This document shows positions 1-64,000 of a stretch of 64,000 nt of DNA, piece after piece. Origin of the DNA: Candidatus Heimdallarchaeum aukensis (GTDB taxonomy: Archaea > Asgardarchaeota > Heimdallarchaeia > Heimdallarchaeales > Heimdallarchaeaceae); the NCBI GenBank assembly GCA_021513695.1, contig CP084166.1:832001-896000 (forward strand), in the 5' to 3' direction. Under the pieces are notes generated by a model. The model was not told where the DNA came from, searched no databases, and saw only the letters and a list, made by a program, of their open reading frames with translations. The first letter of the stretch is position 1. Each line of letters starts with the position of its first letter. The position numbers were made by a program, and so were the translations under genes.

Positions 1-375
1 CTGTCTTCAGTCTTCCTATTAGTGGGGTTCTTACTTATTCAAGGAACATCCCTTACTTTGATTGCTTTTGTCTTCTGGCAGAAAGAAGGGTGGAAAATCA
101 TACTACTAGGTGAATCTTTGATTTTGTTTATTACTCCTGTAACTTTTCCTATAGTCGTTCTTCCAACATTATTACAAAATATTGCAAAATTTAATCCTCT
201 AAATTATGCAATAGAAGGATTCAGGAATGCTTTTCTCTTTGGAAACACTGGTTCTGTTCAAATGTATTTCCTTATACTTATACTGATTCTACCATTCGCC
301 ACTGCTGTAGGAATAACTATTTTCCACTTCGCAGAAAAATGGTTGAGAAAAAAAGCTCTTATAGGTCAATATTAA
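1..375 (+). CDS. 5'-truncated CDS, C-terminal part of a polytopic membrane protein (ABC-2-type permease-like)
   Basis: The frame is open from base 1 (no stop upstream of the listed M at 22) and ends at TAA 373-375. Hydrophobic helices and an FNPLNY..EGFR segment resemble ABC-2 permease C-termini. Confidence 0.4.
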   Translation: MSSVFLLVGFLLIQGTSLTLIAFVFWQKEGWKIILLGESLILFITPVTFPIVVLPTLLQNIAKFNPLNYAIEGFRNAFLFGNTGSVQMYFLILILILPFATAVGITIFHFAEKWLRKKALIGQY

Positions 376-420
376 AAATTAAAAAATTATTTTTTTTTCT
401 TAATTTTTTTTAGCTGTTTT
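376..420 (+). terminator. oligo-T tract (archaeal-type terminator) after the truncated permease gene
   Basis: Runs of T (ttttttttt..tttttttt) lie immediately 3' of the stop codon. Archaeal RNAP terminates at oligo-T. Confidence 0.35.
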
Positions 421-445
421 TGTGTCAAGGAGTAGGGTTATTTAG

Positions 446-916
446 TTACTCGTCGTCGTCGAATTTTACACCATACTTCCATATTTTGTCTAAAACTTTC
501 TCTTCTTCTACTGTTAGTTCTGAAATGAGATTTTTAAGCCCTTTTAGGATTGCTTCATGTCTTTGAACTTCTCCTAAAATATTATTAAGTATAGCCTTCG
601 TTTTTTGATCTGTAATTTTATCAATAATAGCTTTATTTTGGTTTATAATGTTCCATTCTAGTTCAATGACTGTATCTAACGTTTTAAGAACATTTTCTTT
701 TGTTTCTTCTGGTATTGCTTGATTCAGTCCTTGCGCCCTATCCAACAATCCTTTAAGTATTAATATATGCTTCTTTGCATCAAATCCTATTCCATTCATT
801 AATGCTTCAATTAGTGTATTTCCTACAGCAAAATCATAATAAGTGAGCAAATCTGCTATTTTCTCCTTTACCTCTATCATTTGTCTTAATTGCATAATAA
901 ATGCTTCTTTTTCCAT
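446..916 (-). CDS. hypothetical acidic all-helical protein, 156 aa
   Basis: Clean ORF with no TM segment and a C-terminal DDDE tail. No recognisable motif. Confidence 0.4.
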   Translation of the reverse strand: MEKEAFIMQLRQMIEVKEKIADLLTYYDFAVGNTLIEALMNGIGFDAKKHILILKGLLDRAQGLNQAIPEETKENVLKTLDTVIELEWNIINQNKAIIDKITDQKTKAILNNILGEVQRHEAILKGLKNLISELTVEEEKVLDKIWKYGVKFDDDE

Positions 917-1147
917 TTTGATTACCTTTTTCGATTCTTAACAATATAATGTTGGAAGTGCAATTAAAAGTTTTCGCAGAACTTGCCCTTTTCACTTTAA
1001 AAAGGAGAATATGTTGTGTAAACTAAAGCACAGAGAGGTAAGAAGTAGGAAAAAAAAATTCTATTACTGTCCTTTTCTGTTCTTATTTAACGTTTCAATA
1101 GAAATTTTAAATATAGGCACAGATTCTTTAATTGCGGATGATTTTAA

Positions 1148-2065
1148 ATGAAAAAAGTTATCTCCGTAAGTTTGGGTTCAAAAACAAGAGATTATAAGAG
1201 AGAATATGAACTTGGAGGAGAAAAAATCCAAGTTCAAAGAATAGGTACAGATGGTTCATTGAAAAAATACAAAGAACTTCTCGAAAAATATGATGGAAAA
1301 ATAGATGCTTTTGGTATCGGAGGATTTGATGCTTATCTTTGTAGAAAAAAAAAGAAATACAAGATCAGAGATTTTTGGAAATTAGTAAAAAATGTCAAAA
1401 AAACGCCTTTTTTAGATGGGGGAGGAATAAAAAGTACATTAGAAAGTGAAATATTTCAGTTTGTAGAGAAAAAGCTTCCTGAGGAAGTTGATGAAGATCG
1501 TTCTACTTTAGTTATGAGTGCTGTTGACCGCTGGGGGCAAGCTGAATCTGCTTGGAAATTCGTAAACAAAAATAAAAAACTCATTACTTTTGGTGATCTT
1601 ATCTGGGGATTAAAATTAGGAATTCCTTTACACTCACTAAAGACAGTAAATGCACTGGCAATATTTCTTACACCGATTGTAGTTAGACTACCATTCAGCA
1701 TGCTCTATCCAACAGGAGATAAACAAACAGAGTTTAAGCCTTACAAAACCAAATATTTCAAGAAAGCTAAATTCATTGCAGGAGATTTCCATTTTATCAA
1801 CAGAAACATGCCTAACGAAGGAATGGAAGGAAAAATAATCATTACTAATACAACAACAGAAGAGAATGTAGAACGACTAAAAGAATTAGGGGTAAAATAC
1901 ATCATTACTTCAACACCAAGAATAGAAGGAAGATCATTTGGAACAAATGTTCTTGAAGCGTGTATTGTTGCAATAAGCGGAAAGAATAGAGAACTAACAA
2001 TGGAAGAGTATAGAGAATATCTGAAGAAGTTTAATATTGAACCCGTTATAGAAAAACTAAACTAA
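1148..2065 (+). CDS. hypothetical protein, 305 aa (Gly-rich GIGGFD / DGGGIK motifs, possibly nucleotide-binding)
   Basis: Long ORF with a Lys-rich N-terminal half. It has no family-defining motif I can name. A T-tract follows it. Confidence 0.5.
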   Translation: MKKVISVSLGSKTRDYKREYELGGEKIQVQRIGTDGSLKKYKELLEKYDGKIDAFGIGGFDAYLCRKKKKYKIRDFWKLVKNVKKTPFLDGGGIKSTLESEIFQFVEKKLPEEVDEDRSTLVMSAVDRWGQAESAWKFVNKNKKLITFGDLIWGLKLGIPLHSLKTVNALAIFLTPIVVRLPFSMLYPTGDKQTEFKPYKTKYFKKAKFIAGDFHFINRNMPNEGMEGKIIITNTTTEENVERLKELGVKYIITSTPRIEGRSFGTNVLEACIVAISGKNRELTMEEYREYLKKFNIEPVIEKLN

Positions 2066-2100
2066 CTCTCTTTTTTTTCTAATTTTTTGTTTTTTTTGAG
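2066..2100 (+). terminator. oligo-T terminator tract
   Basis: ctctcttttttttctaattttttgttttttttgag lies directly after the stop at 2065. Confidence 0.35.
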
Positions 2101-2142
2101 ATTGATGTGAAATATTTTTAAATTCACGCTAAAGAATAAATT

Positions 2143-2691
2143 ATGACCTCAGAATTTGTTACAAATTCTTTCTTTGGACTAGTTTTTGTTTTACCAGTAT
2201 TCATGTGTAACGCTTTTGCAGGTTTTATGGGGGCTCTTTTCAAGAAATTAGGTAAAATTTATCCAATGGATGGAGGAAGAAAATGGAAAGATGGAAATCC
2301 TCTTTTAGGTGATCACAAGACTTGGCCAGGTTTTATAGGAGGATTAATCGCAGGTACGATAACTGGAATACTATTGTGGCATTATAATAACCTAAACTCT
2401 TTCTTTTTATGCACTTATCCTTGGTATATAGGTATTCTGATGGGTGTAGGCGATCATTTTGCTGATTTGATGGGTTCTTTCATAAAAAGAAGAATGGGAA
2501 AAAAAAGCGGTGCTTCTCTTCCTCTATATGACCAAGGCTCATGGATGGTTACAGGTGCACTCATAGCTTTACCCTTTTGTAAGCCTATAATTTGGATTTA
2601 CTACATCGTACCCATAGTTCTTACTCCCTTAATCCACGTAATCGCTGGTTTTATTGCTCTCTGGACTGGAATAAAAGATGTATGGTACTAA
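2143..2691 (+). CDS. carS: CDP-archaeol synthase (CDP-2,3-di-O-geranylgeranyl-sn-glycerol synthase)
   Basis: 182-aa polytopic protein with a DGGRKWKDGNPLLGDHKTWPGFIGG segment that matches the CarS (DUF46) signature. This is my recollection of the family, not a database hit. Confidence 0.65.
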   Translation: MTSEFVTNSFFGLVFVLPVFMCNAFAGFMGALFKKLGKIYPMDGGRKWKDGNPLLGDHKTWPGFIGGLIAGTITGILLWHYNNLNSFFLCTYPWYIGILMGVGDHFADLMGSFIKRRMGKKSGASLPLYDQGSWMVTGALIALPFCKPIIWIYYIVPIVLTPLIHVIAGFIALWTGIKDVWY

Positions 2692-2773
2692 TTAGTAGAA
2701 ACGAGTAAAACTGTTCTTGCTTTTATTTTATAGTTTCAAGTAATAATTTAAAAACTAGACAATTCATTAGAAC

Positions 2774-3586
2774 GTGAAAAAAATGAAATTCGATATTATT
2801 ATTCTTGCTGGAAAATCAAAAATGGATGACCCATTATTGAACTATATTTACGAGAGATATAATAAAAAATACGAGTCTAAAGTTTTAATAGAAAATAACG
2901 GTGTTCCTTTTCTTAGACTTATATGTGATGTTTTACGCGAGTGTCCATCAATAGGGGATATTTACATTGCAGGATTGACAGAGAACGATATTGAACTCCC
3001 TTATCCTGTTCACTTTTTAGATGTAGGCAAAGAAACGAGTACAACTGATAAAATAGAATACTGGATTAATAATTATTTATCCAAAAAGAATCCTGTTCCA
3101 AGTTTAGCTTTGATTATGAGCGGAGATATTCCAACAGTTAAGCCCGAACATATTGAAGATTTTATTAGTAAAATAAAAGATAAAGAATGTGACTTCCACT
3201 ATGGAGTAGTAGAACAAACTGATATGGAAAGAGTTTTTCCTGGGAGCAATAGATCTTATGCTAAACTAAAAGATGGTAACTTCTGCGGTTCTGATATATT
3301 TGGAATCAATCCTCAAACAATCCTCAAGTATTCTAAAACTTTTAGAGAACTAACATCAAAGAGAAAAAGTTTCTTGAAGCAAGCTTTCTTCGTCTCTCCT
3401 TTTAAATTCATCAAGATCGTTCTAAGACGAGCTACACTTCAAGAAGTAATTAACATAGCAGAAAAAGCTTTAAAGATGAGTGTTGATATCCAAAGATTAT
3501 CTTATCCAGAGTTAGCAATGGATATAGATAAACCCTTTCAATATGAAATAGTAAAAAGATATTTGGAAAATGAAGAACAAGTGTAA
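2774..3586 (+). CDS. MobA-like nucleotidyltransferase family protein
   Basis: The N-terminal DIIILAGKS segment is a typical NTP-transferase glycine loop. Substrate unknown. Confidence 0.4.
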   Translation: MKKMKFDIIILAGKSKMDDPLLNYIYERYNKKYESKVLIENNGVPFLRLICDVLRECPSIGDIYIAGLTENDIELPYPVHFLDVGKETSTTDKIEYWINNYLSKKNPVPSLALIMSGDIPTVKPEHIEDFISKIKDKECDFHYGVVEQTDMERVFPGSNRSYAKLKDGNFCGSDIFGINPQTILKYSKTFRELTSKRKSFLKQAFFVSPFKFIKIVLRRATLQEVINIAEKALKMSVDIQRLSYPELAMDIDKPFQYEIVKRYLENEEQV

Positions 3587-3649
3587 GAAGTAGAAAAAAT
3601 TAAAATTTCATTTTTCAATTTTGAACAAGAACTGGAAAGAAGATCAGAG

Positions 3650-4210
3650 ATGCCTAAAAATAAATTTGTTCAAACGCTCTTAAAATATGATGAAAAAATT
3701 TCTAAAAAAGTAGCTATTAAGCTAAAATCAATTCAAAAAATACTTGGATTCATTTCTCTTTCAGGAAATTCTCAACCTTGGATTATTTTATCCGCTGTGT
3801 TCTTTATTTTTAATGATTTCTTCACCCGTATTCAGAACCTCTCACAGATTATAGCCGTTCTTTTTTCTGCAAGTATAGTAGGAATAGTTAAAATAATCGT
3901 AAAAAGAGAAAGACCCAATCATTTAATGGTAGAAGAATATATAGCAAAAGTAGATTACTACTCTTTTCCTTCTGGACATAGCACAAGAGCAATTGCTTTC
4001 TCAATTATGATAACTTATTATTATCCTGCTTATGGTTGGATATTTATTTTATGGGGATTAATCATAGCTTTTACCAGAATAGCACTCGATCTTCACTACT
4101 TTTTTGATGTAATAGCAGGAATAATATTAGGGATAATTGGAGGAGTTATAGGAATTTTTGTTTACCAGAAATTAGTAATAGTCTTGAGTGATTACTCTTT
4201 CTTCACCTAG
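3650..4210 (+). CDS. PAP2-family phosphatase (phosphatidic acid phosphatase type 2-like), membrane
   Basis: The three PAP2 motifs are present: KRERPNH (KxxxxxxRP), PSGHS, and RIALDLHYFFD (SRxxxxxHxxxD-like). It has multiple TM helices. Confidence 0.7.
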   Translation: MPKNKFVQTLLKYDEKISKKVAIKLKSIQKILGFISLSGNSQPWIILSAVFFIFNDFFTRIQNLSQIIAVLFSASIVGIVKIIVKRERPNHLMVEEYIAKVDYYSFPSGHSTRAIAFSIMITYYYPAYGWIFILWGLIIAFTRIALDLHYFFDVIAGIILGIIGGVIGIFVYQKLVIVLSDYSFFT

Positions 4211-4275
4211 AAAATTTCACCAAATATAATTAAACAATTAGAGACCTTTATTAACTTAAAAGATTATTACTTCAC

Positions 4276-5205
4276 ATGCTAAAAAGAACAAAAGAATTTA
4301 CTCAAGAAGATTTCCAAGACAAAGATTTGCTAGTTTATGACCCTTTTTACGATAAAAGGATAAATATTCCCATTAGAAGAGGAGGAACAACTTACAATGT
4401 TAGTCTAATAGATATGAATGAAAGTCCTCTTCATCCTGATTGGACTGTTATATGCGTTCACGGTTGGGGTTCAAATGCATTAAATTATCGTTTTGTTCTA
4501 AAGTACCTTTCGTCATATTATAGAGTAATAGCTTACGATCTAAAAGGTCACGGAGAATCTGATAAAGATGAAGACACTTACGATTTAGGATTGTTTACTG
4601 AAGAGTTGGCTCAAATTATTGATCATTTTAACCCCAACAATTTAGTCTTAGTTGGACATAGTATGGGGACAGCAATAGTTATGAATTATGTCTATTTAAA
4701 TCCTGGAAGAATAAAAGCAATGGCACTTGTTTCTTCTTCTGCTGATTTTGGAGAACCTTTACCTCGTATTGTTCCTCTAGTTTTTTCCAAAGTAGATGAA
4801 AGACTCAAGAATGCTTTAATTCACGCTGGAATGGCTCTATGCGTGACCAAAGATTGTCCTAAGATTTTATTAGATATTCTTCGAGAACAAAATAAAAGAA
4901 CCCCCTACGAAGTTTATAGAAAAGCGCTTTTGAATACCATTTATCCGTGGAAAAAAGATGAGGACCTGAATAAAATAAAAGAGCCAACACTAATTATGGT
5001 TGGAGACAAAGATATCGTAACTCCTGTCTCAAATTCTGAAAAACTAAACAAACTAATTCCTAACTCCAGACTTCTTATAATTCCTAATGCTGGACACTCT
5101 GTCCTAATTGAAAAAGGTAAACATGCCGCACTTCTATTGTTAGAGTTTGTAGAATTTATAAGAGAGCAAGAACAAGCAAAACAAAAAGAAGAAAGTAAGG
5201 AATGA
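4276..5205 (+). CDS. alpha/beta-fold hydrolase
   Basis: HGWG oxyanion region, GHSMG nucleophile elbow, C-terminal D and GH(S) catalytic residues. Confidence 0.75.
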   Translation: MLKRTKEFTQEDFQDKDLLVYDPFYDKRINIPIRRGGTTYNVSLIDMNESPLHPDWTVICVHGWGSNALNYRFVLKYLSSYYRVIAYDLKGHGESDKDEDTYDLGLFTEELAQIIDHFNPNNLVLVGHSMGTAIVMNYVYLNPGRIKAMALVSSSADFGEPLPRIVPLVFSKVDERLKNALIHAGMALCVTKDCPKILLDILREQNKRTPYEVYRKALLNTIYPWKKDEDLNKIKEPTLIMVGDKDIVTPVSNSEKLNKLIPNSRLLIIPNAGHSVLIEKGKHAALLLLEFVEFIREQEQAKQKEESKE

Positions 5206-5219
5206 AAAAATAAAAGTAA

Positions 5220-6689
5220 TTATTCTTCTGAATTTATTTTAGGAACAACTTCAATTTTTTCTTTTTCATCTATTACTATAGGTTCTTTGAAACTTATCCA
5301 GTAAGTCTTATTCATTATTGTGTCTACATCTAGTCTGTTTGAAACTTCTTTTGTTCCTAAACTAGCTAATCTTATAATAAACCATTCAAAACTGTATTTA
5401 AAGTTCTTTTTACTCCAAGTAACAATCAGTAAATGATAACAATAGGTAACGAACAACGCTACTAAAAGGGCATATCCTGCTTTTTCATATGGGAGTTTAT
5501 CCCTTACTAGGTCATCGTCTACAAGAAAACTAAACAGCCAACGAGGAAGCAAGGAAAATATCTGTAAAGAAAAAACTGTAAGAGCTACAGTTCCCCATAA
5601 CCGCATCGTTCTGACAAATTTTCTATTTGCAAACTTTTCAGGGTTACCTTTAAATTCTACATAATTTAGCAATAATGCTACCACTCCGATCCAAGCAAAA
5701 AGAAGAAACATGAAATATGACAGATTAGGTCTATTCCAAGTAAAATCAAAACGAACTAATGGATCTTTTGTTATCTCTCCAATAACCAGTAAAATTCCCC
5801 CTAAAATCGCAAATCCAAAACTTGCTATTCCTAAATATTGGGGAAGTTTTTTTGATGGTTTTGGTTTAGCTAGTAGTATCCCTATAATTGAACCAATAAA
5901 TGATACTGATAGGAAGGGGAATAAGGGTTCTAAATCTCCTGCTAAAACAACAAAAATATAGGTTTTAAAGTTGTGATAACTTCGAGCAGTTACTTCATCT
6001 GGCCATTTAGGATAAAGAGGATCAATTAACCTCCAAAGAGGATAACTTAAAGCTAAAATTGCGAAAGCTAATCCGGCATAAATAAGAACATTACGTTTGA
6101 TTTTCAAATATCCTTTGTTTTTAATTAAGAAGTAATGAATTATACCATTGATAATCATACACCAACCAATTGCTTGCAGAGTTTCCATGGTGAAAAAAGC
6201 CCTACCAAATCTTAGCCAAAAATCTTGTACTGTGTGGATAGCCCACGGTGTAGTCCCCTTTGATCTTATTGAAGTGCCAATATATCCGTAATAAAGTAAT
6301 CCTTCTGTTATTGCTCCTACGATTAGTAATCCAACTCCTGTAAGTATTTGTTTGGCTAAAATTTTGTTAGGGTCATAACCTTTTGCTGCTTTTTTAGTCA
6401 TAGCTAAAACATTGACTATAGCAGAAATTAAAAGAAAATACCCTGCCCATCCACTTAAGAATGCTATTAGAAAAACACTAGCAATAATAAGTGGGCTTTT
6501 TTGTAAAAGTTGGTCTATATTAGTTGCCCACGAAATATCGTACATATGTTGTATCTCATGGAGAAGGACCATCATAAAAATCGCCAACCCTCTCTGAAAG
6601 TCTAGAGAGGCTATTCTTTTCATTTGTTTTACTTCTTTCATTTCAACTGATTCTTTTGTTAAAGTTGACATTTTACGCTCTCTTTTCAA
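5220..6689 (-). CDS. polytopic membrane protein, DUF1624 / HGSNAT-like putative acyltransferase
   Basis: The N-terminal RIASLDFQRGLAIFMMV matches the R..S.D..RG.A...M signature of the heparan-alpha-glucosaminide N-acetyltransferase-like family. About 12 TM helices. Confidence 0.45.
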   Translation of the reverse strand: MKRERKMSTLTKESVEMKEVKQMKRIASLDFQRGLAIFMMVLLHEIQHMYDISWATNIDQLLQKSPLIIASVFLIAFLSGWAGYFLLISAIVNVLAMTKKAAKGYDPNKILAKQILTGVGLLIVGAITEGLLYYGYIGTSIRSKGTTPWAIHTVQDFWLRFGRAFFTMETLQAIGWCMIINGIIHYFLIKNKGYLKIKRNVLIYAGLAFAILALSYPLWRLIDPLYPKWPDEVTARSYHNFKTYIFVVLAGDLEPLFPFLSVSFIGSIIGILLAKPKPSKKLPQYLGIASFGFAILGGILLVIGEITKDPLVRFDFTWNRPNLSYFMFLLFAWIGVVALLLNYVEFKGNPEKFANRKFVRTMRLWGTVALTVFSLQIFSLLPRWLFSFLVDDDLVRDKLPYEKAGYALLVALFVTYCYHLLIVTWSKKNFKYSFEWFIIRLASLGTKEVSNRLDVDTIMNKTYWISFKEPIVIDEKEKIEVVPKINSEE

Positions 6690-6823
6690 AGTCTTTTCCG
6701 CTGTCTTTTAAAACTTTCTTTAATCTTTGTATATAACTAATAGAAGGAGAGAAAATAGAGTGAGTTTATTTCAATTCAATTAACCAAATAAAAATTAAAT
6801 TAAAAACTAAATGATAAAAGCAC

Positions 6824-8185
6824 TTATTCTTTTTCATTATCCTTCTCTATAAGTTTAAAGAAACTGGCTTTTTCATTTGGGTAAATTAATGTTGACATTC
6901 CTACTGAAGTTCTGTTAATTATCTCCTTCCCTTCAAGTTTGTTCAAAATTCGAGAGACTGTAGCTTGGGATAAACCTGTTTTTGCAGCAATAGACGCTTG
7001 ATTTTGTCCTGGTTTTTCTATTATTATTTTCATAATCTTCTCCTCCTTCTCATTCAGGAATTTGGAAAGCTTGCCTAAATCGTATTTTTTTGTTTTCTTC
7101 TTTTCTATTTTTGCTACTTCTTCCTTGCTGTTCTGCCAGATAAAGAAAATTATCACTAAACTAGCAATCAAGAAAGAAAAAAGAAAAATAGATACTATCA
7201 TCCAAGGGTTAATATCAGCAACAACATAAGCATGAACTGTACATTCTGTTACTTGTTTGGACAAATTAGATTGGAAGATTATTTTACCCGATCGTTCTCC
7301 AGCTTGAAGTTTTATTTCAATAGTTACTTTTTTTTGTTCCAAAGGAAGAAGATCAATAGTTTTGTATTTAGTTGAAATCCAAGTAACGTTAGCTGTAATG
7401 TTTACCTGTTGATGAACATTCAAGATATTTGTTAAAGTAAAAATCTGTTTAATTTTATTAGCACTTCGAGGAATATATCCTACTTCCCATACCAGCGGAG
7501 AAACTAAAAAGACATTTTCCAAAGATTTGTACTTAATTAATAAAACAAAGTTACTTGAATCAGCGTAGTTCCAAGTAAGTTTTAATTTTTCTCCTATAGT
7601 GCTGATTGTTTGTGGCTCAGGATTAGAAGAGTATAAAGAAAGACTGTTTGTTAGAAAAGTGGTTATTGAAAGAATAGAGACTGATTGGGTGAAAAAAATC
7701 CTAAAATCAAAATTTAAAGTTCCTTGCTCCTCTTTATTTTCGCTTAAAAATACAATATAGAAAGAGTATTTTTCACCTACTGAAAGAGCACGAGGAAATC
7801 TGTAAATTATCTCAGTATATCCACTTGTTAAGTTATAAGAAGATGAAATAAGGAGATTTCTTCCTAAACTATCAGAAACTAGTAATTGAGAGATATTCCC
7901 CCAAATAAAAACCTTATCTGTAATTGAAGTAGCGTTTTCTTTAGTTTGCAAATACTCAATACTTACATTACAACGTGAAGAGAGAAAATAAATATCAATC
8001 ACTATATCAACAGAAACAATTTTAGCAGAATTTACAAGTTTAGGTTTTTTGTAAGACGATATCTCAGGAGAGTAATCATCCTTAAGATTTAAGTTTACAC
8101 CAAATAATGGTTGAAATAATAGTAGCACAAAAACAATTACGAAAAATTTCTTTACAGATGAAGATTTTACCATTTTCTTATTCAC
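6824..8185 (-). CDS. membrane-anchored transcription regulator: signal peptide, ~300-aa extracytoplasmic domain, one TM, C-terminal winged HTH
   Basis: N-terminal hydrophobic signal. Extracellular domain with many N-x-S/T sequons. TM segment WMIVSIFLFSFLIASLVIIFFIW. The C-terminus (...ASIAAKTGLSQATVSRILNKLEGKEIINR) is a MarR/TrmB-like wHTH. Confidence 0.6.
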   Translation of the reverse strand: MNKKMVKSSSVKKFFVIVFVLLLFQPLFGVNLNLKDDYSPEISSYKKPKLVNSAKIVSVDIVIDIYFLSSRCNVSIEYLQTKENATSITDKVFIWGNISQLLVSDSLGRNLLISSSYNLTSGYTEIIYRFPRALSVGEKYSFYIVFLSENKEEQGTLNFDFRIFFTQSVSILSITTFLTNSLSLYSSNPEPQTISTIGEKLKLTWNYADSSNFVLLIKYKSLENVFLVSPLVWEVGYIPRSANKIKQIFTLTNILNVHQQVNITANVTWISTKYKTIDLLPLEQKKVTIEIKLQAGERSGKIIFQSNLSKQVTECTVHAYVVADINPWMIVSIFLFSFLIASLVIIFFIWQNSKEEVAKIEKKKTKKYDLGKLSKFLNEKEEKIMKIIIEKPGQNQASIAAKTGLSQATVSRILNKLEGKEIINRTSVGMSTLIYPNEKASFFKLIEKDNEKE

Positions 8186-8258
8186 TAAGGATTACGCGTT
8201 TTTATTTCTTTTTTATTTCTTATCAAATAAAAAAATAAAAAGAAAAAAGAGGATAATT

Positions 8259-9737
8259 TTAGAATTCAACATCAACATAATCAAAGAATTCAAGATAAGT
8301 CACTTCTAATTCTCCATTTCCGTTGTCATCTATTATTTCTATCCAAAGCCCACCGTTATCATTTGAATAGAGTTCAACATACCAATAACCATATGAAAAG
8401 CTTATCCACATCTCATAATCAGGATTATCTTGAATGAATTGTTGAACTTCAGGCAAAGTTAAAGCAAATTTTTCTACTTCTTGTTCTGTATGGAGAGGAG
8501 GTTCAGGGATATAGTATTCTAAATAGATTACTTCTCCAGTAATGTCATCTATTTCTGCAAAAAGATAAGCTTCCCAAGAGAAAGAAGAGTAAATGTCTAT
8601 ATACCAGTATCCAAAACCATCGTACCAGATGTACATTTCAGTATCTTCCACGTTTGCTAGAAATTCTTGCACTTCTGGTAAAGCTAAAGCAATTGCCTTT
8701 ATCTCTTCTTCTGTGTGAATAGCAGGAGTGGTCATCAGTTTATCTATAATTTCTCCTGTTGTATCGTCAATATATAGTTCGATCCAATCAGTATAGTTGT
8801 AATTATAAAAACCAACTACCCAAGTAACGTTGGTAGAATAATCAATTGGATAACCTATTTCTCCATTTTCAGTGTCTACTGTGTTTATAGTATTAGTTCC
8901 TTCATCTCCATTGTTATCGTTTATTTCTCCTATTTCAGGGACAGTCATATTATCTCCAAATTCCTCATCATAACAGTAAAACCAGTCCATTAAATAAACA
9001 TAAACTTCGTAATCAGGATTGTTTGTAATAAATGTTTGAACATCAGGGTCAGTCAGCGCTATTTCTACAACCTCTTGTGGAGTAAGAGTAGTATTGTATA
9101 TATCCTCTGAAGAATAAACATCTACTATTTCTCCTGTAACATCGTCAATAGTAACAGTACACCATGAAAAGTAATATTCATCATAAAAATCAACAAACCA
9201 GTATTGATAAAAGTCATAGTAGGCATATACTTCATATTCAGGATTTTGCTCTATAAAGTTTTTAACTTCCTCATTCTCTAAAGCAATGGCTATAACTTGC
9301 TCCTCTGTTAGATTAGACTCATCCGAATAATAGAATGCTTCACTTTCAACAACTTCACCAGTATTATCTTCAACAATAGCATAAGCATAACTCATCCAGT
9401 CATCAGCATAAAACTCCACATACCAATAACCAAATCCATCGTAATAACAATATTCTTCCACACTAGAATAATTAGAAAGAAATTCTTGTATTGTAGGATC
9501 GCTTTTAGCTATGTTTTTCACTTGCTCCTCAGTTAATTTGGCAGGTATTGTATCATTATATTCTGTATAATCTGTATTGTCACTAGTATTTTCATCATTT
9601 CCTTGTTCATTATTAATAAAAATAGGTGGTAATTCTTTATTCTTTTTAGCATTTGTTCCAACTACTATTCCAATGGCAATAGAAGAAATGAACAAGCTCA
9701 TGAAAGCAGTAACCAAAATTTTTTGCTTCAAATTCAT
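8259..9737 (-). CDS. secreted or membrane-anchored, highly acidic Tyr/Trp-rich protein with six PepSY-like repeats
   Basis: Signal anchor MNLKQKILVTAFMSLFISSIAIGIVVG. A ~65-aa unit repeats six times, each ending in D(D/N)xTGE(I/V)(I/V), which is PepSY-like. I place the start at the internal ATG (9737) that precedes the signal anchor. The listed ORF extends to 9800. Confidence 0.55.
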   Translation of the reverse strand: MNLKQKILVTAFMSLFISSIAIGIVVGTNAKKNKELPPIFINNEQGNDENTSDNTDYTEYNDTIPAKLTEEQVKNIAKSDPTIQEFLSNYSSVEEYCYYDGFGYWYVEFYADDWMSYAYAIVEDNTGEVVESEAFYYSDESNLTEEQVIAIALENEEVKNFIEQNPEYEVYAYYDFYQYWFVDFYDEYYFSWCTVTIDDVTGEIVDVYSSEDIYNTTLTPQEVVEIALTDPDVQTFITNNPDYEVYVYLMDWFYCYDEEFGDNMTVPEIGEINDNNGDEGTNTINTVDTENGEIGYPIDYSTNVTWVVGFYNYNYTDWIELYIDDTTGEIIDKLMTTPAIHTEEEIKAIALALPEVQEFLANVEDTEMYIWYDGFGYWYIDIYSSFSWEAYLFAEIDDITGEVIYLEYYIPEPPLHTEQEVEKFALTLPEVQQFIQDNPDYEMWISFSYGYWYVELYSNDNGGLWIEIIDDNGNGELEVTYLEFFDYVDVEF

Positions 9738-9863
9738 GTTTTCACCACTATAACATTCTATGAAATAAGACTTATACCTTACTTGAAAGATATGTTTCAA
9801 AAAATGAAATTAAAGATTAGAGAGTAAAAAAATGAAAAAAACATTTATTTTCCTCCAGGCAAA

Positions 9864-10745
9864 TTATCTTTTCAGGCTTTCTTCCGAATTATAAGGCTCT
9901 ATATGGATAACTATATCCTTGAAAACGCCTGTGTCCTCAAGTTTTTTCTTAAGTTTCTCAGCAATAGCATGAGCATCTTTTACTATCATATCTTCATCTA
10001 CAAGAAGATGAAAATCTCCTGTCCATTGATCGTAAATTCTACGTAATCTTACGAGATGAACCTCTTTAACATGCTCACACTCTAAACCTTTTTCTTCAAT
10101 AAGTTTAACTATATCTTCAGGAGGACCTCTATCTAATAAAATAGGTAAACTGTCTTTAGCGATATCATAACCAGTAAGGATGATAACAACGACAATTAAT
10201 AAAGCTAACACAGGGTCTAACCAGTAAACTTCGAAATAAGCTCCAATAATTGCTCCAACAACTAAAAAAGAAGCAATTACATCACTACGAAAGTTTTTGC
10301 TCAATGAAAGTATAGAAGGAGAATTGAGCTTCTTTCCAATAACAAATAAAACATAAGACAAAAAGAACTTACCAACAATACTCGTTAAAGCAACAATAAG
10401 AATAATCCATTCAAAAACTAAAAAATCTTGGTTAATCAGTCTACTAATCGCTTCTTCTGCGATCTGGTAAGAAGAAAAAATCATGAATACAACTATAGCC
10501 AAACTTAGAAGAAATTGGAACTTTTCATGACCAAAAGGATGATCACGGTCAGCAGGCTTCTTACCCATCTTTTCGCCAACACCAGCAAAAATAGACATAA
10601 TAAGATCAAGCAAAGAATCAAAACCATCAGCCAATAAACTAACAGAATTAAACAATATTCCAACGACAATCTTTAGAATCATTAATATTGAATTAATAAA
10701 TAAAGACAATCCAGTAGCAATAAAATTTAAACTAAATTTTGCCAT
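9864..10745 (-). CDS. cation diffusion facilitator (CDF) family divalent-metal efflux transporter
   Basis: Six TM helices (LLADGFDSL in TM2, HPFGHEKF), then a C-terminal cytoplasmic domain. Typical CzcD/ZitB architecture. Confidence 0.75.
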   Translation of the reverse strand: MAKFSLNFIATGLSLFINSILMILKIVVGILFNSVSLLADGFDSLLDLIMSIFAGVGEKMGKKPADRDHPFGHEKFQFLLSLAIVVFMIFSSYQIAEEAISRLINQDFLVFEWIILIVALTSIVGKFFLSYVLFVIGKKLNSPSILSLSKNFRSDVIASFLVVGAIIGAYFEVYWLDPVLALLIVVVIILTGYDIAKDSLPILLDRGPPEDIVKLIEEKGLECEHVKEVHLVRLRRIYDQWTGDFHLLVDEDMIVKDAHAIAEKLKKKLEDTGVFKDIVIHIEPYNSEESLKR

Positions 10746-10978
10746 AAAGGATTTTTTTTTTGATATCCAATAAACTTTTCTTTATGTATAAGGTTTTCAA
10801 TGTTCTAAATATCTGCTTAAGTTTAAAGTTGATAAATAATAATCATACTAGTATATTATTATAAAATAAATTTGAGATAAAAATGTAGAAAAAATCATTT
10901 CTCAAAATTGAGTATTTAATAATAATCAAACAGGATATCTTCAAGTTTTTTCAGTAGAAAATAGAAAAAAGTAAAAAA

Positions 10979-11950
10979 TTATTTAACAGTACTTTTTCCA
11001 ATCCAATTGATGTATTTCTTTAATCCTTCGTCAATAGTTATTTTTGGTTCATAACCAAGTAACTTTTTTGCTTTCGTTATATCTGCTAAAGTTTCAACTG
11101 GGTCAGACTTATATCCCTCTTTATAGATAATTTTTGCTTTTTTACCAATATATCGCTCAATCTTTTTAATTAAAGAAGAAAGAGAAATTGATTTTCCAGT
11201 TCCTAAATTAATGATTTCAAACTTTATTCTTTTTTTCGCCGCCCTCATAAATCCGTCAACAATATCGTCAATATAAGTAAAATCCCGCCTAGTGGACCCA
11301 TCACCATTAACAACGATTGCTTTATCTTGTCTGATTGCATTAACAAATCGAGAGATAGCCATATCAGGCCGTTGATGCGGACCATAGACAGTAAAAAGTC
11401 TTAAGGAGCAAAAATTAATGTCATATAAATAAGAATAAGTTTCACCATATAATTCACAAGAACGTTTACTTACAGCATAAGGAGAAATAGGTTGTGGAGC
11501 CATTGTTTCCTTTAAATATCCTTCATTATTTCCATAAACAGAAGATGAACTGCTAAAAATAAATTGACTAATATCATACATTCTACATAATTCTAATAAA
11601 TTGTTTGTAACCTTTATATTGTTATCAACGTATTTTAGAGGTTCAACAATTGATTCTCTAACTCCTACATTTGCCGCTAAATGAATAATGTTATCAATAT
11701 TATACTGCTTAAAAATAGTCTTGATTTTTGAAATTTCAAGCAAATTTTTTTCAACAAATAAGAAATTATTGCGTTTTTTTAGATTCTTAACTCTATTAGA
11801 TTGAATTAAATGATCATAACTTGCACTTAAATTATCTATTCCAATGATATTATTTTTTGAAAGTAAAAGAGTCTTACATAAATTGAAACCTATGAATCCT
11901 GCACAACCAGTAATAAGAATATTCTTTGCATCAAAATTGTTATTACTCAT
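10979..11950 (-). CDS. NAD-dependent nucleotide-sugar epimerase/dehydratase (SDR, UDP-glucose 4-epimerase-like)
   Basis: TGCAGFIG Rossmann motif and YAVSK catalytic YxxxK. Confidence 0.8.
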   Translation of the reverse strand: MSNNNFDAKNILITGCAGFIGFNLCKTLLLSKNNIIGIDNLSASYDHLIQSNRVKNLKKRNNFLFVEKNLLEISKIKTIFKQYNIDNIIHLAANVGVRESIVEPLKYVDNNIKVTNNLLELCRMYDISQFIFSSSSSVYGNNEGYLKETMAPQPISPYAVSKRSCELYGETYSYLYDINFCSLRLFTVYGPHQRPDMAISRFVNAIRQDKAIVVNGDGSTRRDFTYIDDIVDGFMRAAKKRIKFEIINLGTGKSISLSSLIKKIERYIGKKAKIIYKEGYKSDPVETLADITKAKKLLGYEPKITIDEGLKKYINWIGKSTVK

Positions 11951-12016
11951 TTATCAACAAGAAATTCTACTGTATAAAAATTGTATGCTATATAATCAAA
12001 AAGAATAGAAAATAGA

Positions 12017-13024
12017 CTAAATAACCCCATTTCTAATAAATGAATAGTCACCTACTTTAAGAGAATGAGCTTTTAATCCAATTACATCACTATTTGTTCC
12101 AACAACAGAATCAGAAATAAATACTCTTTCTAGCCTTGAATTTTCTAATATAACAGAATTTTTAATTTCACTGTTTTCTACCTTAACCCCTTTCTCTATC
12201 ATTACATAAGGGCCAATAGTAGATGAGTGAATTTCGCAGTCTTCAGCAATATATACAGGTGGAATTATGCTAGAATTCGTGACATTTCCAAGCACTTTAT
12301 GAGTTTTTTCATTTAAATAGTGTTTATTCACCTCTAATAAATCTTCAGGATACCCAATATCTAACCTCCAACCATGTATTTTTGAAACCTTAACTCGATA
12401 ATTATTGTCAACTAATTTTTGTATTGCATCTGTGAGCTCATATTCTCCACGAGCTGAAGGCTGTAACCCAGATGTCATCTGAAATATTATTGGAGAAAAA
12501 ACATAGAAACCTGAAATAACATAGTTACTCTTAGGGGTTTTTGGTTTTTCTTCAACAGATATAACATTATCACTATCATCTATCTCAACAACACCAAATC
12601 GTTGAGGATTTTCATGCTTTTCAATGTGTAAAGTTGCAGCAGCATTTGAAGAAATATGAAGATCAATAACTTTTTTCAAGTTTGCAGAAAATAGATTATC
12701 ACCTAATAAAACAACAAAGTCTCTTGATATTTTGTCTTCTATTAGATTTACGGCTGCAGCTAAACCATGAGCTTGATTTGTGTGCTGAATTACATAAGAA
12801 ATGTTCATTCCTAAATCTTGTCCATTCTTGAAATAATCAATAATTGCATTTCTTTGATAACCAACAACTATAATAATATCATTAATATCTAACATATCAC
12901 GCATGTATTCAATTGAGCGATGCAAGATAGGTTTTCCTGCGACTGGTAAAAGATGTTTTGGTCTAAAACTTGTAAAGGGTAGTAAGCGACTTCCATGGCC
13001 TGCTGCTAAAATAACTCCTTTCAT
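12017..13024 (-). CDS. sugar-1-phosphate nucleotidyltransferase with C-terminal left-handed beta-helix
   Basis: The N-terminal GVILAAGHGSRLLPFT..PKHLLPVAGKPIL is the NTP-transferase signature. The C-terminal hexapeptide-like repeats suggest a GlmU/ST0452-like bifunctional type. Confidence 0.75.
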   Translation of the reverse strand: MKGVILAAGHGSRLLPFTSFRPKHLLPVAGKPILHRSIEYMRDMLDINDIIIVVGYQRNAIIDYFKNGQDLGMNISYVIQHTNQAHGLAAAVNLIEDKISRDFVVLLGDNLFSANLKKVIDLHISSNAAATLHIEKHENPQRFGVVEIDDSDNVISVEEKPKTPKSNYVISGFYVFSPIIFQMTSGLQPSARGEYELTDAIQKLVDNNYRVKVSKIHGWRLDIGYPEDLLEVNKHYLNEKTHKVLGNVTNSSIIPPVYIAEDCEIHSSTIGPYVMIEKGVKVENSEIKNSVILENSRLERVFISDSVVGTNSDVIGLKAHSLKVGDYSFIRNGVI

Positions 13025-13837
13025 TTTGTAACTCCATACTTTATGTAATATAAAAACTATTCTTTTTGAATTTGTTGTTTAAAAACCAACATAATTTAGA
13101 TAATAAATATGAATAAAACAAACAGTTATTAATTTATATAATACTTGGCATTTATATCGGCATTGAATAATAAAAATATATTAAGGCAAAGGAAATTTCT
13201 GAACGAAAATTCTATTTTGATAATCAATGTTATTAAAAACAATCTTTCAACTTACTTAAATATAAGTTCATAAATTTTAAGTGTTCAAATTTTGTTTGAG
13301 AATTCATTTTTTGTTATTTTAATAAAACTAACTATACATAGATATAGTAGGCATGTCCAAAAATTAATTATTATTAATGTAGAGAGTATATGTAAGAATT
13401 ATGACACACTTCCAGATTATAGACCTCACAAAGAAAAAGAATTTATAATCATTAATAGACTTTTCTTAAGAAACTTGTAAAAGAAAAAAAATTGAAAGTA
13501 AAAGAGGAAGAAAAAGAATAAAGAAAAAGAGATGCAGAGTAATGCTAACCTTAGTGATTATTGTAAGAATAGAAAAAATAGTTTGTAGAAAATTAGAAGA
13601 AAAATTGTCTCTTTGAGATTTTTTGATAATGGAGTGATAGATGACGAATATTTCTTTAAAATCTACTTTCGCACTGTATGAAGATTGGGAGACAGTAAGG
13701 TGTTAGAGCAATGGATAATAATGAGTACTATTTTCAATAATTCGCTTAATATTTTAGGTTTATAATTACCATATAAAACACAGATATCCTACAGAAGAGA
13801 CAAGCAGTATATATAAAAGACTTAAAAAACACTCATA

Positions 13838-14575
13838 TCAGTTAAATACATTTTTCATTTTATAGAATATCCTTCTCGGAATCAAACTTAATTGATATAA
13901 AATCATTGATGGAATAAAATTTCTTAATTTTATCGAGGATGACTCATTTTGATATATAGCTTTCATTTCTATTTCTTTAATTTTTGCATTAATTAAACTT
14001 AATTCAAAAAGCATGCTATTCTCAAAAGTATAACCAGCATTCAGCTTTTCATGTCTAATCTTTTTAAATGTTTCTTTTTTCATTGCTGTATAACCATTTT
14101 GGGCATCATTCACATTCCAATAACCTGTTGTAATTTTAGTTATCCATGTAAGAATTTTATTTCCAATAAATCGATATTTTGGCATTTGCTCCCTCAATTT
14201 CTTATTTGACATTCTATTTCCTTTAGCAAAATCATAATCTTCATCTATAAGAGGATCCAAAAACTTGGGTAAAAGTTCAGCTTTCATTTGTCCATCACCG
14301 TCTATACGAACAAAAATGTCAGCTCCTAATTCTTCACCTAACAAGAAGCCATTTACAGTGGATTTACCAACACCTTGGTTGGTTTCATGGACAATAATAT
14401 GTAATCTCTCTTCTTTGATATTTTTCAATATCTTCAATGTATTATCTGTACTTTTATCATCAATAACAATAATAAAATCTATAAATTCTGGAATCTCTTT
14501 GATTACTTCTTCGATGTGATCCTCTTCATTATATACTGGTATTACTAGACATATTTTCTTATTTTTATACAACAC
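13838..14575 (-). CDS. family-2 glycosyltransferase (Dol-P-sugar synthase-like, soluble)
   Basis: ICLVIPVYNEE...DDKSTDNT and DGDGQ (DxD) motifs. No C-terminal TM. Confidence 0.75.
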   Translation of the reverse strand: MLYKNKKICLVIPVYNEEDHIEEVIKEIPEFIDFIIVIDDKSTDNTLKILKNIKEERLHIIVHETNQGVGKSTVNGFLLGEELGADIFVRIDGDGQMKAELLPKFLDPLIDEDYDFAKGNRMSNKKLREQMPKYRFIGNKILTWITKITTGYWNVNDAQNGYTAMKKETFKKIRHEKLNAGYTFENSMLFELSLINAKIKEIEMKAIYQNESSSIKLRNFIPSMILYQLSLIPRRIFYKMKNVFN

Positions 14576-15064
14576 AAATAACCTCCAGGTTCGTGTTTTA
14601 TGCCTTTATTCTATTTGATTTATTTAATTTTTTCTAGTAGACAATAGCGATAAGCTTAAGACACAGTGCTAACTTTTGAAATTACAACAAAAAGAATAAG
14701 CTACAAGAAACACAAGCAAAATGAAATAAAATTAGGAAGAAGAACAGAAAAGACTTCCGAATGAAAAAAATATCTTTATAGAAGAAAATTAGGCATAAGC
14801 TATAATGAAAAAATATCTATGTGTGAAATGCTGATACTCTAGACAGATGATATAAGTATTCATTTTCTGAAATTACTCTTATAAACTATTTATACTATAA
14901 TATGTACTCTAGTTCTTTATACGATTAACTATTTGTCTGTCTTATTATAGAGGTGTTGAAAAGTTAAATAAACTATAAATTTATAGTAAGAAGTCGCCCT
15001 ATTTCAACAATAACAATTATATATAGATATTTAAAGGCTAACAAGAAAAGGAAATACTTAAACG

Positions 15065-16384
15065 GTGATATTAATTAAAAAATTAATGTTTGTTATCGGA
15101 ACAAGGCCAGAAATTATAAAAATGGCACCTTTAATTAGAGAAGGATTAACCCGTTATTCTCAAATATATTTAGTTCATACGGGCCAACATTATGATCATA
15201 ATATGAGTCAAACCTTTTTTAAATCTCTGAATTTACCGCCACCAACTTATAATCTTGAAGTTGGCAGTGGTTCCCATGCATATCAATTATCTGAAATAAT
15301 AATAAAACTTGAAAAACTGATATTCAAGATTCAACCAGATATAGTTTTTGCTCAAGGAGATACTAATTCGGTTGCGGCAACAGCTCTTGTATGTGGAAAG
15401 ATCAATGTACCATTTGCACATGTGGAAGCTGGTATAAGAAGTTTTGATATGACAATGCCTGAAGAAATAAATCGAAAAATAGCTGCAGTAACGGCAAATT
15501 ACCATTTTGCTCCAACTAAACAAGCAGTAATTAATCTGTTAACGGAAGGAGTAAACCATAATAGGATTTTTCTTACAGGAAATACAATTGTTGATGCTAC
15601 ATTACAACACATAGAAATTGCTGAAAAAATAAAGAATAAGGATATTGAAGACATATTTAACTTCTTAGATGGTAGTGATTTCATTTTATGTACTCTCCAT
15701 AGACAATCAAATGTTAATAATAAAGAATCCTTGAAGGAAATTCTAAGAGCTTTTCAGATCTTACAAAAAAGAGGAATCAAAATAATCTTTCCATGTCATC
15801 CAAGAACAATTAAACAAATTAAAAAACTAAATCTCGATAAAGAATTCAAGAAACTTACTAATCTTTATTTATGTGACCCTTTAGATTACCTTTCTTTCAT
15901 TAAATTAATAAAAGAATGTTCTCTAATACTAACTGATTCTGGTGGAATACAAGAGGAAGCTGCAACTTTAAAAAAGAAATGTGTAACATTGCGCACAAAC
16001 ACTGAAAGACCAGAAACAATAGAAATTGGATTAAATGTATTATCAAAAACAATAGCAGAAGATATTATTGCAAATATCGATTTACAATTGAGTAAAGATA
16101 TTTCAAAAATAAAAAATTATAAGAATCCTTATGGTGATGGGACTGCTTCAAAAAAAATTTTAGATATAATTGAAGAAAGAAGAGATTTAAGCAAATATTA
16201 TCCTCCCAATTTAGAAGAAGTAGGATCTTATAAGGTAAGACTACATACTGTAACAAAAAGCATGTCAAATGAAGATTTTGAGAAAAATTATGGACAAATA
16301 TTGATGATATTTAACAAAGAAGGAGATGCAATTCTTCTTCCAGAGGTAGTAAAAGAAGGTTATTCAATAATTTATCTAGCTTAA
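15065..16384 (+). CDS. wecB: UDP-N-acetylglucosamine 2-epimerase (non-hydrolysing) with ~70-aa C-terminal extension
   Basis: MFVIGTRPEIIKMAPL, HTGQHYD and HVEAGIRSFD motifs. The probable true start is the ATG at 15086 (the listed ORF begins at GTG 15065). It is 439 aa versus about 360-380 aa for typical WecB. Confidence 0.8.
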   Translation: MILIKKLMFVIGTRPEIIKMAPLIREGLTRYSQIYLVHTGQHYDHNMSQTFFKSLNLPPPTYNLEVGSGSHAYQLSEIIIKLEKLIFKIQPDIVFAQGDTNSVAATALVCGKINVPFAHVEAGIRSFDMTMPEEINRKIAAVTANYHFAPTKQAVINLLTEGVNHNRIFLTGNTIVDATLQHIEIAEKIKNKDIEDIFNFLDGSDFILCTLHRQSNVNNKESLKEILRAFQILQKRGIKIIFPCHPRTIKQIKKLNLDKEFKKLTNLYLCDPLDYLSFIKLIKECSLILTDSGGIQEEAATLKKKCVTLRTNTERPETIEIGLNVLSKTIAEDIIANIDLQLSKDISKIKNYKNPYGDGTASKKILDIIEERRDLSKYYPPNLEEVGSYKVRLHTVTKSMSNEDFEKNYGQILMIFNKEGDAILLPEVVKEGYSIIYLA

Positions 16385-16519
16385 TATATCTTTTTTTTGT
16401 CACTAACACATTCAATCACTTTTCTCAAAAATTATTGATGATTTTCATATTGTATCATCAAAAAACTTAAAATGCAAACTGTAAAGATATGATGGACATT
16501 AATAAAAATTGGTGATTTA

Positions 16520-17440
16520 ATGAAGATATTGGTAACTGGAGGACTTGGATTTATTGGAACAAATTTGTCAAAAGAATTACGCTCAAGAGGACATGACGTT
16601 ATCACAGCAGATATTTATCACTCTAAAGAATCAAAAAAAAGCCATATTAGGTGTGATATAGGCGAATATAGACAAATTGAAAGAATTTTTAAAGAACATG
16701 AAATTGATTTTGTATATAATTTAGCTGCTGAATATGGTCGTTGGAATGGAGAGGATTATTATGAACAACTGTGGAGAACAAACGTAGTAGGACTAAAAAA
16801 TATACTAAGACTTCAAAATGAATATAATTTTAGGTTAGTGCATTTCAGTAGTGCTGAAGTTTATGGAGACTATCGAGATGTCATGACTGAAGATGTAATG
16901 GATAAAGTTCCAATTAAACAAATGAATGATTATGCCATCTCAAAATGGGCAAACGAATTACAGTGTTTAAATGCAGCAGAAATGCACGGTAATGAAATAG
17001 TGCGGATTCGCCCAGTTAATTGTTATGGACCCCATGAAGAATATAGCCCTTATAGAGGTGTTATTCCAATATTAGTATATAGCGCTTTATTTAAGCAACC
17101 AGCTGTAGTATATAGCAAGCATAAAAGAATTTTTGATTATGTTTCAGACACAGTAAGAACCGTAGCTAATATAGTTGAAAACTTTATCCCTGGCGAAGTC
17201 TATAACATTGCAGCCAAGAAAGAAGTTACAATTAAGTATGTTTCTGATTTAATCCTTGAAGCAGTCGGTACTGACGACTCTCATATTACTTATAAAGAAG
17301 AAGAACCGTTTACAACTAAAGCTAAGAAAATCGATTGCTCAAAAGCTTATAAAGATCTAAATCATAGAATAGATGTACCAATTGAAAAAGGGATTCCTAT
17401 GTATGTTGATTGGATGAAGAAACATTATTCTATTAAATAA
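16520..17440 (+). CDS. NAD-dependent epimerase/dehydratase (SDR family)
   Basis: TGGLGFIG motif and YAISK catalytic motif. Confidence 0.75.
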   Translation: MKILVTGGLGFIGTNLSKELRSRGHDVITADIYHSKESKKSHIRCDIGEYRQIERIFKEHEIDFVYNLAAEYGRWNGEDYYEQLWRTNVVGLKNILRLQNEYNFRLVHFSSAEVYGDYRDVMTEDVMDKVPIKQMNDYAISKWANELQCLNAAEMHGNEIVRIRPVNCYGPHEEYSPYRGVIPILVYSALFKQPAVVYSKHKRIFDYVSDTVRTVANIVENFIPGEVYNIAAKKEVTIKYVSDLILEAVGTDDSHITYKEEEPFTTKAKKIDCSKAYKDLNHRIDVPIEKGIPMYVDWMKKHYSIK

Positions 17441-17453
17441 TACGTTAACGAGA

Positions 17454-18509
17454 GTGATTTCAATGGAAAAATACTTGGAGAGCTATAAAGATAAAAAAAT
17501 ATTAGTAACAGGAGGAGCAGGAGCCGTCGGTTCGTTTTTAGTGAAAAAATTACTAGAACTAGGTTCGTTTGTTATTGTTTTAGATAATCTCTCTTCTGGA
17601 TATGTATGGAATCTGCCTAATGATGGAAATTTATTATTTATTGAAGGTGATGTAACAAATGATATAGATCTTAAAAGAGTATTTAGTGAAGAACCAGAAA
17701 TAATTTTCCATCTAGCTGCATTTTTTGCAAATCAAAATTCTGTAGATTATCCTGAAACAGATCTAAATACTAACGGATTTGGAACCTTAAAACTGCTTGA
17801 GTATTCAAAAATCTATAATAAACTTAAACGATTCGTTTACGCTTCTTCAGGCTGTTCTATCTATCCTTCAGACGCAGAAATGCCCTATAAAGAAGAACTA
17901 ACTAATATGTATATGACTACACCGTACCAAATAACTAAAATGTTAGGTGAATTATATTGTAATTATTACTGGAAGATTCAAAAAGTTCCAGTTGTAAAGG
18001 CTAGATTCTTCAATTCTTTCGGACCTGGGGAAGTACCTGGACAATATAGAAACGTTATTCCAAATTTTATCTTTTGGGCTAAATTAGGTTTGTCTCTTCC
18101 TATTACAGGAACAGGTGAAGAAACTCGAGATTTTACCTATGTCGGGGATATAGTAGATGGATTATTAAGGATGGGCTATTTTGAAGAAGCAATAGGAGAA
18201 GAGATAAATCTAGCTGCTGGAAGAGAAGTAAAGATTTTGCATCTAGCTGAACTAGTAAATAAACTAGTTGGAAACGAAGCTGGGATTGAATTCAAGCCAA
18301 GACGCAAATGGGATACTAAATTAAGAATGTTAGCTTCTAATGAAAAAGCAAAAAAGATACTAGGATTTAACCCTAATCCGGACTTTGATGGCTGCTTGAA
18401 AAAAACAATCAAATGGTTTGAAGAAAATTGGGAAGATATTAAAAAATCAGCAGATTTTCCACCGGGGATGTCTTCTGCAGTAAGAAATAGGTCTGGAAAA
18501 TCTTCCTAA
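17454..18509 (+). CDS. NAD-dependent epimerase/dehydratase (UDP-glucuronate decarboxylase / 4,6-dehydratase-like SDR)
   Basis: TGGAGAVGSFL motif and YQITK catalytic motif. Confidence 0.75.
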   Translation: MISMEKYLESYKDKKILVTGGAGAVGSFLVKKLLELGSFVIVLDNLSSGYVWNLPNDGNLLFIEGDVTNDIDLKRVFSEEPEIIFHLAAFFANQNSVDYPETDLNTNGFGTLKLLEYSKIYNKLKRFVYASSGCSIYPSDAEMPYKEELTNMYMTTPYQITKMLGELYCNYYWKIQKVPVVKARFFNSFGPGEVPGQYRNVIPNFIFWAKLGLSLPITGTGEETRDFTYVGDIVDGLLRMGYFEEAIGEEINLAAGREVKILHLAELVNKLVGNEAGIEFKPRRKWDTKLRMLASNEKAKKILGFNPNPDFDGCLKKTIKWFEENWEDIKKSADFPPGMSSAVRNRSGKSS

Positions 18510-19115
18510 TTTATTTTTCTAAAAAATTTAATGTTAAACCTGTCATATTTGTCTACATTAAGGATATAAAATTGAAAAGAAGATATTACTAGGAGAAAAA
18601 TGTAAACGCAATCATGTTCAGTACACTTGTATTTAACAATCTAGTTTTGTAATTATTAAAGGACTTTGTGCAGTCGATCAAGAGTGATAATCACAGTAGT
18701 AGTAAAATCTTTTTCCTTGAAACTATTTTAGGACTCCAATTTATAGTTTATTCTTAAGATCTTATTTGATAGGAGTCAGTTTTACATTACTGTATTGGAT
18801 TAAGAATCTTTAATAGTCGATTACATTGTATTAAATTTAGATTTTCTGCTACTAAACACATACAATACTTTATAAAAATTTGAACTTCTTAATTGTATAC
18901 ACTCAAATTTCATCTTCTCTTTTGTTTCTCTTTTATAATCTTGACTTTAATTAATATATTTAATTAAAGGATTGTTGTTTTTGTTTAGAAATGTAACTTA
19001 AACTTTGGAATTAGGAAACTCATCTTGAATACAGTACAAAAGAATGATTTTTCAAGGGTAAATGATTAATCACAAAAAGACAAAAACTTAAAAATATCTT
19101 GTATATCCTTGCTCA

Positions 19116-21233
19116 ATGAAAATTAACCCTTTAAATAACCCTTTTCACATCATATATCTTTCAATTTCATTCTTAATAATGCTTGATGATATCCTTTTTC
19201 CAACTGCTTTTTCACAGTACTGTTATATTATTGGTTCAACATTCATAATGATATATGTCCTACTAATAGTTTCAAAAATCATTCAACAAAAATATATTAA
19301 TATTATATCAATTATTGTTTTAGAAGTAACTGCCAGTTTATTGAATTCATTAACATTGAAATATTATAGAATGAATGGGTTGATTATTCACAAATTATTT
19401 GAATTTTGGTTTTATCTTCCTCTTATGCTTGGTATGTTTTACATCAGCTATCATATATTACATGAACCTTTTCTCTCTTCAAAGTTTATTTTAGTAGTTA
19501 TATCTATTTTAGCAATATGGTTGAGAGTTTTACCACATATATCTTTTAGTTATCTTGTATTTGGTGATACATATTATCTATATAGTACAACTTTGGTTCA
19601 AGCTAATTTAATTGATTTGGCAAACCCTACCGAGTTATCATATTTTAAAGCGTTTTCAGGATATAATTATATCACAGCATGGCCATTTATGCTTTGGATA
19701 ACTTTTCTTGTAGCCAAAATTGGTTTCCCGCTTGAATTCTTCCTTGGTTATTTTACACCTGTTTTTTGTGGAAGTACAATTCCAGTACTCGGTTACAAAA
19801 TTTCAAAAAAAATCTTTAATGCGGTTTTCAAAAATAAAGATGTAGAGAGATTATCGCTATTTAATGCTTTAATTATATCAACAATTGGAGTAATAATATT
19901 TTTCACATTAGAACTGTCACATTTTGCTTTTGGTCTTGTTATTTTAATATTATCGCTAAAATTAATGCTAGAACCAAAAATTCTTTTAAAAAGCAAGTTT
20001 AAATATTTTTTAATGTTATCATTATCTTTCATCACTATTGTTAACCACGCAATTTTAGCTTTAGTAGACTTAGCAATATCTACAACTTGGATTGGATTAA
20101 TCTTAAAAACCAATACAAAAAATAAAAAAGAAAAATTATTGTTTCTGTTTCTATGGTTATTCAAACTCTTGTTTTTTGTTTTATTTTCATTTTCTTCTAA
20201 ACGATTGATTATCTTAATTAAAGCTTTTAATATAAACCCAAGTTCATTTATGATAACAGCTGTTCCAATAGCTACAATTCTCTTTTCTACTATTTTTTTA
20301 GTATTTATATATTACTTTTCTTCTATTGATATTTACAAAATACTAAATAGAAATATGAAATTTGCACGCTATATTCTAATAATCATCACAACTTTAAGTT
20401 TAATAGTCTATAATTCATTTTTCAATGTCAGAATCGTTGGAACAATGATAAAATTATTTTTTGTAATTGTTATAGGATTAAGCATTCTTTCAAATAATGG
20501 ATTTAAAGAAAAAACTGATGTTTTTACTATGAAATATCTTTTGTTTTCATTATTAGTAATTGGTTTTATTTCTATTGGTATAATATTTTTAGGGGTTATA
20601 GGTGGTAGTGGTATTGGTTTTTTCTTAAGATTTTTTACTATACTTACTATTATATCTGTTCCTATTTTTAGTGAAAAAATGTTCAGCATTTATATGAAAA
20701 ATCTGAAAGGTAAAGTTATAGTTTTATTAGTAACATCAATGATTGTTGTCAACAGTTATCCAATCAGTATGTTACATCCTTTTGATTGGCAATTTAGAGA
20801 TCAAATGTCATATGATTTAACAAATGATGATTTAAATATATTAGATAAGTTTGCAAGCATATACAAAAGTGAAAAAGAAGCAAATATTAATAAATCTATA
20901 ATGGTATTATCACATTATCCTGTAAATTATCAACTAATAAGAAATGGTATTAGTTTTATTGATGGAGATGCATATAAATTTCTGATATATTGGAGTCTTC
21001 AAACCAATGAAAATAATTCCAATAAAGTATATAAGATGATGTACAACCTTTTTAATATCCGCTACATCATATTCAATAAATATATTATAAAAAACCAAGT
21101 TTCTATTGATGAATATCAATTGTTTCTTGAACTTTATAATCTTTCAAATGGTTATAGAAAATTACTAGAAAGTAAAAATCTACTAATTGTGGAGATTATA
21201 CCTTATAGATATTCATATTTTAAACTTTATTAG
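19116..21233 (+). CDS. large polytopic membrane protein (705 aa) with C-terminal soluble domain; candidate GT-C glycosyltransferase or Wzy-like polymerase
   Basis: More than 12 predicted TM helices, then a ~170-aa hydrophilic C-terminus. No WWDYG (AglB/STT3) motif. Sits in a glycan locus. Confidence 0.5.
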   Translation: MKINPLNNPFHIIYLSISFLIMLDDILFPTAFSQYCYIIGSTFIMIYVLLIVSKIIQQKYINIISIIVLEVTASLLNSLTLKYYRMNGLIIHKLFEFWFYLPLMLGMFYISYHILHEPFLSSKFILVVISILAIWLRVLPHISFSYLVFGDTYYLYSTTLVQANLIDLANPTELSYFKAFSGYNYITAWPFMLWITFLVAKIGFPLEFFLGYFTPVFCGSTIPVLGYKISKKIFNAVFKNKDVERLSLFNALIISTIGVIIFFTLELSHFAFGLVILILSLKLMLEPKILLKSKFKYFLMLSLSFITIVNHAILALVDLAISTTWIGLILKTNTKNKKEKLLFLFLWLFKLLFFVLFSFSSKRLIILIKAFNINPSSFMITAVPIATILFSTIFLVFIYYFSSIDIYKILNRNMKFARYILIIITTLSLIVYNSFFNVRIVGTMIKLFFVIVIGLSILSNNGFKEKTDVFTMKYLLFSLLVIGFISIGIIFLGVIGGSGIGFFLRFFTILTIISVPIFSEKMFSIYMKNLKGKVIVLLVTSMIVVNSYPISMLHPFDWQFRDQMSYDLTNDDLNILDKFASIYKSEKEANINKSIMVLSHYPVNYQLIRNGISFIDGDAYKFLIYWSLQTNENNSNKVYKMMYNLFNIRYIIFNKYIIKNQVSIDEYQLFLELYNLSNGYRKLLESKNLLIVEIIPYRYSYFKLY

Positions 21234-21255
21234 AAATGAAGGATTGAGTAAGTTT

Positions 21256-22440
21256 ATGAGAATCGCATTTGTAACATTTGAATACCCACCATTTATAATC
21301 GGTGGAGCAGGAATTTATGCAGAAAATTTGACTAAAGAGTTAGCAAAGTTAGGTCATGAAGTTTATGTGTTTACTCCTTCAATTGAAAACGTAAAATGGA
21401 TGCATCATAATGAAGAAATAAAAAATCTACAAATAATAAATGTAAAAATAAATAACAAACTATCATTAAGAGCTCTTCAATTTTGGATACAAGTACCAAA
21501 ATACATCAAAAGAATTGAAAAGAAAAAGAAGTTCGATATAGTACACTTTAATAGTATGTCATATTGGTCTCTTAAAAATAAGTTAGTGAAAGCTCCTCAT
21601 GTAATAACCATTCATCATGTGGTCAGAAATGCCATACAAACAAACAATTTTGGCTTTATCTTTAGAATAAGAAGTATTAGTGGAGAAAATAACTTTATCA
21701 TCCCCTTTATCGAAGAGAGATGTGTTAAAAATGCTGACAGAATTATTGCAGTAAGCAATTTTACAAAAAATCAATTGATTAAAACTTATAGCATCACATC
21801 AAATAAGATTAAAGTAATTTATAATGGAATTAATTGGAATCAATTTGTTTTTACTGAAGATGATTTTGTAAAACTTAAAGAACAATACAATATCCCTAAT
21901 ACCCCTATTATTCTTTTTGTTGGGAGAGTAGATGATCCAAGAAAAGGTTTGGATTTCCTTCTCAAATCATTTAAGAATGTATTGAAAAAGATTAACGCTA
22001 CGTTACTTGTTGTAGGGAAAGAACAAGATGGTACAGCGAGAAAACTTACCGAATCATTAGGGATTTCTAAATCTGTAATTTTTACTGGGTTTATCGATGA
22101 AATGACCTTAAAGAAATGTTATAAACTATGCGATGTGTATGTATGTCCATCAAGGTTGGAAGGATTTGGCTTAACAATTCTGGAAGCAATGACTTTAGGA
22201 AAACCAATTATTGCAACAAGAACAGGAGCAATACCTGAGATAACACCAAATGGTATCTTAGTTAACGTTGATGATATAGAAGGATTATCAAATAGCATTT
22301 ACGAAATTCTTCAAGACAAAAAACAAGCAGAGAGATTAGGAGAACAAAATATAAAATATGTGAAAGAAAGATTTAGTTGGAAAAAAACTGCCAAAAAAAC
22401 AGAACAACTATATAAACAACTGATTGATATCCATTTCTAA
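21256..22440 (+). CDS. family-4 (GT-B) glycosyltransferase
   Basis: MRIAFVTFEYPPFIIGGAGIY N-terminus and a C-terminal E..G....EAMT.GKP.I motif. The start is moved to ATG 21256 to remove a 47-bp overlap with the upstream gene. Confidence 0.8.
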   Translation: MRIAFVTFEYPPFIIGGAGIYAENLTKELAKLGHEVYVFTPSIENVKWMHHNEEIKNLQIINVKINNKLSLRALQFWIQVPKYIKRIEKKKKFDIVHFNSMSYWSLKNKLVKAPHVITIHHVVRNAIQTNNFGFIFRIRSISGENNFIIPFIEERCVKNADRIIAVSNFTKNQLIKTYSITSNKIKVIYNGINWNQFVFTEDDFVKLKEQYNIPNTPIILFVGRVDDPRKGLDFLLKSFKNVLKKINATLLVVGKEQDGTARKLTESLGISKSVIFTGFIDEMTLKKCYKLCDVYVCPSRLEGFGLTILEAMTLGKPIIATRTGAIPEITPNGILVNVDDIEGLSNSIYEILQDKKQAERLGEQNIKYVKERFSWKKTAKKTEQLYKQLIDIHF

Positions 22441-22867
22441 TAATATATATAAATGACCGAAAAGGTTCAAGGAGGATCATGATATAAGAGTTTCGAACGC
22501 TCTAGTCTCAACGATCTCTTGAAAATAAATGTTAATAAACTATTCTGGATTAAAGAGTAAGGCCATCATCTATATCTTATAAGGTTAATAGTTGAACCCA
22601 TGTCTACCCAAGAGCAAAGTTCTACCATTTCTCTCAAAGAAAAGAATAAATAATAAATTTGCAAAAGAACGAATGAAATAACAAGGACAACCTCAACTAT
22701 CCTAACTGACAATAGTTCTTTCTTCTCCTTTGTTATATGAGGAAAATGCACTTTCTCCCATTGGTGTCATACTGAACTATAAAACACGTTAATCTCAAGT
22801 CTCTCATCCGAAACTTGTAGATACTATAAAGATTACATGGTATTATTATTCGTGAGATATAGAAACT

Positions 22868-23027
22868 AAGTCTAACTTACTGTATTTCCAATCTTTCTTT
22901 CTACTTCCTTATTACAATTTTGGTTTCCTAAACAGTCTATTAACTTCCTAACTTTTGGAGAAAAGTTTTCAAACCAACCTATGTTTTTGACACCCAAAAG
23001 TGTAACTCACATCTAGAGAGTGAACAA
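22868..23027 (+). repeat. ~165-bp non-coding element, copy A (paralog of 60350-60500)
   Basis: Aligns over about 160 bp at roughly 78% identity with copy B. Shared blocks include tctaac(t/c)tactgta, tacaatttt, cagtctattaacttcctaacttt, aaccaacc, gtttttgaca, caaaagtgtaac and tagagagtgaa. Lies between two convergent GT4 genes. Confidence 0.7.
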
Positions 23028-23053
23028 TGGTAAGAGTTGAACACTCAAGTGTC

Positions 23054-24196
23054 TCAGATGCAATCTTTGTATATCCTTTCTACTTTTTTTACAACGTTAC
23101 TCCAATCTAAATTCTTTTGAATATATTTTTTTCCTCTTTCGACCAACTCTCTACTTTTTTCAGAATTTTCAAGAACATATTTGATCATTTTCTCTAGGCC
23201 ATTAATATCTCCAAATTTAGTAAAATATCCACAATTAGCTTTCCTGATTATTTCTCCGCAATCATCTGTAACAATGACAGGAGTACCACATAATATTGAT
23301 TCTAATACAGTTATAGCTACTCCACCCATGTATTGAACAGTATGAATATATAAATCTGCATCTACATAGGCTGCTTTTTTATCTATTTCATCTAAATAAC
23401 CAACAAATTTAACTTGTTTACTTACTTTTAATTCAACAGTTAATTTTTCAAGTTTTTCTCTTTCTCCAGAATCTGGTCCTGCAATAACAAAATAAATTTT
23501 TTCATCAGTCTTTTTAGTAAAATTTGCAAATGCTTTTATCATGAAATTTATTCCTTTCAACTTATGTATGCGACCTAAATACAAAATCATTTTTCCATTT
23601 ATATTATATTTTTTCTTAAACTCACCATGTTTTGGTAAGTCATAGATAATATCTAAATCCATTCCATTATATATTAAAGAAATTTTACTTTTTTGTATAT
23701 TCATTTTAATTGCATTTTCCACTTCCTCATTTGAAACAGCAATAAATTTAGACATATCTCGTAGTATTTTATATCCCCAAAAAATATCGAACAACTTCTT
23801 CAATTTTTTATTCCCAATTGTTTGGGGAAGTGAATTATGAGATTGTATTATATATGGAATTCTAAACTTCTTAGAATATCTAGATACTATTATGTTTTGA
23901 TATGACCTTAACTCATGCATATGCACAACATCAAAATCTTTCAAGTGTTTCTTAAGCCAACCTCTCATTTTTGGAGAATATATAAAAAGATTAATGTTAA
24001 AATAGTAATTAAATGATAAGATATTAATTCCTAATTTTTTAAGTGAATTTGCATATTCTTCATCAAAATCAAAAGTTGTGGTGAGCACAGTTACTTCATG
24101 ATTGTTCATTGCTAAATGTTTTGAAAGATTATAACATACATTAACATCTCCACCTTTTTTTGGAGTAAAGTAAGGAATTACTTGAAGAATTTTCAT
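23054..24196 (-). CDS. family-4 (GT-B) glycosyltransferase
   Basis: MKILQVIPYFTPKKGGD N-terminus. C-terminal E-x7-E-like region GGVAITVLESILCGTPVI. Confidence 0.8.
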   Translation of the reverse strand: MKILQVIPYFTPKKGGDVNVCYNLSKHLAMNNHEVTVLTTTFDFDEEYANSLKKLGINILSFNYYFNINLFIYSPKMRGWLKKHLKDFDVVHMHELRSYQNIIVSRYSKKFRIPYIIQSHNSLPQTIGNKKLKKLFDIFWGYKILRDMSKFIAVSNEEVENAIKMNIQKSKISLIYNGMDLDIIYDLPKHGEFKKKYNINGKMILYLGRIHKLKGINFMIKAFANFTKKTDEKIYFVIAGPDSGEREKLEKLTVELKVSKQVKFVGYLDEIDKKAAYVDADLYIHTVQYMGGVAITVLESILCGTPVIVTDDCGEIIRKANCGYFTKFGDINGLEKMIKYVLENSEKSRELVERGKKYIQKNLDWSNVVKKVERIYKDCI

Positions 24197-24484
24197 TTAT
24201 TATAACACACAATTTATCAACATAGTGACCCATATATATTTTTCGTTACAATTTTTTGTATTTCCTTTTTCTTTATTGTTTTCAATTTTAAAATTGATAT
24301 CTGATGTGTGTGAAATATTATTACTTCATTTTAGGTTTTCTAGTTATAAGATAGAGAAGAATGTATGATACTATAATTGCTTATACTGTAACCTACTGAA
24401 GTTTATCAAAAATAGCTATTAGCACAGCTTTTCAAGAACTTTAAAATTGCAAAACTGAATGAATTTGATATCCTCTGCTATCTA

Positions 24485-25864
24485 TTGGAACTAGTTCAGT
24501 ATTATTTAAATAAGGACTATTTTTCTTTTGTATTGATGTCTTTAGATTCAGTGTTCAGTAATATTAAGGATTCAGTATCTGGAAAAAAAGTATCATTTAA
24601 GAGGTACATTTTTAATTTTTTTAATTCAATTATGATAAAAAATGGTATATATATTTTTCTTAGTATTTTTATTTCTTCTCCTCTAGATTTTATTTTCTGG
24701 CTACTTGCAGCGAGATACTATCTTCCTGAAGTAGTTGGAACAAATATGTCTGTAATTGGATTGATTACATTAGTTTCTCTCCTCTCAAGATTTGGTTTAG
24801 AAAATGGTTTAAAAAGGTTCATCCCCAAAGAATCCGATAAAGGTGCTACTAACTTAATAAACTTTAGTATTATCGTTCTTACCTTCATATCTATCCCTTT
24901 TTTTATAATATCAATTCTTAGTATATTATTTCTTATACGCGATTACCCTCAGTGGATTTATTCAATTCAAACCATCAATTTTTTATTTCTCTTATTCATT
25001 TCAATAAATATTGGAAATTTGTTTGATTCTATCTTAATTAGCCGTAGTAGAAGTAAATATACAGTTTGGAGATCGATCCTTGTAGGAATTTCAAAGATTT
25101 CATTCTTACCTCTTTGTTTCAAACTAGGAAATATTGGTATTTTGGTATGTTATAGTGTACCTGTGTTAATTATTTCATTGTTAATGAACTTGATATTCAT
25201 AAAGAAAGTTATTCCAAATTACAAGTTTGTCATAACTTTTAAATTAAAAAATAATGAAATGTTGGTTTATTCTTTTAAACACTGGATTTATCAGATATCT
25301 GCATATCTTAATGACAAAATTCTACCGACAATTGTTCTTTTAAGAATATCTGAAGAATATGCAGCATATTTTTCAATTGGATATATGATTGTTCTTATTT
25401 CATATTTCTTGCCAAAAGCAATTAGCTCTTCATTTCTAGTGGAAGTAGTAAGGAATCCTTCTTCCATAAAACAAAATTTCTTTATGGCAACACTATTTAA
25501 TTGGATAATTTTAGGCTTTGTTCTTGTTCTTTTTAGTGTTTTTGGTAAACTCTTTCTTGGGTTTTTTGGGACAAATTACAAGATTGTTTACCTTTTTACA
25601 GTTATTGGTCTTTTATCATCATTTCCATATGCTTTTAATGAGATGTATTTTAACTATTGTAAAATTAAAAATAAACTGAAAATAGTTATATTCCTAAATA
25701 CACTATATACCATTTTTGTTTTAATAGGATCAGCAATATTATCTCCAATTTATGGATTAGAAGCAATAAGTCTCCTTATGTTAGTAGGTAATATAATGGT
25801 GTCTGTGTCTATATTCTTTTTAGTTAGAAAAGAAATATCTCTATTATTACTCAAAAATTCATAA
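24485..25864 (+). CDS. polysaccharide biosynthesis protein, Wzx-like flippase (MOP superfamily)
   Basis: About 12-14 TM helices, ~460 aa. Typical oligosaccharide-unit flippase architecture. Confidence 0.55.
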   Translation: MELVQYYLNKDYFSFVLMSLDSVFSNIKDSVSGKKVSFKRYIFNFFNSIMIKNGIYIFLSIFISSPLDFIFWLLAARYYLPEVVGTNMSVIGLITLVSLLSRFGLENGLKRFIPKESDKGATNLINFSIIVLTFISIPFFIISILSILFLIRDYPQWIYSIQTINFLFLLFISINIGNLFDSILISRSRSKYTVWRSILVGISKISFLPLCFKLGNIGILVCYSVPVLIISLLMNLIFIKKVIPNYKFVITFKLKNNEMLVYSFKHWIYQISAYLNDKILPTIVLLRISEEYAAYFSIGYMIVLISYFLPKAISSSFLVEVVRNPSSIKQNFFMATLFNWIILGFVLVLFSVFGKLFLGFFGTNYKIVYLFTVIGLLSSFPYAFNEMYFNYCKIKNKLKIVIFLNTLYTIFVLIGSAILSPIYGLEAISLLMLVGNIMVSVSIFFLVRKEISLLLLKNS

Positions 25865-25896
25865 AATTTATGTGAAAAAAATCTGTTACTATTAAT

Positions 25897-26778
25897 TCAA
25901 ACAAAGGGGAATTCATCAATTTTAATTTTGCTAACGTGTTTAATAATATACTCACGCTGTTCTTTAGTAAATATTTTTTCAAATTTATTTCGCTTTTTGT
26001 TTTCTATTTTCTCATTTACTGATTTCTTCCAAGGTTCATTAGTTAAAACAATATTTTTTACCTTTTCTTTGTAATCTGTAACCATTTTTTCAGAGAAACT
26101 AATACCAAGAAAGTTACATATGTCTCTTAAAGTCTTTGATGGTTGTGTCGTTAATCTGTCATAGCTTGTGAAAATGTGATTTTCATGATTAATATATTTC
26201 TTGCTAAATAAGATTGCTTTTTTCCACTTATTAATACACTGGTCAATAGTATATCCTCCTTCCCATATTTCAGGAAATTTTGATGAAACATCGTATAGAG
26301 ATGAAACAACATCACAACCATCTCTTATTAAATGAATAAACCTTGAATTTTTTACTAATTTATCAATGTAGTCAACATAAAAAAGATGATCTGGAGTTTT
26401 TTCAACCCAAGCTAATTTGTGATTATCAAGTGTATATTCATCCAGTAGTTTGACAAAATATTTTGTGTATTGCTTTATTGTATATAAATTTCCTAAAGTA
26501 TCCCTATTATTGTTCAATTTTAAACTATCTTGAAATTCTTGTAATCTCTTCTTTGCTCGTGGGTGACCTAATGTCACATTTAGAAAGAAATTGTTTCCTA
26601 ATATGTTTCTCACGAACTTTGGGGAGATAACATAAGGAATTTTAGGTAGTAAGTAAATAAAGAAATGTGATTCAGGAAATGAAATAATATCTTCATGTGC
26701 TGCTAATAATGACTGTAAGAGGGTTGTACCTGACCTAGGGCAGCCAACAAGGAATATCCTTGATTTAATTTCATTCAT
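25897..26778 (-). CDS. PAPS-dependent sulfotransferase (paralog 1)
   Basis: 5'-PSB loop GCPRSGTTLL and 3'-PB motif IRDGCDVVSS. Confidence 0.75.
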   Translation of the reverse strand: MNEIKSRIFLVGCPRSGTTLLQSLLAAHEDIISFPESHFFIYLLPKIPYVISPKFVRNILGNNFFLNVTLGHPRAKKRLQEFQDSLKLNNNRDTLGNLYTIKQYTKYFVKLLDEYTLDNHKLAWVEKTPDHLFYVDYIDKLVKNSRFIHLIRDGCDVVSSLYDVSSKFPEIWEGGYTIDQCINKWKKAILFSKKYINHENHIFTSYDRLTTQPSKTLRDICNFLGISFSEKMVTDYKEKVKNIVLTNEPWKKSVNEKIENKKRNKFEKIFTKEQREYIIKHVSKIKIDEFPFV

Positions 26779-27356
26779 ATATGGCTTGTATTGTTTTCCT
26801 TAAAATGTTTTTTTATAGAAACAGATGTTAGTACTCAACTAATATTGGTAATAGGAAAATATTGCAAATTTATTCAACTTTGTTAATTCTGAAAAAAGAA
26901 TTATTTAGGAATTTATTTACATTCATCTTTTAGTATTAAACGCTTTGATTGCATTTTATTACTGCATGTAGTCTGCCACCTGGTAACAGTATCTTCAGTT
27001 TCAGCTCTTGTTCTTCTGATAAAAATAGGATTAAGAAGTAATTTGCTATTAAAATAACATACTAGAACTGATTGCAATGTTTAATTATCCAGAAGGAAAA
27101 GACTACATTATTGCTTCTTCTCTTATGCGAATATAGTAGATTTCTTAGCTGTGGTCTGTATTACTAAATATGAACTACTTTTAGTATGCCATTCTCATTT
27201 ATTTATTAGTCAAAATAGAATTTTTGTACTTTTTCTTATTCATATATTCTGTCCATATTATAAATTAATAAGTCTTAATAGAAGATTCTATGATCTCTAT
27301 AATCTTGTGTTTCAAATGTTTTTAGCTGATATTATCGAAAAACAAAATATGAACAT

Positions 27357-28577
27357 TTAATCACAAGGATCCATTTCACATTTTTTGAGATATTGTTTTC
27401 TTAAACTTTCTAGACTATAAATAAATTTGTTTACTATACTATCCCAATCATAGCTTGATACAAAATTCAAACCTTTTTCACTAATCTTATCTTTAAGATC
27501 TAATGTTTCATTAACAACAGAATAAACATCTGTTGGTTTATCAATATACAAGATTCCATTGTTTTCTCCGAATTCTTTGTATACACCTTTTAGCTTTGTA
27601 CAAATAACAGGATTTCCAGCAGCTAAATATTCATACAGTTTAATAGGAACTATATTTTCCATAATTTCGTTTTTATGTGCGGGTAATAAATAGTAATCTG
27701 CTGCTTGTAAATATATTGGTATGTCTTTGAATGGAACCTGTCCAGTCAATATTATTTTCTCTGGATTTTTTAGCTCTTTTCTTTTTATTGAGATATAATC
27801 GAATAAATCTCCTTTACCGACAATCAATAACTTATATTTGTCTAAATCATCTTCATTTTTAACCATGTAATCTGTTAATTCTTTTAATCCTGAGAATTCA
27901 TATAACCAACCCATGAACATTAATACTATATCATCTTTCACAATTCCTAATCTTTTTCGAATTTGCTCTCTTTGAACTTTTGAGGAATATTTTTTAAGAT
28001 CAACACCGCCTGGTATATATACACCTTTTTCCAGATTAGCCCCCATACTCACAGAGTAATCCAGTAAACCATGATTTATTACATATATTTTATCACAATT
28101 TTTAAGAGTTCTTTTTTCAAAGGCTTTGGCAACATATTGGAGCGGTTTAACAGGAAGTAGAGTATGTAAATGATCAATTAAATAATAAATAAAAGGAATT
28201 TTATAAATTTTTGATAGTTTCTGGCCTATAAAACTGTTTAATATCCCAAACCCAATAATGAAATCTGGCTGAAATTGCTTTATCTCTTTATAAATATAAA
28301 TAAAATGCATTATAGGGATCGATAAAAAGCTTAACAATGGTATTTTTATCATTCCTGGTCTTATTAGTTCAATATTTGCTTCTGAAATAATCTTTGGTGT
28401 AGCCTTAGATTTTTTTGTAGGCTCAAATATTCTCTTAGATTGCTTTTCTTTCCATAAAAAGTCATAGTCAATAACTTTGACTTCATGCCCTAAAACGCTT
28501 AATCTTTCCATTAGATGGTGTTGTTGATGAGGGCCTCTTAGTTCCCAATCTGTTTCTTGAAGAACTAGTATTTTCAT
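27357..28577 (-). CDS. family-4 (GT-B) glycosyltransferase
   Basis: Two-Rossmann-domain glycosyltransferase with E..AG.PVI-like C-terminal motif (YEYLAAGNPVI). The start is set at internal ATG 28577 (MKILVLQ...). Confidence 0.7.
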   Translation of the reverse strand: MKILVLQETDWELRGPHQQHHLMERLSVLGHEVKVIDYDFLWKEKQSKRIFEPTKKSKATPKIISEANIELIRPGMIKIPLLSFLSIPIMHFIYIYKEIKQFQPDFIIGFGILNSFIGQKLSKIYKIPFIYYLIDHLHTLLPVKPLQYVAKAFEKRTLKNCDKIYVINHGLLDYSVSMGANLEKGVYIPGGVDLKKYSSKVQREQIRKRLGIVKDDIVLMFMGWLYEFSGLKELTDYMVKNEDDLDKYKLLIVGKGDLFDYISIKRKELKNPEKIILTGQVPFKDIPIYLQAADYYLLPAHKNEIMENIVPIKLYEYLAAGNPVICTKLKGVYKEFGENNGILYIDKPTDVYSVVNETLDLKDKISEKGLNFVSSYDWDSIVNKFIYSLESLRKQYLKKCEMDPCD

Positions 28578-28699
28578 ATTATCCTTTCCTATGTCTAAAC
28601 TTGATAAGAAAAAATCACTTATTAGTTTAACGTTTGAGATAAGAAATATGAAATTATTCATTATGTATTATGTAAATGAAAGTTCCGAAATTTATTCAT

Positions 28700-28715
28700 G
28701 GTAGTGTCTAGTTTT
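28700..28715. repeat. IS left terminal inverted repeat
   Basis: GGTAGTGTCTAGTTTT is the exact reverse complement of 29447-29462. It resembles the IS26-type IR GGCACTGTTGCAAA (GGxAxTGT). Confidence 0.7.
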
Positions 28716-28755
28716 CTTCCGACAAAAATATTTGTGGGGACTCTAATAGTAAGAT

Positions 28756-29454
28756 ATGAAAACACAAAAACTATCTGCTCTTTTTAAGAGATGCAGAGTC
28801 CCCAAAAAAATAATAATAAAAGCGATTTATGAATATATTGATTCAAAGAATGGGTTGAGGACAGTAGCATGGAAGAATGGTTTAACGCATCAAACATTAT
28901 GGTATTGGGTAAAGAAGTTCAGGCTCTTTAGGGAAAGTTTACATAGAGTTGTAGCAGAGAGAGGGGGAATACCAGAGATTATAGTAGTAGATGAAACAGA
29001 GATTAGGACCTCTCAAGGCTCAATATATCTGTGGTTCGCGTTAGATCCTTACAACAAGACTTTACTGGGTTTTAGTATTACTAAAGGACGGAGTAATCTT
29101 GAATGTTTACTAACTTTCCGTTATTGGTTCAAATGTTGGGGTTTTAAGCCCCGTATTGTCGTTACAGATGCAGGAGTATGGTATCCTGTCTTACTTCGTC
29201 TCGGTATCAAAATCTCCGTTATCAAAGGTGGTTTACGCTCCTATATTGAACGTTTTAATGCTACTCTTAAGAGTTATCGTTGGTTTCATTCTATTCTCCA
29301 CTGCACTTGTCCTATCCGTGCCGTCTATGGCTCTACTCATCTTTCTGGTTTTCTTACTCTCTTTATGCTCCATTATAATTTCGTTCGTCCTCATCAGAGC
29401 TTGGGACATCCTCCCCTTAGTTCCTTTTTACCTAGGAGGTGGTATAAAAACTAG
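28756..29454 (+). CDS. IS6-family DDE transposase
   Basis: VVDETEIRTSQGSIYLWFALDPYNKTLLGFSITKGRSN parallels the IS26 DETYVKVNGRWAYLYRAVD...DFYLS block. VVTDAGVWYP parallels TDKAPAY. ERFNATLK parallels the conserved ERxNxxLK. Confidence 0.65.
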   Translation: MKTQKLSALFKRCRVPKKIIIKAIYEYIDSKNGLRTVAWKNGLTHQTLWYWVKKFRLFRESLHRVVAERGGIPEIIVVDETEIRTSQGSIYLWFALDPYNKTLLGFSITKGRSNLECLLTFRYWFKCWGFKPRIVVTDAGVWYPVLLRLGIKISVIKGGLRSYIERFNATLKSYRWFHSILHCTCPIRAVYGSTHLSGFLTLFMLHYNFVRPHQSLGHPPLSSFLPRRWYKN

Positions 29455-29462
29455 ACACTACC
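29447..29462. repeat. IS right terminal inverted repeat
   Basis: AAAACTAGACACTACC. It overlaps the 3' end of the transposase ORF. Confidence 0.7.
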
Positions 29463-29477
29463 GATACCAATATAGTA

Positions 29478-29493
29478 ATACTTTAAAAAGGAT
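29478..29493 (+). promoter_or_regulatory. TATA-like box (ctttaaaaagg) about 25 nt upstream of the GT2 start codon, between the IS end and the gene
   Basis: A/T-rich TATA-like hexamer at archaeal promoter spacing. This implies a leaderless or short-leader transcript. Confidence 0.3.
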
Positions 29494-29511
29494 TAATTTG
29501 AAGTTGTAGTA

Positions 29512-30684
29512 ATGGAAAACAATATATTAAAAAGGATAGGTATATTCAGTTCAGCTTTCTCTCTCTTATTAATTGCAGTTATAGTTTTTAGTTTTGTAAT
29601 AAGAAAAATAATTCTAATGATAATTATTTGGTTTAATAGAATATTTGAATCCTCAAGAATTCCAATATTGAGTATTTTCATAATATCACTAACCATACTT
29701 TTAACTTTTGGAATAATCATATTTATCTTAGGAGAGTTTTATGATTTTTTTTTCCGTAAATATCCAAGTCTTTTATTAGATAAAAAAGAATATTCATTAA
29801 CTGAAAGTGATAAAAAGAAAATTTCTGTAATAATACCTGCATACAATGAAGAGAAAACTATAGAGAAAGCAATAAAAAGCGTAAAACCTTATTGTAACAA
29901 TATTATTGTTGTAAATGATGGCTCTACTGATGATACAGCAGCTATAGCTCAAAAAAATGATGTTGTTTTAATTAATCACAAATTAAATATGGGATTAGGA
30001 ACATCTTTAAGAGACGGAATTAACAAAGCAATAGATCTTAACTCAGAAATTATTATTAATTTTGATGCAGATTTGCAGTATGTAGCTGAAGAGATAGAAT
30101 ACATGGTCTATTATATTATTCATGAAAAATATGATTTAATTATGGGATCTAGGCTTAAGGGTAAAATCGAAAAAATGTCGTTAATAAAAAAGTTTGGAAA
30201 TAAATTATATACAAGATTGTTGAGATACTTAACTCGATTAGGGATTTCAGACGGACAAACAGGTTTTAGGGCATTTACTTCTGATTTTGCAAGAAAAATA
30301 ATGATTCGTGGTGATTATACTTATACTCAAGAAATGATTTTAGAAGCAGCTGCTTGCAAAGCAAAAATAGGAGAAGTACCTATAAGCTTTAACAAAAGAA
30401 AATATGGTAAATCGCGTTTAATGAGAAACCCTTTACACTTTGCAACTTCAAGTGGTATTTTCATATTAAAAGTCCTAATAGATCTAAATCCCTTAAAAAT
30501 ATACACATTGTTTTCTGTGTTTCTATTTCTTACAGGATTTTTTGTTGGAGGGACTGAAATACTAGATTGGTTAATTACCTCTACGTTAACAAATCCAAGT
30601 TTGATTATTCTTGGAATAATAATAATGATGACAGCTTTAATAATAAATAGCATTGCTTTGTTATTTGCTTCAACAAAGAGGTGA
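29512..30684 (+). CDS. family-2 glycosyltransferase with GtrB/DPM1-like architecture (polyprenyl-phosphate sugar synthase-like)
   Basis: N-terminal TM region. GT2 core ISVIIPAYNEE...VVNDGSTDDT with DAD (DxD) motif. Two C-terminal TM helices. Confidence 0.75.
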   Translation: MENNILKRIGIFSSAFSLLLIAVIVFSFVIRKIILMIIIWFNRIFESSRIPILSIFIISLTILLTFGIIIFILGEFYDFFFRKYPSLLLDKKEYSLTESDKKKISVIIPAYNEEKTIEKAIKSVKPYCNNIIVVNDGSTDDTAAIAQKNDVVLINHKLNMGLGTSLRDGINKAIDLNSEIIINFDADLQYVAEEIEYMVYYIIHEKYDLIMGSRLKGKIEKMSLIKKFGNKLYTRLLRYLTRLGISDGQTGFRAFTSDFARKIMIRGDYTYTQEMILEAAACKAKIGEVPISFNKRKYGKSRLMRNPLHFATSSGIFILKVLIDLNPLKIYTLFSVFLFLTGFFVGGTEILDWLITSTLTNPSLIILGIIIMMTALIINSIALLFASTKR

Positions 30685-30749
30685 TAGTAAATTACTTTGT
30701 AACTCTTCCTAAATGGAAATCATTCTTGAACTTAAGAGGTTATACATAT

Positions 30750-31943
30750 ATGAATAATAAGAAGAAAAATATTGCTATGATTGTCTATTCACATTTTGAA
30801 AGCGATGTAAGAGTAAAACGAGAAGCTTATTCCCTAAGTTCAGAAGGATACAATGTTTATTGTATTTCATTAAGGCTCAAAAATGAAGAGAGATATGAGG
30901 ATAGAAATGGAGTAAAAGTAATAAAACTATTTAAGTGGTTATCAATAATTCCAAAAGGCTCTCTATTGAGATATATTATAGGTAGCTCTCTCTTTATTTT
31001 GGCTTCGTTTATAGAATTATTAAAGATTAAGAAAAGTAAAGTAAATTTTCATGTAATTCATATTCATAATCCCCCAGACCACTTAATATTGTCTGGTTTA
31101 CTGTTTAAATGGATTTATAATGCAACTTTAGTTTTAGATAGACATGAACCTTTTGCTCTCCAAATTGTAAGTAATCTTGGTAAAAGTGAAGAATCTATCT
31201 TATATAAGATTTTAAGCGCTTATGAATGCATTGTCTATAAATTTGTAGACTATTTTATAGTTGTAAACAATATTGAGAAAAATGATGTACGATTGATAAC
31301 TAATAATAAACCTGTATATACAATAAGAAATTCATTTAATAATACTATCAATAACAATAAAATCCAAGGAAGAGAGAGAGTTGAAAATGAACATCATTTT
31401 TTAATTTTATATCAAGGTTTTATATCAGAGAGAAGAGATATTGATACACTTATTGAAGCAATTGACATATTAAGAAAAAAATATAGTGACATCAGATGCT
31501 ATATAATTGGAGACGGTGATTACTTACAAAAATCTATAGATATGGTAAAAAAAAGAGGGCTTTCAAGTTTCATCTATTTTCTTGGTTGGTTAGAACAAAA
31601 TGAACTTTTCAAGTTTATTGAAAGGTCACACGTTTGCTTGATCACTTTAAAAAACATTCCTGTTTATCAAAGAGCCACTCCTAACAAACTTTTTGAATAT
31701 ATGTATTTTAAAAAACCTATTATTGCAGCAGACTTACCACTAATACGTAATTTATCAGAAAATCAATGTGAATTATATGAACCTGGAAATTCTAAAGATT
31801 TAGCTAAAAAAATAATTAAGATAAGAGAGAACATGACATTATTCAAAAAGAAAACAGAAGAGTATGAAAAAATATTAAGTAAGAATCTATGGGTTGTAGA
31901 TGAGAAGAAATTAATATTAATGTACAGAAAAATAATAGGGTAA
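30750..31943 (+). CDS. family-4 (GT-B) glycosyltransferase
   Basis: GT-B architecture with C-terminal E-x7-E-like region (LFEYMYFKKPIIA). The listed ORF begins at 30681, overlapping the GT2 stop (ATGA). The internal ATG 30750 is the likelier start. Confidence 0.7.
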   Translation: MNNKKKNIAMIVYSHFESDVRVKREAYSLSSEGYNVYCISLRLKNEERYEDRNGVKVIKLFKWLSIIPKGSLLRYIIGSSLFILASFIELLKIKKSKVNFHVIHIHNPPDHLILSGLLFKWIYNATLVLDRHEPFALQIVSNLGKSEESILYKILSAYECIVYKFVDYFIVVNNIEKNDVRLITNNKPVYTIRNSFNNTINNNKIQGRERVENEHHFLILYQGFISERRDIDTLIEAIDILRKKYSDIRCYIIGDGDYLQKSIDMVKKRGLSSFIYFLGWLEQNELFKFIERSHVCLITLKNIPVYQRATPNKLFEYMYFKKPIIAADLPLIRNLSENQCELYEPGNSKDLAKKIIKIRENMTLFKKKTEEYEKILSKNLWVVDEKKLILMYRKIIG

Positions 31944-31961
31944 TTATCATTAAATAAAAGT

Positions 31962-33860
31962 TTAGCTAACAGATAATATGGGTCGTAAATCCCAAACCCA
32001 AAAATGTTCAGTTGAAAAGATGACAGAAGAAACTCTGCTTAAAGAACTAATAAAATATGAATCAGTAAAAATAGTAGAATATAATTCTATTATTGATGAA
32101 TTTGCATAGCTAACAAAAAAAGAAAGATTCAGTTGTTGAATTATTGATCGAGCTTCATGTGAATCTGCTGGAAGAGAACTTAAAGTTTCTAGAATAATTC
32201 TACCTGTCGAGAGATTACTAGAGAAAATGTATTGCTCCCACCACATATAAATTGGTCGTATTTTAGTTTTGTTCTCAATTGTAGATGCATTATAATAATC
32301 TATTAGAAGTAAGGAAATACTATGTACATCTGCTAAATCATAACAACCAGCTAGAACAGATAGCCTTATTCCAGTTGCCCTATTACATGAGGCTATTAAA
32401 CTTCCAGAAAAATTATTAAAGAACTTTGCTAGCTCTATCTCTTCTTCTGTTAATTCAGAGTTGTCAAATGGAGCATTTGTTCTAGTTCTATAATCTATTT
32501 GCCAATTTAAATAATATCTGGAATGTACTAAAAGTTGAAGAACAATTAACAAAACTAATATTCGATACAAAGCCTTTTTTGATAAAATGAAATTCAATTT
32601 TCCTTCAAATAGAACACCAACTGAAAAAACAAGATATGCAACTCCAAAAATTATGAAAATACTCAAATAGAATTTTATATCGCTAACATATAGGTCTAAT
32701 AATAAAAAACTAAAGATTACAGAAAAAGATAAAAGGAAAAGGTAAGAGCATTTCTCAAATTTTAATATCATGTTATGTTTATAGAGAAAAACGTCTATAA
32801 AATAAATTGCAAACAAAACAGGTAATAATGATAATATATATATAATATAATGATTTGAAATAAATAGAATCAGAGGAAGTTGTAAATAAGTTAATTTTTT
32901 TATTCGTCTATTCAATAAAGGAGAGGTTATATTTTCATGACTAACATGTAGGAAGAAACCAAATAAAGCTAAAAGAGAAACGAAACCCCATCCATTGTAA
33001 ATAACAAAACCAAGTATGTAAAGAAAATAATTTACTAAGTCATTATTGGTATATAGTGTTTTGGAAACTCTTGTGATATTTACATATTGATTAAAAAAGA
33101 AACCAGAAAATATAAGTATCAATGCTGAAATTATAACAATATAAGAAAATTTATCATACATAAACTTTTGAACTCTTCCTTTATTTAATTTATACTTTGA
33201 ATTATTTTTAAGTAATTTTTCAATAATCAAAAAAAATCCAACTAAAAATAAAAGCAATGTGTATGCTGTACTCATTCTATGAAAAAGGGACATTAAAATA
33301 AATACCAATGTCGCTTTAAAATAAGATGAAAATTGCTTTTTTTCTACTGTTTTTAGCAAATGTATAAAAAATAGAGGAATTAGTGCAACAAATGGAAACC
33401 TTGCAGATGCTAAATTATAGCTGAAATAGATTATATATGGGATATTTATGAAAAGTAAGCTTCCGATTATTGATATTATTGGTTTTTCAAATATGAATTG
33501 AAAAAAAGTAAAAGAAGCATAAGCTGAAATAATTAACCATAAAATAACAAAAACATTAACAGCTAGAATTTCATTATGAAAGCATATTATATCTATAACT
33601 CCATATATAAATAAAGATCCTATGGGGTAAGGAGAAAATGGATAAGCTCCTAGTAAGCTGAAAGGATGAATAATTAACTTTGTTACATAGCTTGAAAAGA
33701 ATAATCTACTTTCCCAAATTAAATACCATGAATCGGTAAAAAGAGGACCTTTGTGTGTTGGAATTCTTAAAACATAAGAGATAATAATAATTATAACAAT
33801 AAATATTAATTTATTAAGATGTTTTCGTACAGTGAATTTCATGAAAAATCTCCTAATCAC
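31962..33860 (-). CDS. large polytopic membrane protein (632 aa) with C-terminal soluble domain; candidate GT-C glycosyltransferase or Wzy-like polymerase
   Basis: Many TM helices plus a ~190-aa hydrophilic C-terminus. No AglB motifs. Confidence 0.5.
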   Translation of the reverse strand: MIRRFFMKFTVRKHLNKLIFIVIIIIISYVLRIPTHKGPLFTDSWYLIWESRLFFSSYVTKLIIHPFSLLGAYPFSPYPIGSLFIYGVIDIICFHNEILAVNVFVILWLIISAYASFTFFQFIFEKPIISIIGSLLFINIPYIIYFSYNLASARFPFVALIPLFFIHLLKTVEKKQFSSYFKATLVFILMSLFHRMSTAYTLLLFLVGFFLIIEKLLKNNSKYKLNKGRVQKFMYDKFSYIVIISALILIFSGFFFNQYVNITRVSKTLYTNNDLVNYFLYILGFVIYNGWGFVSLLALFGFFLHVSHENITSPLLNRRIKKLTYLQLPLILFISNHYIIYILSLLPVLFAIYFIDVFLYKHNMILKFEKCSYLFLLSFSVIFSFLLLDLYVSDIKFYLSIFIIFGVAYLVFSVGVLFEGKLNFILSKKALYRILVLLIVLQLLVHSRYYLNWQIDYRTRTNAPFDNSELTEEEIELAKFFNNFSGSLIASCNRATGIRLSVLAGCYDLADVHSISLLLIDYYNASTIENKTKIRPIYMWWEQYIFSSNLSTGRIILETLSSLPADSHEARSIIQQLNLSFFVSYANSSIIELYSTIFTDSYFISSLSRVSSVIFSTEHFWVWDLRPILSVS

Positions 33861-33961
33861 ACAAATGGCTAAAAGACAACAAAAAATATAACTAAATAAA
33901 ATTTTCTAAAAATAAATTCTAAAAAAATATTTAATTCTTAAAAAAAAATCCAAAAAAAATT

Positions 33962-35155
33962 GTGAATGCTATGAACAATGTAAAGAAAAAATTACTAGTT
34001 ATTACCCATAGTTATAACAGTTTTATAAAATATCAAATTGAATCACTTTCCAAATATTTCTCTGATATTTATGTTCTCGTAAGATATAATCCAATAGCTC
34101 AAATAGCAAATTATTTTGCAATAGATTATCTTACACCATTTAAAAAAAGTACAAGAATTAATCTTCAGCAAGTACCAACAAATATCCACATTTTTGTAAC
34201 TCCTGTTTATTATCTACCTATAAAGATTTTTGGAAATTACCTAGCTAAATCACATTTTAGAGCTGTAAAAAGAGTAATCGATATAAATAAAATTCAATTT
34301 GATTTGATCCATTGTCATTTTACTTGGAGTTCAGGTTTTGTAGGAATGAAATTAAAAGAGGAATTCAATGTACCTTTAATTATTACTGCTCATGGATATG
34401 ATATTTATTCACTTCCCTTTAAAAACAATAAATGGATGAGGAGAATACAAAAAGTATTGAATAAAGCAGATAAAATAATCACAGTGAGCAAAAGTAACAT
34501 TGATTATATTGAAAAATTGGATGTAAAAACCGATGTAACTTTAATTCCCAATGGATTTTCTCCCGATATATTCTTCCCAATAGAAAAAGATCAAGCTAGA
34601 CGAAACTTGAATATTCCGCTAAATAAATATGTTATCGTATCAATTGGAAATCTAATTAAGAATAAAGGACACAAATTTCTTGTTGATGCAATTAACATTA
34701 TCAAGAAAACATCGGATCTAGATATTATCTGTTTTATTATAGGTGGAGGAATATTAAAGAAAAAGCTTAAGAAGCAAATAAAGAGATTGGGTCTTTCCGA
34801 TAATATTTTTCTTAAGGATTATAGACCTTATAGTGAAATTCCAATTTGGATGAATTCTGCAGATCTATTTGTATTACCAAGCATCCAAGAAAGTTTTGGT
34901 GTTGTTGTATTGGAATCTTTAGCATGTGGAACACCTGTAGTGGCAACAAGAAACGGAGGAAGTGAAGAAGTACTAACTTCTAAAGAACTTGGACTTTTAT
35001 GTGAAGTTGGTAATAGCAGTAATTTAGCGAAATATATTGAACAAGCACTTGAAAAAGATTGGGATAAAAAAAGATTAGTAAAGTATGCTGAAAAATTTTC
35101 TTGGGAAAAAATATCAGAAGATTTATTTTATATTTATCAAGAAGTGTTAGATTAG
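33962..35155 (+). CDS. family-4 (GT-B) glycosyltransferase
   Basis: IIGGGILKKKL...ESFGVVVLESLACGTPVVATRNGG is a classical GT4 E-x7-E motif. Confidence 0.8.
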   Translation: MNAMNNVKKKLLVITHSYNSFIKYQIESLSKYFSDIYVLVRYNPIAQIANYFAIDYLTPFKKSTRINLQQVPTNIHIFVTPVYYLPIKIFGNYLAKSHFRAVKRVIDINKIQFDLIHCHFTWSSGFVGMKLKEEFNVPLIITAHGYDIYSLPFKNNKWMRRIQKVLNKADKIITVSKSNIDYIEKLDVKTDVTLIPNGFSPDIFFPIEKDQARRNLNIPLNKYVIVSIGNLIKNKGHKFLVDAINIIKKTSDLDIICFIIGGGILKKKLKKQIKRLGLSDNIFLKDYRPYSEIPIWMNSADLFVLPSIQESFGVVVLESLACGTPVVATRNGGSEEVLTSKELGLLCEVGNSSNLAKYIEQALEKDWDKKRLVKYAEKFSWEKISEDLFYIYQEVLD

Positions 35156-36606
35156 ATGTCGTCTATATATCTTATTGAGTATTCTTTTTCTATTAAAAGC
35201 TTATACAATTCTATTAATCCAAATAGAAAAAGTGGAATACTTACAATTGTCCAAGTAATTATTAAGATTAAAAACTTAATTTTATATAAAAGTAATATGA
35301 ATATAAAAGACATATAGAGAATTAATATGAACAAATGAAAACCTGATTTACCTTTTGTAAAAAGAAGGAGAAGAATTTGTAGAAAAATATTGTTAAAAAA
35401 CCCTCCTATAGCTAAACCTAAAGCAAAACCAAACATTCCAAAATCTGGAACCAATAAAATCCAAGAAATTGCTACTATAATTGCTCTAATAAAAGCTAAA
35501 ATTGGTTGAATTATAACCTTTTGTTCAGATGAAGAAAAATAGGCAGAAGTAGGAGTACCTAATAAAGAATTTATCGCATTAATTAAGAAATATACAAAAA
35601 CACTCCAATTAACTAGCATATCGTATCTGAAAAATGATAGAATATCTAACCAGATTGGAAAAGATTTCACTAATATTAATGATATACCCAACATTGGAAG
35701 TAAAATTGAGGAAAAAGACCAATTTACTTTTCTTATAAACCTAAGAGCTAATCCAGAATTTGATTTTTGAATATTTGTGATTCTAGATAAAAGAAGAGAA
35801 CCAAGAGATATTGCAATTAGGTTTATTGGAGCCATAGCAGAATTCCAAAAACCCAGAACTCCCATTTCAAAAAAGTTAAGATATTTCTCTGAAATTATTA
35901 TTTGTATCTGTGATAAACCAAGACTAAAGAGACTTCCAGTTGCTACAATAATAGCATAACGAAGAATTTTTTTGGTTTTTTTGCTGATTCGAAATTTTTT
36001 AAATTTAAGTATTGATTTTATTATTTTAACAGAAAAAAGTAAACCAAATATCAGATGGTATATCAATATTGGAACTAATAAAATGTAAATTTTACCAAAA
36101 ATTTTCTCTTGAGGAGAAAATAAAAGAGATGTTACAGAAGCTGGTAAAAAAATTAAAAATGCAATTCCTTCATACTTAAGAAGCTTAATGAAATTTTCTT
36201 CACCTTGCAGTGATTTTCTGTATACATAGTGGATTATATTAGTAAACATTGTTATATATATAAAAAATATATCTAAAGCTGAAATATTGTAAAAAAGGCA
36301 AATAAATATCAATCCAACTAATGACAAAAAAGAATAGATTAAAGTTAGAATAATACCATCATCAACAATTTTTTCTATTTCCTTTATATTACTCGCAGCA
36401 ATAAATCTAGCAATAGAAGGGGCTATACCATTTGATATTGGAATGCTAAGGAGGATTACCCACGAAAATATAAATGAAAAAGCTCCCATAACATCTGCGC
36501 TAAAGACCAAACCAACTACTAAAGGATAAATAGTATTAACAACACCAAGAATTACCGTACTTAAAATTGAATATAATATATTATTTGCTAATACTGATTT
36601 GAACAT
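35152..36606 (-). CDS. polysaccharide biosynthesis protein, Wzx-like flippase
   Basis: Polytopic, ~485 aa, MOP-type topology. The start is trimmed to ATG 36606 (MFKSVLANN...). Its stop codon overlaps the stop of the convergent GT4 gene. Confidence 0.6.
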   Translation of the reverse strand: MFKSVLANNILYSILSTVILGVVNTIYPLVVGLVFSADVMGAFSFIFSWVILLSIPISNGIAPSIARFIAASNIKEIEKIVDDGIILTLIYSFLSLVGLIFICLFYNISALDIFFIYITMFTNIIHYVYRKSLQGEENFIKLLKYEGIAFLIFLPASVTSLLFSPQEKIFGKIYILLVPILIYHLIFGLLFSVKIIKSILKFKKFRISKKTKKILRYAIIVATGSLFSLGLSQIQIIISEKYLNFFEMGVLGFWNSAMAPINLIAISLGSLLLSRITNIQKSNSGLALRFIRKVNWSFSSILLPMLGISLILVKSFPIWLDILSFFRYDMLVNWSVFVYFLINAINSLLGTPTSAYFSSSEQKVIIQPILAFIRAIIVAISWILLVPDFGMFGFALGLAIGGFFNNIFLQILLLLFTKGKSGFHLFILILYMSFIFILLLYKIKFLILIITWTIVSIPLFLFGLIELYKLLIEKEYSIRYIDDI

Positions 36607-36781
36607 ATTCGCAAAACCCTTCTTTTTACACTTCAAGAAAAAGTTAAGTATATTAATTATTCGCTTTATTAGTATCTTAATATATTCATTTAAGAGAAAA
36701 ATAACATTGAGCATTCATAACATTTATTATACATTCATTGAAAAATATAAAACAACACACTTAAAGAGAGGGTACATAGAA

Positions 36782-38962
36782 ATGAAAAAATGGAAGCTTC
36801 TTTACTTCGTATCATTTGCATTTATTATATTTCTCTCAACATTATTAAATCCCCCTGATTACGTAAAACTAGCTGATAAGGAAAACTACAAAACAAAAAA
36901 TAATTTTACCGTAATAAAGTCTGAAAGTGACCCAATTTTCATTGACTCAGATGATGATTTTAGTTTAGCCTATAATTTTCCTGGGTCAGGAACAAAAGAA
37001 GATCCTTATCTCATTTCAAATCGCACTATAATAACTACTTCGGATTACGGAATCTATATTTTTAATGTATCTAAATTTTTTAAAATTCAAAATAATATAA
37101 TTAAATCCTCAAAATACTCAATATATATTGAATCAATTGCAAATAATTCAGGAACAATTTTGAATAATTCATGCGAAAATAATGCAATTGCTGGTATTTT
37201 TATAAAAAACTCAAAAAACATTGTTATTAGTAATAATAGTTGTAACTTTAATTATGAGGGAATATCTGTTATAGACTGCTATAATATTACATCAAGTTTT
37301 AATAATTGTTCATTTAATAGTTATGGAATAAAGTATAACAATTCTCCATTTTCAATAATTGAAAGTAATTTTTGTGATAACAATAGTATTTTTGGAATTG
37401 ATTGCAGATATGGTAATAAGTCACTCTTACTAAATAATCAAATGAATAATAATGCTTTCGGTCTTAGAATCGAGGAATCAGCAAATTGTAATGTAGCTTC
37501 TAATTCTATTAACAGTTCTACTAGAGCAGGAGCACTAATTTCGAAGAGTTACTATTGTGAATTTACCTACAATAATTTTACAGACAATATTGAATATGGA
37601 CTTATTTTTTCAAATTCTAAGATGAATAAGATCCATAGAAACAACTTCATCAATAATAGTAAAGAACAATCTTCTCAAGCTTTTGAAGATGATACAAATA
37701 TATGGTATGACATTGTTGCTTATAAAGGTAATTTTTGGTCAGATTATAAGGGAAAAGGCAACTATACAATCGGTGGACCAACCTTAAATTCAGATCCTTA
37801 TCCTATCTTAAATCCCACATTAGTTTATCATGATAATATCAAGATTTATTCTAACTCTCAATTTTATAAAAAATATCTGTTTCCTGGGTCAGGAACAAAA
37901 GAAGATCCTTTTATAATTGAAGATATTTTTATCTATACAAACTTTGGAATAGGAATTTATATTGGGGGGGTAAATGCATCGTTTATTATTAGAAATTGTA
38001 TTATATATTCTAGAGAATATGGTATTTACATTAACAAAGCTAGTTCAAGTAACAATGAAATAATAAACAACACCTGTAGAACTCAAAATCAGTATGGTAT
38101 ATTCATTGAAAATTCAGTAAACACCATAGTTGTAAATAATACTTGTTCTAATCAAAACCAATATTCTATATATTTGTATTATTCAGGTCATTCTTTTATT
38201 TCAAATAATACTTGCTCAAATTCAAAAATAGGTATTCAATTATATTATTCAGGAAACACAAGGATCGATAATAATCTTTGCATTTCAAATGAAGTCGGAA
38301 TTAGTTTATATGTGTCAAAAAATTGTACCATAGAAAATAACAATTGTTCTTATAATTCTTTTTCAGGGATTTATATTAGTACAACTCGCCAACTTTTTTC
38401 AGTACCAGCCATAATTATAAACAATTTTATTTATAATAATTCTTATTTTGGAATATATCTTTTTGAAGTAGATGGATCATTTATTGCTAATAATTCTATT
38501 ATTTTGAACGGCATGATTGGTATTTACTTGATTTTTTCAAAATATTGTATAATTACCTATAATAACTTTATAAATAATTTAGGATACGGACTTTCCTTAA
38601 TAGATGTAGAAAAAACAAAAATCCATCATAACAATTTTTTTCAAAATAATATCAATGGAACATCACAAGCATTTGATGATGGATGTAATAATGAGTGGTA
38701 TGACAAAGAACAACGAATTGGTAATTTCTGGTCTGACTTAAAAGATGACTTTTATGAAATTTCAGGGAATGCTAATGAGATTGATAAATATCCAGTAAAG
38801 AAACCATTCTTACCTCCTTACAATATAGAACCAATTTCGCTACTTCCAAATGATAAACTAAATACCAATGAAATTATTGTCTTTTTCATTGAAATATTTA
38901 CTTTAATTGCTATTCCTTCTTTCATATTTCTATTTAATAAAAGAATTATAAGAGGTAAATAA
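36782..38962 (+). CDS. surface protein with two tandem right-handed parallel beta-helix (CASH/NosD-like) modules, N-terminal signal and C-terminal TM anchor
   Basis: Signal MKKWKLLYFVSFAFIIFLSTLL. Two modules each open with FPGSGTKEDP(Y/F)(L/I)I and continue with ~22-aa repeats rich in N/I/G/C. C-terminal TM IIVFFIEIFTLIAIPSFIFLF. The start is set at ATG 36782 rather than 36599. Confidence 0.65.
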   Translation: MKKWKLLYFVSFAFIIFLSTLLNPPDYVKLADKENYKTKNNFTVIKSESDPIFIDSDDDFSLAYNFPGSGTKEDPYLISNRTIITTSDYGIYIFNVSKFFKIQNNIIKSSKYSIYIESIANNSGTILNNSCENNAIAGIFIKNSKNIVISNNSCNFNYEGISVIDCYNITSSFNNCSFNSYGIKYNNSPFSIIESNFCDNNSIFGIDCRYGNKSLLLNNQMNNNAFGLRIEESANCNVASNSINSSTRAGALISKSYYCEFTYNNFTDNIEYGLIFSNSKMNKIHRNNFINNSKEQSSQAFEDDTNIWYDIVAYKGNFWSDYKGKGNYTIGGPTLNSDPYPILNPTLVYHDNIKIYSNSQFYKKYLFPGSGTKEDPFIIEDIFIYTNFGIGIYIGGVNASFIIRNCIIYSREYGIYINKASSSNNEIINNTCRTQNQYGIFIENSVNTIVVNNTCSNQNQYSIYLYYSGHSFISNNTCSNSKIGIQLYYSGNTRIDNNLCISNEVGISLYVSKNCTIENNNCSYNSFSGIYISTTRQLFSVPAIIINNFIYNNSYFGIYLFEVDGSFIANNSIILNGMIGIYLIFSKYCIITYNNFINNLGYGLSLIDVEKTKIHHNNFFQNNINGTSQAFDDGCNNEWYDKEQRIGNFWSDLKDDFYEISGNANEIDKYPVKKPFLPPYNIEPISLLPNDKLNTNEIIVFFIEIFTLIAIPSFIFLFNKRIIRGK

Positions 38963-38964
38963 TA

Positions 38965-40923
38965 ATGAGATTCACTAGATTCATATACAAATTAAAAAAT
39001 TATGATATTGTATTTAGTACACTTTTTATCTTTGGAATAATTATCCAATGTCTATTTGTTTTATTTAACTGTAGTAAATTTTTTAGAGTGATTCTAGGTG
39101 TCATTATTTTTTATTTGCTTCCAGGTTATTTTTTATATTCACTTTTAGTACCAGAAAGAAAAGATGATAATGTTTTTTATTTTCTCCCTTTATTTTTTAT
39201 TATTTCATGTAGTTTTATTTCAATTATTGCAGTTTTCTATTCTACAACAAAAATAAAATTCAATATTGATTCATTTTTTGTAATTTATTTTGTTTTTATT
39301 TTGTTAATTATAAGTCTTGTATTTTTCCAATCTCTAAAAAATAATAAAAAAGTCCTTATTAGGTTCAAAGTTTCGCTAAAAAGTGAGAAAATATTAGATA
39401 CATTTTTTATTCTTGGAGTAATTTATTTTATTATATTCTTTTTATTCTTGACAATAAAAAATCCGTATTCTTTAGTTCCAGATGAGATAATGTTTGCGAA
39501 ATGGTCCTCTTATATGCTTAATAATCAAAAAATGCATCCACGTTTTACAGATTCTGCATCTGATATTATGATTATCTATCCCTATGGTTGGGTTTTTATT
39601 TTAGCAGTTTTAGAACTTTTGAGCGGAATAAAATCCATATACATTGTTATGTATGGTTCTATTTTCCTTAGTTTAATATTATTAATGTCGATCTTCGCAA
39701 TTTTTAAATCTAATCAAAATAAAGGCTTTTTTACTCTTATCGTTTTTACTACTTTAACTTTAGATGACTACATAAAACTACCAATAAGGCTAAGTTATAT
39801 GTTACCAGGAACTCTTGGTTTTATTTTTATATTGATTTTTTTTGCACACTGGAATTATGAATCAAAAGATGCTTTAAAACAAGTTTCTTACAGAAAATTA
39901 AGTTTCTTTTCTGTATTATATGGGTCTTTTTGGACAATTCATCATTTTACAAGTATTATTCTATTTCCATTAGTTGTCTTTTTAATATTTTACATTTTAA
40001 TTTTAAAAGAAAATGAAAGGCGCAGAGTTATTATGTATTTTTTTGGCCTTATGCTGCTAGTATTATTAGCTTCTCTTACATTTCTTTATAAATATATGCT
40101 TGTTTTAATAAAAGGAGGAAGTCTTACTATTGATATAATCGGAAATCCTGTATGGATTCCTATTAGTATTTTTGACTGGTTTGAAAAAAGTAGCTATTTA
40201 TTATATGGACTCCCATTTATAATTATCTTAGTCATCGGAACACTATTGGTATTTACAAATAAAAAATTTGATCAAATCTTACCTTTAATTTTTATATTAA
40301 CAATATTTACTTTCCGAATATTCACTTACTATATATATAGATCAAATACTTTATTTTATAGATTAGGAATATTCTTCAGTTTATCAATAGGTATCTTCAT
40401 CGCTAAAACTACAACATATCCAGAATTGATTTTAGATTTAAAAAAGTATAGCAAAAGAATACAGAAAATAGATCTTTCTTCAATTTTCATTATCGTTTTG
40501 TTATTATCTAATCTGTTAAATCCATTATTTTCTAAGAGTTTAGATGAAAATAGATACGATACATTTGCTTCTTTTATTTCAGAACACCCTTCTGTATATA
40601 AAGAATCAGATATAGAAATTGTTCTTTCAGTAGATATTGAAAATTGTGTGTTTATTGACTTTTACAATGTCACCCCCATTCAAGCTTTATTTGAAAATCT
40701 GTTGTTAGCTAAATGGGAAGGTACTAACTATTCTTATTATCGAATAGAAAAAGAGGTTACAATTAAAAGAATTCTTTTTTTTGTTGAATCAAACAAAACA
40801 AACTATATTTTCTTTTCTTCGGTAATGGATTTTGATCTTAAGCAAGAGCTTTTTATATCATTACAGATCTACGGATTTTCTATATACAAAATAATAGGGG
40901 AATCAATAATATTAATAAAATAA
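38965..40923 (+). CDS. large polytopic membrane protein (652 aa); candidate GT-C glycosyltransferase or Wzy-like polymerase
   Basis: Starts 3 bp after the beta-helix gene. More than 12 TM helices plus a C-terminal soluble region. No AglB motifs. Confidence 0.5.
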   Translation: MRFTRFIYKLKNYDIVFSTLFIFGIIIQCLFVLFNCSKFFRVILGVIIFYLLPGYFLYSLLVPERKDDNVFYFLPLFFIISCSFISIIAVFYSTTKIKFNIDSFFVIYFVFILLIISLVFFQSLKNNKKVLIRFKVSLKSEKILDTFFILGVIYFIIFFLFLTIKNPYSLVPDEIMFAKWSSYMLNNQKMHPRFTDSASDIMIIYPYGWVFILAVLELLSGIKSIYIVMYGSIFLSLILLMSIFAIFKSNQNKGFFTLIVFTTLTLDDYIKLPIRLSYMLPGTLGFIFILIFFAHWNYESKDALKQVSYRKLSFFSVLYGSFWTIHHFTSIILFPLVVFLIFYILILKENERRRVIMYFFGLMLLVLLASLTFLYKYMLVLIKGGSLTIDIIGNPVWIPISIFDWFEKSSYLLYGLPFIIILVIGTLLVFTNKKFDQILPLIFILTIFTFRIFTYYIYRSNTLFYRLGIFFSLSIGIFIAKTTTYPELILDLKKYSKRIQKIDLSSIFIIVLLLSNLLNPLFSKSLDENRYDTFASFISEHPSVYKESDIEIVLSVDIENCVFIDFYNVTPIQALFENLLLAKWEGTNYSYYRIEKEVTIKRILFFVESNKTNYIFFSSVMDFDLKQELFISLQIYGFSIYKIIGESIILIK

Positions 40924-40930
40924 AGGAGTA

Positions 40931-41434
40931 ATGTTAATGACATATAATCGTAAATTATCATCTCTGCGAAATTTTTTTCTTTCTATTAACCATGAAAGAT
41001 TTGTTAAAATCTGTAATATTATTCTCTTTTCTTTTGGAGTAATATTTGGAACAATTCTTAGAATGGATTACTTTGGCGGATGGAGTTTAGCAAATAATTT
41101 AGATACGCTAGTCTTCAAAAACTCTGTTCTTTATTCACTGCACCCTTTTAGAGTATTGTGGATTCTGCTTAGAGTTACAATAATGATATTATCATTTTCT
41201 TTTGCGATAATATTTTATTATCAAATGAAAAGGGATTGGATAAATTCAATTATTAATATCTTATCGTTTTTCATTGTCTCTTTATTAATGAGTATTTTTA
41301 TTATAATTTTTCGCCATATTAAAATAGATGCTAGTACACTTTTCACATATATCGGAATTTTTTTGGTAATAATAATTGCTATATTCAATCATTATTTTCC
41401 ATTTACTTCTCTATTTAACAAAACAAAAACTTAA
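40931..41434 (+). CDS. small integral membrane protein (167 aa, 4-5 TM)
   Basis: Starts 8 bp after the upstream stop and is hydrophobic. Possibly a GtrA-like small flippase subunit, which is speculative. Confidence 0.4.
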   Translation: MLMTYNRKLSSLRNFFLSINHERFVKICNIILFSFGVIFGTILRMDYFGGWSLANNLDTLVFKNSVLYSLHPFRVLWILLRVTIMILSFSFAIIFYYQMKRDWINSIINILSFFIVSLLMSIFIIIFRHIKIDASTLFTYIGIFLVIIIAIFNHYFPFTSLFNKTKT

Positions 41435-41460
41435 ATGAAAATTAAATGGAAATGAATATT

Positions 41461-42705
41461 CTAGTGTTTCATGAATTTTGCTTTTATTTTTTCACTATAT
41501 TTGTAAGCTAAAAATTTTCGTTCAAAACTCATTATTTTTTCTTCATTACATCCATACTTTAACTTATTATTTTTCCATTTATTATAAAGAGACCAGAGTT
41601 TTTCATAAATAGCACTTGTAGATATTTGTACTTGAGTATATTGCTGTTCGATCTCATCTAAAACAGACCAATTATCTTTTTTATAAGAAATCAGCATGAT
41701 ATGAGAATTACCTAGAATATAATCATACAGTTTTGTAGGGAGTGCATACTCAATACCTTTGGGATACAATAAAATTAAAACATTTGATTTTTGAAGTTCA
41801 CAGTGGAACTTTCTCTTACTCAAATAACCTAAATCATGAAAATAGTCTTCTATCTCAGCTTCGTGCACCATTCTTCTAATAACTTTACGTGATGTTCCCC
41901 CTGCATAATTGAATTTTACTTGATGAGGAAGAAGATTATGTTTTTTTACAAATTCTCCAAAACCTAAACAAAAAGTCCTAAATACAGGTTTATGAACTAA
42001 ATAGAAGTTCCCAAAAAAAGAAACAGTAAAAGTCTGTTTTTCTTTTTCACATTGTGTAGTGGGTATTTCTTCTTTGAAGAAACCATTATGGATGATTTCA
42101 AAAGAATCTTTTTCTAAATGCAAAGCTTTTTCTATTATTTTCGCACAGTCTTTTCCAATTGTCACCAACATTTTCGATTTCTTAACAATCTTTTTTTCTA
42201 ATTTGAGATGTTTCTTCTTTATGAATTTTGGGAACTGCAAAAAAGGACTGCCATTCCAAGGATCACGATAATCAGAGATTAAAGGAATATTAAACTTCTT
42301 AGAAAGTCTATAACCAACAACTAAAGCAGAAAGAGGAGGTTGAGTAGCTAAAATAACATCAATTTTTTCATTTTCAATAGCTTTACTACCAACTTTTACA
42401 GCTCTCGTAATCCAAGGAAAATAAATATCAGGAAAAAACAATAGTTTATCCAAATTCAATAGTTCAAGTAAAGCTAATAGTTTAATCTTATATCCTATCT
42501 CTCTTAATTTCGGCCGTTTAGCATAGTAAACCATTGAGAGATTGTACTCTTTCTGTAATTCATTATTTTCAGTTATTTCCTTATTGCTTGTAAGAAGAAA
42601 AACGTTAAGATCTTTTTCAGGAAAATATTTTGCAAAACTAGCTGCTCTATATCCTCCTGCACTTTTATCTGGAGGAAATAGATAGGATATAAGAAGAATA
42701 TTCAT
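41461..42705 (-). CDS. family-4-like (GT-B) glycosyltransferase
   Basis: MNILLISYLFPPDKSAGGYRAASFAKYF N-terminus typical of GT-B glycosyltransferases. 414 aa. Confidence 0.6.
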   Translation of the reverse strand: MNILLISYLFPPDKSAGGYRAASFAKYFPEKDLNVFLLTSNKEITENNELQKEYNLSMVYYAKRPKLREIGYKIKLLALLELLNLDKLLFFPDIYFPWITRAVKVGSKAIENEKIDVILATQPPLSALVVGYRLSKKFNIPLISDYRDPWNGSPFLQFPKFIKKKHLKLEKKIVKKSKMLVTIGKDCAKIIEKALHLEKDSFEIIHNGFFKEEIPTTQCEKEKQTFTVSFFGNFYLVHKPVFRTFCLGFGEFVKKHNLLPHQVKFNYAGGTSRKVIRRMVHEAEIEDYFHDLGYLSKRKFHCELQKSNVLILLYPKGIEYALPTKLYDYILGNSHIMLISYKKDNWSVLDEIEQQYTQVQISTSAIYEKLWSLYNKWKNNKLKYGCNEEKIMSFERKFLAYKYSEKIKAKFMKH

Positions 42706-42847
42706 AACTGAATTTTTAGTTCAAATTTTTTAAAGTTTAAGGAAGAAGAAAAAATGAGAAAAGAAAGAGTTGAAGATTATATTTAAGTTCTATTTATAAA
42801 TTAATAACCTAGATAAAACAGATAATATGTCAGCTTAAATCTAATAG

Positions 42848-43810
42848 TCATCTAAATTTGACACTATCTACATTAGGCATCGAATCTGCTGAATAAATAG
42901 AATCCAACTCAAACAGAGAAAGTATATCAATTGCCCGTTCTAGTTGCTCTTTTGTAATATTTTCCTTCCATTTATCGATAATACTTCCACCGGATATTAA
43001 TGCACTTTCCTTTCTTACTTCGGGAGAAGGTTTCTTTAGAACTCTATAAATAGATTGATCATAATTTTTTCCTAAAAATTGGAATAATTTATCTATTTCT
43101 TCTTCAGGTGAAACAGCATATTTTTCATAAAAAGTTACAAGTATTTCATCTTTTGAAAACTGTTTTAGTGGGACATAATTCTCAATACACCATAAAAAGA
43201 TATTCTTCTCAAAAGTAGTCTGAGCATGTAAAATATCTTTCTTAAAGGGATTCAAGAAATCTTCCATTAGCTCTTCCTGAGAAAGTAAAACATCCAGATG
43301 GTCTTCCCAATTTAATTTTATTCTAGAGTTAGCCACTGCTCCGGGATGTCTTAGAAGTAAAATAATTTTTATTTCAGGAAACTGGGTTTTGATCCATTTT
43401 AGCATTAAATTAGCTCGGATATCTTTAACAAGCCTTTTTTTGCACAGAAACTTTTTATTAAATCTGTCTACCCATTTGTTTCTTATTTTTCCTGAAAGAA
43501 TTTTTCTTGCTGGTTCTAAATACTTTTCATCATTGTTCTCAGGTCTAAGATATTGCCTATACTTGAAATCTTTACAGACATCAACAAAGTATGAGTGAAA
43601 TGGCTCAAAAATGTACCTATAACTGTTATCATAATTAATGATATTTGAAACCCATGTTGTACCACTTCGTCCTGTTCCAGCTAGAAAAATGGTATTCTCA
43701 TAATTGCTATCTAAATTAATATATAATCTACTATGAATCTTGATTTTGATTGAATCAAGTAATGTTCCTTCATCGATTTTTCTTTTTATTTTATTTACTA
43801 TATTACTCAT
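42848..43810 (-). CDS. PAPS-dependent sulfotransferase (paralog 2)
   Basis: 5'-PSB GTGRSGTTWV and 3'-PB LRHPGAVANS. The start is trimmed to ATG 43810 to remove the overlap with the upstream gene. The listed ORF extends to 43852. Confidence 0.7.
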   Translation of the reverse strand: MSNIVNKIKRKIDEGTLLDSIKIKIHSRLYINLDSNYENTIFLAGTGRSGTTWVSNIINYDNSYRYIFEPFHSYFVDVCKDFKYRQYLRPENNDEKYLEPARKILSGKIRNKWVDRFNKKFLCKKRLVKDIRANLMLKWIKTQFPEIKIILLLRHPGAVANSRIKLNWEDHLDVLLSQEELMEDFLNPFKKDILHAQTTFEKNIFLWCIENYVPLKQFSKDEILVTFYEKYAVSPEEEIDKLFQFLGKNYDQSIYRVLKKPSPEVRKESALISGGSIIDKWKENITKEQLERAIDILSLFELDSIYSADSMPNVDSVKFR

Positions 43811-43827
43811 ACAATCACTTTTTAGAA

Positions 43828-44751
43828 TTAGATAAAACCCCATTTTTTCCAATGCTCATTTAAAACTTTGATTACATTATCTGGACTGTGATATCTTAAT
43901 GCAATATCTTTTTTACCTTTTTTAGTTTCACTCTTTAGGATTTGCAGAATAGAATCTTTTAAATTATTAGGGTTTAAGAAACCAATTACCTCTTTCATCT
44001 CTTCATAATCGATATATTGCTCTGAATAGTAAGTTCCTACAGAAACGTCACAAAAAAGAGCTTCAATTGAAATCACATTATATGTCAAACCTGTGCTAGG
44101 GTTTGCATGATCAATAATCAAATCACAGAAATTTATAGTATCACATATTTTTTCTCTGGGTATTGGTTTGTTGATGAAGTGAATATTGAAAGTTTTTTCA
44201 TTATTTATTTCTTCAATTGCTTTACTAATTAGATCAGAACCTTTTATTTTTGGTGAATGAGCAAAATGACCTATAACATAATCAAATCCATTCTCATCCT
44301 TGAATTGCTCTTTTTTTTCTTTTACTTCCTCTTTCGAATAAAATTCGTCAGGATTTACACAGCGAGGAAGAAAAATAGAATTAGGACTATAATTTATTAA
44401 CTCTTTAAGTGAGACAAATGAAGGTTCTTGAGGTTTAACAGTTCCAAGTCTTAAATCAGAACCATGATAATGAAAGCAAGTATTTCTTGCTCTTACTAAT
44501 TGTGGATAAGTACCATTGACCACCTGAATATCAAATTTTCTCAACAACCAACCAAAAGCCATCCAAAACCCTGTTCTCAGATAATTTTTCCACAAAGGCC
44601 CTTGAACACTTCCTAATTTAAAATACTGTTCAGGAAGATTGGCATATTTATTGCTCTGAAGAAAATAAGTTACTTCGTGACCTTGTCTTTCTAGCTCTCT
44701 TCCAATAAGAAAATGTTGACTAGCATAGTCACCAATAATAGCAATTCTCAT
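43828..44751 (-). CDS. GT-B-like protein of an uncharacterised subfamily (HYHGSDLR motif); paralog of 50457-51401
   Basis: N-terminal Rossmann-like MRIAIIGDYASQHFLIGRELERQGHEV and C-terminal S.E..F...GT-like region. Shares the HYHGSD(L/I)R block with 50457-51401. Confidence 0.5.
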   Translation of the reverse strand: MRIAIIGDYASQHFLIGRELERQGHEVTYFLQSNKYANLPEQYFKLGSVQGPLWKNYLRTGFWMAFGWLLRKFDIQVVNGTYPQLVRARNTCFHYHGSDLRLGTVKPQEPSFVSLKELINYSPNSIFLPRCVNPDEFYSKEEVKEKKEQFKDENGFDYVIGHFAHSPKIKGSDLISKAIEEINNEKTFNIHFINKPIPREKICDTINFCDLIIDHANPSTGLTYNVISIEALFCDVSVGTYYSEQYIDYEEMKEVIGFLNPNNLKDSILQILKSETKKGKKDIALRYHSPDNVIKVLNEHWKKWGFI

Positions 44752-44864
44752 TTTTAGTTCCTATCAGTATTCTTATTGACAACCTCAGATTTCTCTATAA
44801 AGATATTTCGCTTATATTCCTCAATAAGCATATGTATAAGAATTTCAAACTTATTTTTTTAAGT

Positions 44865-45998
44865 CTATATCATTATATTTGTCTCTATTTCTAGTTCGTG
44901 TTCTTCGTATCGTTTTATAATCTCATTTACAATTTTTGTACTGCTTTTTCCGTCTCCATAAGGATTTTCCCAATTTATGTTTTTATAATGATCCAAATTG
45001 TCTTTAATTTGTTTAATCGCTGATTTTATTCTTTCTTTTTCTGCTCCTACTAATTGATTAGCACCAATTTCAAGTGTTTCAATCCATTCAGTATTGTCTC
45101 TTAAAGTTATACAAGGAACATTTAGAGTTAAAGCTTCTTTCTGAATTCCTCCGCTGTCAGTAAGAATAGACATAGAATTTACTTCAAGAGAAATAAAATC
45201 AAGATACCCAGTAGGATCAATTGTGATAATATTCTCGTTCTCAATCAAATCTCCTAAATTGTAATCTTTAATACGATTTTTTGTTCGTGGATGAACAGGA
45301 TAAACAATAGTTTCCTCAACTTCATTTAAAGTCTCCAAAATTGTCTTTAATCTTCCTTTGTTGTCAACATTCTCTTTTCGATGGAGAGTTAACAAAAAAT
45401 ACTCTTTTGATTTTAAGCCCAACTTTTTTAGAATTGATGATTGTTTTTTTGCTTTTTTTACATTCCTTAAGATTGCATCAACCATTGTGTCTCCTGTTTC
45501 AAAAATCCATCTCTTATTTATTCCCTCTTTCAATAAATTCTCAGAAGCAGTCATAGATGTTGTAATTAACATTCTACTGATGTGGTCAGTTAACTTTCTG
45601 TTTATCTCTTCAGGCATTCTGAAATCATAGCTCCTTAAACCTGATTCAAGATGAATAACAGGATATTGCAACTTACTTGCTGCTAGAGCTCCAGCAAGAG
45701 TTGAATCAGTATCTCCAGGAACTAAAACAGCATCAGGATCCTCTTCTTTTAATTTTTCTTCTATTTTAATCATCATATTTCCGACTAGCTGAGCATGAGT
45801 TTGAGAATGAATATTTAGATTTACATCAGGAGGAGGAAGAGACAATTCTTGAAAAAATATAGAAGACATATTTTCATCAAAATGTTGGCCTGTGTGTAAA
45901 TGATAGAAATCCATTTTTGGCTCTTCTAACATATCTTGTATTATTGGTGATAGTTTGATAAATTGGGGTCTAGCTCCCGATATGATAAATACTTTCAT
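44865..45998 (-). CDS. wecB: UDP-N-acetylglucosamine 2-epimerase (non-hydrolysing)
   Basis: MKVFIISGARPQFIKLSPI, HTGQHFD and HLESGLRSYD motifs. The start is at ATG 45998. The listed ORF extends 14 codons further, to 46040. Confidence 0.8.
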   Translation of the reverse strand: MKVFIISGARPQFIKLSPIIQDMLEEPKMDFYHLHTGQHFDENMSSIFFQELSLPPPDVNLNIHSQTHAQLVGNMMIKIEEKLKEEDPDAVLVPGDTDSTLAGALAASKLQYPVIHLESGLRSYDFRMPEEINRKLTDHISRMLITTSMTASENLLKEGINKRWIFETGDTMVDAILRNVKKAKKQSSILKKLGLKSKEYFLLTLHRKENVDNKGRLKTILETLNEVEETIVYPVHPRTKNRIKDYNLGDLIENENIITIDPTGYLDFISLEVNSMSILTDSGGIQKEALTLNVPCITLRDNTEWIETLEIGANQLVGAEKERIKSAIKQIKDNLDHYKNINWENPYGDGKSSTKIVNEIIKRYEEHELEIETNIMI

Positions 45999-46023
45999 TT
46001 TAACACCTTGTTTAATATACTTT

Positions 46024-47400
46024 TTATTCTCCAATTCCAACTATGACTCTTTTATCATTTTCTCTCTCATTTATATGACCAAAAATATGGCGAGTATCAA
46101 TAATAGCATAAGGATTATTTGCTTGTTCGTCAAAGAATGAGATATCTAACTCTTTGTAGTGGCTATGGTCAGTAAGAATTACTATACAGTCGCTGTTATG
46201 AATCGCTTTTTTCAAATCCTCTTCAAATTTGATATCAATTATTTCTCTTAGTTCTTCTTCTTTATAGAGTGGATCATGTAAAACAATTTTTGCTTCGTAT
46301 TCTTTTAGTCCTTTTATGACATCAAATGTTGGAGAATATCTATATTCTTTAACATTTCCTCTATAAGCTAACCCTAAAAGGGTAATTTTTGAGCCTTTAA
46401 GGTTTTTATTTACTTTATTCAGCGCAATAATTGTACGATTGACTACATGATAAGGCATTGAGAGATTGATTTCTCTCCCTTTTTTTGTTAATGCTGCACT
46501 TATTCCAAATTGGTCTGCAATATTAATTAAAAATTGTGGATAAACAGGAATACAATGTCCTCCAACTCCAGCACCAGGTCTATGAATATGGGAGAAAGGT
46601 TCACTGTTTGCAGCTTTTATCACTTCATGGACATTAACACCTATTTTTTCTGAAATTTTAGCAAATTCATTAGCCAATGCTATGTTTACATCTCGATAAA
46701 TCCCCTTAAATATCTTAACAGCTTCTGCAGCTGTCGATGAACTCATCTGAATAACACCTTTTTTAGCTATAGTCTCATAAAGCAAAGCGATTCGTTCAGT
46801 ACTTCTAGGATCTACACCACCCACAATTTTTGGATAATTATCTCTGATATCTTCTATTGCTCTACCACTATAAGTGCGTTCAGGAGCAAAACCTAACCCA
46901 AAATCTTTTCCTGCTTTAAGACTAGATATTTGTTCCAACTGCTTCTTAACGATTTGCTCAGTAGTTAAAGGAGGAACAGTACTTTCAATAACTATTAACT
47001 TCCCAGGTTTCATATAAGCTCCAATCGAATTTATTAGCTTAATTACAGGTTGAAGTTCTGGGTTTCTATATTTATCAATTAAAGTAGGGATTATGATTAT
47101 TATAACATCGGATTCATCTACAGCTTTCTCTAATGAGAGCGTGCACTCAAACTTTTTCTCTTTCAAACCTTTTCTAATTCCTTCAATAACTCCAGGTTCA
47201 CCTATTATAGGTGGATTACCTTCATTGATCTTTTGAACAGTTTCAGGGTTAACATCTACTCCAATAACTCTATACCCTGCTTCAAGAAAGACCACATCAA
47301 TTGGTAGACCCATTTTTCCTTGTCCAATAACCGCTATAGTCAAAGACCTATTTTCTAATAACTTAATGGCTTCATCTTTTGAAATTATAAAATATCCCAT
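46024..47400 (-). CDS. wecC: UDP-N-acetyl-D-mannosamine / UDP-glucose dehydrogenase family (nucleotide-sugar 6-dehydrogenase)
   Basis: N-terminal GxGxxG (IAVIGQGKMGL), central catalytic-Cys region (GVGGHCIP), and C-terminal UDP-binding domain. It is adjacent to wecB. Confidence 0.8.
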   Translation of the reverse strand: MGYFIISKDEAIKLLENRSLTIAVIGQGKMGLPIDVVFLEAGYRVIGVDVNPETVQKINEGNPPIIGEPGVIEGIRKGLKEKKFECTLSLEKAVDESDVIIIIIPTLIDKYRNPELQPVIKLINSIGAYMKPGKLIVIESTVPPLTTEQIVKKQLEQISSLKAGKDFGLGFAPERTYSGRAIEDIRDNYPKIVGGVDPRSTERIALLYETIAKKGVIQMSSSTAAEAVKIFKGIYRDVNIALANEFAKISEKIGVNVHEVIKAANSEPFSHIHRPGAGVGGHCIPVYPQFLINIADQFGISAALTKKGREINLSMPYHVVNRTIIALNKVNKNLKGSKITLLGLAYRGNVKEYRYSPTFDVIKGLKEYEAKIVLHDPLYKEEELREIIDIKFEEDLKKAIHNSDCIVILTDHSHYKELDISFFDEQANNPYAIIDTRHIFGHINERENDKRVIVGIGE

Positions 47401-47562
47401 GTTTTCCATTCTCTCCACAAAGAAATTATTAACTATTTCATCATTTCAAAACATCAAGTCTTAAATCTTTCTTTTAAAATAACAATAGGAAATGGGATGT
47501 GTTTTAGTAGATATTCTTAAATACCTCTCTCCCTCAATTGCTTTAAGTTTCGGTGAAATATC

Positions 47563-49143
47563 TTGTATTCTGAAGAAAAAGGGAATCTATTAAAAAGAGG
47601 ATCAGGCTCTCACTTTGTAATCATTTTTTTCTTGTCGTTCGTTTTATCAAAACTATTCAGCATGGCCTTCAACAAGATTTTCACCAATGTGTTAACGAAA
47701 ACAGAGATGGGTAGATATGCCATTTTTATATCTGCAATTACCACAATTTTTACTTATTCAACACTGGGCTTCCCAGCGGCTTTAAATAGATTTACTGTAA
47801 CTTATAAAGAGAGAAAACAATTAGAAAATCTCAAGAATTTTCTTACTACAGGATTTATTATTTTCCTTGCAGCTGAACTGACGATAACTTCCATTCTAAT
47901 AATTCTATACTATACTACTGGTTTTACACCTAAATTTCTAAATATTGAACCTTACATCATAACTTTAATTATTGTAAGTCTAGTAGCAATAACACAGATA
48001 TTCAGTACAATGTGCTATGTTATCGCAAGTGCTTTACAGAATAGTAGATATTATGCAATAATAATGATCATGAGAGTTTTTTTACAGATACCCTTTGGAT
48101 TCTTGTTTGTAGTTTTCTTGAATTTAGGAGTATTTGGCTTAATCCTAGGCCTTCTACTTTCTGAATTCATTGTTGCATTATATAGTTTTTATTACTTGGT
48201 GAAAGATGTAGGAATTGGTAAATTTTCTTGGGAAGAGGGAAAGGCAATGCTATCCTTCTCAGTACCAGGTTACATAGCAGCCATTTTTATTAGTTCTTTT
48301 GATTTAGGTCTAAAAGTCTTTGTAGATTATGTTTTTCCTGCTGAAGGAAAAGAAATTATAGCCTTATACCAGTATGGTGCATTGGCAGTAGTAAATATTC
48401 TTTTAGTAGCTGGTAATTTATTTAGAGTTGTCTACAGGCCCATTATTTTCAAATACTTTGAACAAAAAAAGTACAGAGAAATTCAGACTCTTACAATCAC
48501 GATTTCAAAATTATTTACAATTACAATTGTTTTTTCTGCAATCTTTCTTTTTGCGTTCTCTCCACTCTTGATTCCATTTTTGACCAAGTCTTCTTATCTA
48601 TCTAGTATATCTGTAATTCCTATTCTAATGCTCTCGACTATTATAGGTTACTTAAGAACATTGATAACTTATGGACACACGTTATACTACAAGAATTATT
48701 GGAATGCTATAGCTGCAATAACTGCAATAATAATTTCAGCAATAATTGGTTATTTTATCATTCCTACTCTTGGATTGATAGGTTTAGGATTAGTTTATCT
48801 TTCACTTACGAGTATCCAATTCTTTATTTTATTCTTTGTCTCTCAACATTATTTCAAAGTAAAATTTGAAATTAAATTAATTATAAAGATTTTAGTTTTA
48901 TGCGGAGTTTCAATGGGAACAGGAATAATTTTTAATGTTACTATCTTTTCATTCTCTGAACACTCCTTAATTTACTCCTTTCTTCTAAGTTCATTTATTT
49001 ATATTATAGGCATCTTCCCTTTGAGACTCATAGGAAAAAAAGATATAGAATTCCTGAAGTCTGTAATAAAGACATATATCAATATTATTAAGTCCAAGAA
49101 TAGCTTAGAAAAAAAGAATTCAAAAAAAAAGAATAGACATTAA
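47563..49143 (+). CDS. polysaccharide biosynthesis protein, Wzx-like flippase
   Basis: 526 aa, about 14 TM helices, MOP-type. Confidence 0.6.
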   Translation: MYSEEKGNLLKRGSGSHFVIIFFLSFVLSKLFSMAFNKIFTNVLTKTEMGRYAIFISAITTIFTYSTLGFPAALNRFTVTYKERKQLENLKNFLTTGFIIFLAAELTITSILIILYYTTGFTPKFLNIEPYIITLIIVSLVAITQIFSTMCYVIASALQNSRYYAIIMIMRVFLQIPFGFLFVVFLNLGVFGLILGLLLSEFIVALYSFYYLVKDVGIGKFSWEEGKAMLSFSVPGYIAAIFISSFDLGLKVFVDYVFPAEGKEIIALYQYGALAVVNILLVAGNLFRVVYRPIIFKYFEQKKYREIQTLTITISKLFTITIVFSAIFLFAFSPLLIPFLTKSSYLSSISVIPILMLSTIIGYLRTLITYGHTLYYKNYWNAIAAITAIIISAIIGYFIIPTLGLIGLGLVYLSLTSIQFFILFFVSQHYFKVKFEIKLIIKILVLCGVSMGTGIIFNVTIFSFSEHSLIYSFLLSSFIYIIGIFPLRLIGKKDIEFLKSVIKTYINIIKSKNSLEKKNSKKKNRH

Positions 49144-49156
49144 AGATGAAATATAA

Positions 49157-50155
49157 TCACATAAATACATTATAATCAAGAGACCTATTAAAAATATAGG
49201 TAAACAATTTCTCCTTTTTCACTGGTAAAAATCTTGATTTTCGAGGTTGTGAGAGAATTGGATAGTCATAATCATATAATATTTTTCTGAAATATTTAGT
49301 TATATAATATTTCTCAAGAGTATTGATTTCTTTCTTCCAAACTTCTAGATTATCTGCAGAGATACCTTGAAACTGTTTGTTGAGACTTGAATTTCCCAAC
49401 CACAACTTCCCTTTGATAGTTGGTTTAAGAAGAATAGGATCATATTTTACTCCAATGAAATCAGCTAATTCTTTCATAGATTTTTCAGGATTAGTCAAAA
49501 TATCTTCATATTTAATAACATGATAAGAATCAGGAAACAGCTCTAAATTACGATACATGTGGTAGAAAGAATTTTTCAGAGAAAGTAAAGGAACACTAAT
49601 TTTGGGATATTTTCCTTTATTCACAGCCTTTTGTAAATAACGTCTGTAACTAACCAGATTAGAATATGGATTGCGTAACACACGTATAAATTTGGCATCT
49701 GGAAAGAGTTTTTTCAATAAAGGTACAAATTCATCATGTTCTACAGATTTTTCTACAAAACGTTTCGTTTCTACGTAGTCTTCTTCATAAAAGGAAGCAT
49801 AAATTGCTTGGAAGTAAAGTTCAACAAGATCTTTAAAATCATCAACTTCTTTCTCAATTTTTTGATTGAATATAGAAAGGTTGAACATTCCTATTCTACT
49901 TGAAGAATCATGACTAAAATCTTGCTTTACAGTATTAATTTTTTTAATATGTTTCTTAAAATTGTCTTTTATTTCCTTAAATGAAAGATCTTGAGGGTAA
50001 GTCTTTCTCCCTCGATAATCAACCCATCGTCCAGATAATTGGAAAATGTGTGTTTCAAAAGGAATACTAAAAAGTTCAGGATGATTATCTAGTAATCTTA
50101 ATAGTAAAGTTGTACCACTCTTATGTGGACCTACAATGAAAATGGGATTATTCAT
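49157..50155 (-). CDS. PAPS-dependent sulfotransferase (paralog 3)
   Basis: 5'-PSB GPHKSGTTLL and 3'-PB LRNPYSNLVS. Confidence 0.75.
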   Translation of the reverse strand: MNNPIFIVGPHKSGTTLLLRLLDNHPELFSIPFETHIFQLSGRWVDYRGRKTYPQDLSFKEIKDNFKKHIKKINTVKQDFSHDSSSRIGMFNLSIFNQKIEKEVDDFKDLVELYFQAIYASFYEEDYVETKRFVEKSVEHDEFVPLLKKLFPDAKFIRVLRNPYSNLVSYRRYLQKAVNKGKYPKISVPLLSLKNSFYHMYRNLELFPDSYHVIKYEDILTNPEKSMKELADFIGVKYDPILLKPTIKGKLWLGNSSLNKQFQGISADNLEVWKKEINTLEKYYITKYFRKILYDYDYPILSQPRKSRFLPVKKEKLFTYIFNRSLDYNVFM

Positions 50156-50456
50156 TTAATTATCAAAAAAGAAAAAGTAAAACACTAAATTAAATTTTTT
50201 ATTGCAGCTATGAATGAGAATTTATTATTTTGAGGATTGGTTAGATTAATTTAGGATATCATCAAAAAGTGGTCTTCTCAATTTCAAACTAACACATCTT
50301 ATGGTTTAAATATATATAAGTGGAAAAGATGAGAACTAGAATATGGTTGTAATGAAACCAAATAGTAAATTTTGAAAGAAAAAATTTAGCTTATAAAAAC
50401 TCTGAAAAAATCAAAAAGCGATTTTCACCAGAAATTTGATTCTTTACTTTTCTTTT

Positions 50457-51401
50457 TTATCTCTTTTTGATTAACAAATTTTGATATATCTCTCTCCATT
50501 TTAGAGCAACATTTTGTGGACTATGCTCATCTGGAAATTTATCAATTTCCTTATCTTTTAATATCACTTTATTTCCAAGAGCTAAAGCTTGCAAAGCAGT
50601 TAAACTCAAGGAATCCAAAAATGTGTTACGATAAGGTTCTTGGCGAATATCGATATAATATTCATACATTTCAAGTGTTCTAGCAAAGTCTTTATAGGGG
50701 ATTATAGTTTTATTCCTTTCAATAATTGTCAGTTTTAAATTCCTTTTTTTAGCTTCTTTAATTGCTAATTTTCTAGCTTCTGTAAATCTATCATATGCTT
50801 GAATAAAGAGCGCAGTATCCTTCTTTGCATTTTTTATTCTTTTAAACAATGTAAAATCAACAGGATTAGGAACATACTCTCCCTTAATATGATCCAAAAG
50901 ATCAGGAGTGCTAACAGTTATCTTATTTGCGAATCTAAATTTGTCTTTTTTCTTTTCAGTTTTAAATCTGATATCAGAGCCATGATAATGTATTATTATA
51001 ACTTTTCTTGGATAAACGAACCTGAGATGAGGTATTATCCAATCATACCAATGAACATGTAAAATATCATATTTTTTTGCTAATTTTATAGTTTTTATGA
51101 AAAAAATAAAGAATTTTGAAGGAGTTGCAATAAAAAGCTCTGGATGTACTTCACAGAACTTTGCTTTATCTAGATCTCTTCGAGCTATAATGTCTGCTTC
51201 TATCCCTAATTTTCTCGTTTCATATGCAAGAGTGTTTGCTACTCCTGCAACATTCCATATGTGTAGAATTTTTAAAGATTTATTGCTTTGACTTCGAGAA
51301 AACAGTTTTATTACTATATTAAATATCCACATGTAGAGTTTAAAATACAATAAAACTATTGTTAATACAATGTTTTTTATTATTTCTCCTATTTTTTTCA
51401 T
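50457..51401 (-). CDS. GT-B-like protein of an uncharacterised subfamily (HYHGSDIR motif), N-terminal TM; paralog of 43828-44751
   Basis: LKILHIWNVAGVANTLAYETRKLGIEADII Rossmann-like start, HYHGSDIR block, and LDSLSLTALQALALGNKVI (GT4-like E/S...EA.A.G..V region). Confidence 0.5.
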   Translation of the reverse strand: MKKIGEIIKNIVLTIVLLYFKLYMWIFNIVIKLFSRSQSNKSLKILHIWNVAGVANTLAYETRKLGIEADIIARRDLDKAKFCEVHPELFIATPSKFFIFFIKTIKLAKKYDILHVHWYDWIIPHLRFVYPRKVIIIHYHGSDIRFKTEKKKDKFRFANKITVSTPDLLDHIKGEYVPNPVDFTLFKRIKNAKKDTALFIQAYDRFTEARKLAIKEAKKRNLKLTIIERNKTIIPYKDFARTLEMYEYYIDIRQEPYRNTFLDSLSLTALQALALGNKVILKDKEIDKFPDEHSPQNVALKWREIYQNLLIKKR

Positions 51402-51536
51402 TATTCTCTCTCAATATCAGCTATTTATATAGTTTAGCAAAAATATCTTTTTTAAAAAGTTAATTTGTTATTTAGGAATAGCTTTACAATAAATGATTTT
51501 GCAAGAATTACCTTAATAAAAGAAAAAAAGAAAAAG

Positions 51537-53279
51537 TTAAGCAATTTTTTTTCTTGTTAGTATGACTAAAGTTACTAGTCCAATAATAGTAATAAAAAAT
51601 GGGAGAGAGATTGTTTTTGTAGAAGGGTGCTCACTTGGATCCAATGGATTATAACCTTTTTGAACTTCCTCACCATCCATCCAACCATCTGAATCAGTAT
51701 CTGAATTTAAAGGGTCAGTAAGGTAAATATTAACTTCTTCTCCGTCACTTAGTCCATCTGAATCAGTGTCTGAATTTAAAGGGTCAGTAAGGTAAATATT
51801 AACTTCTTCTCTGTCACTTAGTCCATCTGAATCAGTGTCATTGTTATTTGTTAGAGTTCCTATATATTGTTCATAAGCATTTGATAAACCATCATAGTCT
51901 GAATCAACATCATACAAGTTCTTAGTCCTTATGAACTTAGAAGATCCACTCATTCCTTCCCAATAAACATGTAGAGAACTTGAAGGAAAAGAAAAACAGT
52001 AGATATATTCAGTAGTATCACCTATAATAAGCTCCAAATGACCATCAGAATCAATATCACCAATAGAGGGAGAAGAATAAGCAAAAGGACCAAGAGTATA
52101 ACTCCACAATAAAGATCCATTATTACTCAAACAATATAAATTACTATCATGAGACCCAAAAATAATCTCAAAATATCCGTCTGCGTTAATATCTGCAACA
52201 GAAGGAGAAGAACGAACATTATCTCCTGTTTTGTAAGTCCATTTTATAGAACCATCATTGTTGAAACAGTACACATAATCAGAATCACTCCCCACAATAA
52301 TCTCAAAATAACCATCAGAATCTATATCTACGACAGCAGGAGAATCCCACACTCTATCTTCAGTATTGTATCGCCATTTTAAAGTACCATTATAATTTAA
52401 ACAATAGATGTAACCGTCATGGCTACCAATAATGATTTCTGATCTCCCGTCTGAATTAATATCTGCGATAGCTGGAGAAGAATAAATATCATTAGCAGTA
52501 CCGTATCGCCATTTTAAAGTACCATCATTGTTGAAACAATAAATGTAATTATCATAACTTCCGACAACAATTTCCAAGTCCCCATCAGCATCAATATCAC
52601 CGACTGAAGGTGAAGAAAGAACATTAAGACCAGTACCGTATCGCCATTTTAAAGTACCATCATTGTTTAAACAGTAGATATAATAGTCATCGCTACCAAT
52701 AATGATTTCTAAATTTCCGTCTCCGTCAATATCAAAAACAACTGGAGCAGTACGAACTTTTTCTCCTGCTTTATAAGTCCATTTTACAGTACCATCATTA
52801 TTCAAGCAGTATATGTAATTGTCATCACTTCCTACAACGATCTCCAAATTTCCGTCTTTATCAATATCTACAACTACAGGAGAAGAACGAGTGGATCCAC
52901 CTGTTTTGTAAGTCCATTTTACAGAACCATCATTGTTGAAACAATAGATGTAACTATCCAAACTCCCTTCAATGATCTCTACATTTCCATCGGCATCAAT
53001 ATCAACTATAGCAGGAGAAGAATGGATATCTCCCCCAGTTCTATAACTCCACAATAACTCAGCTTCAATACTCTTAAATGTTGAACCTTTGGGTGTTTCA
53101 AGATTAGTACTTGCATAAGAAAGAGAGTCAGTAGATAAAGAAGTTTCACCATTATAGTTTAAGGAAGTATTAAGTCTTCGATAATCAGTTTCATAATTTG
53201 ATGTTAACAAAGCAGGTGTTAACAAAATAATTAATAAAGCAACCGTGATAGTTAAACTTCTTATTCTTGAAATTTGCAT
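51537..53279 (-). CDS. surface-anchored beta-propeller protein: signal peptide, ~8 FG-GAP-like blades, three TSP3-like Ca-binding repeats, C-terminal TM
   Basis: Signal MQISRIRSLTITVALLIILLTPALL, with the start set at ATG 53279. Eight repeats of VDID.DGN.EII.GS.D.YIYC.NNDG..KW.Y.TG (DxDxDG Ca-binding loops). SDTDSDGLSDxEEV repeats. C-terminal FFITIIGLVTLVILTRKK anchor. Confidence 0.65.
   Translation of the reverse strand: MQISRIRSLTITVALLIILLTPALLTSNYETDYRRLNTSLNYNGETSLSTDSLSYASTNLETPKGSTFKSIEAELLWSYRTGGDIHSSPAIVDIDADGNVEIIEGSLDSYIYCFNNDGSVKWTYKTGGSTRSSPVVVDIDKDGNLEIVVGSDDNYIYCLNNDGTVKWTYKAGEKVRTAPVVFDIDGDGNLEIIIGSDDYYIYCLNNDGTLKWRYGTGLNVLSSPSVGDIDADGDLEIVVGSYDNYIYCFNNDGTLKWRYGTANDIYSSPAIADINSDGRSEIIIGSHDGYIYCLNYNGTLKWRYNTEDRVWDSPAVVDIDSDGYFEIIVGSDSDYVYCFNNDGSIKWTYKTGDNVRSSPSVADINADGYFEIIFGSHDSNLYCLSNNGSLLWSYTLGPFAYSSPSIGDIDSDGHLELIIGDTTEYIYCFSFPSSSLHVYWEGMSGSSKFIRTKNLYDVDSDYDGLSNAYEQYIGTLTNNNDTDSDGLSDREEVNIYLTDPLNSDTDSDGLSDGEEVNIYLTDPLNSDTDSDGWMDGEEVQKGYNPLDPSEHPSTKTISLPFFITIIGLVTLVILTRKKIA
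51686..51840. repeat. 69-bp tandem repeat (2.2 copies, ~97% identical) inside the propeller gene, encoding 23-aa DTDSDGLSD(R/G)EEVNIYLTDPLNS units
   Basis: catctgaatcagt(a/g)tctgaatttaaagggtcagtaaggtaaatattaacttcttctc(c/t)gtcacttagtc repeats at 51686, 51755 and 51824. Confidence 0.8.
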
Positions 53280-54126
53280 TATTTTTTCTCTAGTTTGAAA
53301 TATTTTTTGATTTTTAGCTTGCTTTTTTTTCATTATTAATTCATTCCTTTTTATTTTATGATTTTTCTGTTGCGATTTACTTGAATATTTAGAAACACTT
53401 CTTCTAAATCGTAATTTAGTAGCTGATTTTGCTCTCTGTCTAAATATCATCCATGAATTATCTTTTTGTTATCTTTTCCTACTCTATCAGTGGAATGGTA
53501 CAAACGATGAAATTTAAAGGTTTCAAAGTACTAACATCATCTAGGAATTATGAGACACTATTGAAGTATTTAACTCTTCGCTCAACGAGCAGCTATAATA
53601 TTCTGATTACTAGTGAATAGGTTGATTTAAGCATCTAGTTAAGGCACTTTTAGGAATGGTTTTTTTACATCTTTTCTCATTTCCAGTACCTCTTTTTGAA
53701 CATAGTTCGTTTCTTTTTTAGAGTAGATCACATAGTTATTACCAGAATCATATATAAACTAGACATTTTTTGAAGGAAGAAAATAACTGCAAAAAAGAAA
53801 CTCAAAGTTACATTCAGCCATTTTTTTAAATAAAATCACATTTCCCCAATATTCTAAAATCATTTTTACAACATTTTCAGGACTATGATACTTCATACAA
53901 TCACTTTAAAAAGATTTGAACTTGAATTTTTACAAAACTTAAAAAAATAGATTCATAACCGAATTTCAAGAGCTTCTGCAAAGATGCACTCTCATTAGCT
54001 ACATTTATTGTAAAGATGAAAGTAACTTAAAAACATTAACTATCATTTCTTTTTATTCCTACTATATGAATAAAACAATCAATTGTTAATAAGTAATATT
54101 TTTATTTTCTATCCTAATTTTAAATT

Positions 54127-56004
54127 GTGAGATATAAAGATCCATTTCTTATTCCAATAATGCAAATTAGTAAAAAAAAGAAATTAAGGAATGAGGAAAA
54201 GATACAATTAATAGAAAATATTTTTCAGAAAATAATAAAATTTACAGGAGAAAATAGAGAAATACGAAAAAAAATAGAAGAAATAAGAAAAATCATTGCT
54301 AAGAGCGGAATAGAAATTAATAAAGAAATCAACAATTTGAACAATTTAAACGATTTAAATAATTTAAATAATTTAAACAAGAAACTCAACTTTAGTTTAG
54401 ATGAAAGAAAATCAAATATTTTTATCACTCCTTATCATCTTTCACTAATCACAAGTATTTGCTCTACAGACCCTAAAAGCAATGGAGAGTTTAACACACC
54501 GTTCTATATAGCAGAATACTTGGCAGAAAGAGCAATAAAATACTATTTAACAGAAAACAAAGCAGAAGAAAAATCAGATAACAAAACAGAACAAAGTAAA
54601 CTACTTAGATTAAAGTTTGCAGATATAGCTAGTGGAACAGGAAACTTGATACTCGCTCTCTTATATAAATTAAAAGAAAGAATAAAAAAGGAAGAAGAGA
54701 TAGAAAATGAAGAATTAATAGAGTTTATCAGTAACAACATTTATTGTTACGATAATAACCAATTAGCACTAAAAATAAATGAGCTTAGACTATTCTTATT
54801 CATCAAATTTACTATGGAAGAAGCAGAATTAAGAAAAGTAAATTTTAAAACAATAAAAACAAATACTTTGGATAAAGAAAAAATAAAGAAAAACAATTAT
54901 TTTGATATTATTTTAATAAATCCACCTTTCAAAACTTATGGATTAAGAAATGGGCAAAAGTATAGCCAAGAATTAAAGAACTATTTAAGAAAAGAATATA
55001 AGACCGCAGAGTATAAACTTCCACTTTATCCACTATTCATGGAAAGAGCAATAGAATTGTTAAGAAAAAGAGGAGTTCTTGGAGTAGTTAGCCCAGATAG
55101 TTTTTTGTTAGGTAAATATTACTCAAAAATAAGAAGTTATATTCTCAACAATACTACAATTAAAGAAATAACACTATTAGACTATGAACCCTTTGAAAAA
55201 GTAACACTAGGAAGAACAGCGCTAAGTTTCTATATGAAAAAAAATGAAAAAGAAAAAAAACAGAATCAAATAATCACGAAAAAAATAAGCAATTACCAAA
55301 CTTTCACTCACAAAAATGAGATTGATAAGAAGTACTTGAACAATGAAAAAAAATTCCTAAAAAATGATCTAAATAGATTTTTTCTGTTCTTTAATGAGAA
55401 AGAAGAAAAGATAGTAGAGAAATGGATTGAAAAAGCAGATTGTAAACTAGAAGATCTGGTAACAATCCACACAGGAATAAGAAGTAAAATAGGCCAAAAA
55501 AAGATCATTAGCTTAAAAAAACATGATGAAAATTGGAAAAAAGGAATATTATCAGGAAAACAAATAAAACCTTTTTATTTAGAATACAAAGGACATTGGA
55601 TAAATGTTGATCCAACTATATTATGGGCAGGAGGTTATAATGAGGAGATAATAGAAAATCCTAAATTGTTAATAAGACAAACAGGAGATAAAATAATTGC
55701 ATGTGTAGATACTAATGGCTATTACCACTTGAATAATATTCACTCACTTTCTCCAAAAGACGAAACAGTTGACCTTTACTCCTTATCAGTTATCTTAAAT
55801 TCAAAAGAATTTAATCAAGTCTATAGAATTTTAAGTATGGAAAAAAAAAGAACATTTGCTCAAATAGACATAGATTTTTTCCTCAAAATGCCGATAATAT
55901 ACTTTTCAAAAGAAAAAAAAACACTTTATGAATTTTATCTAAAAGAAAGCACCAAACAGAAAAAAAGAATAGAAATAGAATCATATTTATTAGATAATAT
56001 TTAA
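54127..56004 (+). CDS. N6-adenine DNA methyltransferase, gamma class (Eco57I/TaqI-like), solitary
   Basis: Motif X-like EFNTPFYIAEYLAERA. Motif I FADIASGTGNLILALL. Motif IV IILINPPF. Long C-terminal target-recognition region. Contains an N-rich low-complexity insert (NLNNLNDLNNLNNLN). Confidence 0.75.
   Translation: MRYKDPFLIPIMQISKKKKLRNEEKIQLIENIFQKIIKFTGENREIRKKIEEIRKIIAKSGIEINKEINNLNNLNDLNNLNNLNKKLNFSLDERKSNIFITPYHLSLITSICSTDPKSNGEFNTPFYIAEYLAERAIKYYLTENKAEEKSDNKTEQSKLLRLKFADIASGTGNLILALLYKLKERIKKEEEIENEELIEFISNNIYCYDNNQLALKINELRLFLFIKFTMEEAELRKVNFKTIKTNTLDKEKIKKNNYFDIILINPPFKTYGLRNGQKYSQELKNYLRKEYKTAEYKLPLYPLFMERAIELLRKRGVLGVVSPDSFLLGKYYSKIRSYILNNTTIKEITLLDYEPFEKVTLGRTALSFYMKKNEKEKKQNQIITKKISNYQTFTHKNEIDKKYLNNEKKFLKNDLNRFFLFFNEKEEKIVEKWIEKADCKLEDLVTIHTGIRSKIGQKKIISLKKHDENWKKGILSGKQIKPFYLEYKGHWINVDPTILWAGGYNEEIIENPKLLIRQTGDKIIACVDTNGYYHLNNIHSLSPKDETVDLYSLSVILNSKEFNQVYRILSMEKKRTFAQIDIDFFLKMPIIYFSKEKKTLYEFYLKESTKQKKRIEIESYLLDNI
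54334..54381. repeat. 9-bp microsatellite (aatttaaay) x5 inside the methyltransferase gene
   Basis: aatttgaacaatttaaacgatttaaataatttaaataatttaaacaag. In frame, it encodes (N/D)LN repeats. Confidence 0.7.
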
Positions 56005-56327
56005 TAAATAATTGAATTAAATTAAATTATAATAATATTTTAACTTTGAATTTATTAAAACTAAAGCCTATTACTCTTTATAATATCAAGGTTTGGTATA
56101 AAAAACTGAACTTAGTACATTAATATTCTTTTCTTACAGTATTTCAAGAATCAAAAATAATTATTATCACTTTAAAAGAAGTGATATTCAAGTAAGTATA
56201 ATTACCAATAAATATTTCCTAAAAATAAATAAAGAAAAAAAGTAAGAGGAGAAAGTGAAGAAAGTGTTTAAGAACAAAGTCTAGAACTAAATAAGCATGA
56301 ATAGTAAAAAATGATTAAAAGTTAACA

Positions 56328-57395
56328 TTATATTTTTTCGTTGCTAAAATCTTTATTTTTTTTCAAGTATTCTTTAGTTTCGATATTCTTTAACCACCAC
56401 TCATTTTCTAAATACCACTCTATTGTTAGTTGAATACCTTCTTCAAAATCGATTGTTGGAAACCAGTTCAGTTCATTTTTTATCTTTGAAATATCGATCG
56501 CATATCTTCTATCATGCCCTAATCTGTCTTTAACGTGTTTAATTAAAGTTTCATTAATTTTAGTGTCTTTTGTTTTCTCATATAAATAAGAAATTATTTT
56601 TTTTACAACATATATATTCTTTCTCTCATTTTGAGCTCCAATATTATATATCTCACCTATCCTTCCTTTTTCAAAAACCAAGTCGATTGCTCTACAATGA
56701 TCAGTGACAAATATCCAATCTCTTACTTGATTTCCATCTCCATATATAGGTAGATTCTTATGGTTCAATGCATTTTGTATCATTAATGGAATTAATTTTT
56801 CGGGGAATTGGAAGGGTCCGTAGTTATTAGAACATCTAGTAATATTTACTGGCATCCTATATGTATCAAAGTACGCTTTTACTATCAAATCTGCAGATGC
56901 CTTACTTGCAGAATAAGGACTATGCGGATCAAGAGGAGTTTTTTCTGTAAAAGCACCTGTAGGACCTAGAGAACCATATACTTCATCTGTTGATATTTGC
57001 AAGAATTTCTTATTTGCAATCCATTCTTCATTGTGATACCAATTTTTTTTACATATTTCAAGAAGTGAATATGTGCCTAAAATATTTGTTTGAAGAAATA
57101 TTTGTGGATTAGCAATAGATCTATCAACATGGGATTCTGCAGCGAAATTAATAACTCCATCTATATCTTTATAGGTTTCAAATATTTTCCTTAATAACTC
57201 AAAATTATTAATATCTCCTTTAATAAAAATAAACCTTGACTTTTGATCTTCAGTTAAATTTTTCCAATTTTCAACGTTACCAGCATAAGTAAGTTTGTCG
57301 ATACCAATTATTTCTCTATCAGGATATCTATCAAGATAATAATAAAGAAAATTACTTCCAATAAATCCTGCAACGCCAGTTACTAATATTTTCAT
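56328..57395 (-). CDS. rfbB: dTDP-glucose 4,6-dehydratase
   Basis: MKILVTGVAGFIGSNF, the YSASKASAD catalytic motif, and length 355 aa. Confidence 0.85.
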   Translation of the reverse strand: MKILVTGVAGFIGSNFLYYYLDRYPDREIIGIDKLTYAGNVENWKNLTEDQKSRFIFIKGDINNFELLRKIFETYKDIDGVINFAAESHVDRSIANPQIFLQTNILGTYSLLEICKKNWYHNEEWIANKKFLQISTDEVYGSLGPTGAFTEKTPLDPHSPYSASKASADLIVKAYFDTYRMPVNITRCSNNYGPFQFPEKLIPLMIQNALNHKNLPIYGDGNQVRDWIFVTDHCRAIDLVFEKGRIGEIYNIGAQNERKNIYVVKKIISYLYEKTKDTKINETLIKHVKDRLGHDRRYAIDISKIKNELNWFPTIDFEEGIQLTIEWYLENEWWLKNIETKEYLKKNKDFSNEKI

Positions 57396-57418
57396 TCCTA
57401 ATACTTCCTCTATGTTTT

Positions 57419-58267
57419 TTATTTGATCAATTCAATTTCCTCTAAAAATTTGATAGTAGCATCTTGCCAAGAAGGTAGTTTGTATCCAATTACTTCTTCT
57501 AAACCAAATGGGTCTAAAACTGATAAGAAAGGTCTTTTAGCAGGTGTATTAAACTCATGAGAGAGAGCAGGAAGAAGCTCTCCTTCCCACTCTATTTTAT
57601 TTAATATATATTCAGCCCATTGATATCGTGAACAATATCCAGAATTTGTCATATGATACAACCCATAATTTTCTGTTTTTATCAAGTTGTAAGTTGCATC
57701 TACAATATCGTTTGTATAACTTGGTGATGATATCTGATCAATAACGATTCTTATTTTTTTTCTATTTCTACTCCATTTTATAGTTTTAGTTATAAAGTTT
57801 TCATTACCTTTCCCAAAGACCCAGCTTAACCTTACTAAAAAAAACCTATTAGCGATATTTTGTACATTCTTTTCACCCAGCACTTTACTTTCTCCGTATT
57901 TTGAAATGGGAGATGGTTTATCATAAATTGTATAGGGATAACCTTTACATCCATCAAAAACATAGTCAGTAGAGTAATGGACAAGTATAGCATCTAATTC
58001 ATTCGCAAGTAAAGCTAAGTTTTTTGGACCAAGCCCATTGATTCGATAAGCAGATTGCCAGTCATTTTCAGCATTGTCTACTGCATTATAGGCAGCACAA
58101 TTAATAATTATATCAATATCTTTATTTGAAACATATTCCCGTAATTTTTTAAAATTTGTAATATCTAATTCGACATCAGTAGCAAAAAAACTAATTCCCT
58201 TTTTTAAAAAAAAGGTTTGGAATGATTGACCTAATTGTCCTTTTGATCCTGTAATTAATATTCCCAT
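57419..58267 (-). CDS. rfbD: dTDP-4-dehydrorhamnose reductase
   Basis: MGILITGSKGQLGQSF and the YGESK motif. 282 aa. Confidence 0.8.
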   Translation of the reverse strand: MGILITGSKGQLGQSFQTFFLKKGISFFATDVELDITNFKKLREYVSNKDIDIIINCAAYNAVDNAENDWQSAYRINGLGPKNLALLANELDAILVHYSTDYVFDGCKGYPYTIYDKPSPISKYGESKVLGEKNVQNIANRFFLVRLSWVFGKGNENFITKTIKWSRNRKKIRIVIDQISSPSYTNDIVDATYNLIKTENYGLYHMTNSGYCSRYQWAEYILNKIEWEGELLPALSHEFNTPAKRPFLSVLDPFGLEEVIGYKLPSWQDATIKFLEEIELIK

Positions 58268-58414
58268 ATAATCACCATTAAATTTTCATAAATATATCTT
58301 TTATGTGATTCAAATTTGAAATACTATAAAGCAACTCCTACGAACTAATTTCTTAATTAATGCATATATTATTCTCTTTCTTACATACCTTTTTAGCTTA
58401 ACTTCTTAATTAAA

Positions 58415-58996
58415 TCACTTTTCGTATTTAAAAGGTAATTCAATATCTTTCAAAAATGGTAATTTAGAATCTTTCTCTGAAATAATTAATCTTGAATCTT
58501 CAATCTTGTCTAAAGGCCATTTAATGTTTATATCTGGATCATTCCACCTGATTCCTCTATCATATGCTGAATAATAATAATCAGTTGTTTTGTAAACAAA
58601 TTCAGTCTCTTCAAGGGCAAGAAATCCATGAGCAAAACCTTTAGGAATATAAAACATGCGTTTGTTTTTTTCAGAAAGTTCTACACCATAATACTGACCA
58701 AAACTGGGAGAACCTACTCTTATATCAACAGCAACATCAAACACTCTTCCTTTGATTACACGTACTAATTTTCCTTGAGAGTGCTTAGATTGAAAATGTA
58801 ATCCTCGTAGAACTCCTTTTGAAGATTTAGAGTGGTTATCTTGTACAAAATCCACGTTTAATCCAATTTTGTTAAATTCCTTTTTATTATAAGTTTCCAT
58901 AAAAAATCCTCTTTCATCGTAAAAAATTACTGGTTCAATAATAAATGCCCCTTCCAATATTGTTTCAATTTTATTAAATTTTAACATATAAATCAC
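58415..58996 (-). CDS. rfbC: dTDP-4-dehydrorhamnose 3,5-epimerase
   Basis: RmlC cupin with the ...DERGFF.E...LRGLHFQ... signature. 193 aa. Confidence 0.85.
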   Translation of the reverse strand: MIYMLKFNKIETILEGAFIIEPVIFYDERGFFMETYNKKEFNKIGLNVDFVQDNHSKSSKGVLRGLHFQSKHSQGKLVRVIKGRVFDVAVDIRVGSPSFGQYYGVELSEKNKRMFYIPKGFAHGFLALEETEFVYKTTDYYYSAYDRGIRWNDPDINIKWPLDKIEDSRLIISEKDSKLPFLKDIELPFKYEK

Positions 58997-59143
58997 CGTA
59001 AATCTTTACTATAATTTTTGGATTAGTTTATCTCATAATCATGTTTATTTTTTGTCACTGTTGTACTATTGAAATGAAATTAATTTTATTCTATTAAATC
59101 TATTGAATTACATTATACTTTGTAATATGTAGATGAAAAATTT

Positions 59144-60007
59144 TTAAATAAGACTTAATAAATACCTTCCATAATCAGAATTTGAGTGCTCTTTTGCTAA
59201 ATTTTTAAGTTGATCGGTGTCAATATATCCAAGTCTGAATGCAATTTCTTCTAAACAAGCAATATAATATCCTTGCCTTTTTTGAATAGCTGCAACAAAA
59301 TTACTAGCTTCTATTAAACCATCAAATGTTCCAGTATCAAACCAAGCTAATCCACGTCCTAATAATTTGACTTTCAACTTTCCTCTTTTTAAATATTCAA
59401 TATTAAGATCAGTAATTTCTAGCTCTCCTCTTGGAGATGGTTTAAGATTTTCTGCATATTTAATTACATTATTATCGTAGAAATATAAACCAGGTATAGC
59501 ATAATTTGATTTTGGAAAAGCTGGTTTCTCTTCTATGGAGATAACATCCATAGTTTCTTCATTGAATTCTACAACTCCAAAAGCGGTGGGATTATTTACA
59601 TAGTAACCAAAGATTAAGGCTCCTTCCTTTAAAGTAGTTGCTTTTCTTAAAATTGAAGAAAAACCTTGACCATAAAAGATATTATCACCTAAAATTAGTG
59701 CAACATTATCAGAACCAATAAATTCTTTACCAACAATGAAAGCATCAGCTAACCCTCTTGGTTTTTCTTGAATTTTATATGAAAACTGAACACCAAGTTG
59801 AGAACCATCTTTTAATAAATTCTTGTAGTCTATAATATCTCTTGCTGTTGAGATAATTAAAATATCTTTTATCCCAGCAAGAAGAAGTGAAGAAAGTGAG
59901 TAATAAATCATAGGTTTATCATAAACTGGTAGAATTTGTTTTGAAATTGCTTTTGTTATGGGATATAATCTTGTTCCTGTTCCTCCAGCCAATACAATTC
60001 CTTTCAT
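59144..60007 (-). CDS. rfbA: glucose-1-phosphate thymidylyltransferase
   Basis: [36 protein letters not shown] is the canonical RmlA N-terminus. 287 aa. Confidence 0.85.
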
Positions 60008-60349
60008 TTTCTATTATAAGAAGAAAAACTCTATTCTATAAAATTTTCGTAATCATAAATCATTGTGAAATCATGAATTAATATTCTAAGGAAATACACT
60101 TCACATTTTTTTATTTTGTATTTATAAACCTAGTAAACATATTATCTATTAAGAGAAAAAAATGGAATACTAAAACATTATTAGAAACTATAATCTATTA
60201 ATGTTAGATTTGCTCGCTAACTAAAAAAATCATTGCTTATTCCTAAACAATAAAAAGAACAACTAGAAAAATAAGTATCAAAGCATTATGTTTTAAAATT
60301 TTATGTATAATACTATTTCACGTATCATGATAAGCATAAACTTGGTCTA

Positions 60350-60500
60350 ACCTACTGTAACTCCGATCTTTTTTCAACCTCTCTTACTACAATTTTAGCC
60401 TTGCTCACCAGTCTATTAACTTCCTAACTTTGGAAAATAATTTATGAACCAACCCTAAGTTTTTGACATTCAAAAGTGTAACCCCCTATAGAGAGTGAAT
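60350..60500 (+). repeat. ~165-bp non-coding element, copy B (paralog of 22868-23027)
   Basis: See copy A. Same orientation. It lies about 340 bp upstream of the rfbA start, in the operon's leader/promoter region. Confidence 0.7.
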
Positions 60501-60773
60501 ATAAGAAATAAAAGCAAAAATCAATAAAAATTTTCTTATAGGTATTGTTTCTTTTTCTAAATTACACTTCTGAATCAGAAGCTGAAGTTGTATCAGAATA
60601 ACTGTTTAAATACAAATATGATGTTACAGACTTCATAAATTGTATTTCTTGGAGTTACATCAACTTATATAATAAAATCATAATACATAGTTTAACAAAG
60701 CTGGTGACTGATAACTTATTTTAGTAAAATGTATTCTTATTTTTCATATCAATTGTTGAAAATTTTATTATTT

Positions 60774-61658
60774 TTATTCATCAAATGAATACCAATTATG
60801 TAAATCAATCTCAAATAATTTTTCGAATTTAATAATATCATCTAAAAAGTATTCATTAATTAGTTTTTCTTTTAATTCAACATTTATTTTTTTCTTGTCA
60901 AGTGGTTTTTTATTAAAGTTCATCAGTAATTTAGATAGTTTGTATCTAAAAGTTTCATCCGGAATAATACATCTGATTATTTTTTTAGCAAAATTATCTT
61001 TGTATATAAAATCTCGTATAAATTTGTTCTTTGATTCATAAGCTTCATTCTTTAAAATGTTTAAATTAAGGTCGTATTTTGGAATATCAAGAAAAGAAAA
61101 TAATTTATCGATCATCTTTTTAATGTTTAAACATAAATCGTATTCAAAATTAAAAATTATAAAATTCTTCTTATGGAAAAAATCTAGATATTTTTGAATG
61201 TTTAGATAATACATTCCTTTTTCAAGATAATTATATCTTTGATAATAGGGATGATTTGCATTTAATTCTTTTATCTCCCTTTGGATAGCTTCTTCAAAAG
61301 TTAATTTTTCATAACCTCGTCGAACATTCATTAAATAGTGAGAATATGCTCGTTCCACAGGATCTCTTACAATTAAGATAAATTTTACACCATTTCCAAA
61401 AGCATTATAGATTCTTTTTGGTACTTGCTTATAGTACAAATATTCAGGTGCTACTTCACCTAAATAGGAACTTTCATCACATTTAAAGAACGTTGAGAAA
61501 TACCAATCTAAACCTTTCTTGAACTTTCTGTCTAAATCAAAGAATCTAGTTTCTTTGATATCAGGAAGACATAACTTTGGATGCTGTTTTAGAATAGAAT
61601 GAATTGTTGTTGTTCCTGCTTTTTGAGCACCTATACAGAAGAAAGATACCTTTGGCAT
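60774..61658 (-). CDS. PAPS-dependent sulfotransferase (paralog 4)
   Basis: 5'-PSB GAQKAGTTTI and 3'-PB VRDPVERAYS. Confidence 0.75.
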   Translation of the reverse strand: MPKVSFFCIGAQKAGTTTIHSILKQHPKLCLPDIKETRFFDLDRKFKKGLDWYFSTFFKCDESSYLGEVAPEYLYYKQVPKRIYNAFGNGVKFILIVRDPVERAYSHYLMNVRRGYEKLTFEEAIQREIKELNANHPYYQRYNYLEKGMYYLNIQKYLDFFHKKNFIIFNFEYDLCLNIKKMIDKLFSFLDIPKYDLNLNILKNEAYESKNKFIRDFIYKDNFAKKIIRCIIPDETFRYKLSKLLMNFNKKPLDKKKINVELKEKLINEYFLDDIIKFEKLFEIDLHNWYSFDE

Positions 61659-61841
61659 AAGTTATTATTGGATATTTATTTTTAAAATGTTATGTAATTT
61701 TAGCAATGTTATAATACCAACAATAGAAATGAAATAACAACAAATTGTCCTACAAATACAATTTAAATGCTTTTATGTCAAGATAATTCTTTTTTAATAT
61801 TACTGGAAAATGATATAAATAACAAAAAATATTGAATATAG

Positions 61842-62810
61842 ATGTATATTTCAAAGATATTTGAAAAAACAAATGGACAAATATTTAATATAAAAGTATC
61901 TATTCTCCTACTTAATTATAAAAACTCAGAAGATACAATAAGGTGCTTAAAAACTATAGAAGAACTTAATTATAAAAACTTTGAAGTATTAATATTCGAT
62001 AATGCATCTGAACAAGACCAAGTATTTTTATTGAAAAACTATCTTAAGAATATGAACAATCCAAAAAATATAAGATATTATTATTCAAAGTATAATTTAG
62101 GATTCAGTAAAGCCAATAATTATTTAGTAGAAAAATCCAATGGAGAGCTAATTTGGTTTTTAAATAATGACACAATTGTAGAAAAAAACTCATTGAAAGT
62201 TCTAGTTAAAATATATAAAAAATATCAAAATGCTGGAACAGTAAGTTGTACAATACCATTTATGCAAAAACCAGAAATTGTTTGGTCAGCAGGATGCATT
62301 TATTATAGGGGTATAAGCCTTGTTAGATCTATTGGAAAATTTCAAAGTATAAAAAAATGGTCTAAAAAAGATACTTTGTTAAAAGTAGATTTTAATACAG
62401 GATGTGCATTACTGATAAAAAGAACAATATTCGATAAAGTAGGAAGATTTAATGAAGAATATTTTGTTTATAATGAAGATCTTGAATTGGGGTTGAAAAT
62501 CAAAGAATTAGGATTAGATAACATTGTTTTACTTTGTCCTCTAGTTCTTCATGATGAATCAGCTTCCACCAAAGGAAAAAGAAGTAGTGAAAAAGAAAAA
62601 TGGTCATACACAAAAATCTATTTAATGCTTAAAACGCGATTAATTTTTTTAAGTAAAAATGGTTTAAGTATCAAAAATATTTTAATTTCTCTTTCTTTTT
62701 TGTTCATACACTTCTTTTTATTTTTTTATTATTCTAAAGAAAAAAATATATTGTGCTTAGGAAAAATATTTAGAAGAGCGATAAATGATTCACGATTATT
62801 TAAAACATAA
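61842..62810 (+). CDS. family-2 glycosyltransferase (rhamnosyltransferase-like)
   Basis: VSILLLNYKNSEDT...LIFDNAS GT2 N-terminal region. A YNEDLE acidic motif. C-terminal TM. Confidence 0.7.
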   Translation: MYISKIFEKTNGQIFNIKVSILLLNYKNSEDTIRCLKTIEELNYKNFEVLIFDNASEQDQVFLLKNYLKNMNNPKNIRYYYSKYNLGFSKANNYLVEKSNGELIWFLNNDTIVEKNSLKVLVKIYKKYQNAGTVSCTIPFMQKPEIVWSAGCIYYRGISLVRSIGKFQSIKKWSKKDTLLKVDFNTGCALLIKRTIFDKVGRFNEEYFVYNEDLELGLKIKELGLDNIVLLCPLVLHDESASTKGKRSSEKEKWSYTKIYLMLKTRLIFLSKNGLSIKNILISLSFLFIHFFLFFYYSKEKNILCLGKIFRRAINDSRLFKT

Positions 62811-63257
62811 ATTTAATAATGTTCAGTAATAAAAAAAATATGGTAAAGGTATTATAAGTAGAAAAACCTTCAACTACTACTTTGAACAATTATAAAAAAC
62901 AAACACGAATAAAGAATTTTATTAGAAAGTGAATGTTAAGTTTGATATTCTCCCTCAAACCATAATAAAAACTAATATTTTCTTTGATACAATTTATTTC
63001 ATTCCTCAAGTAGTAAATGAAAATAAAAGAGCTAATAGTTATCCTTATATTGTAATCATTATTATGATTTATATAAAAACAAATAAAATTATCTAATGAA
63101 ACAGAACTTCATATTGTTTTAGTTAAGAATTAAAAAAGAAAAATTATTTAGAATAATCAGAAGATGAATATTCTAAAAACATTAATTACTTGTAACTTTA
63201 GAAAGTTTAATTGTATAGAGAAATTTTTATAAGCAGAAAAATATCAATTAAAATGCT

Positions 63258-64000
63258 TTGAAAATAACAATTTTATTAGCGATATATCTTATAACAATTC
63301 CAGGATTAGTAATTTATTTATGGTTCATTAGTTTGAATAAAAAAGTAGAATTTTTAAATTATGATATAAAAAAATTAAACTTTACAGATATTATGATTTT
63401 AATTATCTTTATTTCCATTTCTGAAATATCGTTATTAGTATATTTCCTCTTATTATTAAATTTAAAGTATGATAAAATAACTATAATTTTATTAATATTA
63501 CAGTTGATTATCGCATTCCCTTTAATTTTTTATATAAATAAAAAATCTGATTATAAAAAAGATTTCATCACCAAAATTAAGGAAAATATTTCTGTTTATT
63601 ATACTAAACAATTAATGTTAAATAGAAAAGCGATCCCTTTAATTTCTCTATTAATTATAGAATTGATATATGTTATTATAAAAATAAATTCATTCAGTGG
63701 TTTTTATTATAAATATTTAATTGATTTAGGTCCTTTTAATTACTTATCATGGTACTATTGGATAATTTTGTTTGCTCAAATATCCATTTGGATCTATTTC
63801 AACTTGAAGAATAACTTAGAGTGTATAAAGTATTCAGTAGTTTTGTCTTGTCTCATTTTCTTTCATGTATATATTTTCCCTGTTATTTATTACCAAAATA
63901 TGCGATACCTAGACGTATATTTTCATACAATGATTTCTATTTTAGAATTAAATACACAAAAAGTTCATGGATTTTATTTTGGATCTTATGATAAAAAACC
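63258..64000 (+). CDS. 3'-truncated CDS for a polytopic membrane protein (absent from the ORF track because no stop lies in the window)
   Basis: The frame is continuously open from the stop at 63249-63251 to the window end (about 250 codons) and is hydrophobic and helix-rich. The start is ambiguous: TTG 63258 or ATG 63393. Confidence 0.35.
   Translation, partial: MKITILLAIYLITIPGLVIYLWFISLNKKVEFLNYDIKKLNFTDIMILIIFISISEISLLVYFLLLLNLKYDKITIILLILQLIIAFPLIFYINKKSDYKKDFITKIKENISVYYTKQLMLNRKAIPLISLLIIELIYVIIKINSFSGFYYKYLIDLGPFNYLSWYYWIILFAQISIWIYFNLKNNLECIKYSVVLSCLIFFHVYIFPVIYYQNMRYLDVYFHTMISILELNTQKVHGFYFGSYDKK

What the first reader, a model, noticed from the sequence alone, without database searches (positions are those of the whole stretch)
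53451..56327. Solitary gamma-class N6-adenine DNA methyltransferase, with an Asn-rich microsatellite insert, embedded in the glycan island
The 625-aa protein has motifs X, I (SGTGNL) and IV (NPPF) in gamma order and a long C-terminal target-recognition region. No REase, HsdS or HsdR partner is adjacent. It is flanked by unusually long non-coding stretches (675 bp upstream, 323 bp downstream). Near the N-terminus a 9-bp repeat (aatttaaay x5) encodes NLNNLNDLNNLNNLN. Such a repeat could change length by slipped-strand mispairing. It is either an orphan or regulatory methyltransferase, or the survivor of a decayed R-M system; the upstream 675 bp could be restriction endonuclease remnants.
Basis: partly seen in the sequence, partly recalled or inferred. 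Interest (0 to 1): 0.5.

Follow-up and report, generated by a model that had tools for sequence, protein, structure and literature searches.

The report
Heimdallarchaeal solitary DNA adenine methyltransferase
This is an intact DNA adenine methyltransferase with no restriction partner, inherited across Heimdall-group Asgard archaea alongside their sugar-sulfation genes, so it is a conserved "orphan" methylase rather than the wreck of a defence system.

Summary
Window 54127-56004 (+) encodes an intact 625-aa gamma-class N6-adenine methyltransferase (Pfam Eco57I plus TaqI_C; motifs X, I, IV in gamma order). It is identical to K9W45_03625 of Ca. Heimdallarchaeum aukensis.

No nuclease, HsdS or HsdR lies nearby; every sizeable ORF from 41.4 to 62.8 kb is a glycan, sulfation or surface-protein gene.

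It belongs to a discrete, monophyletic family in about 24 Heimdallarchaeota species genomes. dN/dS is 0.16-0.24. The specificity domain is the most conserved part. The family sits beside sulfation genes, often as MTase>CysQ>PAPS-synthase. Its best structural match is CamA, the orphan m6A methyltransferase of C. difficile.

The "decayed R-M" reading is not supported. The proximal 234 bp upstream is a conserved intergenic block that in three orthologous loci abuts a divergent sulfotransferase. The distal 442 bp matches nothing detectable.

The 9-bp repeat is real and varies from 3 to 5 units between orthologues. It is always in frame, in a poorly conserved N-terminal linker, so it cannot switch the gene on or off.

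Verdict: a new member of a known kind, a lineage-persistent orphan DNA methyltransferase. Target motif and role are unknown.

The parts
54127..56004 (+). Coding sequence of the 625-aa solitary gamma-class N6-adenine DNA methyltransferase (GTG start; stop codon included)
   Evidence: ORF. Pfam Eco57I plus TaqI_C. 100% identical to H. aukensis K9W45_03625. GTG start conserved in 4 orthologues. dN/dS 0.16-0.24.
54475..54519 (+). Motif X (KSNGEFNTPFYIAEY, residues 117-131)
   Evidence: K117, G120, T124 and P125 are invariant in 13 homologues.
54619..54648 (+). Motif I, the SAM-binding loop ADIASGTGNL (residues 165-174)
   Evidence: D166, G170, G172, N173 and L174 are invariant. The small-residue xGxG form is typical of the gamma class (PMC8187626).
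54919..54930 (+). Motif IV, catalytic NPPF (residues 265-268)
   Evidence: N265, P266 and P267 are invariant; position 268 is F or Y.
54733..55179 (+). Pfam Eco57I methylase core (residues 203-351)
   Evidence: PF07669, E 4.8e-21, 76 bits against a cutoff of 25.3.
55546..55896 (+). TaqI_C-type target recognition domain (residues 474-590); the most conserved part of the family
   Evidence: PF12950, E 4.1e-14. Residues 441-595 are 67-70% identical to paralogues, against 49-51% for the catalytic core; omega 0.077. Residues 450-504 have low pLDDT in the model.
54331..54380 (+). 9-bp tandem repeat (AATTTAAAY-like, 5.6 copies) encoding NLNNLNDLNNLNNLN in the N-terminal linker
   Evidence: TRF. Unit number is 5 (window), 5 (L004), 4 (L013) and 3 (L003), always in frame. 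It lies in a variable-length, poorly conserved stretch of the family alignment with model pLDDT 51-64.
53893..54126 (.). Conserved 234-bp upstream intergenic block. Inferred to be the shared divergent promoter region, including an invariant T-rich TATA-like element about 20-30 bp before the GTG.
   Evidence: About 82% identical to L003 and L004. 91% mean column identity across 4 loci, and similarity stops at the divergent gene's ATG. The promoter role is inference only.
53451..53892 (.). Distal 442 bp of the upstream gap: lineage-specific non-coding DNA with no detectable ancestry
   Evidence: No blastn or tblastx match to any related locus or elsewhere in the window. No Pfam hit in six frames. 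No homologue of its best frame.
53759..53896 (-). 45-aa ORF whose ATG sits exactly where the divergent sulfotransferase gene starts in L003, L004 and L013; probably not a real gene
   Evidence: Alignment A2. No homologues among 5.8 billion proteins.
56005..56327 (.). 323-bp, 19% GC convergent intergenic region between the methyltransferase and rmlB
   Evidence: No similarity to related loci. GC content.
42848..43852 (-). Sulfotransferase 66-70% identical to the gene that directly neighbours the methyltransferase in L003, L004 and L013. Here it lies about 10 kb away.
   Evidence: tblastn. Pfam Sulfotransfer_1 and Sulfotransfer_3.
56328..60007 (-). rmlB-rmlD-rmlC-rmlA (dTDP-rhamnose pathway), convergent with the methyltransferase. 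The same four genes lie directly upstream of the orthologue in L009.
   Evidence: Pfam. L009 gene order.

Best explanation
The gene encodes a functional, stand-alone gamma-class N6-adenine DNA methyltransferase. It is probably monomeric, with a CamA/M.TaqI-like two-domain architecture. The N-terminal Rossmann domain binds SAM (motif I) and receives a flipped-out adenine in the NPPF pocket (motif IV). The C-terminal TaqI_C domain reads the DNA sequence.

It is not half of a restriction-modification system. It is a 'persistent' orphan: one family, found so far only in Heimdallarchaeota, that has been inherited together with the sulfated-glycan gene neighbourhood. Because its specificity domain is the most conserved part, it most likely writes the same short m6A motif throughout the clade. 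That mark would serve a housekeeping or regulatory (epigenetic) purpose rather than self-protection from a nuclease.

The Asn/Leu 9-bp repeat is an evolutionarily unstable but in-frame spacer in a poorly conserved N-terminal helical linker. It has no switching role.

Shown: family, motifs, intactness, purifying selection, absence of a nuclease partner, clade-wide distribution, conserved synteny.

Inferred: DNA as substrate, monomeric action, a single conserved target motif, a non-defence role.
For: Family and fold:
- Pfam Eco57I plus TaqI_C.
- PDB sequence hits to M.TaqI, M.BseCI and BrxX.
- AF2 model with pTM 0.78. Its best Foldseek hits over about 555-600 columns are DNA-bound CamA (E 1e-21, TM 0.62-0.70), then M.BseCI, BrxX and M.TaqI.
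- CamA is a gamma-group, monomeric orphan enzyme (PMC8187626).

Solitary:
- Every ORF >=120 aa from 41.4 to 62.8 kb is assigned to glycan, sulfation or surface functions.
- No nuclease family appears in the gene-order maps of 27 Heimdall loci.
- The conserved neighbours are a divergent TFB paralogue, CysQ, PAPS synthase, arylsulfotransferase and TauE.

Persistent family:
- About 24 Heimdallarchaeota species genomes carry it.
- In an exhaustive profile search, 7 family representatives score 704-847 bits, followed by a gap to 429 bits.
- It is monophyletic in a neighbour-joining tree.
- Pairwise divergence correlates with that of the adjacent PAPS synthase and CysQ (Spearman 0.68-0.76).
- The H. 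endolithica orthologue is 84% identical at the amino-acid level and about 87% at the nucleotide level. That is close to the genome-wide 90% AAI and 88% ANI (PMC8813620).

Functional:
- dN/dS is 0.16-0.24, and 0.077 for the TRD.
- All catalytic motifs are invariant.

Not mobile:
- No flanking terminal or direct repeats.
- GC of 25.7% lies within the island's range.
- No clade member in the viral contigs.
Against: - No methylome or biochemical data exist. The DNA substrate and target motif are inferred from homology only.
- Type II REases are notoriously hard to detect by sequence (PMC10609329), and only 64 kb of the genome is visible. An unlinked or unrecognisable partner cannot be excluded.
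- The number of Heimdallarchaeota genomes that lack the gene was not measured, so 'persistent' rests on presence data from incomplete MAGs.
- The adjacent PAPS synthases are 74-95% identical. The genomes compared are therefore not extremely distant, and part of the synteny may be simple shared ancestry.
- The closest non-Heimdall relatives include Type IIG-like fusion enzymes in defence contexts, so a defence ancestry is likely.
- The model has low confidence at residues 450-504, which lie inside the TRD.
Confidence: 0.7

Rival explanations
1. The methyltransferase is functionally coupled to the sulfation/glycan locus. Either it acts as an epigenetic regulator of the island's promoters, or, more radically, it acts on a non-DNA adenine-containing substrate linked to PAPS metabolism.
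For: - In at least 12 Heimdall loci the gene is followed, co-directionally and with 12-56 bp gaps, by CysQ and PAPS synthase, sometimes with an arylsulfotransferase in between.
- A divergent TFB paralogue lies upstream in 9 loci.
- In the Heimdallarchaeum genus the immediate divergent neighbour is a sulfotransferase.
- Divergence of the methyltransferase tracks that of PAPS synthase and CysQ.
Against: - Synteny alone does not show co-function. Short solitary relatives in Sporomusaceae and Obscuribacterales sit in unrelated housekeeping contexts.
- The TaqI_C domain and the CamA-like fold point to duplex DNA as substrate.
- In this window the gene is a monocistronic unit, convergent with rmlB, and no CysQ or PAPS synthase lies within 64 kb.
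Confidence: 0.13
2. It is the modification half of a defence system whose nuclease is unlinked, or too divergent to recognise.
For: - Nearest non-Heimdall relatives P0025 and P0026 (about 1010 aa) match PADLOC Type IIG REase-MTase models at 421-474 bits. P0026 sits next to an HKD-nuclease/Snf2 helicase and a PDC-S19 gene.
- REases are hard to detect by sequence (PMC10609329).
- An uncharacterised soluble 486-505-aa protein recurs a few genes away in 7 Heimdall loci.
Against: - The Heimdall proteins lack the roughly 500-aa N-terminal part of the Type IIG relatives.
- The window protein scores only 72 bits against generic MTase_II models.
- A conserved TRD is the opposite of the diversifying pattern expected in arms-race R-M genes.
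- The recurrent 486-aa protein is absent from the window.
- No unassigned ORF lies beside the gene here.
Confidence: 0.1
3. It is a recent survivor of a decayed R-M system, with endonuclease debris in the 676-bp upstream gap.
For: - The upstream gap is long.
- 442 bp of it is unalignable to the orthologous loci.
- One minus-strand frame has an 85-codon run broken by a single stop.
Against: - No Pfam hit in six frames.
- No homologue of the 85-codon frame in 5.8 billion proteins.
- No tblastx hit to any related locus.
- In three orthologous loci the ancestral neighbour is a sulfotransferase.
- The family has been solitary throughout its Heimdall history.
Confidence: 0.04
4. It is a phase-variable methyltransferase (phasevarion) switched by slipped-strand mispairing of the 9-bp repeat.
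For: The repeat copy number differs between orthologues, from 3 to 5 units.
Against: - The unit length is a multiple of 3, and all four observed alleles keep the frame.
- The repeat lies in a non-conserved linker outside the catalytic and recognition domains.
- The variation seen is between species or strains that are about 13% diverged, not within a population.
Confidence: 0.03

Closest known systems
CamA (Clostridioides difficile orphan N6-adenine DNA methyltransferase; PDB 7LT5, 7RFK and others)
   Same: - Best structural match to the model (Foldseek E 1e-21, TM 0.62-0.70, about 555-600 aligned columns).
- Same gamma motif order, small-residue xGxG motif I, NPP(Y/F) motif IV and a large C-terminal TRD.
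- Solitary, and conserved across a lineage rather than patchy (PMC8187626).
   Different: - Only 17-20% sequence identity, and no CamA hit in the PDB sequence search.
- It has an extra N-terminal helical region of about 90 aa containing the repeat.
- It is an archaeal (Heimdallarchaeota) family with a different genomic context.
- Target motif and phenotype are unknown, whereas CamA methylates CAAAAA and affects sporulation.
M.TaqI / M.BseCI (Type II gamma-class m6A methyltransferases with a TaqI_C TRD)
   Same: - Best PDB sequence hits (M.TaqI 2.5e-8, M.BseCI 1.5e-6).
- Same Pfam TaqI_C specificity domain.
- Same fold.
   Different: Those enzymes are paired with cognate endonucleases. This one has none in any of the 27 related loci, and its TRD is conserved clade-wide.
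Type IIG / MmeI-like and DISARM/BREX-type adenine methyltransferases (PADLOC REase_MTase_IIG, PglX, DrmMI)
   Same: - The nearest non-Heimdall sequence relatives (P0025, P0026; 38-42% identity over residues ~259-625) are of this kind.
- The NPPF-to-TRD module is shared.
   Different: - The window protein lacks their roughly 500-aa N-terminal nuclease/helical part.
- Its scores are far below the family cutoffs: BREX-1 PglX 60 bits against 500, and MAD2 47 bits against 720.
- No BREX, DISARM or HKD-Snf2 partner genes are nearby.
'Persistent' orphan DNA methyltransferases of archaea (e.g. halobacterial CTAG m4C HG1, Dam-like HG3; PMC10609329)
   Same: Same evolutionary pattern: an orphan Type II-like methyltransferase conserved within a taxon and vertically transmitted.
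   Different: - I found no description of this family in the held literature.
- It is restricted to Heimdallarchaeota.
- It is linked to sulfation genes.
- Its relatives and CamA-like fold suggest a non-palindromic site, unlike most persistent archaeal methyltransferases listed in that survey. This last point is inference.

Membership tests
Gamma-class N6-adenine (amino) DNA methyltransferases, Eco57I/TaqI type | Linear order motif X - I - IV ... followed by a C-terminal TRD | tested here: met
   Motif X at residues 117-131, motif I at 165-174, motif IV at 265-268, TaqI_C at 474-590.
Gamma-class N6-adenine (amino) DNA methyltransferases, Eco57I/TaqI type | Catalytic (N/D)PP(Y/F) motif and an xGxG SAM loop, both intact | tested here: met
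   NPPF and ASGTG are present. N265, P266, P267, G170 and G172 are invariant in 13 homologues.
Gamma-class N6-adenine (amino) DNA methyltransferases, Eco57I/TaqI type | Significant match to the curated family models | tested here: met
   PF07669 scores 76 bits (cutoff 25.3). PF12950 scores 53.3 bits (cutoff 26.5).
Gamma-class N6-adenine (amino) DNA methyltransferases, Eco57I/TaqI type | Two-domain fold superposable on solved DNA-bound enzymes | tested here: met
   Foldseek hits to CamA, M.BseCI and M.TaqI, with probability 1.00 and TM up to 0.70. The model pLDDT is only 72.9, and residues 450-504 are of low confidence.
Gamma-class N6-adenine (amino) DNA methyltransferases, Eco57I/TaqI type | Transfers methyl to adenine N6 in a specific DNA sequence | not testable with these tools
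   This needs an enzyme assay or a methylome. The published H. aukensis Nanopore reads came from MDA- and PCR-amplified DNA (PMC8813620).
Restriction-modification system (Type II, IIS or IIG) | A cognate endonuclease that is adjacent or fused | tested here: not met
   No nuclease domain in the protein. All neighbouring ORFs are assigned to other functions. No nuclease in 27 related loci. The upstream gap is negative in six-frame Pfam. Limits: sequence-based REase detection is weak, and only 64 kb of the genome was seen.
Lineage-persistent orphan methyltransferase (Dam, CcrM or CamA type of evolutionary pattern) | Conserved across a taxon with vertical-like inheritance | tested here: met
   About 24 Heimdallarchaeota species. 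Monophyletic. Divergence tracks the neighbouring genes. The aukensis-endolithica orthologue lies near genome-average identity. The number of genomes lacking the gene was not measured.
Lineage-persistent orphan methyltransferase (Dam, CcrM or CamA type of evolutionary pattern) | Purifying selection and conserved specificity determinants | tested here: met
   dN/dS 0.16-0.24. The TRD is the most conserved region (67-70% identity against 49-51% for the core; omega 0.077).
Lineage-persistent orphan methyltransferase (Dam, CcrM or CamA type of evolutionary pattern) | A cellular (regulatory, replication or repair) role for the methyl mark | not testable with these tools
   No genetic or methylome data are available.
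Phase-variable methyltransferase (phasevarion) | A simple-sequence repeat whose length changes shift the reading frame or the promoter spacing | tested here: not met
   The unit is 9 bp. Alleles with 3, 4 and 5 units are all in frame, and the repeat is inside the CDS linker.
BREX PglX / DISARM DrmMI / MADS MAD2 | Full-length match above the curated cutoff, plus system partner genes | tested here: not met
   Scores of 60, 54 and 47 bits against cutoffs of 500, 900 and 720, covering the methylase core only. No partner genes nearby.

The most novel reading that the evidence does not exclude
The Heimdallarchaeota methyltransferase is an integral, co-transcribed component of the PAPS-synthesis and sulfated-glycan gene cluster (TFB paralogue < | MTase > CysQ > PAPS synthase). 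It would control expression of the cell-surface sulfation programme through m6A marks. That would be an epigenetic switch for surface glycans in the archaeal lineage closest to eukaryotes. More radically, it might modify an adenine nucleotide of the sulfation pathway rather than DNA.
Probability: 0.12. Interest if true: 0.75.

Novelty: new member of a known kind. Interest (0 to 1): 0.4.

Why it matters
Nothing is known experimentally about DNA methylation in Heimdallarchaeia, the Asgard group closest to eukaryotes.

This gene is a concrete, clade-wide candidate for a conserved m6A mark. Its conserved specificity domain predicts a single motif shared by many species. One heterologous-expression and SMRT-sequencing experiment, or native long-read sequencing of existing enrichments, could test that prediction.

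The recurrent placement next to PAPS synthase, CysQ, sulfotransferases and a TFB paralogue also flags a conserved sulfated-glycan locus in these archaea, and a possible regulatory link to it.

For annotation, the result shows that this gene should not be counted as a restriction-modification or defence locus.

Tried and rejected
1. Exact-sequence look-up of the window protein's contig found nothing on record. Identity came from the homology search instead.
2. Rfam and tRNA scans of the window found nothing.
3. Search for a second copy, or for remnants of neighbours seen elsewhere, in the window and its flanks. Targets were Methyltransf_10, the 467-aa AB_125 protein and the 138-aa Exo_endo_phos fragment. 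None were found.
4. The 467-aa protein directly upstream in AB_125 was tested as a REase candidate and rejected. It has a signal peptide and a C-terminal anchor, and no defence or nuclease hits.
5. The divergent 312-aa Zn-ribbon neighbour was tested as a nuclease candidate and rejected. It aligns end to end with TFIIB/TFB.
6. REase remnants in 53451-54126 were tested by blastn, tblastx, six-frame Pfam and a search of the large protein database. All were negative.
7. Mobile-element signatures around the gene were sought. Only low-complexity chance repeats appeared. GC content is not anomalous. Viral contigs hold only distant relatives.
8. A literature search found no description of this gene, or of Heimdall sulfation-linked methyltransferases, in the held library.
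9. The bacterial sigma-70 promoter scanner was not used because the organism is an archaeon.
Full report
**What is there.** Window 54127-56004 (+) is a 625-codon ORF with a GTG start. Its product is identical to the protein K9W45_03625 of Candidatus Heimdallarchaeum aukensis, a 3.08-Mb closed Asgard genome. The window is 28% GC.
- Pfam gives Eco57I methylase (residues 203-351, E 4.8e-21) and the TaqI-like C-terminal specificity domain (474-590, E 4.1e-14).
- NCBIfam gives only sub-threshold core matches to PglX, MAD2 and Alw26I-type adenine methyltransferases.
- The best solved-structure sequence hits are M.TaqI and M.BseCI.
Their key residues are invariant in an alignment of 13 homologues.
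- The GTG start is supported by conservation of the first 11 codons in four orthologues. The internal ATG is not conserved.

**The repeat.** Tandem Repeats Finder reports 54331-54380, period 9, 5.6 copies, 87% matches.
- In the three closest relatives the same tract has 5 units (L004), 4 (L013, H. endolithica) and 3 (L003), with Asn and Lys codons alternating. The tract is therefore real and evolutionarily unstable.
- Every allele is in frame.
- The tract lies in a variable-length, poorly conserved stretch between an N-terminal helical region and the invariant TPYHLS / motif X segment. The structure model is of low confidence there.
- It changes a spacer length and cannot act as an on/off switch.

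**Neighbourhood.** From 41.4 to 62.8 kb every ORF of at least 120 aa has another assignment:
- GT4 and GT2 glycosyltransferases
- three sulfotransferases
- UDP-GlcNAc 2-epimerase and UDP-glucose dehydrogenase
- a Wzx-type flippase
- an FG-GAP/TSP3 surface protein
- rmlB-D-C-A

The last 1.2 kb of the window is non-coding. No nuclease, HsdS or HsdR is present. The flanking gaps of 676 and 323 bp are the 4th and 9th longest of 46 in the window, so long gaps are common in this island.

**The upstream gap.** Nucleotide similarity to the orthologous loci L003, L004 and L013 begins at window 53893 and fades about 66 nt before the stop codon.
- The 234 bp before the GTG are 91% conserved per column across the four loci.
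- That conservation ends exactly at an ATG. In the other three loci this ATG starts a divergently transcribed sulfotransferase gene.
- In the window the same ATG opens only a 45-codon ORF.
- The nearest homologue of that sulfotransferase (66-70% identity) lies 10 kb away at 42848-43852.
- The remaining 442 bp (53451-53892) match nothing. Tests were blastn and tblastx against 67 related loci and the window, six-frame Pfam, and a search of 5.8 billion proteins with the longest near-open frame.

The 'REase remnant' idea is therefore not supported. The simplest reading is an island rearrangement that separated the methyltransferase from its ancestral sulfotransferase neighbour. No terminal or direct repeats flank the gene.

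**Family and distribution.**
- Word-indexed and exhaustive profile searches show a discrete family. Seven 50%-identity representatives score 704-847 bits, and the next protein scores 429 bits.
- A scan of one genome per GTDB species finds the family in about 24 genomes labelled Heimdallarchaeota or Promethearchaeati, at 40-53% identity. There is also an 84% orthologue and a 47% paralogue 22 kb apart in H. endolithica.
- A neighbour-joining tree (no support values) recovers the Heimdall sequences as one clade.
- Outside the clade, relatives at 28-42% identity are of two kinds. Some are roughly 1000-aa Type IIG-like fusions in defence contexts, next to HKD-nuclease/Snf2 helicase and PDC-S19 genes. 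Others are short solitary forms, each conserved in its own lineage and housekeeping context: Sporomusaceae (ksgA-GT2-yabG-MT) and Obscuribacterales (BacA...RsmI-MT).
- Viral contigs contain only such distant relatives.

**Selection.**
- Against the three close orthologues, dN/dS is 0.16-0.22.
- Across paralogues the TaqI_C/TRD segment (residues 441-595) is 67-70% identical. The catalytic core is 49-51% and the first 88 residues are about 25%. TRD omega is 0.077.
- A conserved specificity domain is the opposite of what arms-race R-M genes show. It predicts a shared recognition sequence.
- The aukensis-endolithica orthologue pair (84% aa, about 87% nt) is close to the genomes' 90% AAI and 88% ANI (PMC8813620). 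This is consistent with vertical descent.

**Conserved synteny.** I mapped gene order in 27 Heimdall loci, using my own ORF calls, BLAST clustering, and Pfam on representatives plus precomputed Pfam labels.
- The methyltransferase is followed on the same strand, after 12-56 bp, by CysQ (Inositol_P) and a bifunctional ATP-sulfurylase/APS-kinase in seven loci.
- In four more loci the same two genes follow after one or two arylsulfotransferases.
- In three more loci they lie within a few genes.
- A divergent 312-aa TFB paralogue lies upstream in nine loci.
- Three loci have a Methyltransf_10-type amino-methyltransferase abutting the 3' end.
- In L009 the rmlA-C-D-B genes lie directly upstream, echoing the window's adjacency to rmlBDCA.
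- Pairwise identities of the methyltransferase correlate with those of the adjacent PAPS synthase and CysQ (Spearman 0.68 and 0.76). The block has therefore been inherited together.
- Caveat: the PAPS synthases are 74-95% identical, so the genomes are not extremely distant, and shared ancestry explains part of the synteny.
- None of the recurrent neighbours is a nuclease. The 467-aa protein upstream in AB_125 is a secreted, anchored protein.

**Structure.** An AlphaFold2 model built from the 13-sequence alignment has pLDDT 72.9 and pTM 0.78, with residues 450-504 poorly defined.
- Foldseek against the PDB ranks DNA-bound CamA first (E 1e-21, TM 0.62-0.70 over about 555-600 columns).
- M.BseCI, BrxX and M.TaqI follow.
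- CamA is the gamma-group, monomeric, orphan m6A methyltransferase conserved in all C. difficile genomes (PMC8187626).

**Interpretation.** The evidence fits a lineage-persistent orphan DNA adenine methyltransferase, the pattern described for other archaeal taxa (PMC10609329). It probably derives from a Type IIG-like ancestor that lost its nuclease part. It has been retained in Heimdallarchaeota beside their sulfation/glycan genes.
- Not shown here: that DNA is the substrate, what the motif is, and what the mark does.
- Whether the link to sulfation genes is functional is the most interesting open point. I give it about 0.12.
- I found no paper in the held library describing this gene or this association.

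**Verdict.** It is a new member of a known kind, of moderate interest.

Noticed in passing
L014 9851-10666, L005 11894-12694, L029 ~6285-7106 (not in window): A 266-273-aa Methyltransf_10 / RlmF-HemK-like amino-methyltransferase directly abuts the 3' end of the Heimdall methyltransferase in three loci (overlap of 4 bp up to a gap of 45 bp). It could be a second-strand DNA methyltransferase or an unrelated RNA or protein methyltransferase. The window holds no trace of it.
   Followed up: partly
L006 5139-6077 (-), plus eight other Heimdall loci: A divergent 312-aa TFB/TFIIB paralogue is conserved immediately upstream of the methyltransferase-sulfation block. It has a Zn ribbon and a weak full-length match to NF001658. 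It may be a dedicated transcription factor for the locus. It is absent from the window.
   Followed up: partly
L016, L017, L019, L022, L006, L026, L028, L009, L031, L032, L059: A conserved Heimdallarchaeota sulfation cluster: CysQ, bifunctional ATP-sulfurylase/APS-kinase, TauE-family permeases, roughly 1050-aa arylsulfotransferases with Ig/PKD domains, and an uncharacterised soluble 486-505-aa protein.
   Followed up: partly
window 25897-26778, 42848-43852, 49157-50155, 60774-61658: At least four sulfotransferase genes lie in the H. aukensis island, but no CysQ or PAPS synthase lies within the 64-kb window. PAPS must be supplied from elsewhere in the genome.
   Followed up: no
window 53759-53896 (-): A 45-codon ORF begins at the exact ATG that starts a sulfotransferase gene in the orthologous loci. 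Similarity to those loci ends at that codon, which marks a rearrangement breakpoint. The ORF has no homologues.
   Followed up: yes
L013 6814-7767 (-) (H. endolithica CP084167.1): The sulfotransferase next to the H. endolithica orthologue is split into 138-aa and 165-aa ORFs. It is intact (at least 271 aa) in L004, so this copy is a likely pseudogene.
   Followed up: partly
L013 and L014 (H. endolithica CP084167.1, ~984.5 kb and ~1008.7 kb): H. endolithica carries two paralogues of the methyltransferase (84% and 47% identical to the window protein), 22 kb apart in its glycan island. Only one copy is present in the 64-kb window of H. aukensis.
   Followed up: partly
L001 2717-3667 and 8722-9195; L003 2441-3128: Transposase HTH fragments, an rve_3 fragment and a TnpB (Cas12f1-like_TNB) fragment lie near the methyltransferase copies in relatives. 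This indicates IS activity in these islands.
   Followed up: no
L040, L043, L044, L046-L048; L051-L056, L060, L062, L063, L066: Short solitary relatives of the methyltransferase are conserved in fixed housekeeping contexts in Sporomusaceae (ksgA - GT2 - yabG - MT - CAP) and in Obscuribacterales (BacA ... RsmI < MT > caspase/TonB protein). These may be further lineage-persistent orphan methyltransferases.
   Followed up: partly
window 51537-53450 (-): A 637-aa ORF encodes an FG-GAP/beta-propeller protein with bacterial TSP3 repeats and a C-terminal anchor. Its annotated start is probably over-extended: a basic 40-60-residue leader precedes the likely signal/TM segment. If so, the true upstream gap is longer than 676 bp.
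   Followed up: no
window 38965-40923 (+): A 652-aa protein with about 14 predicted transmembrane segments and no Pfam hit, inside the glycan island. It is a candidate polymerase or oligosaccharyltransferase-like enzyme.
   Followed up: no
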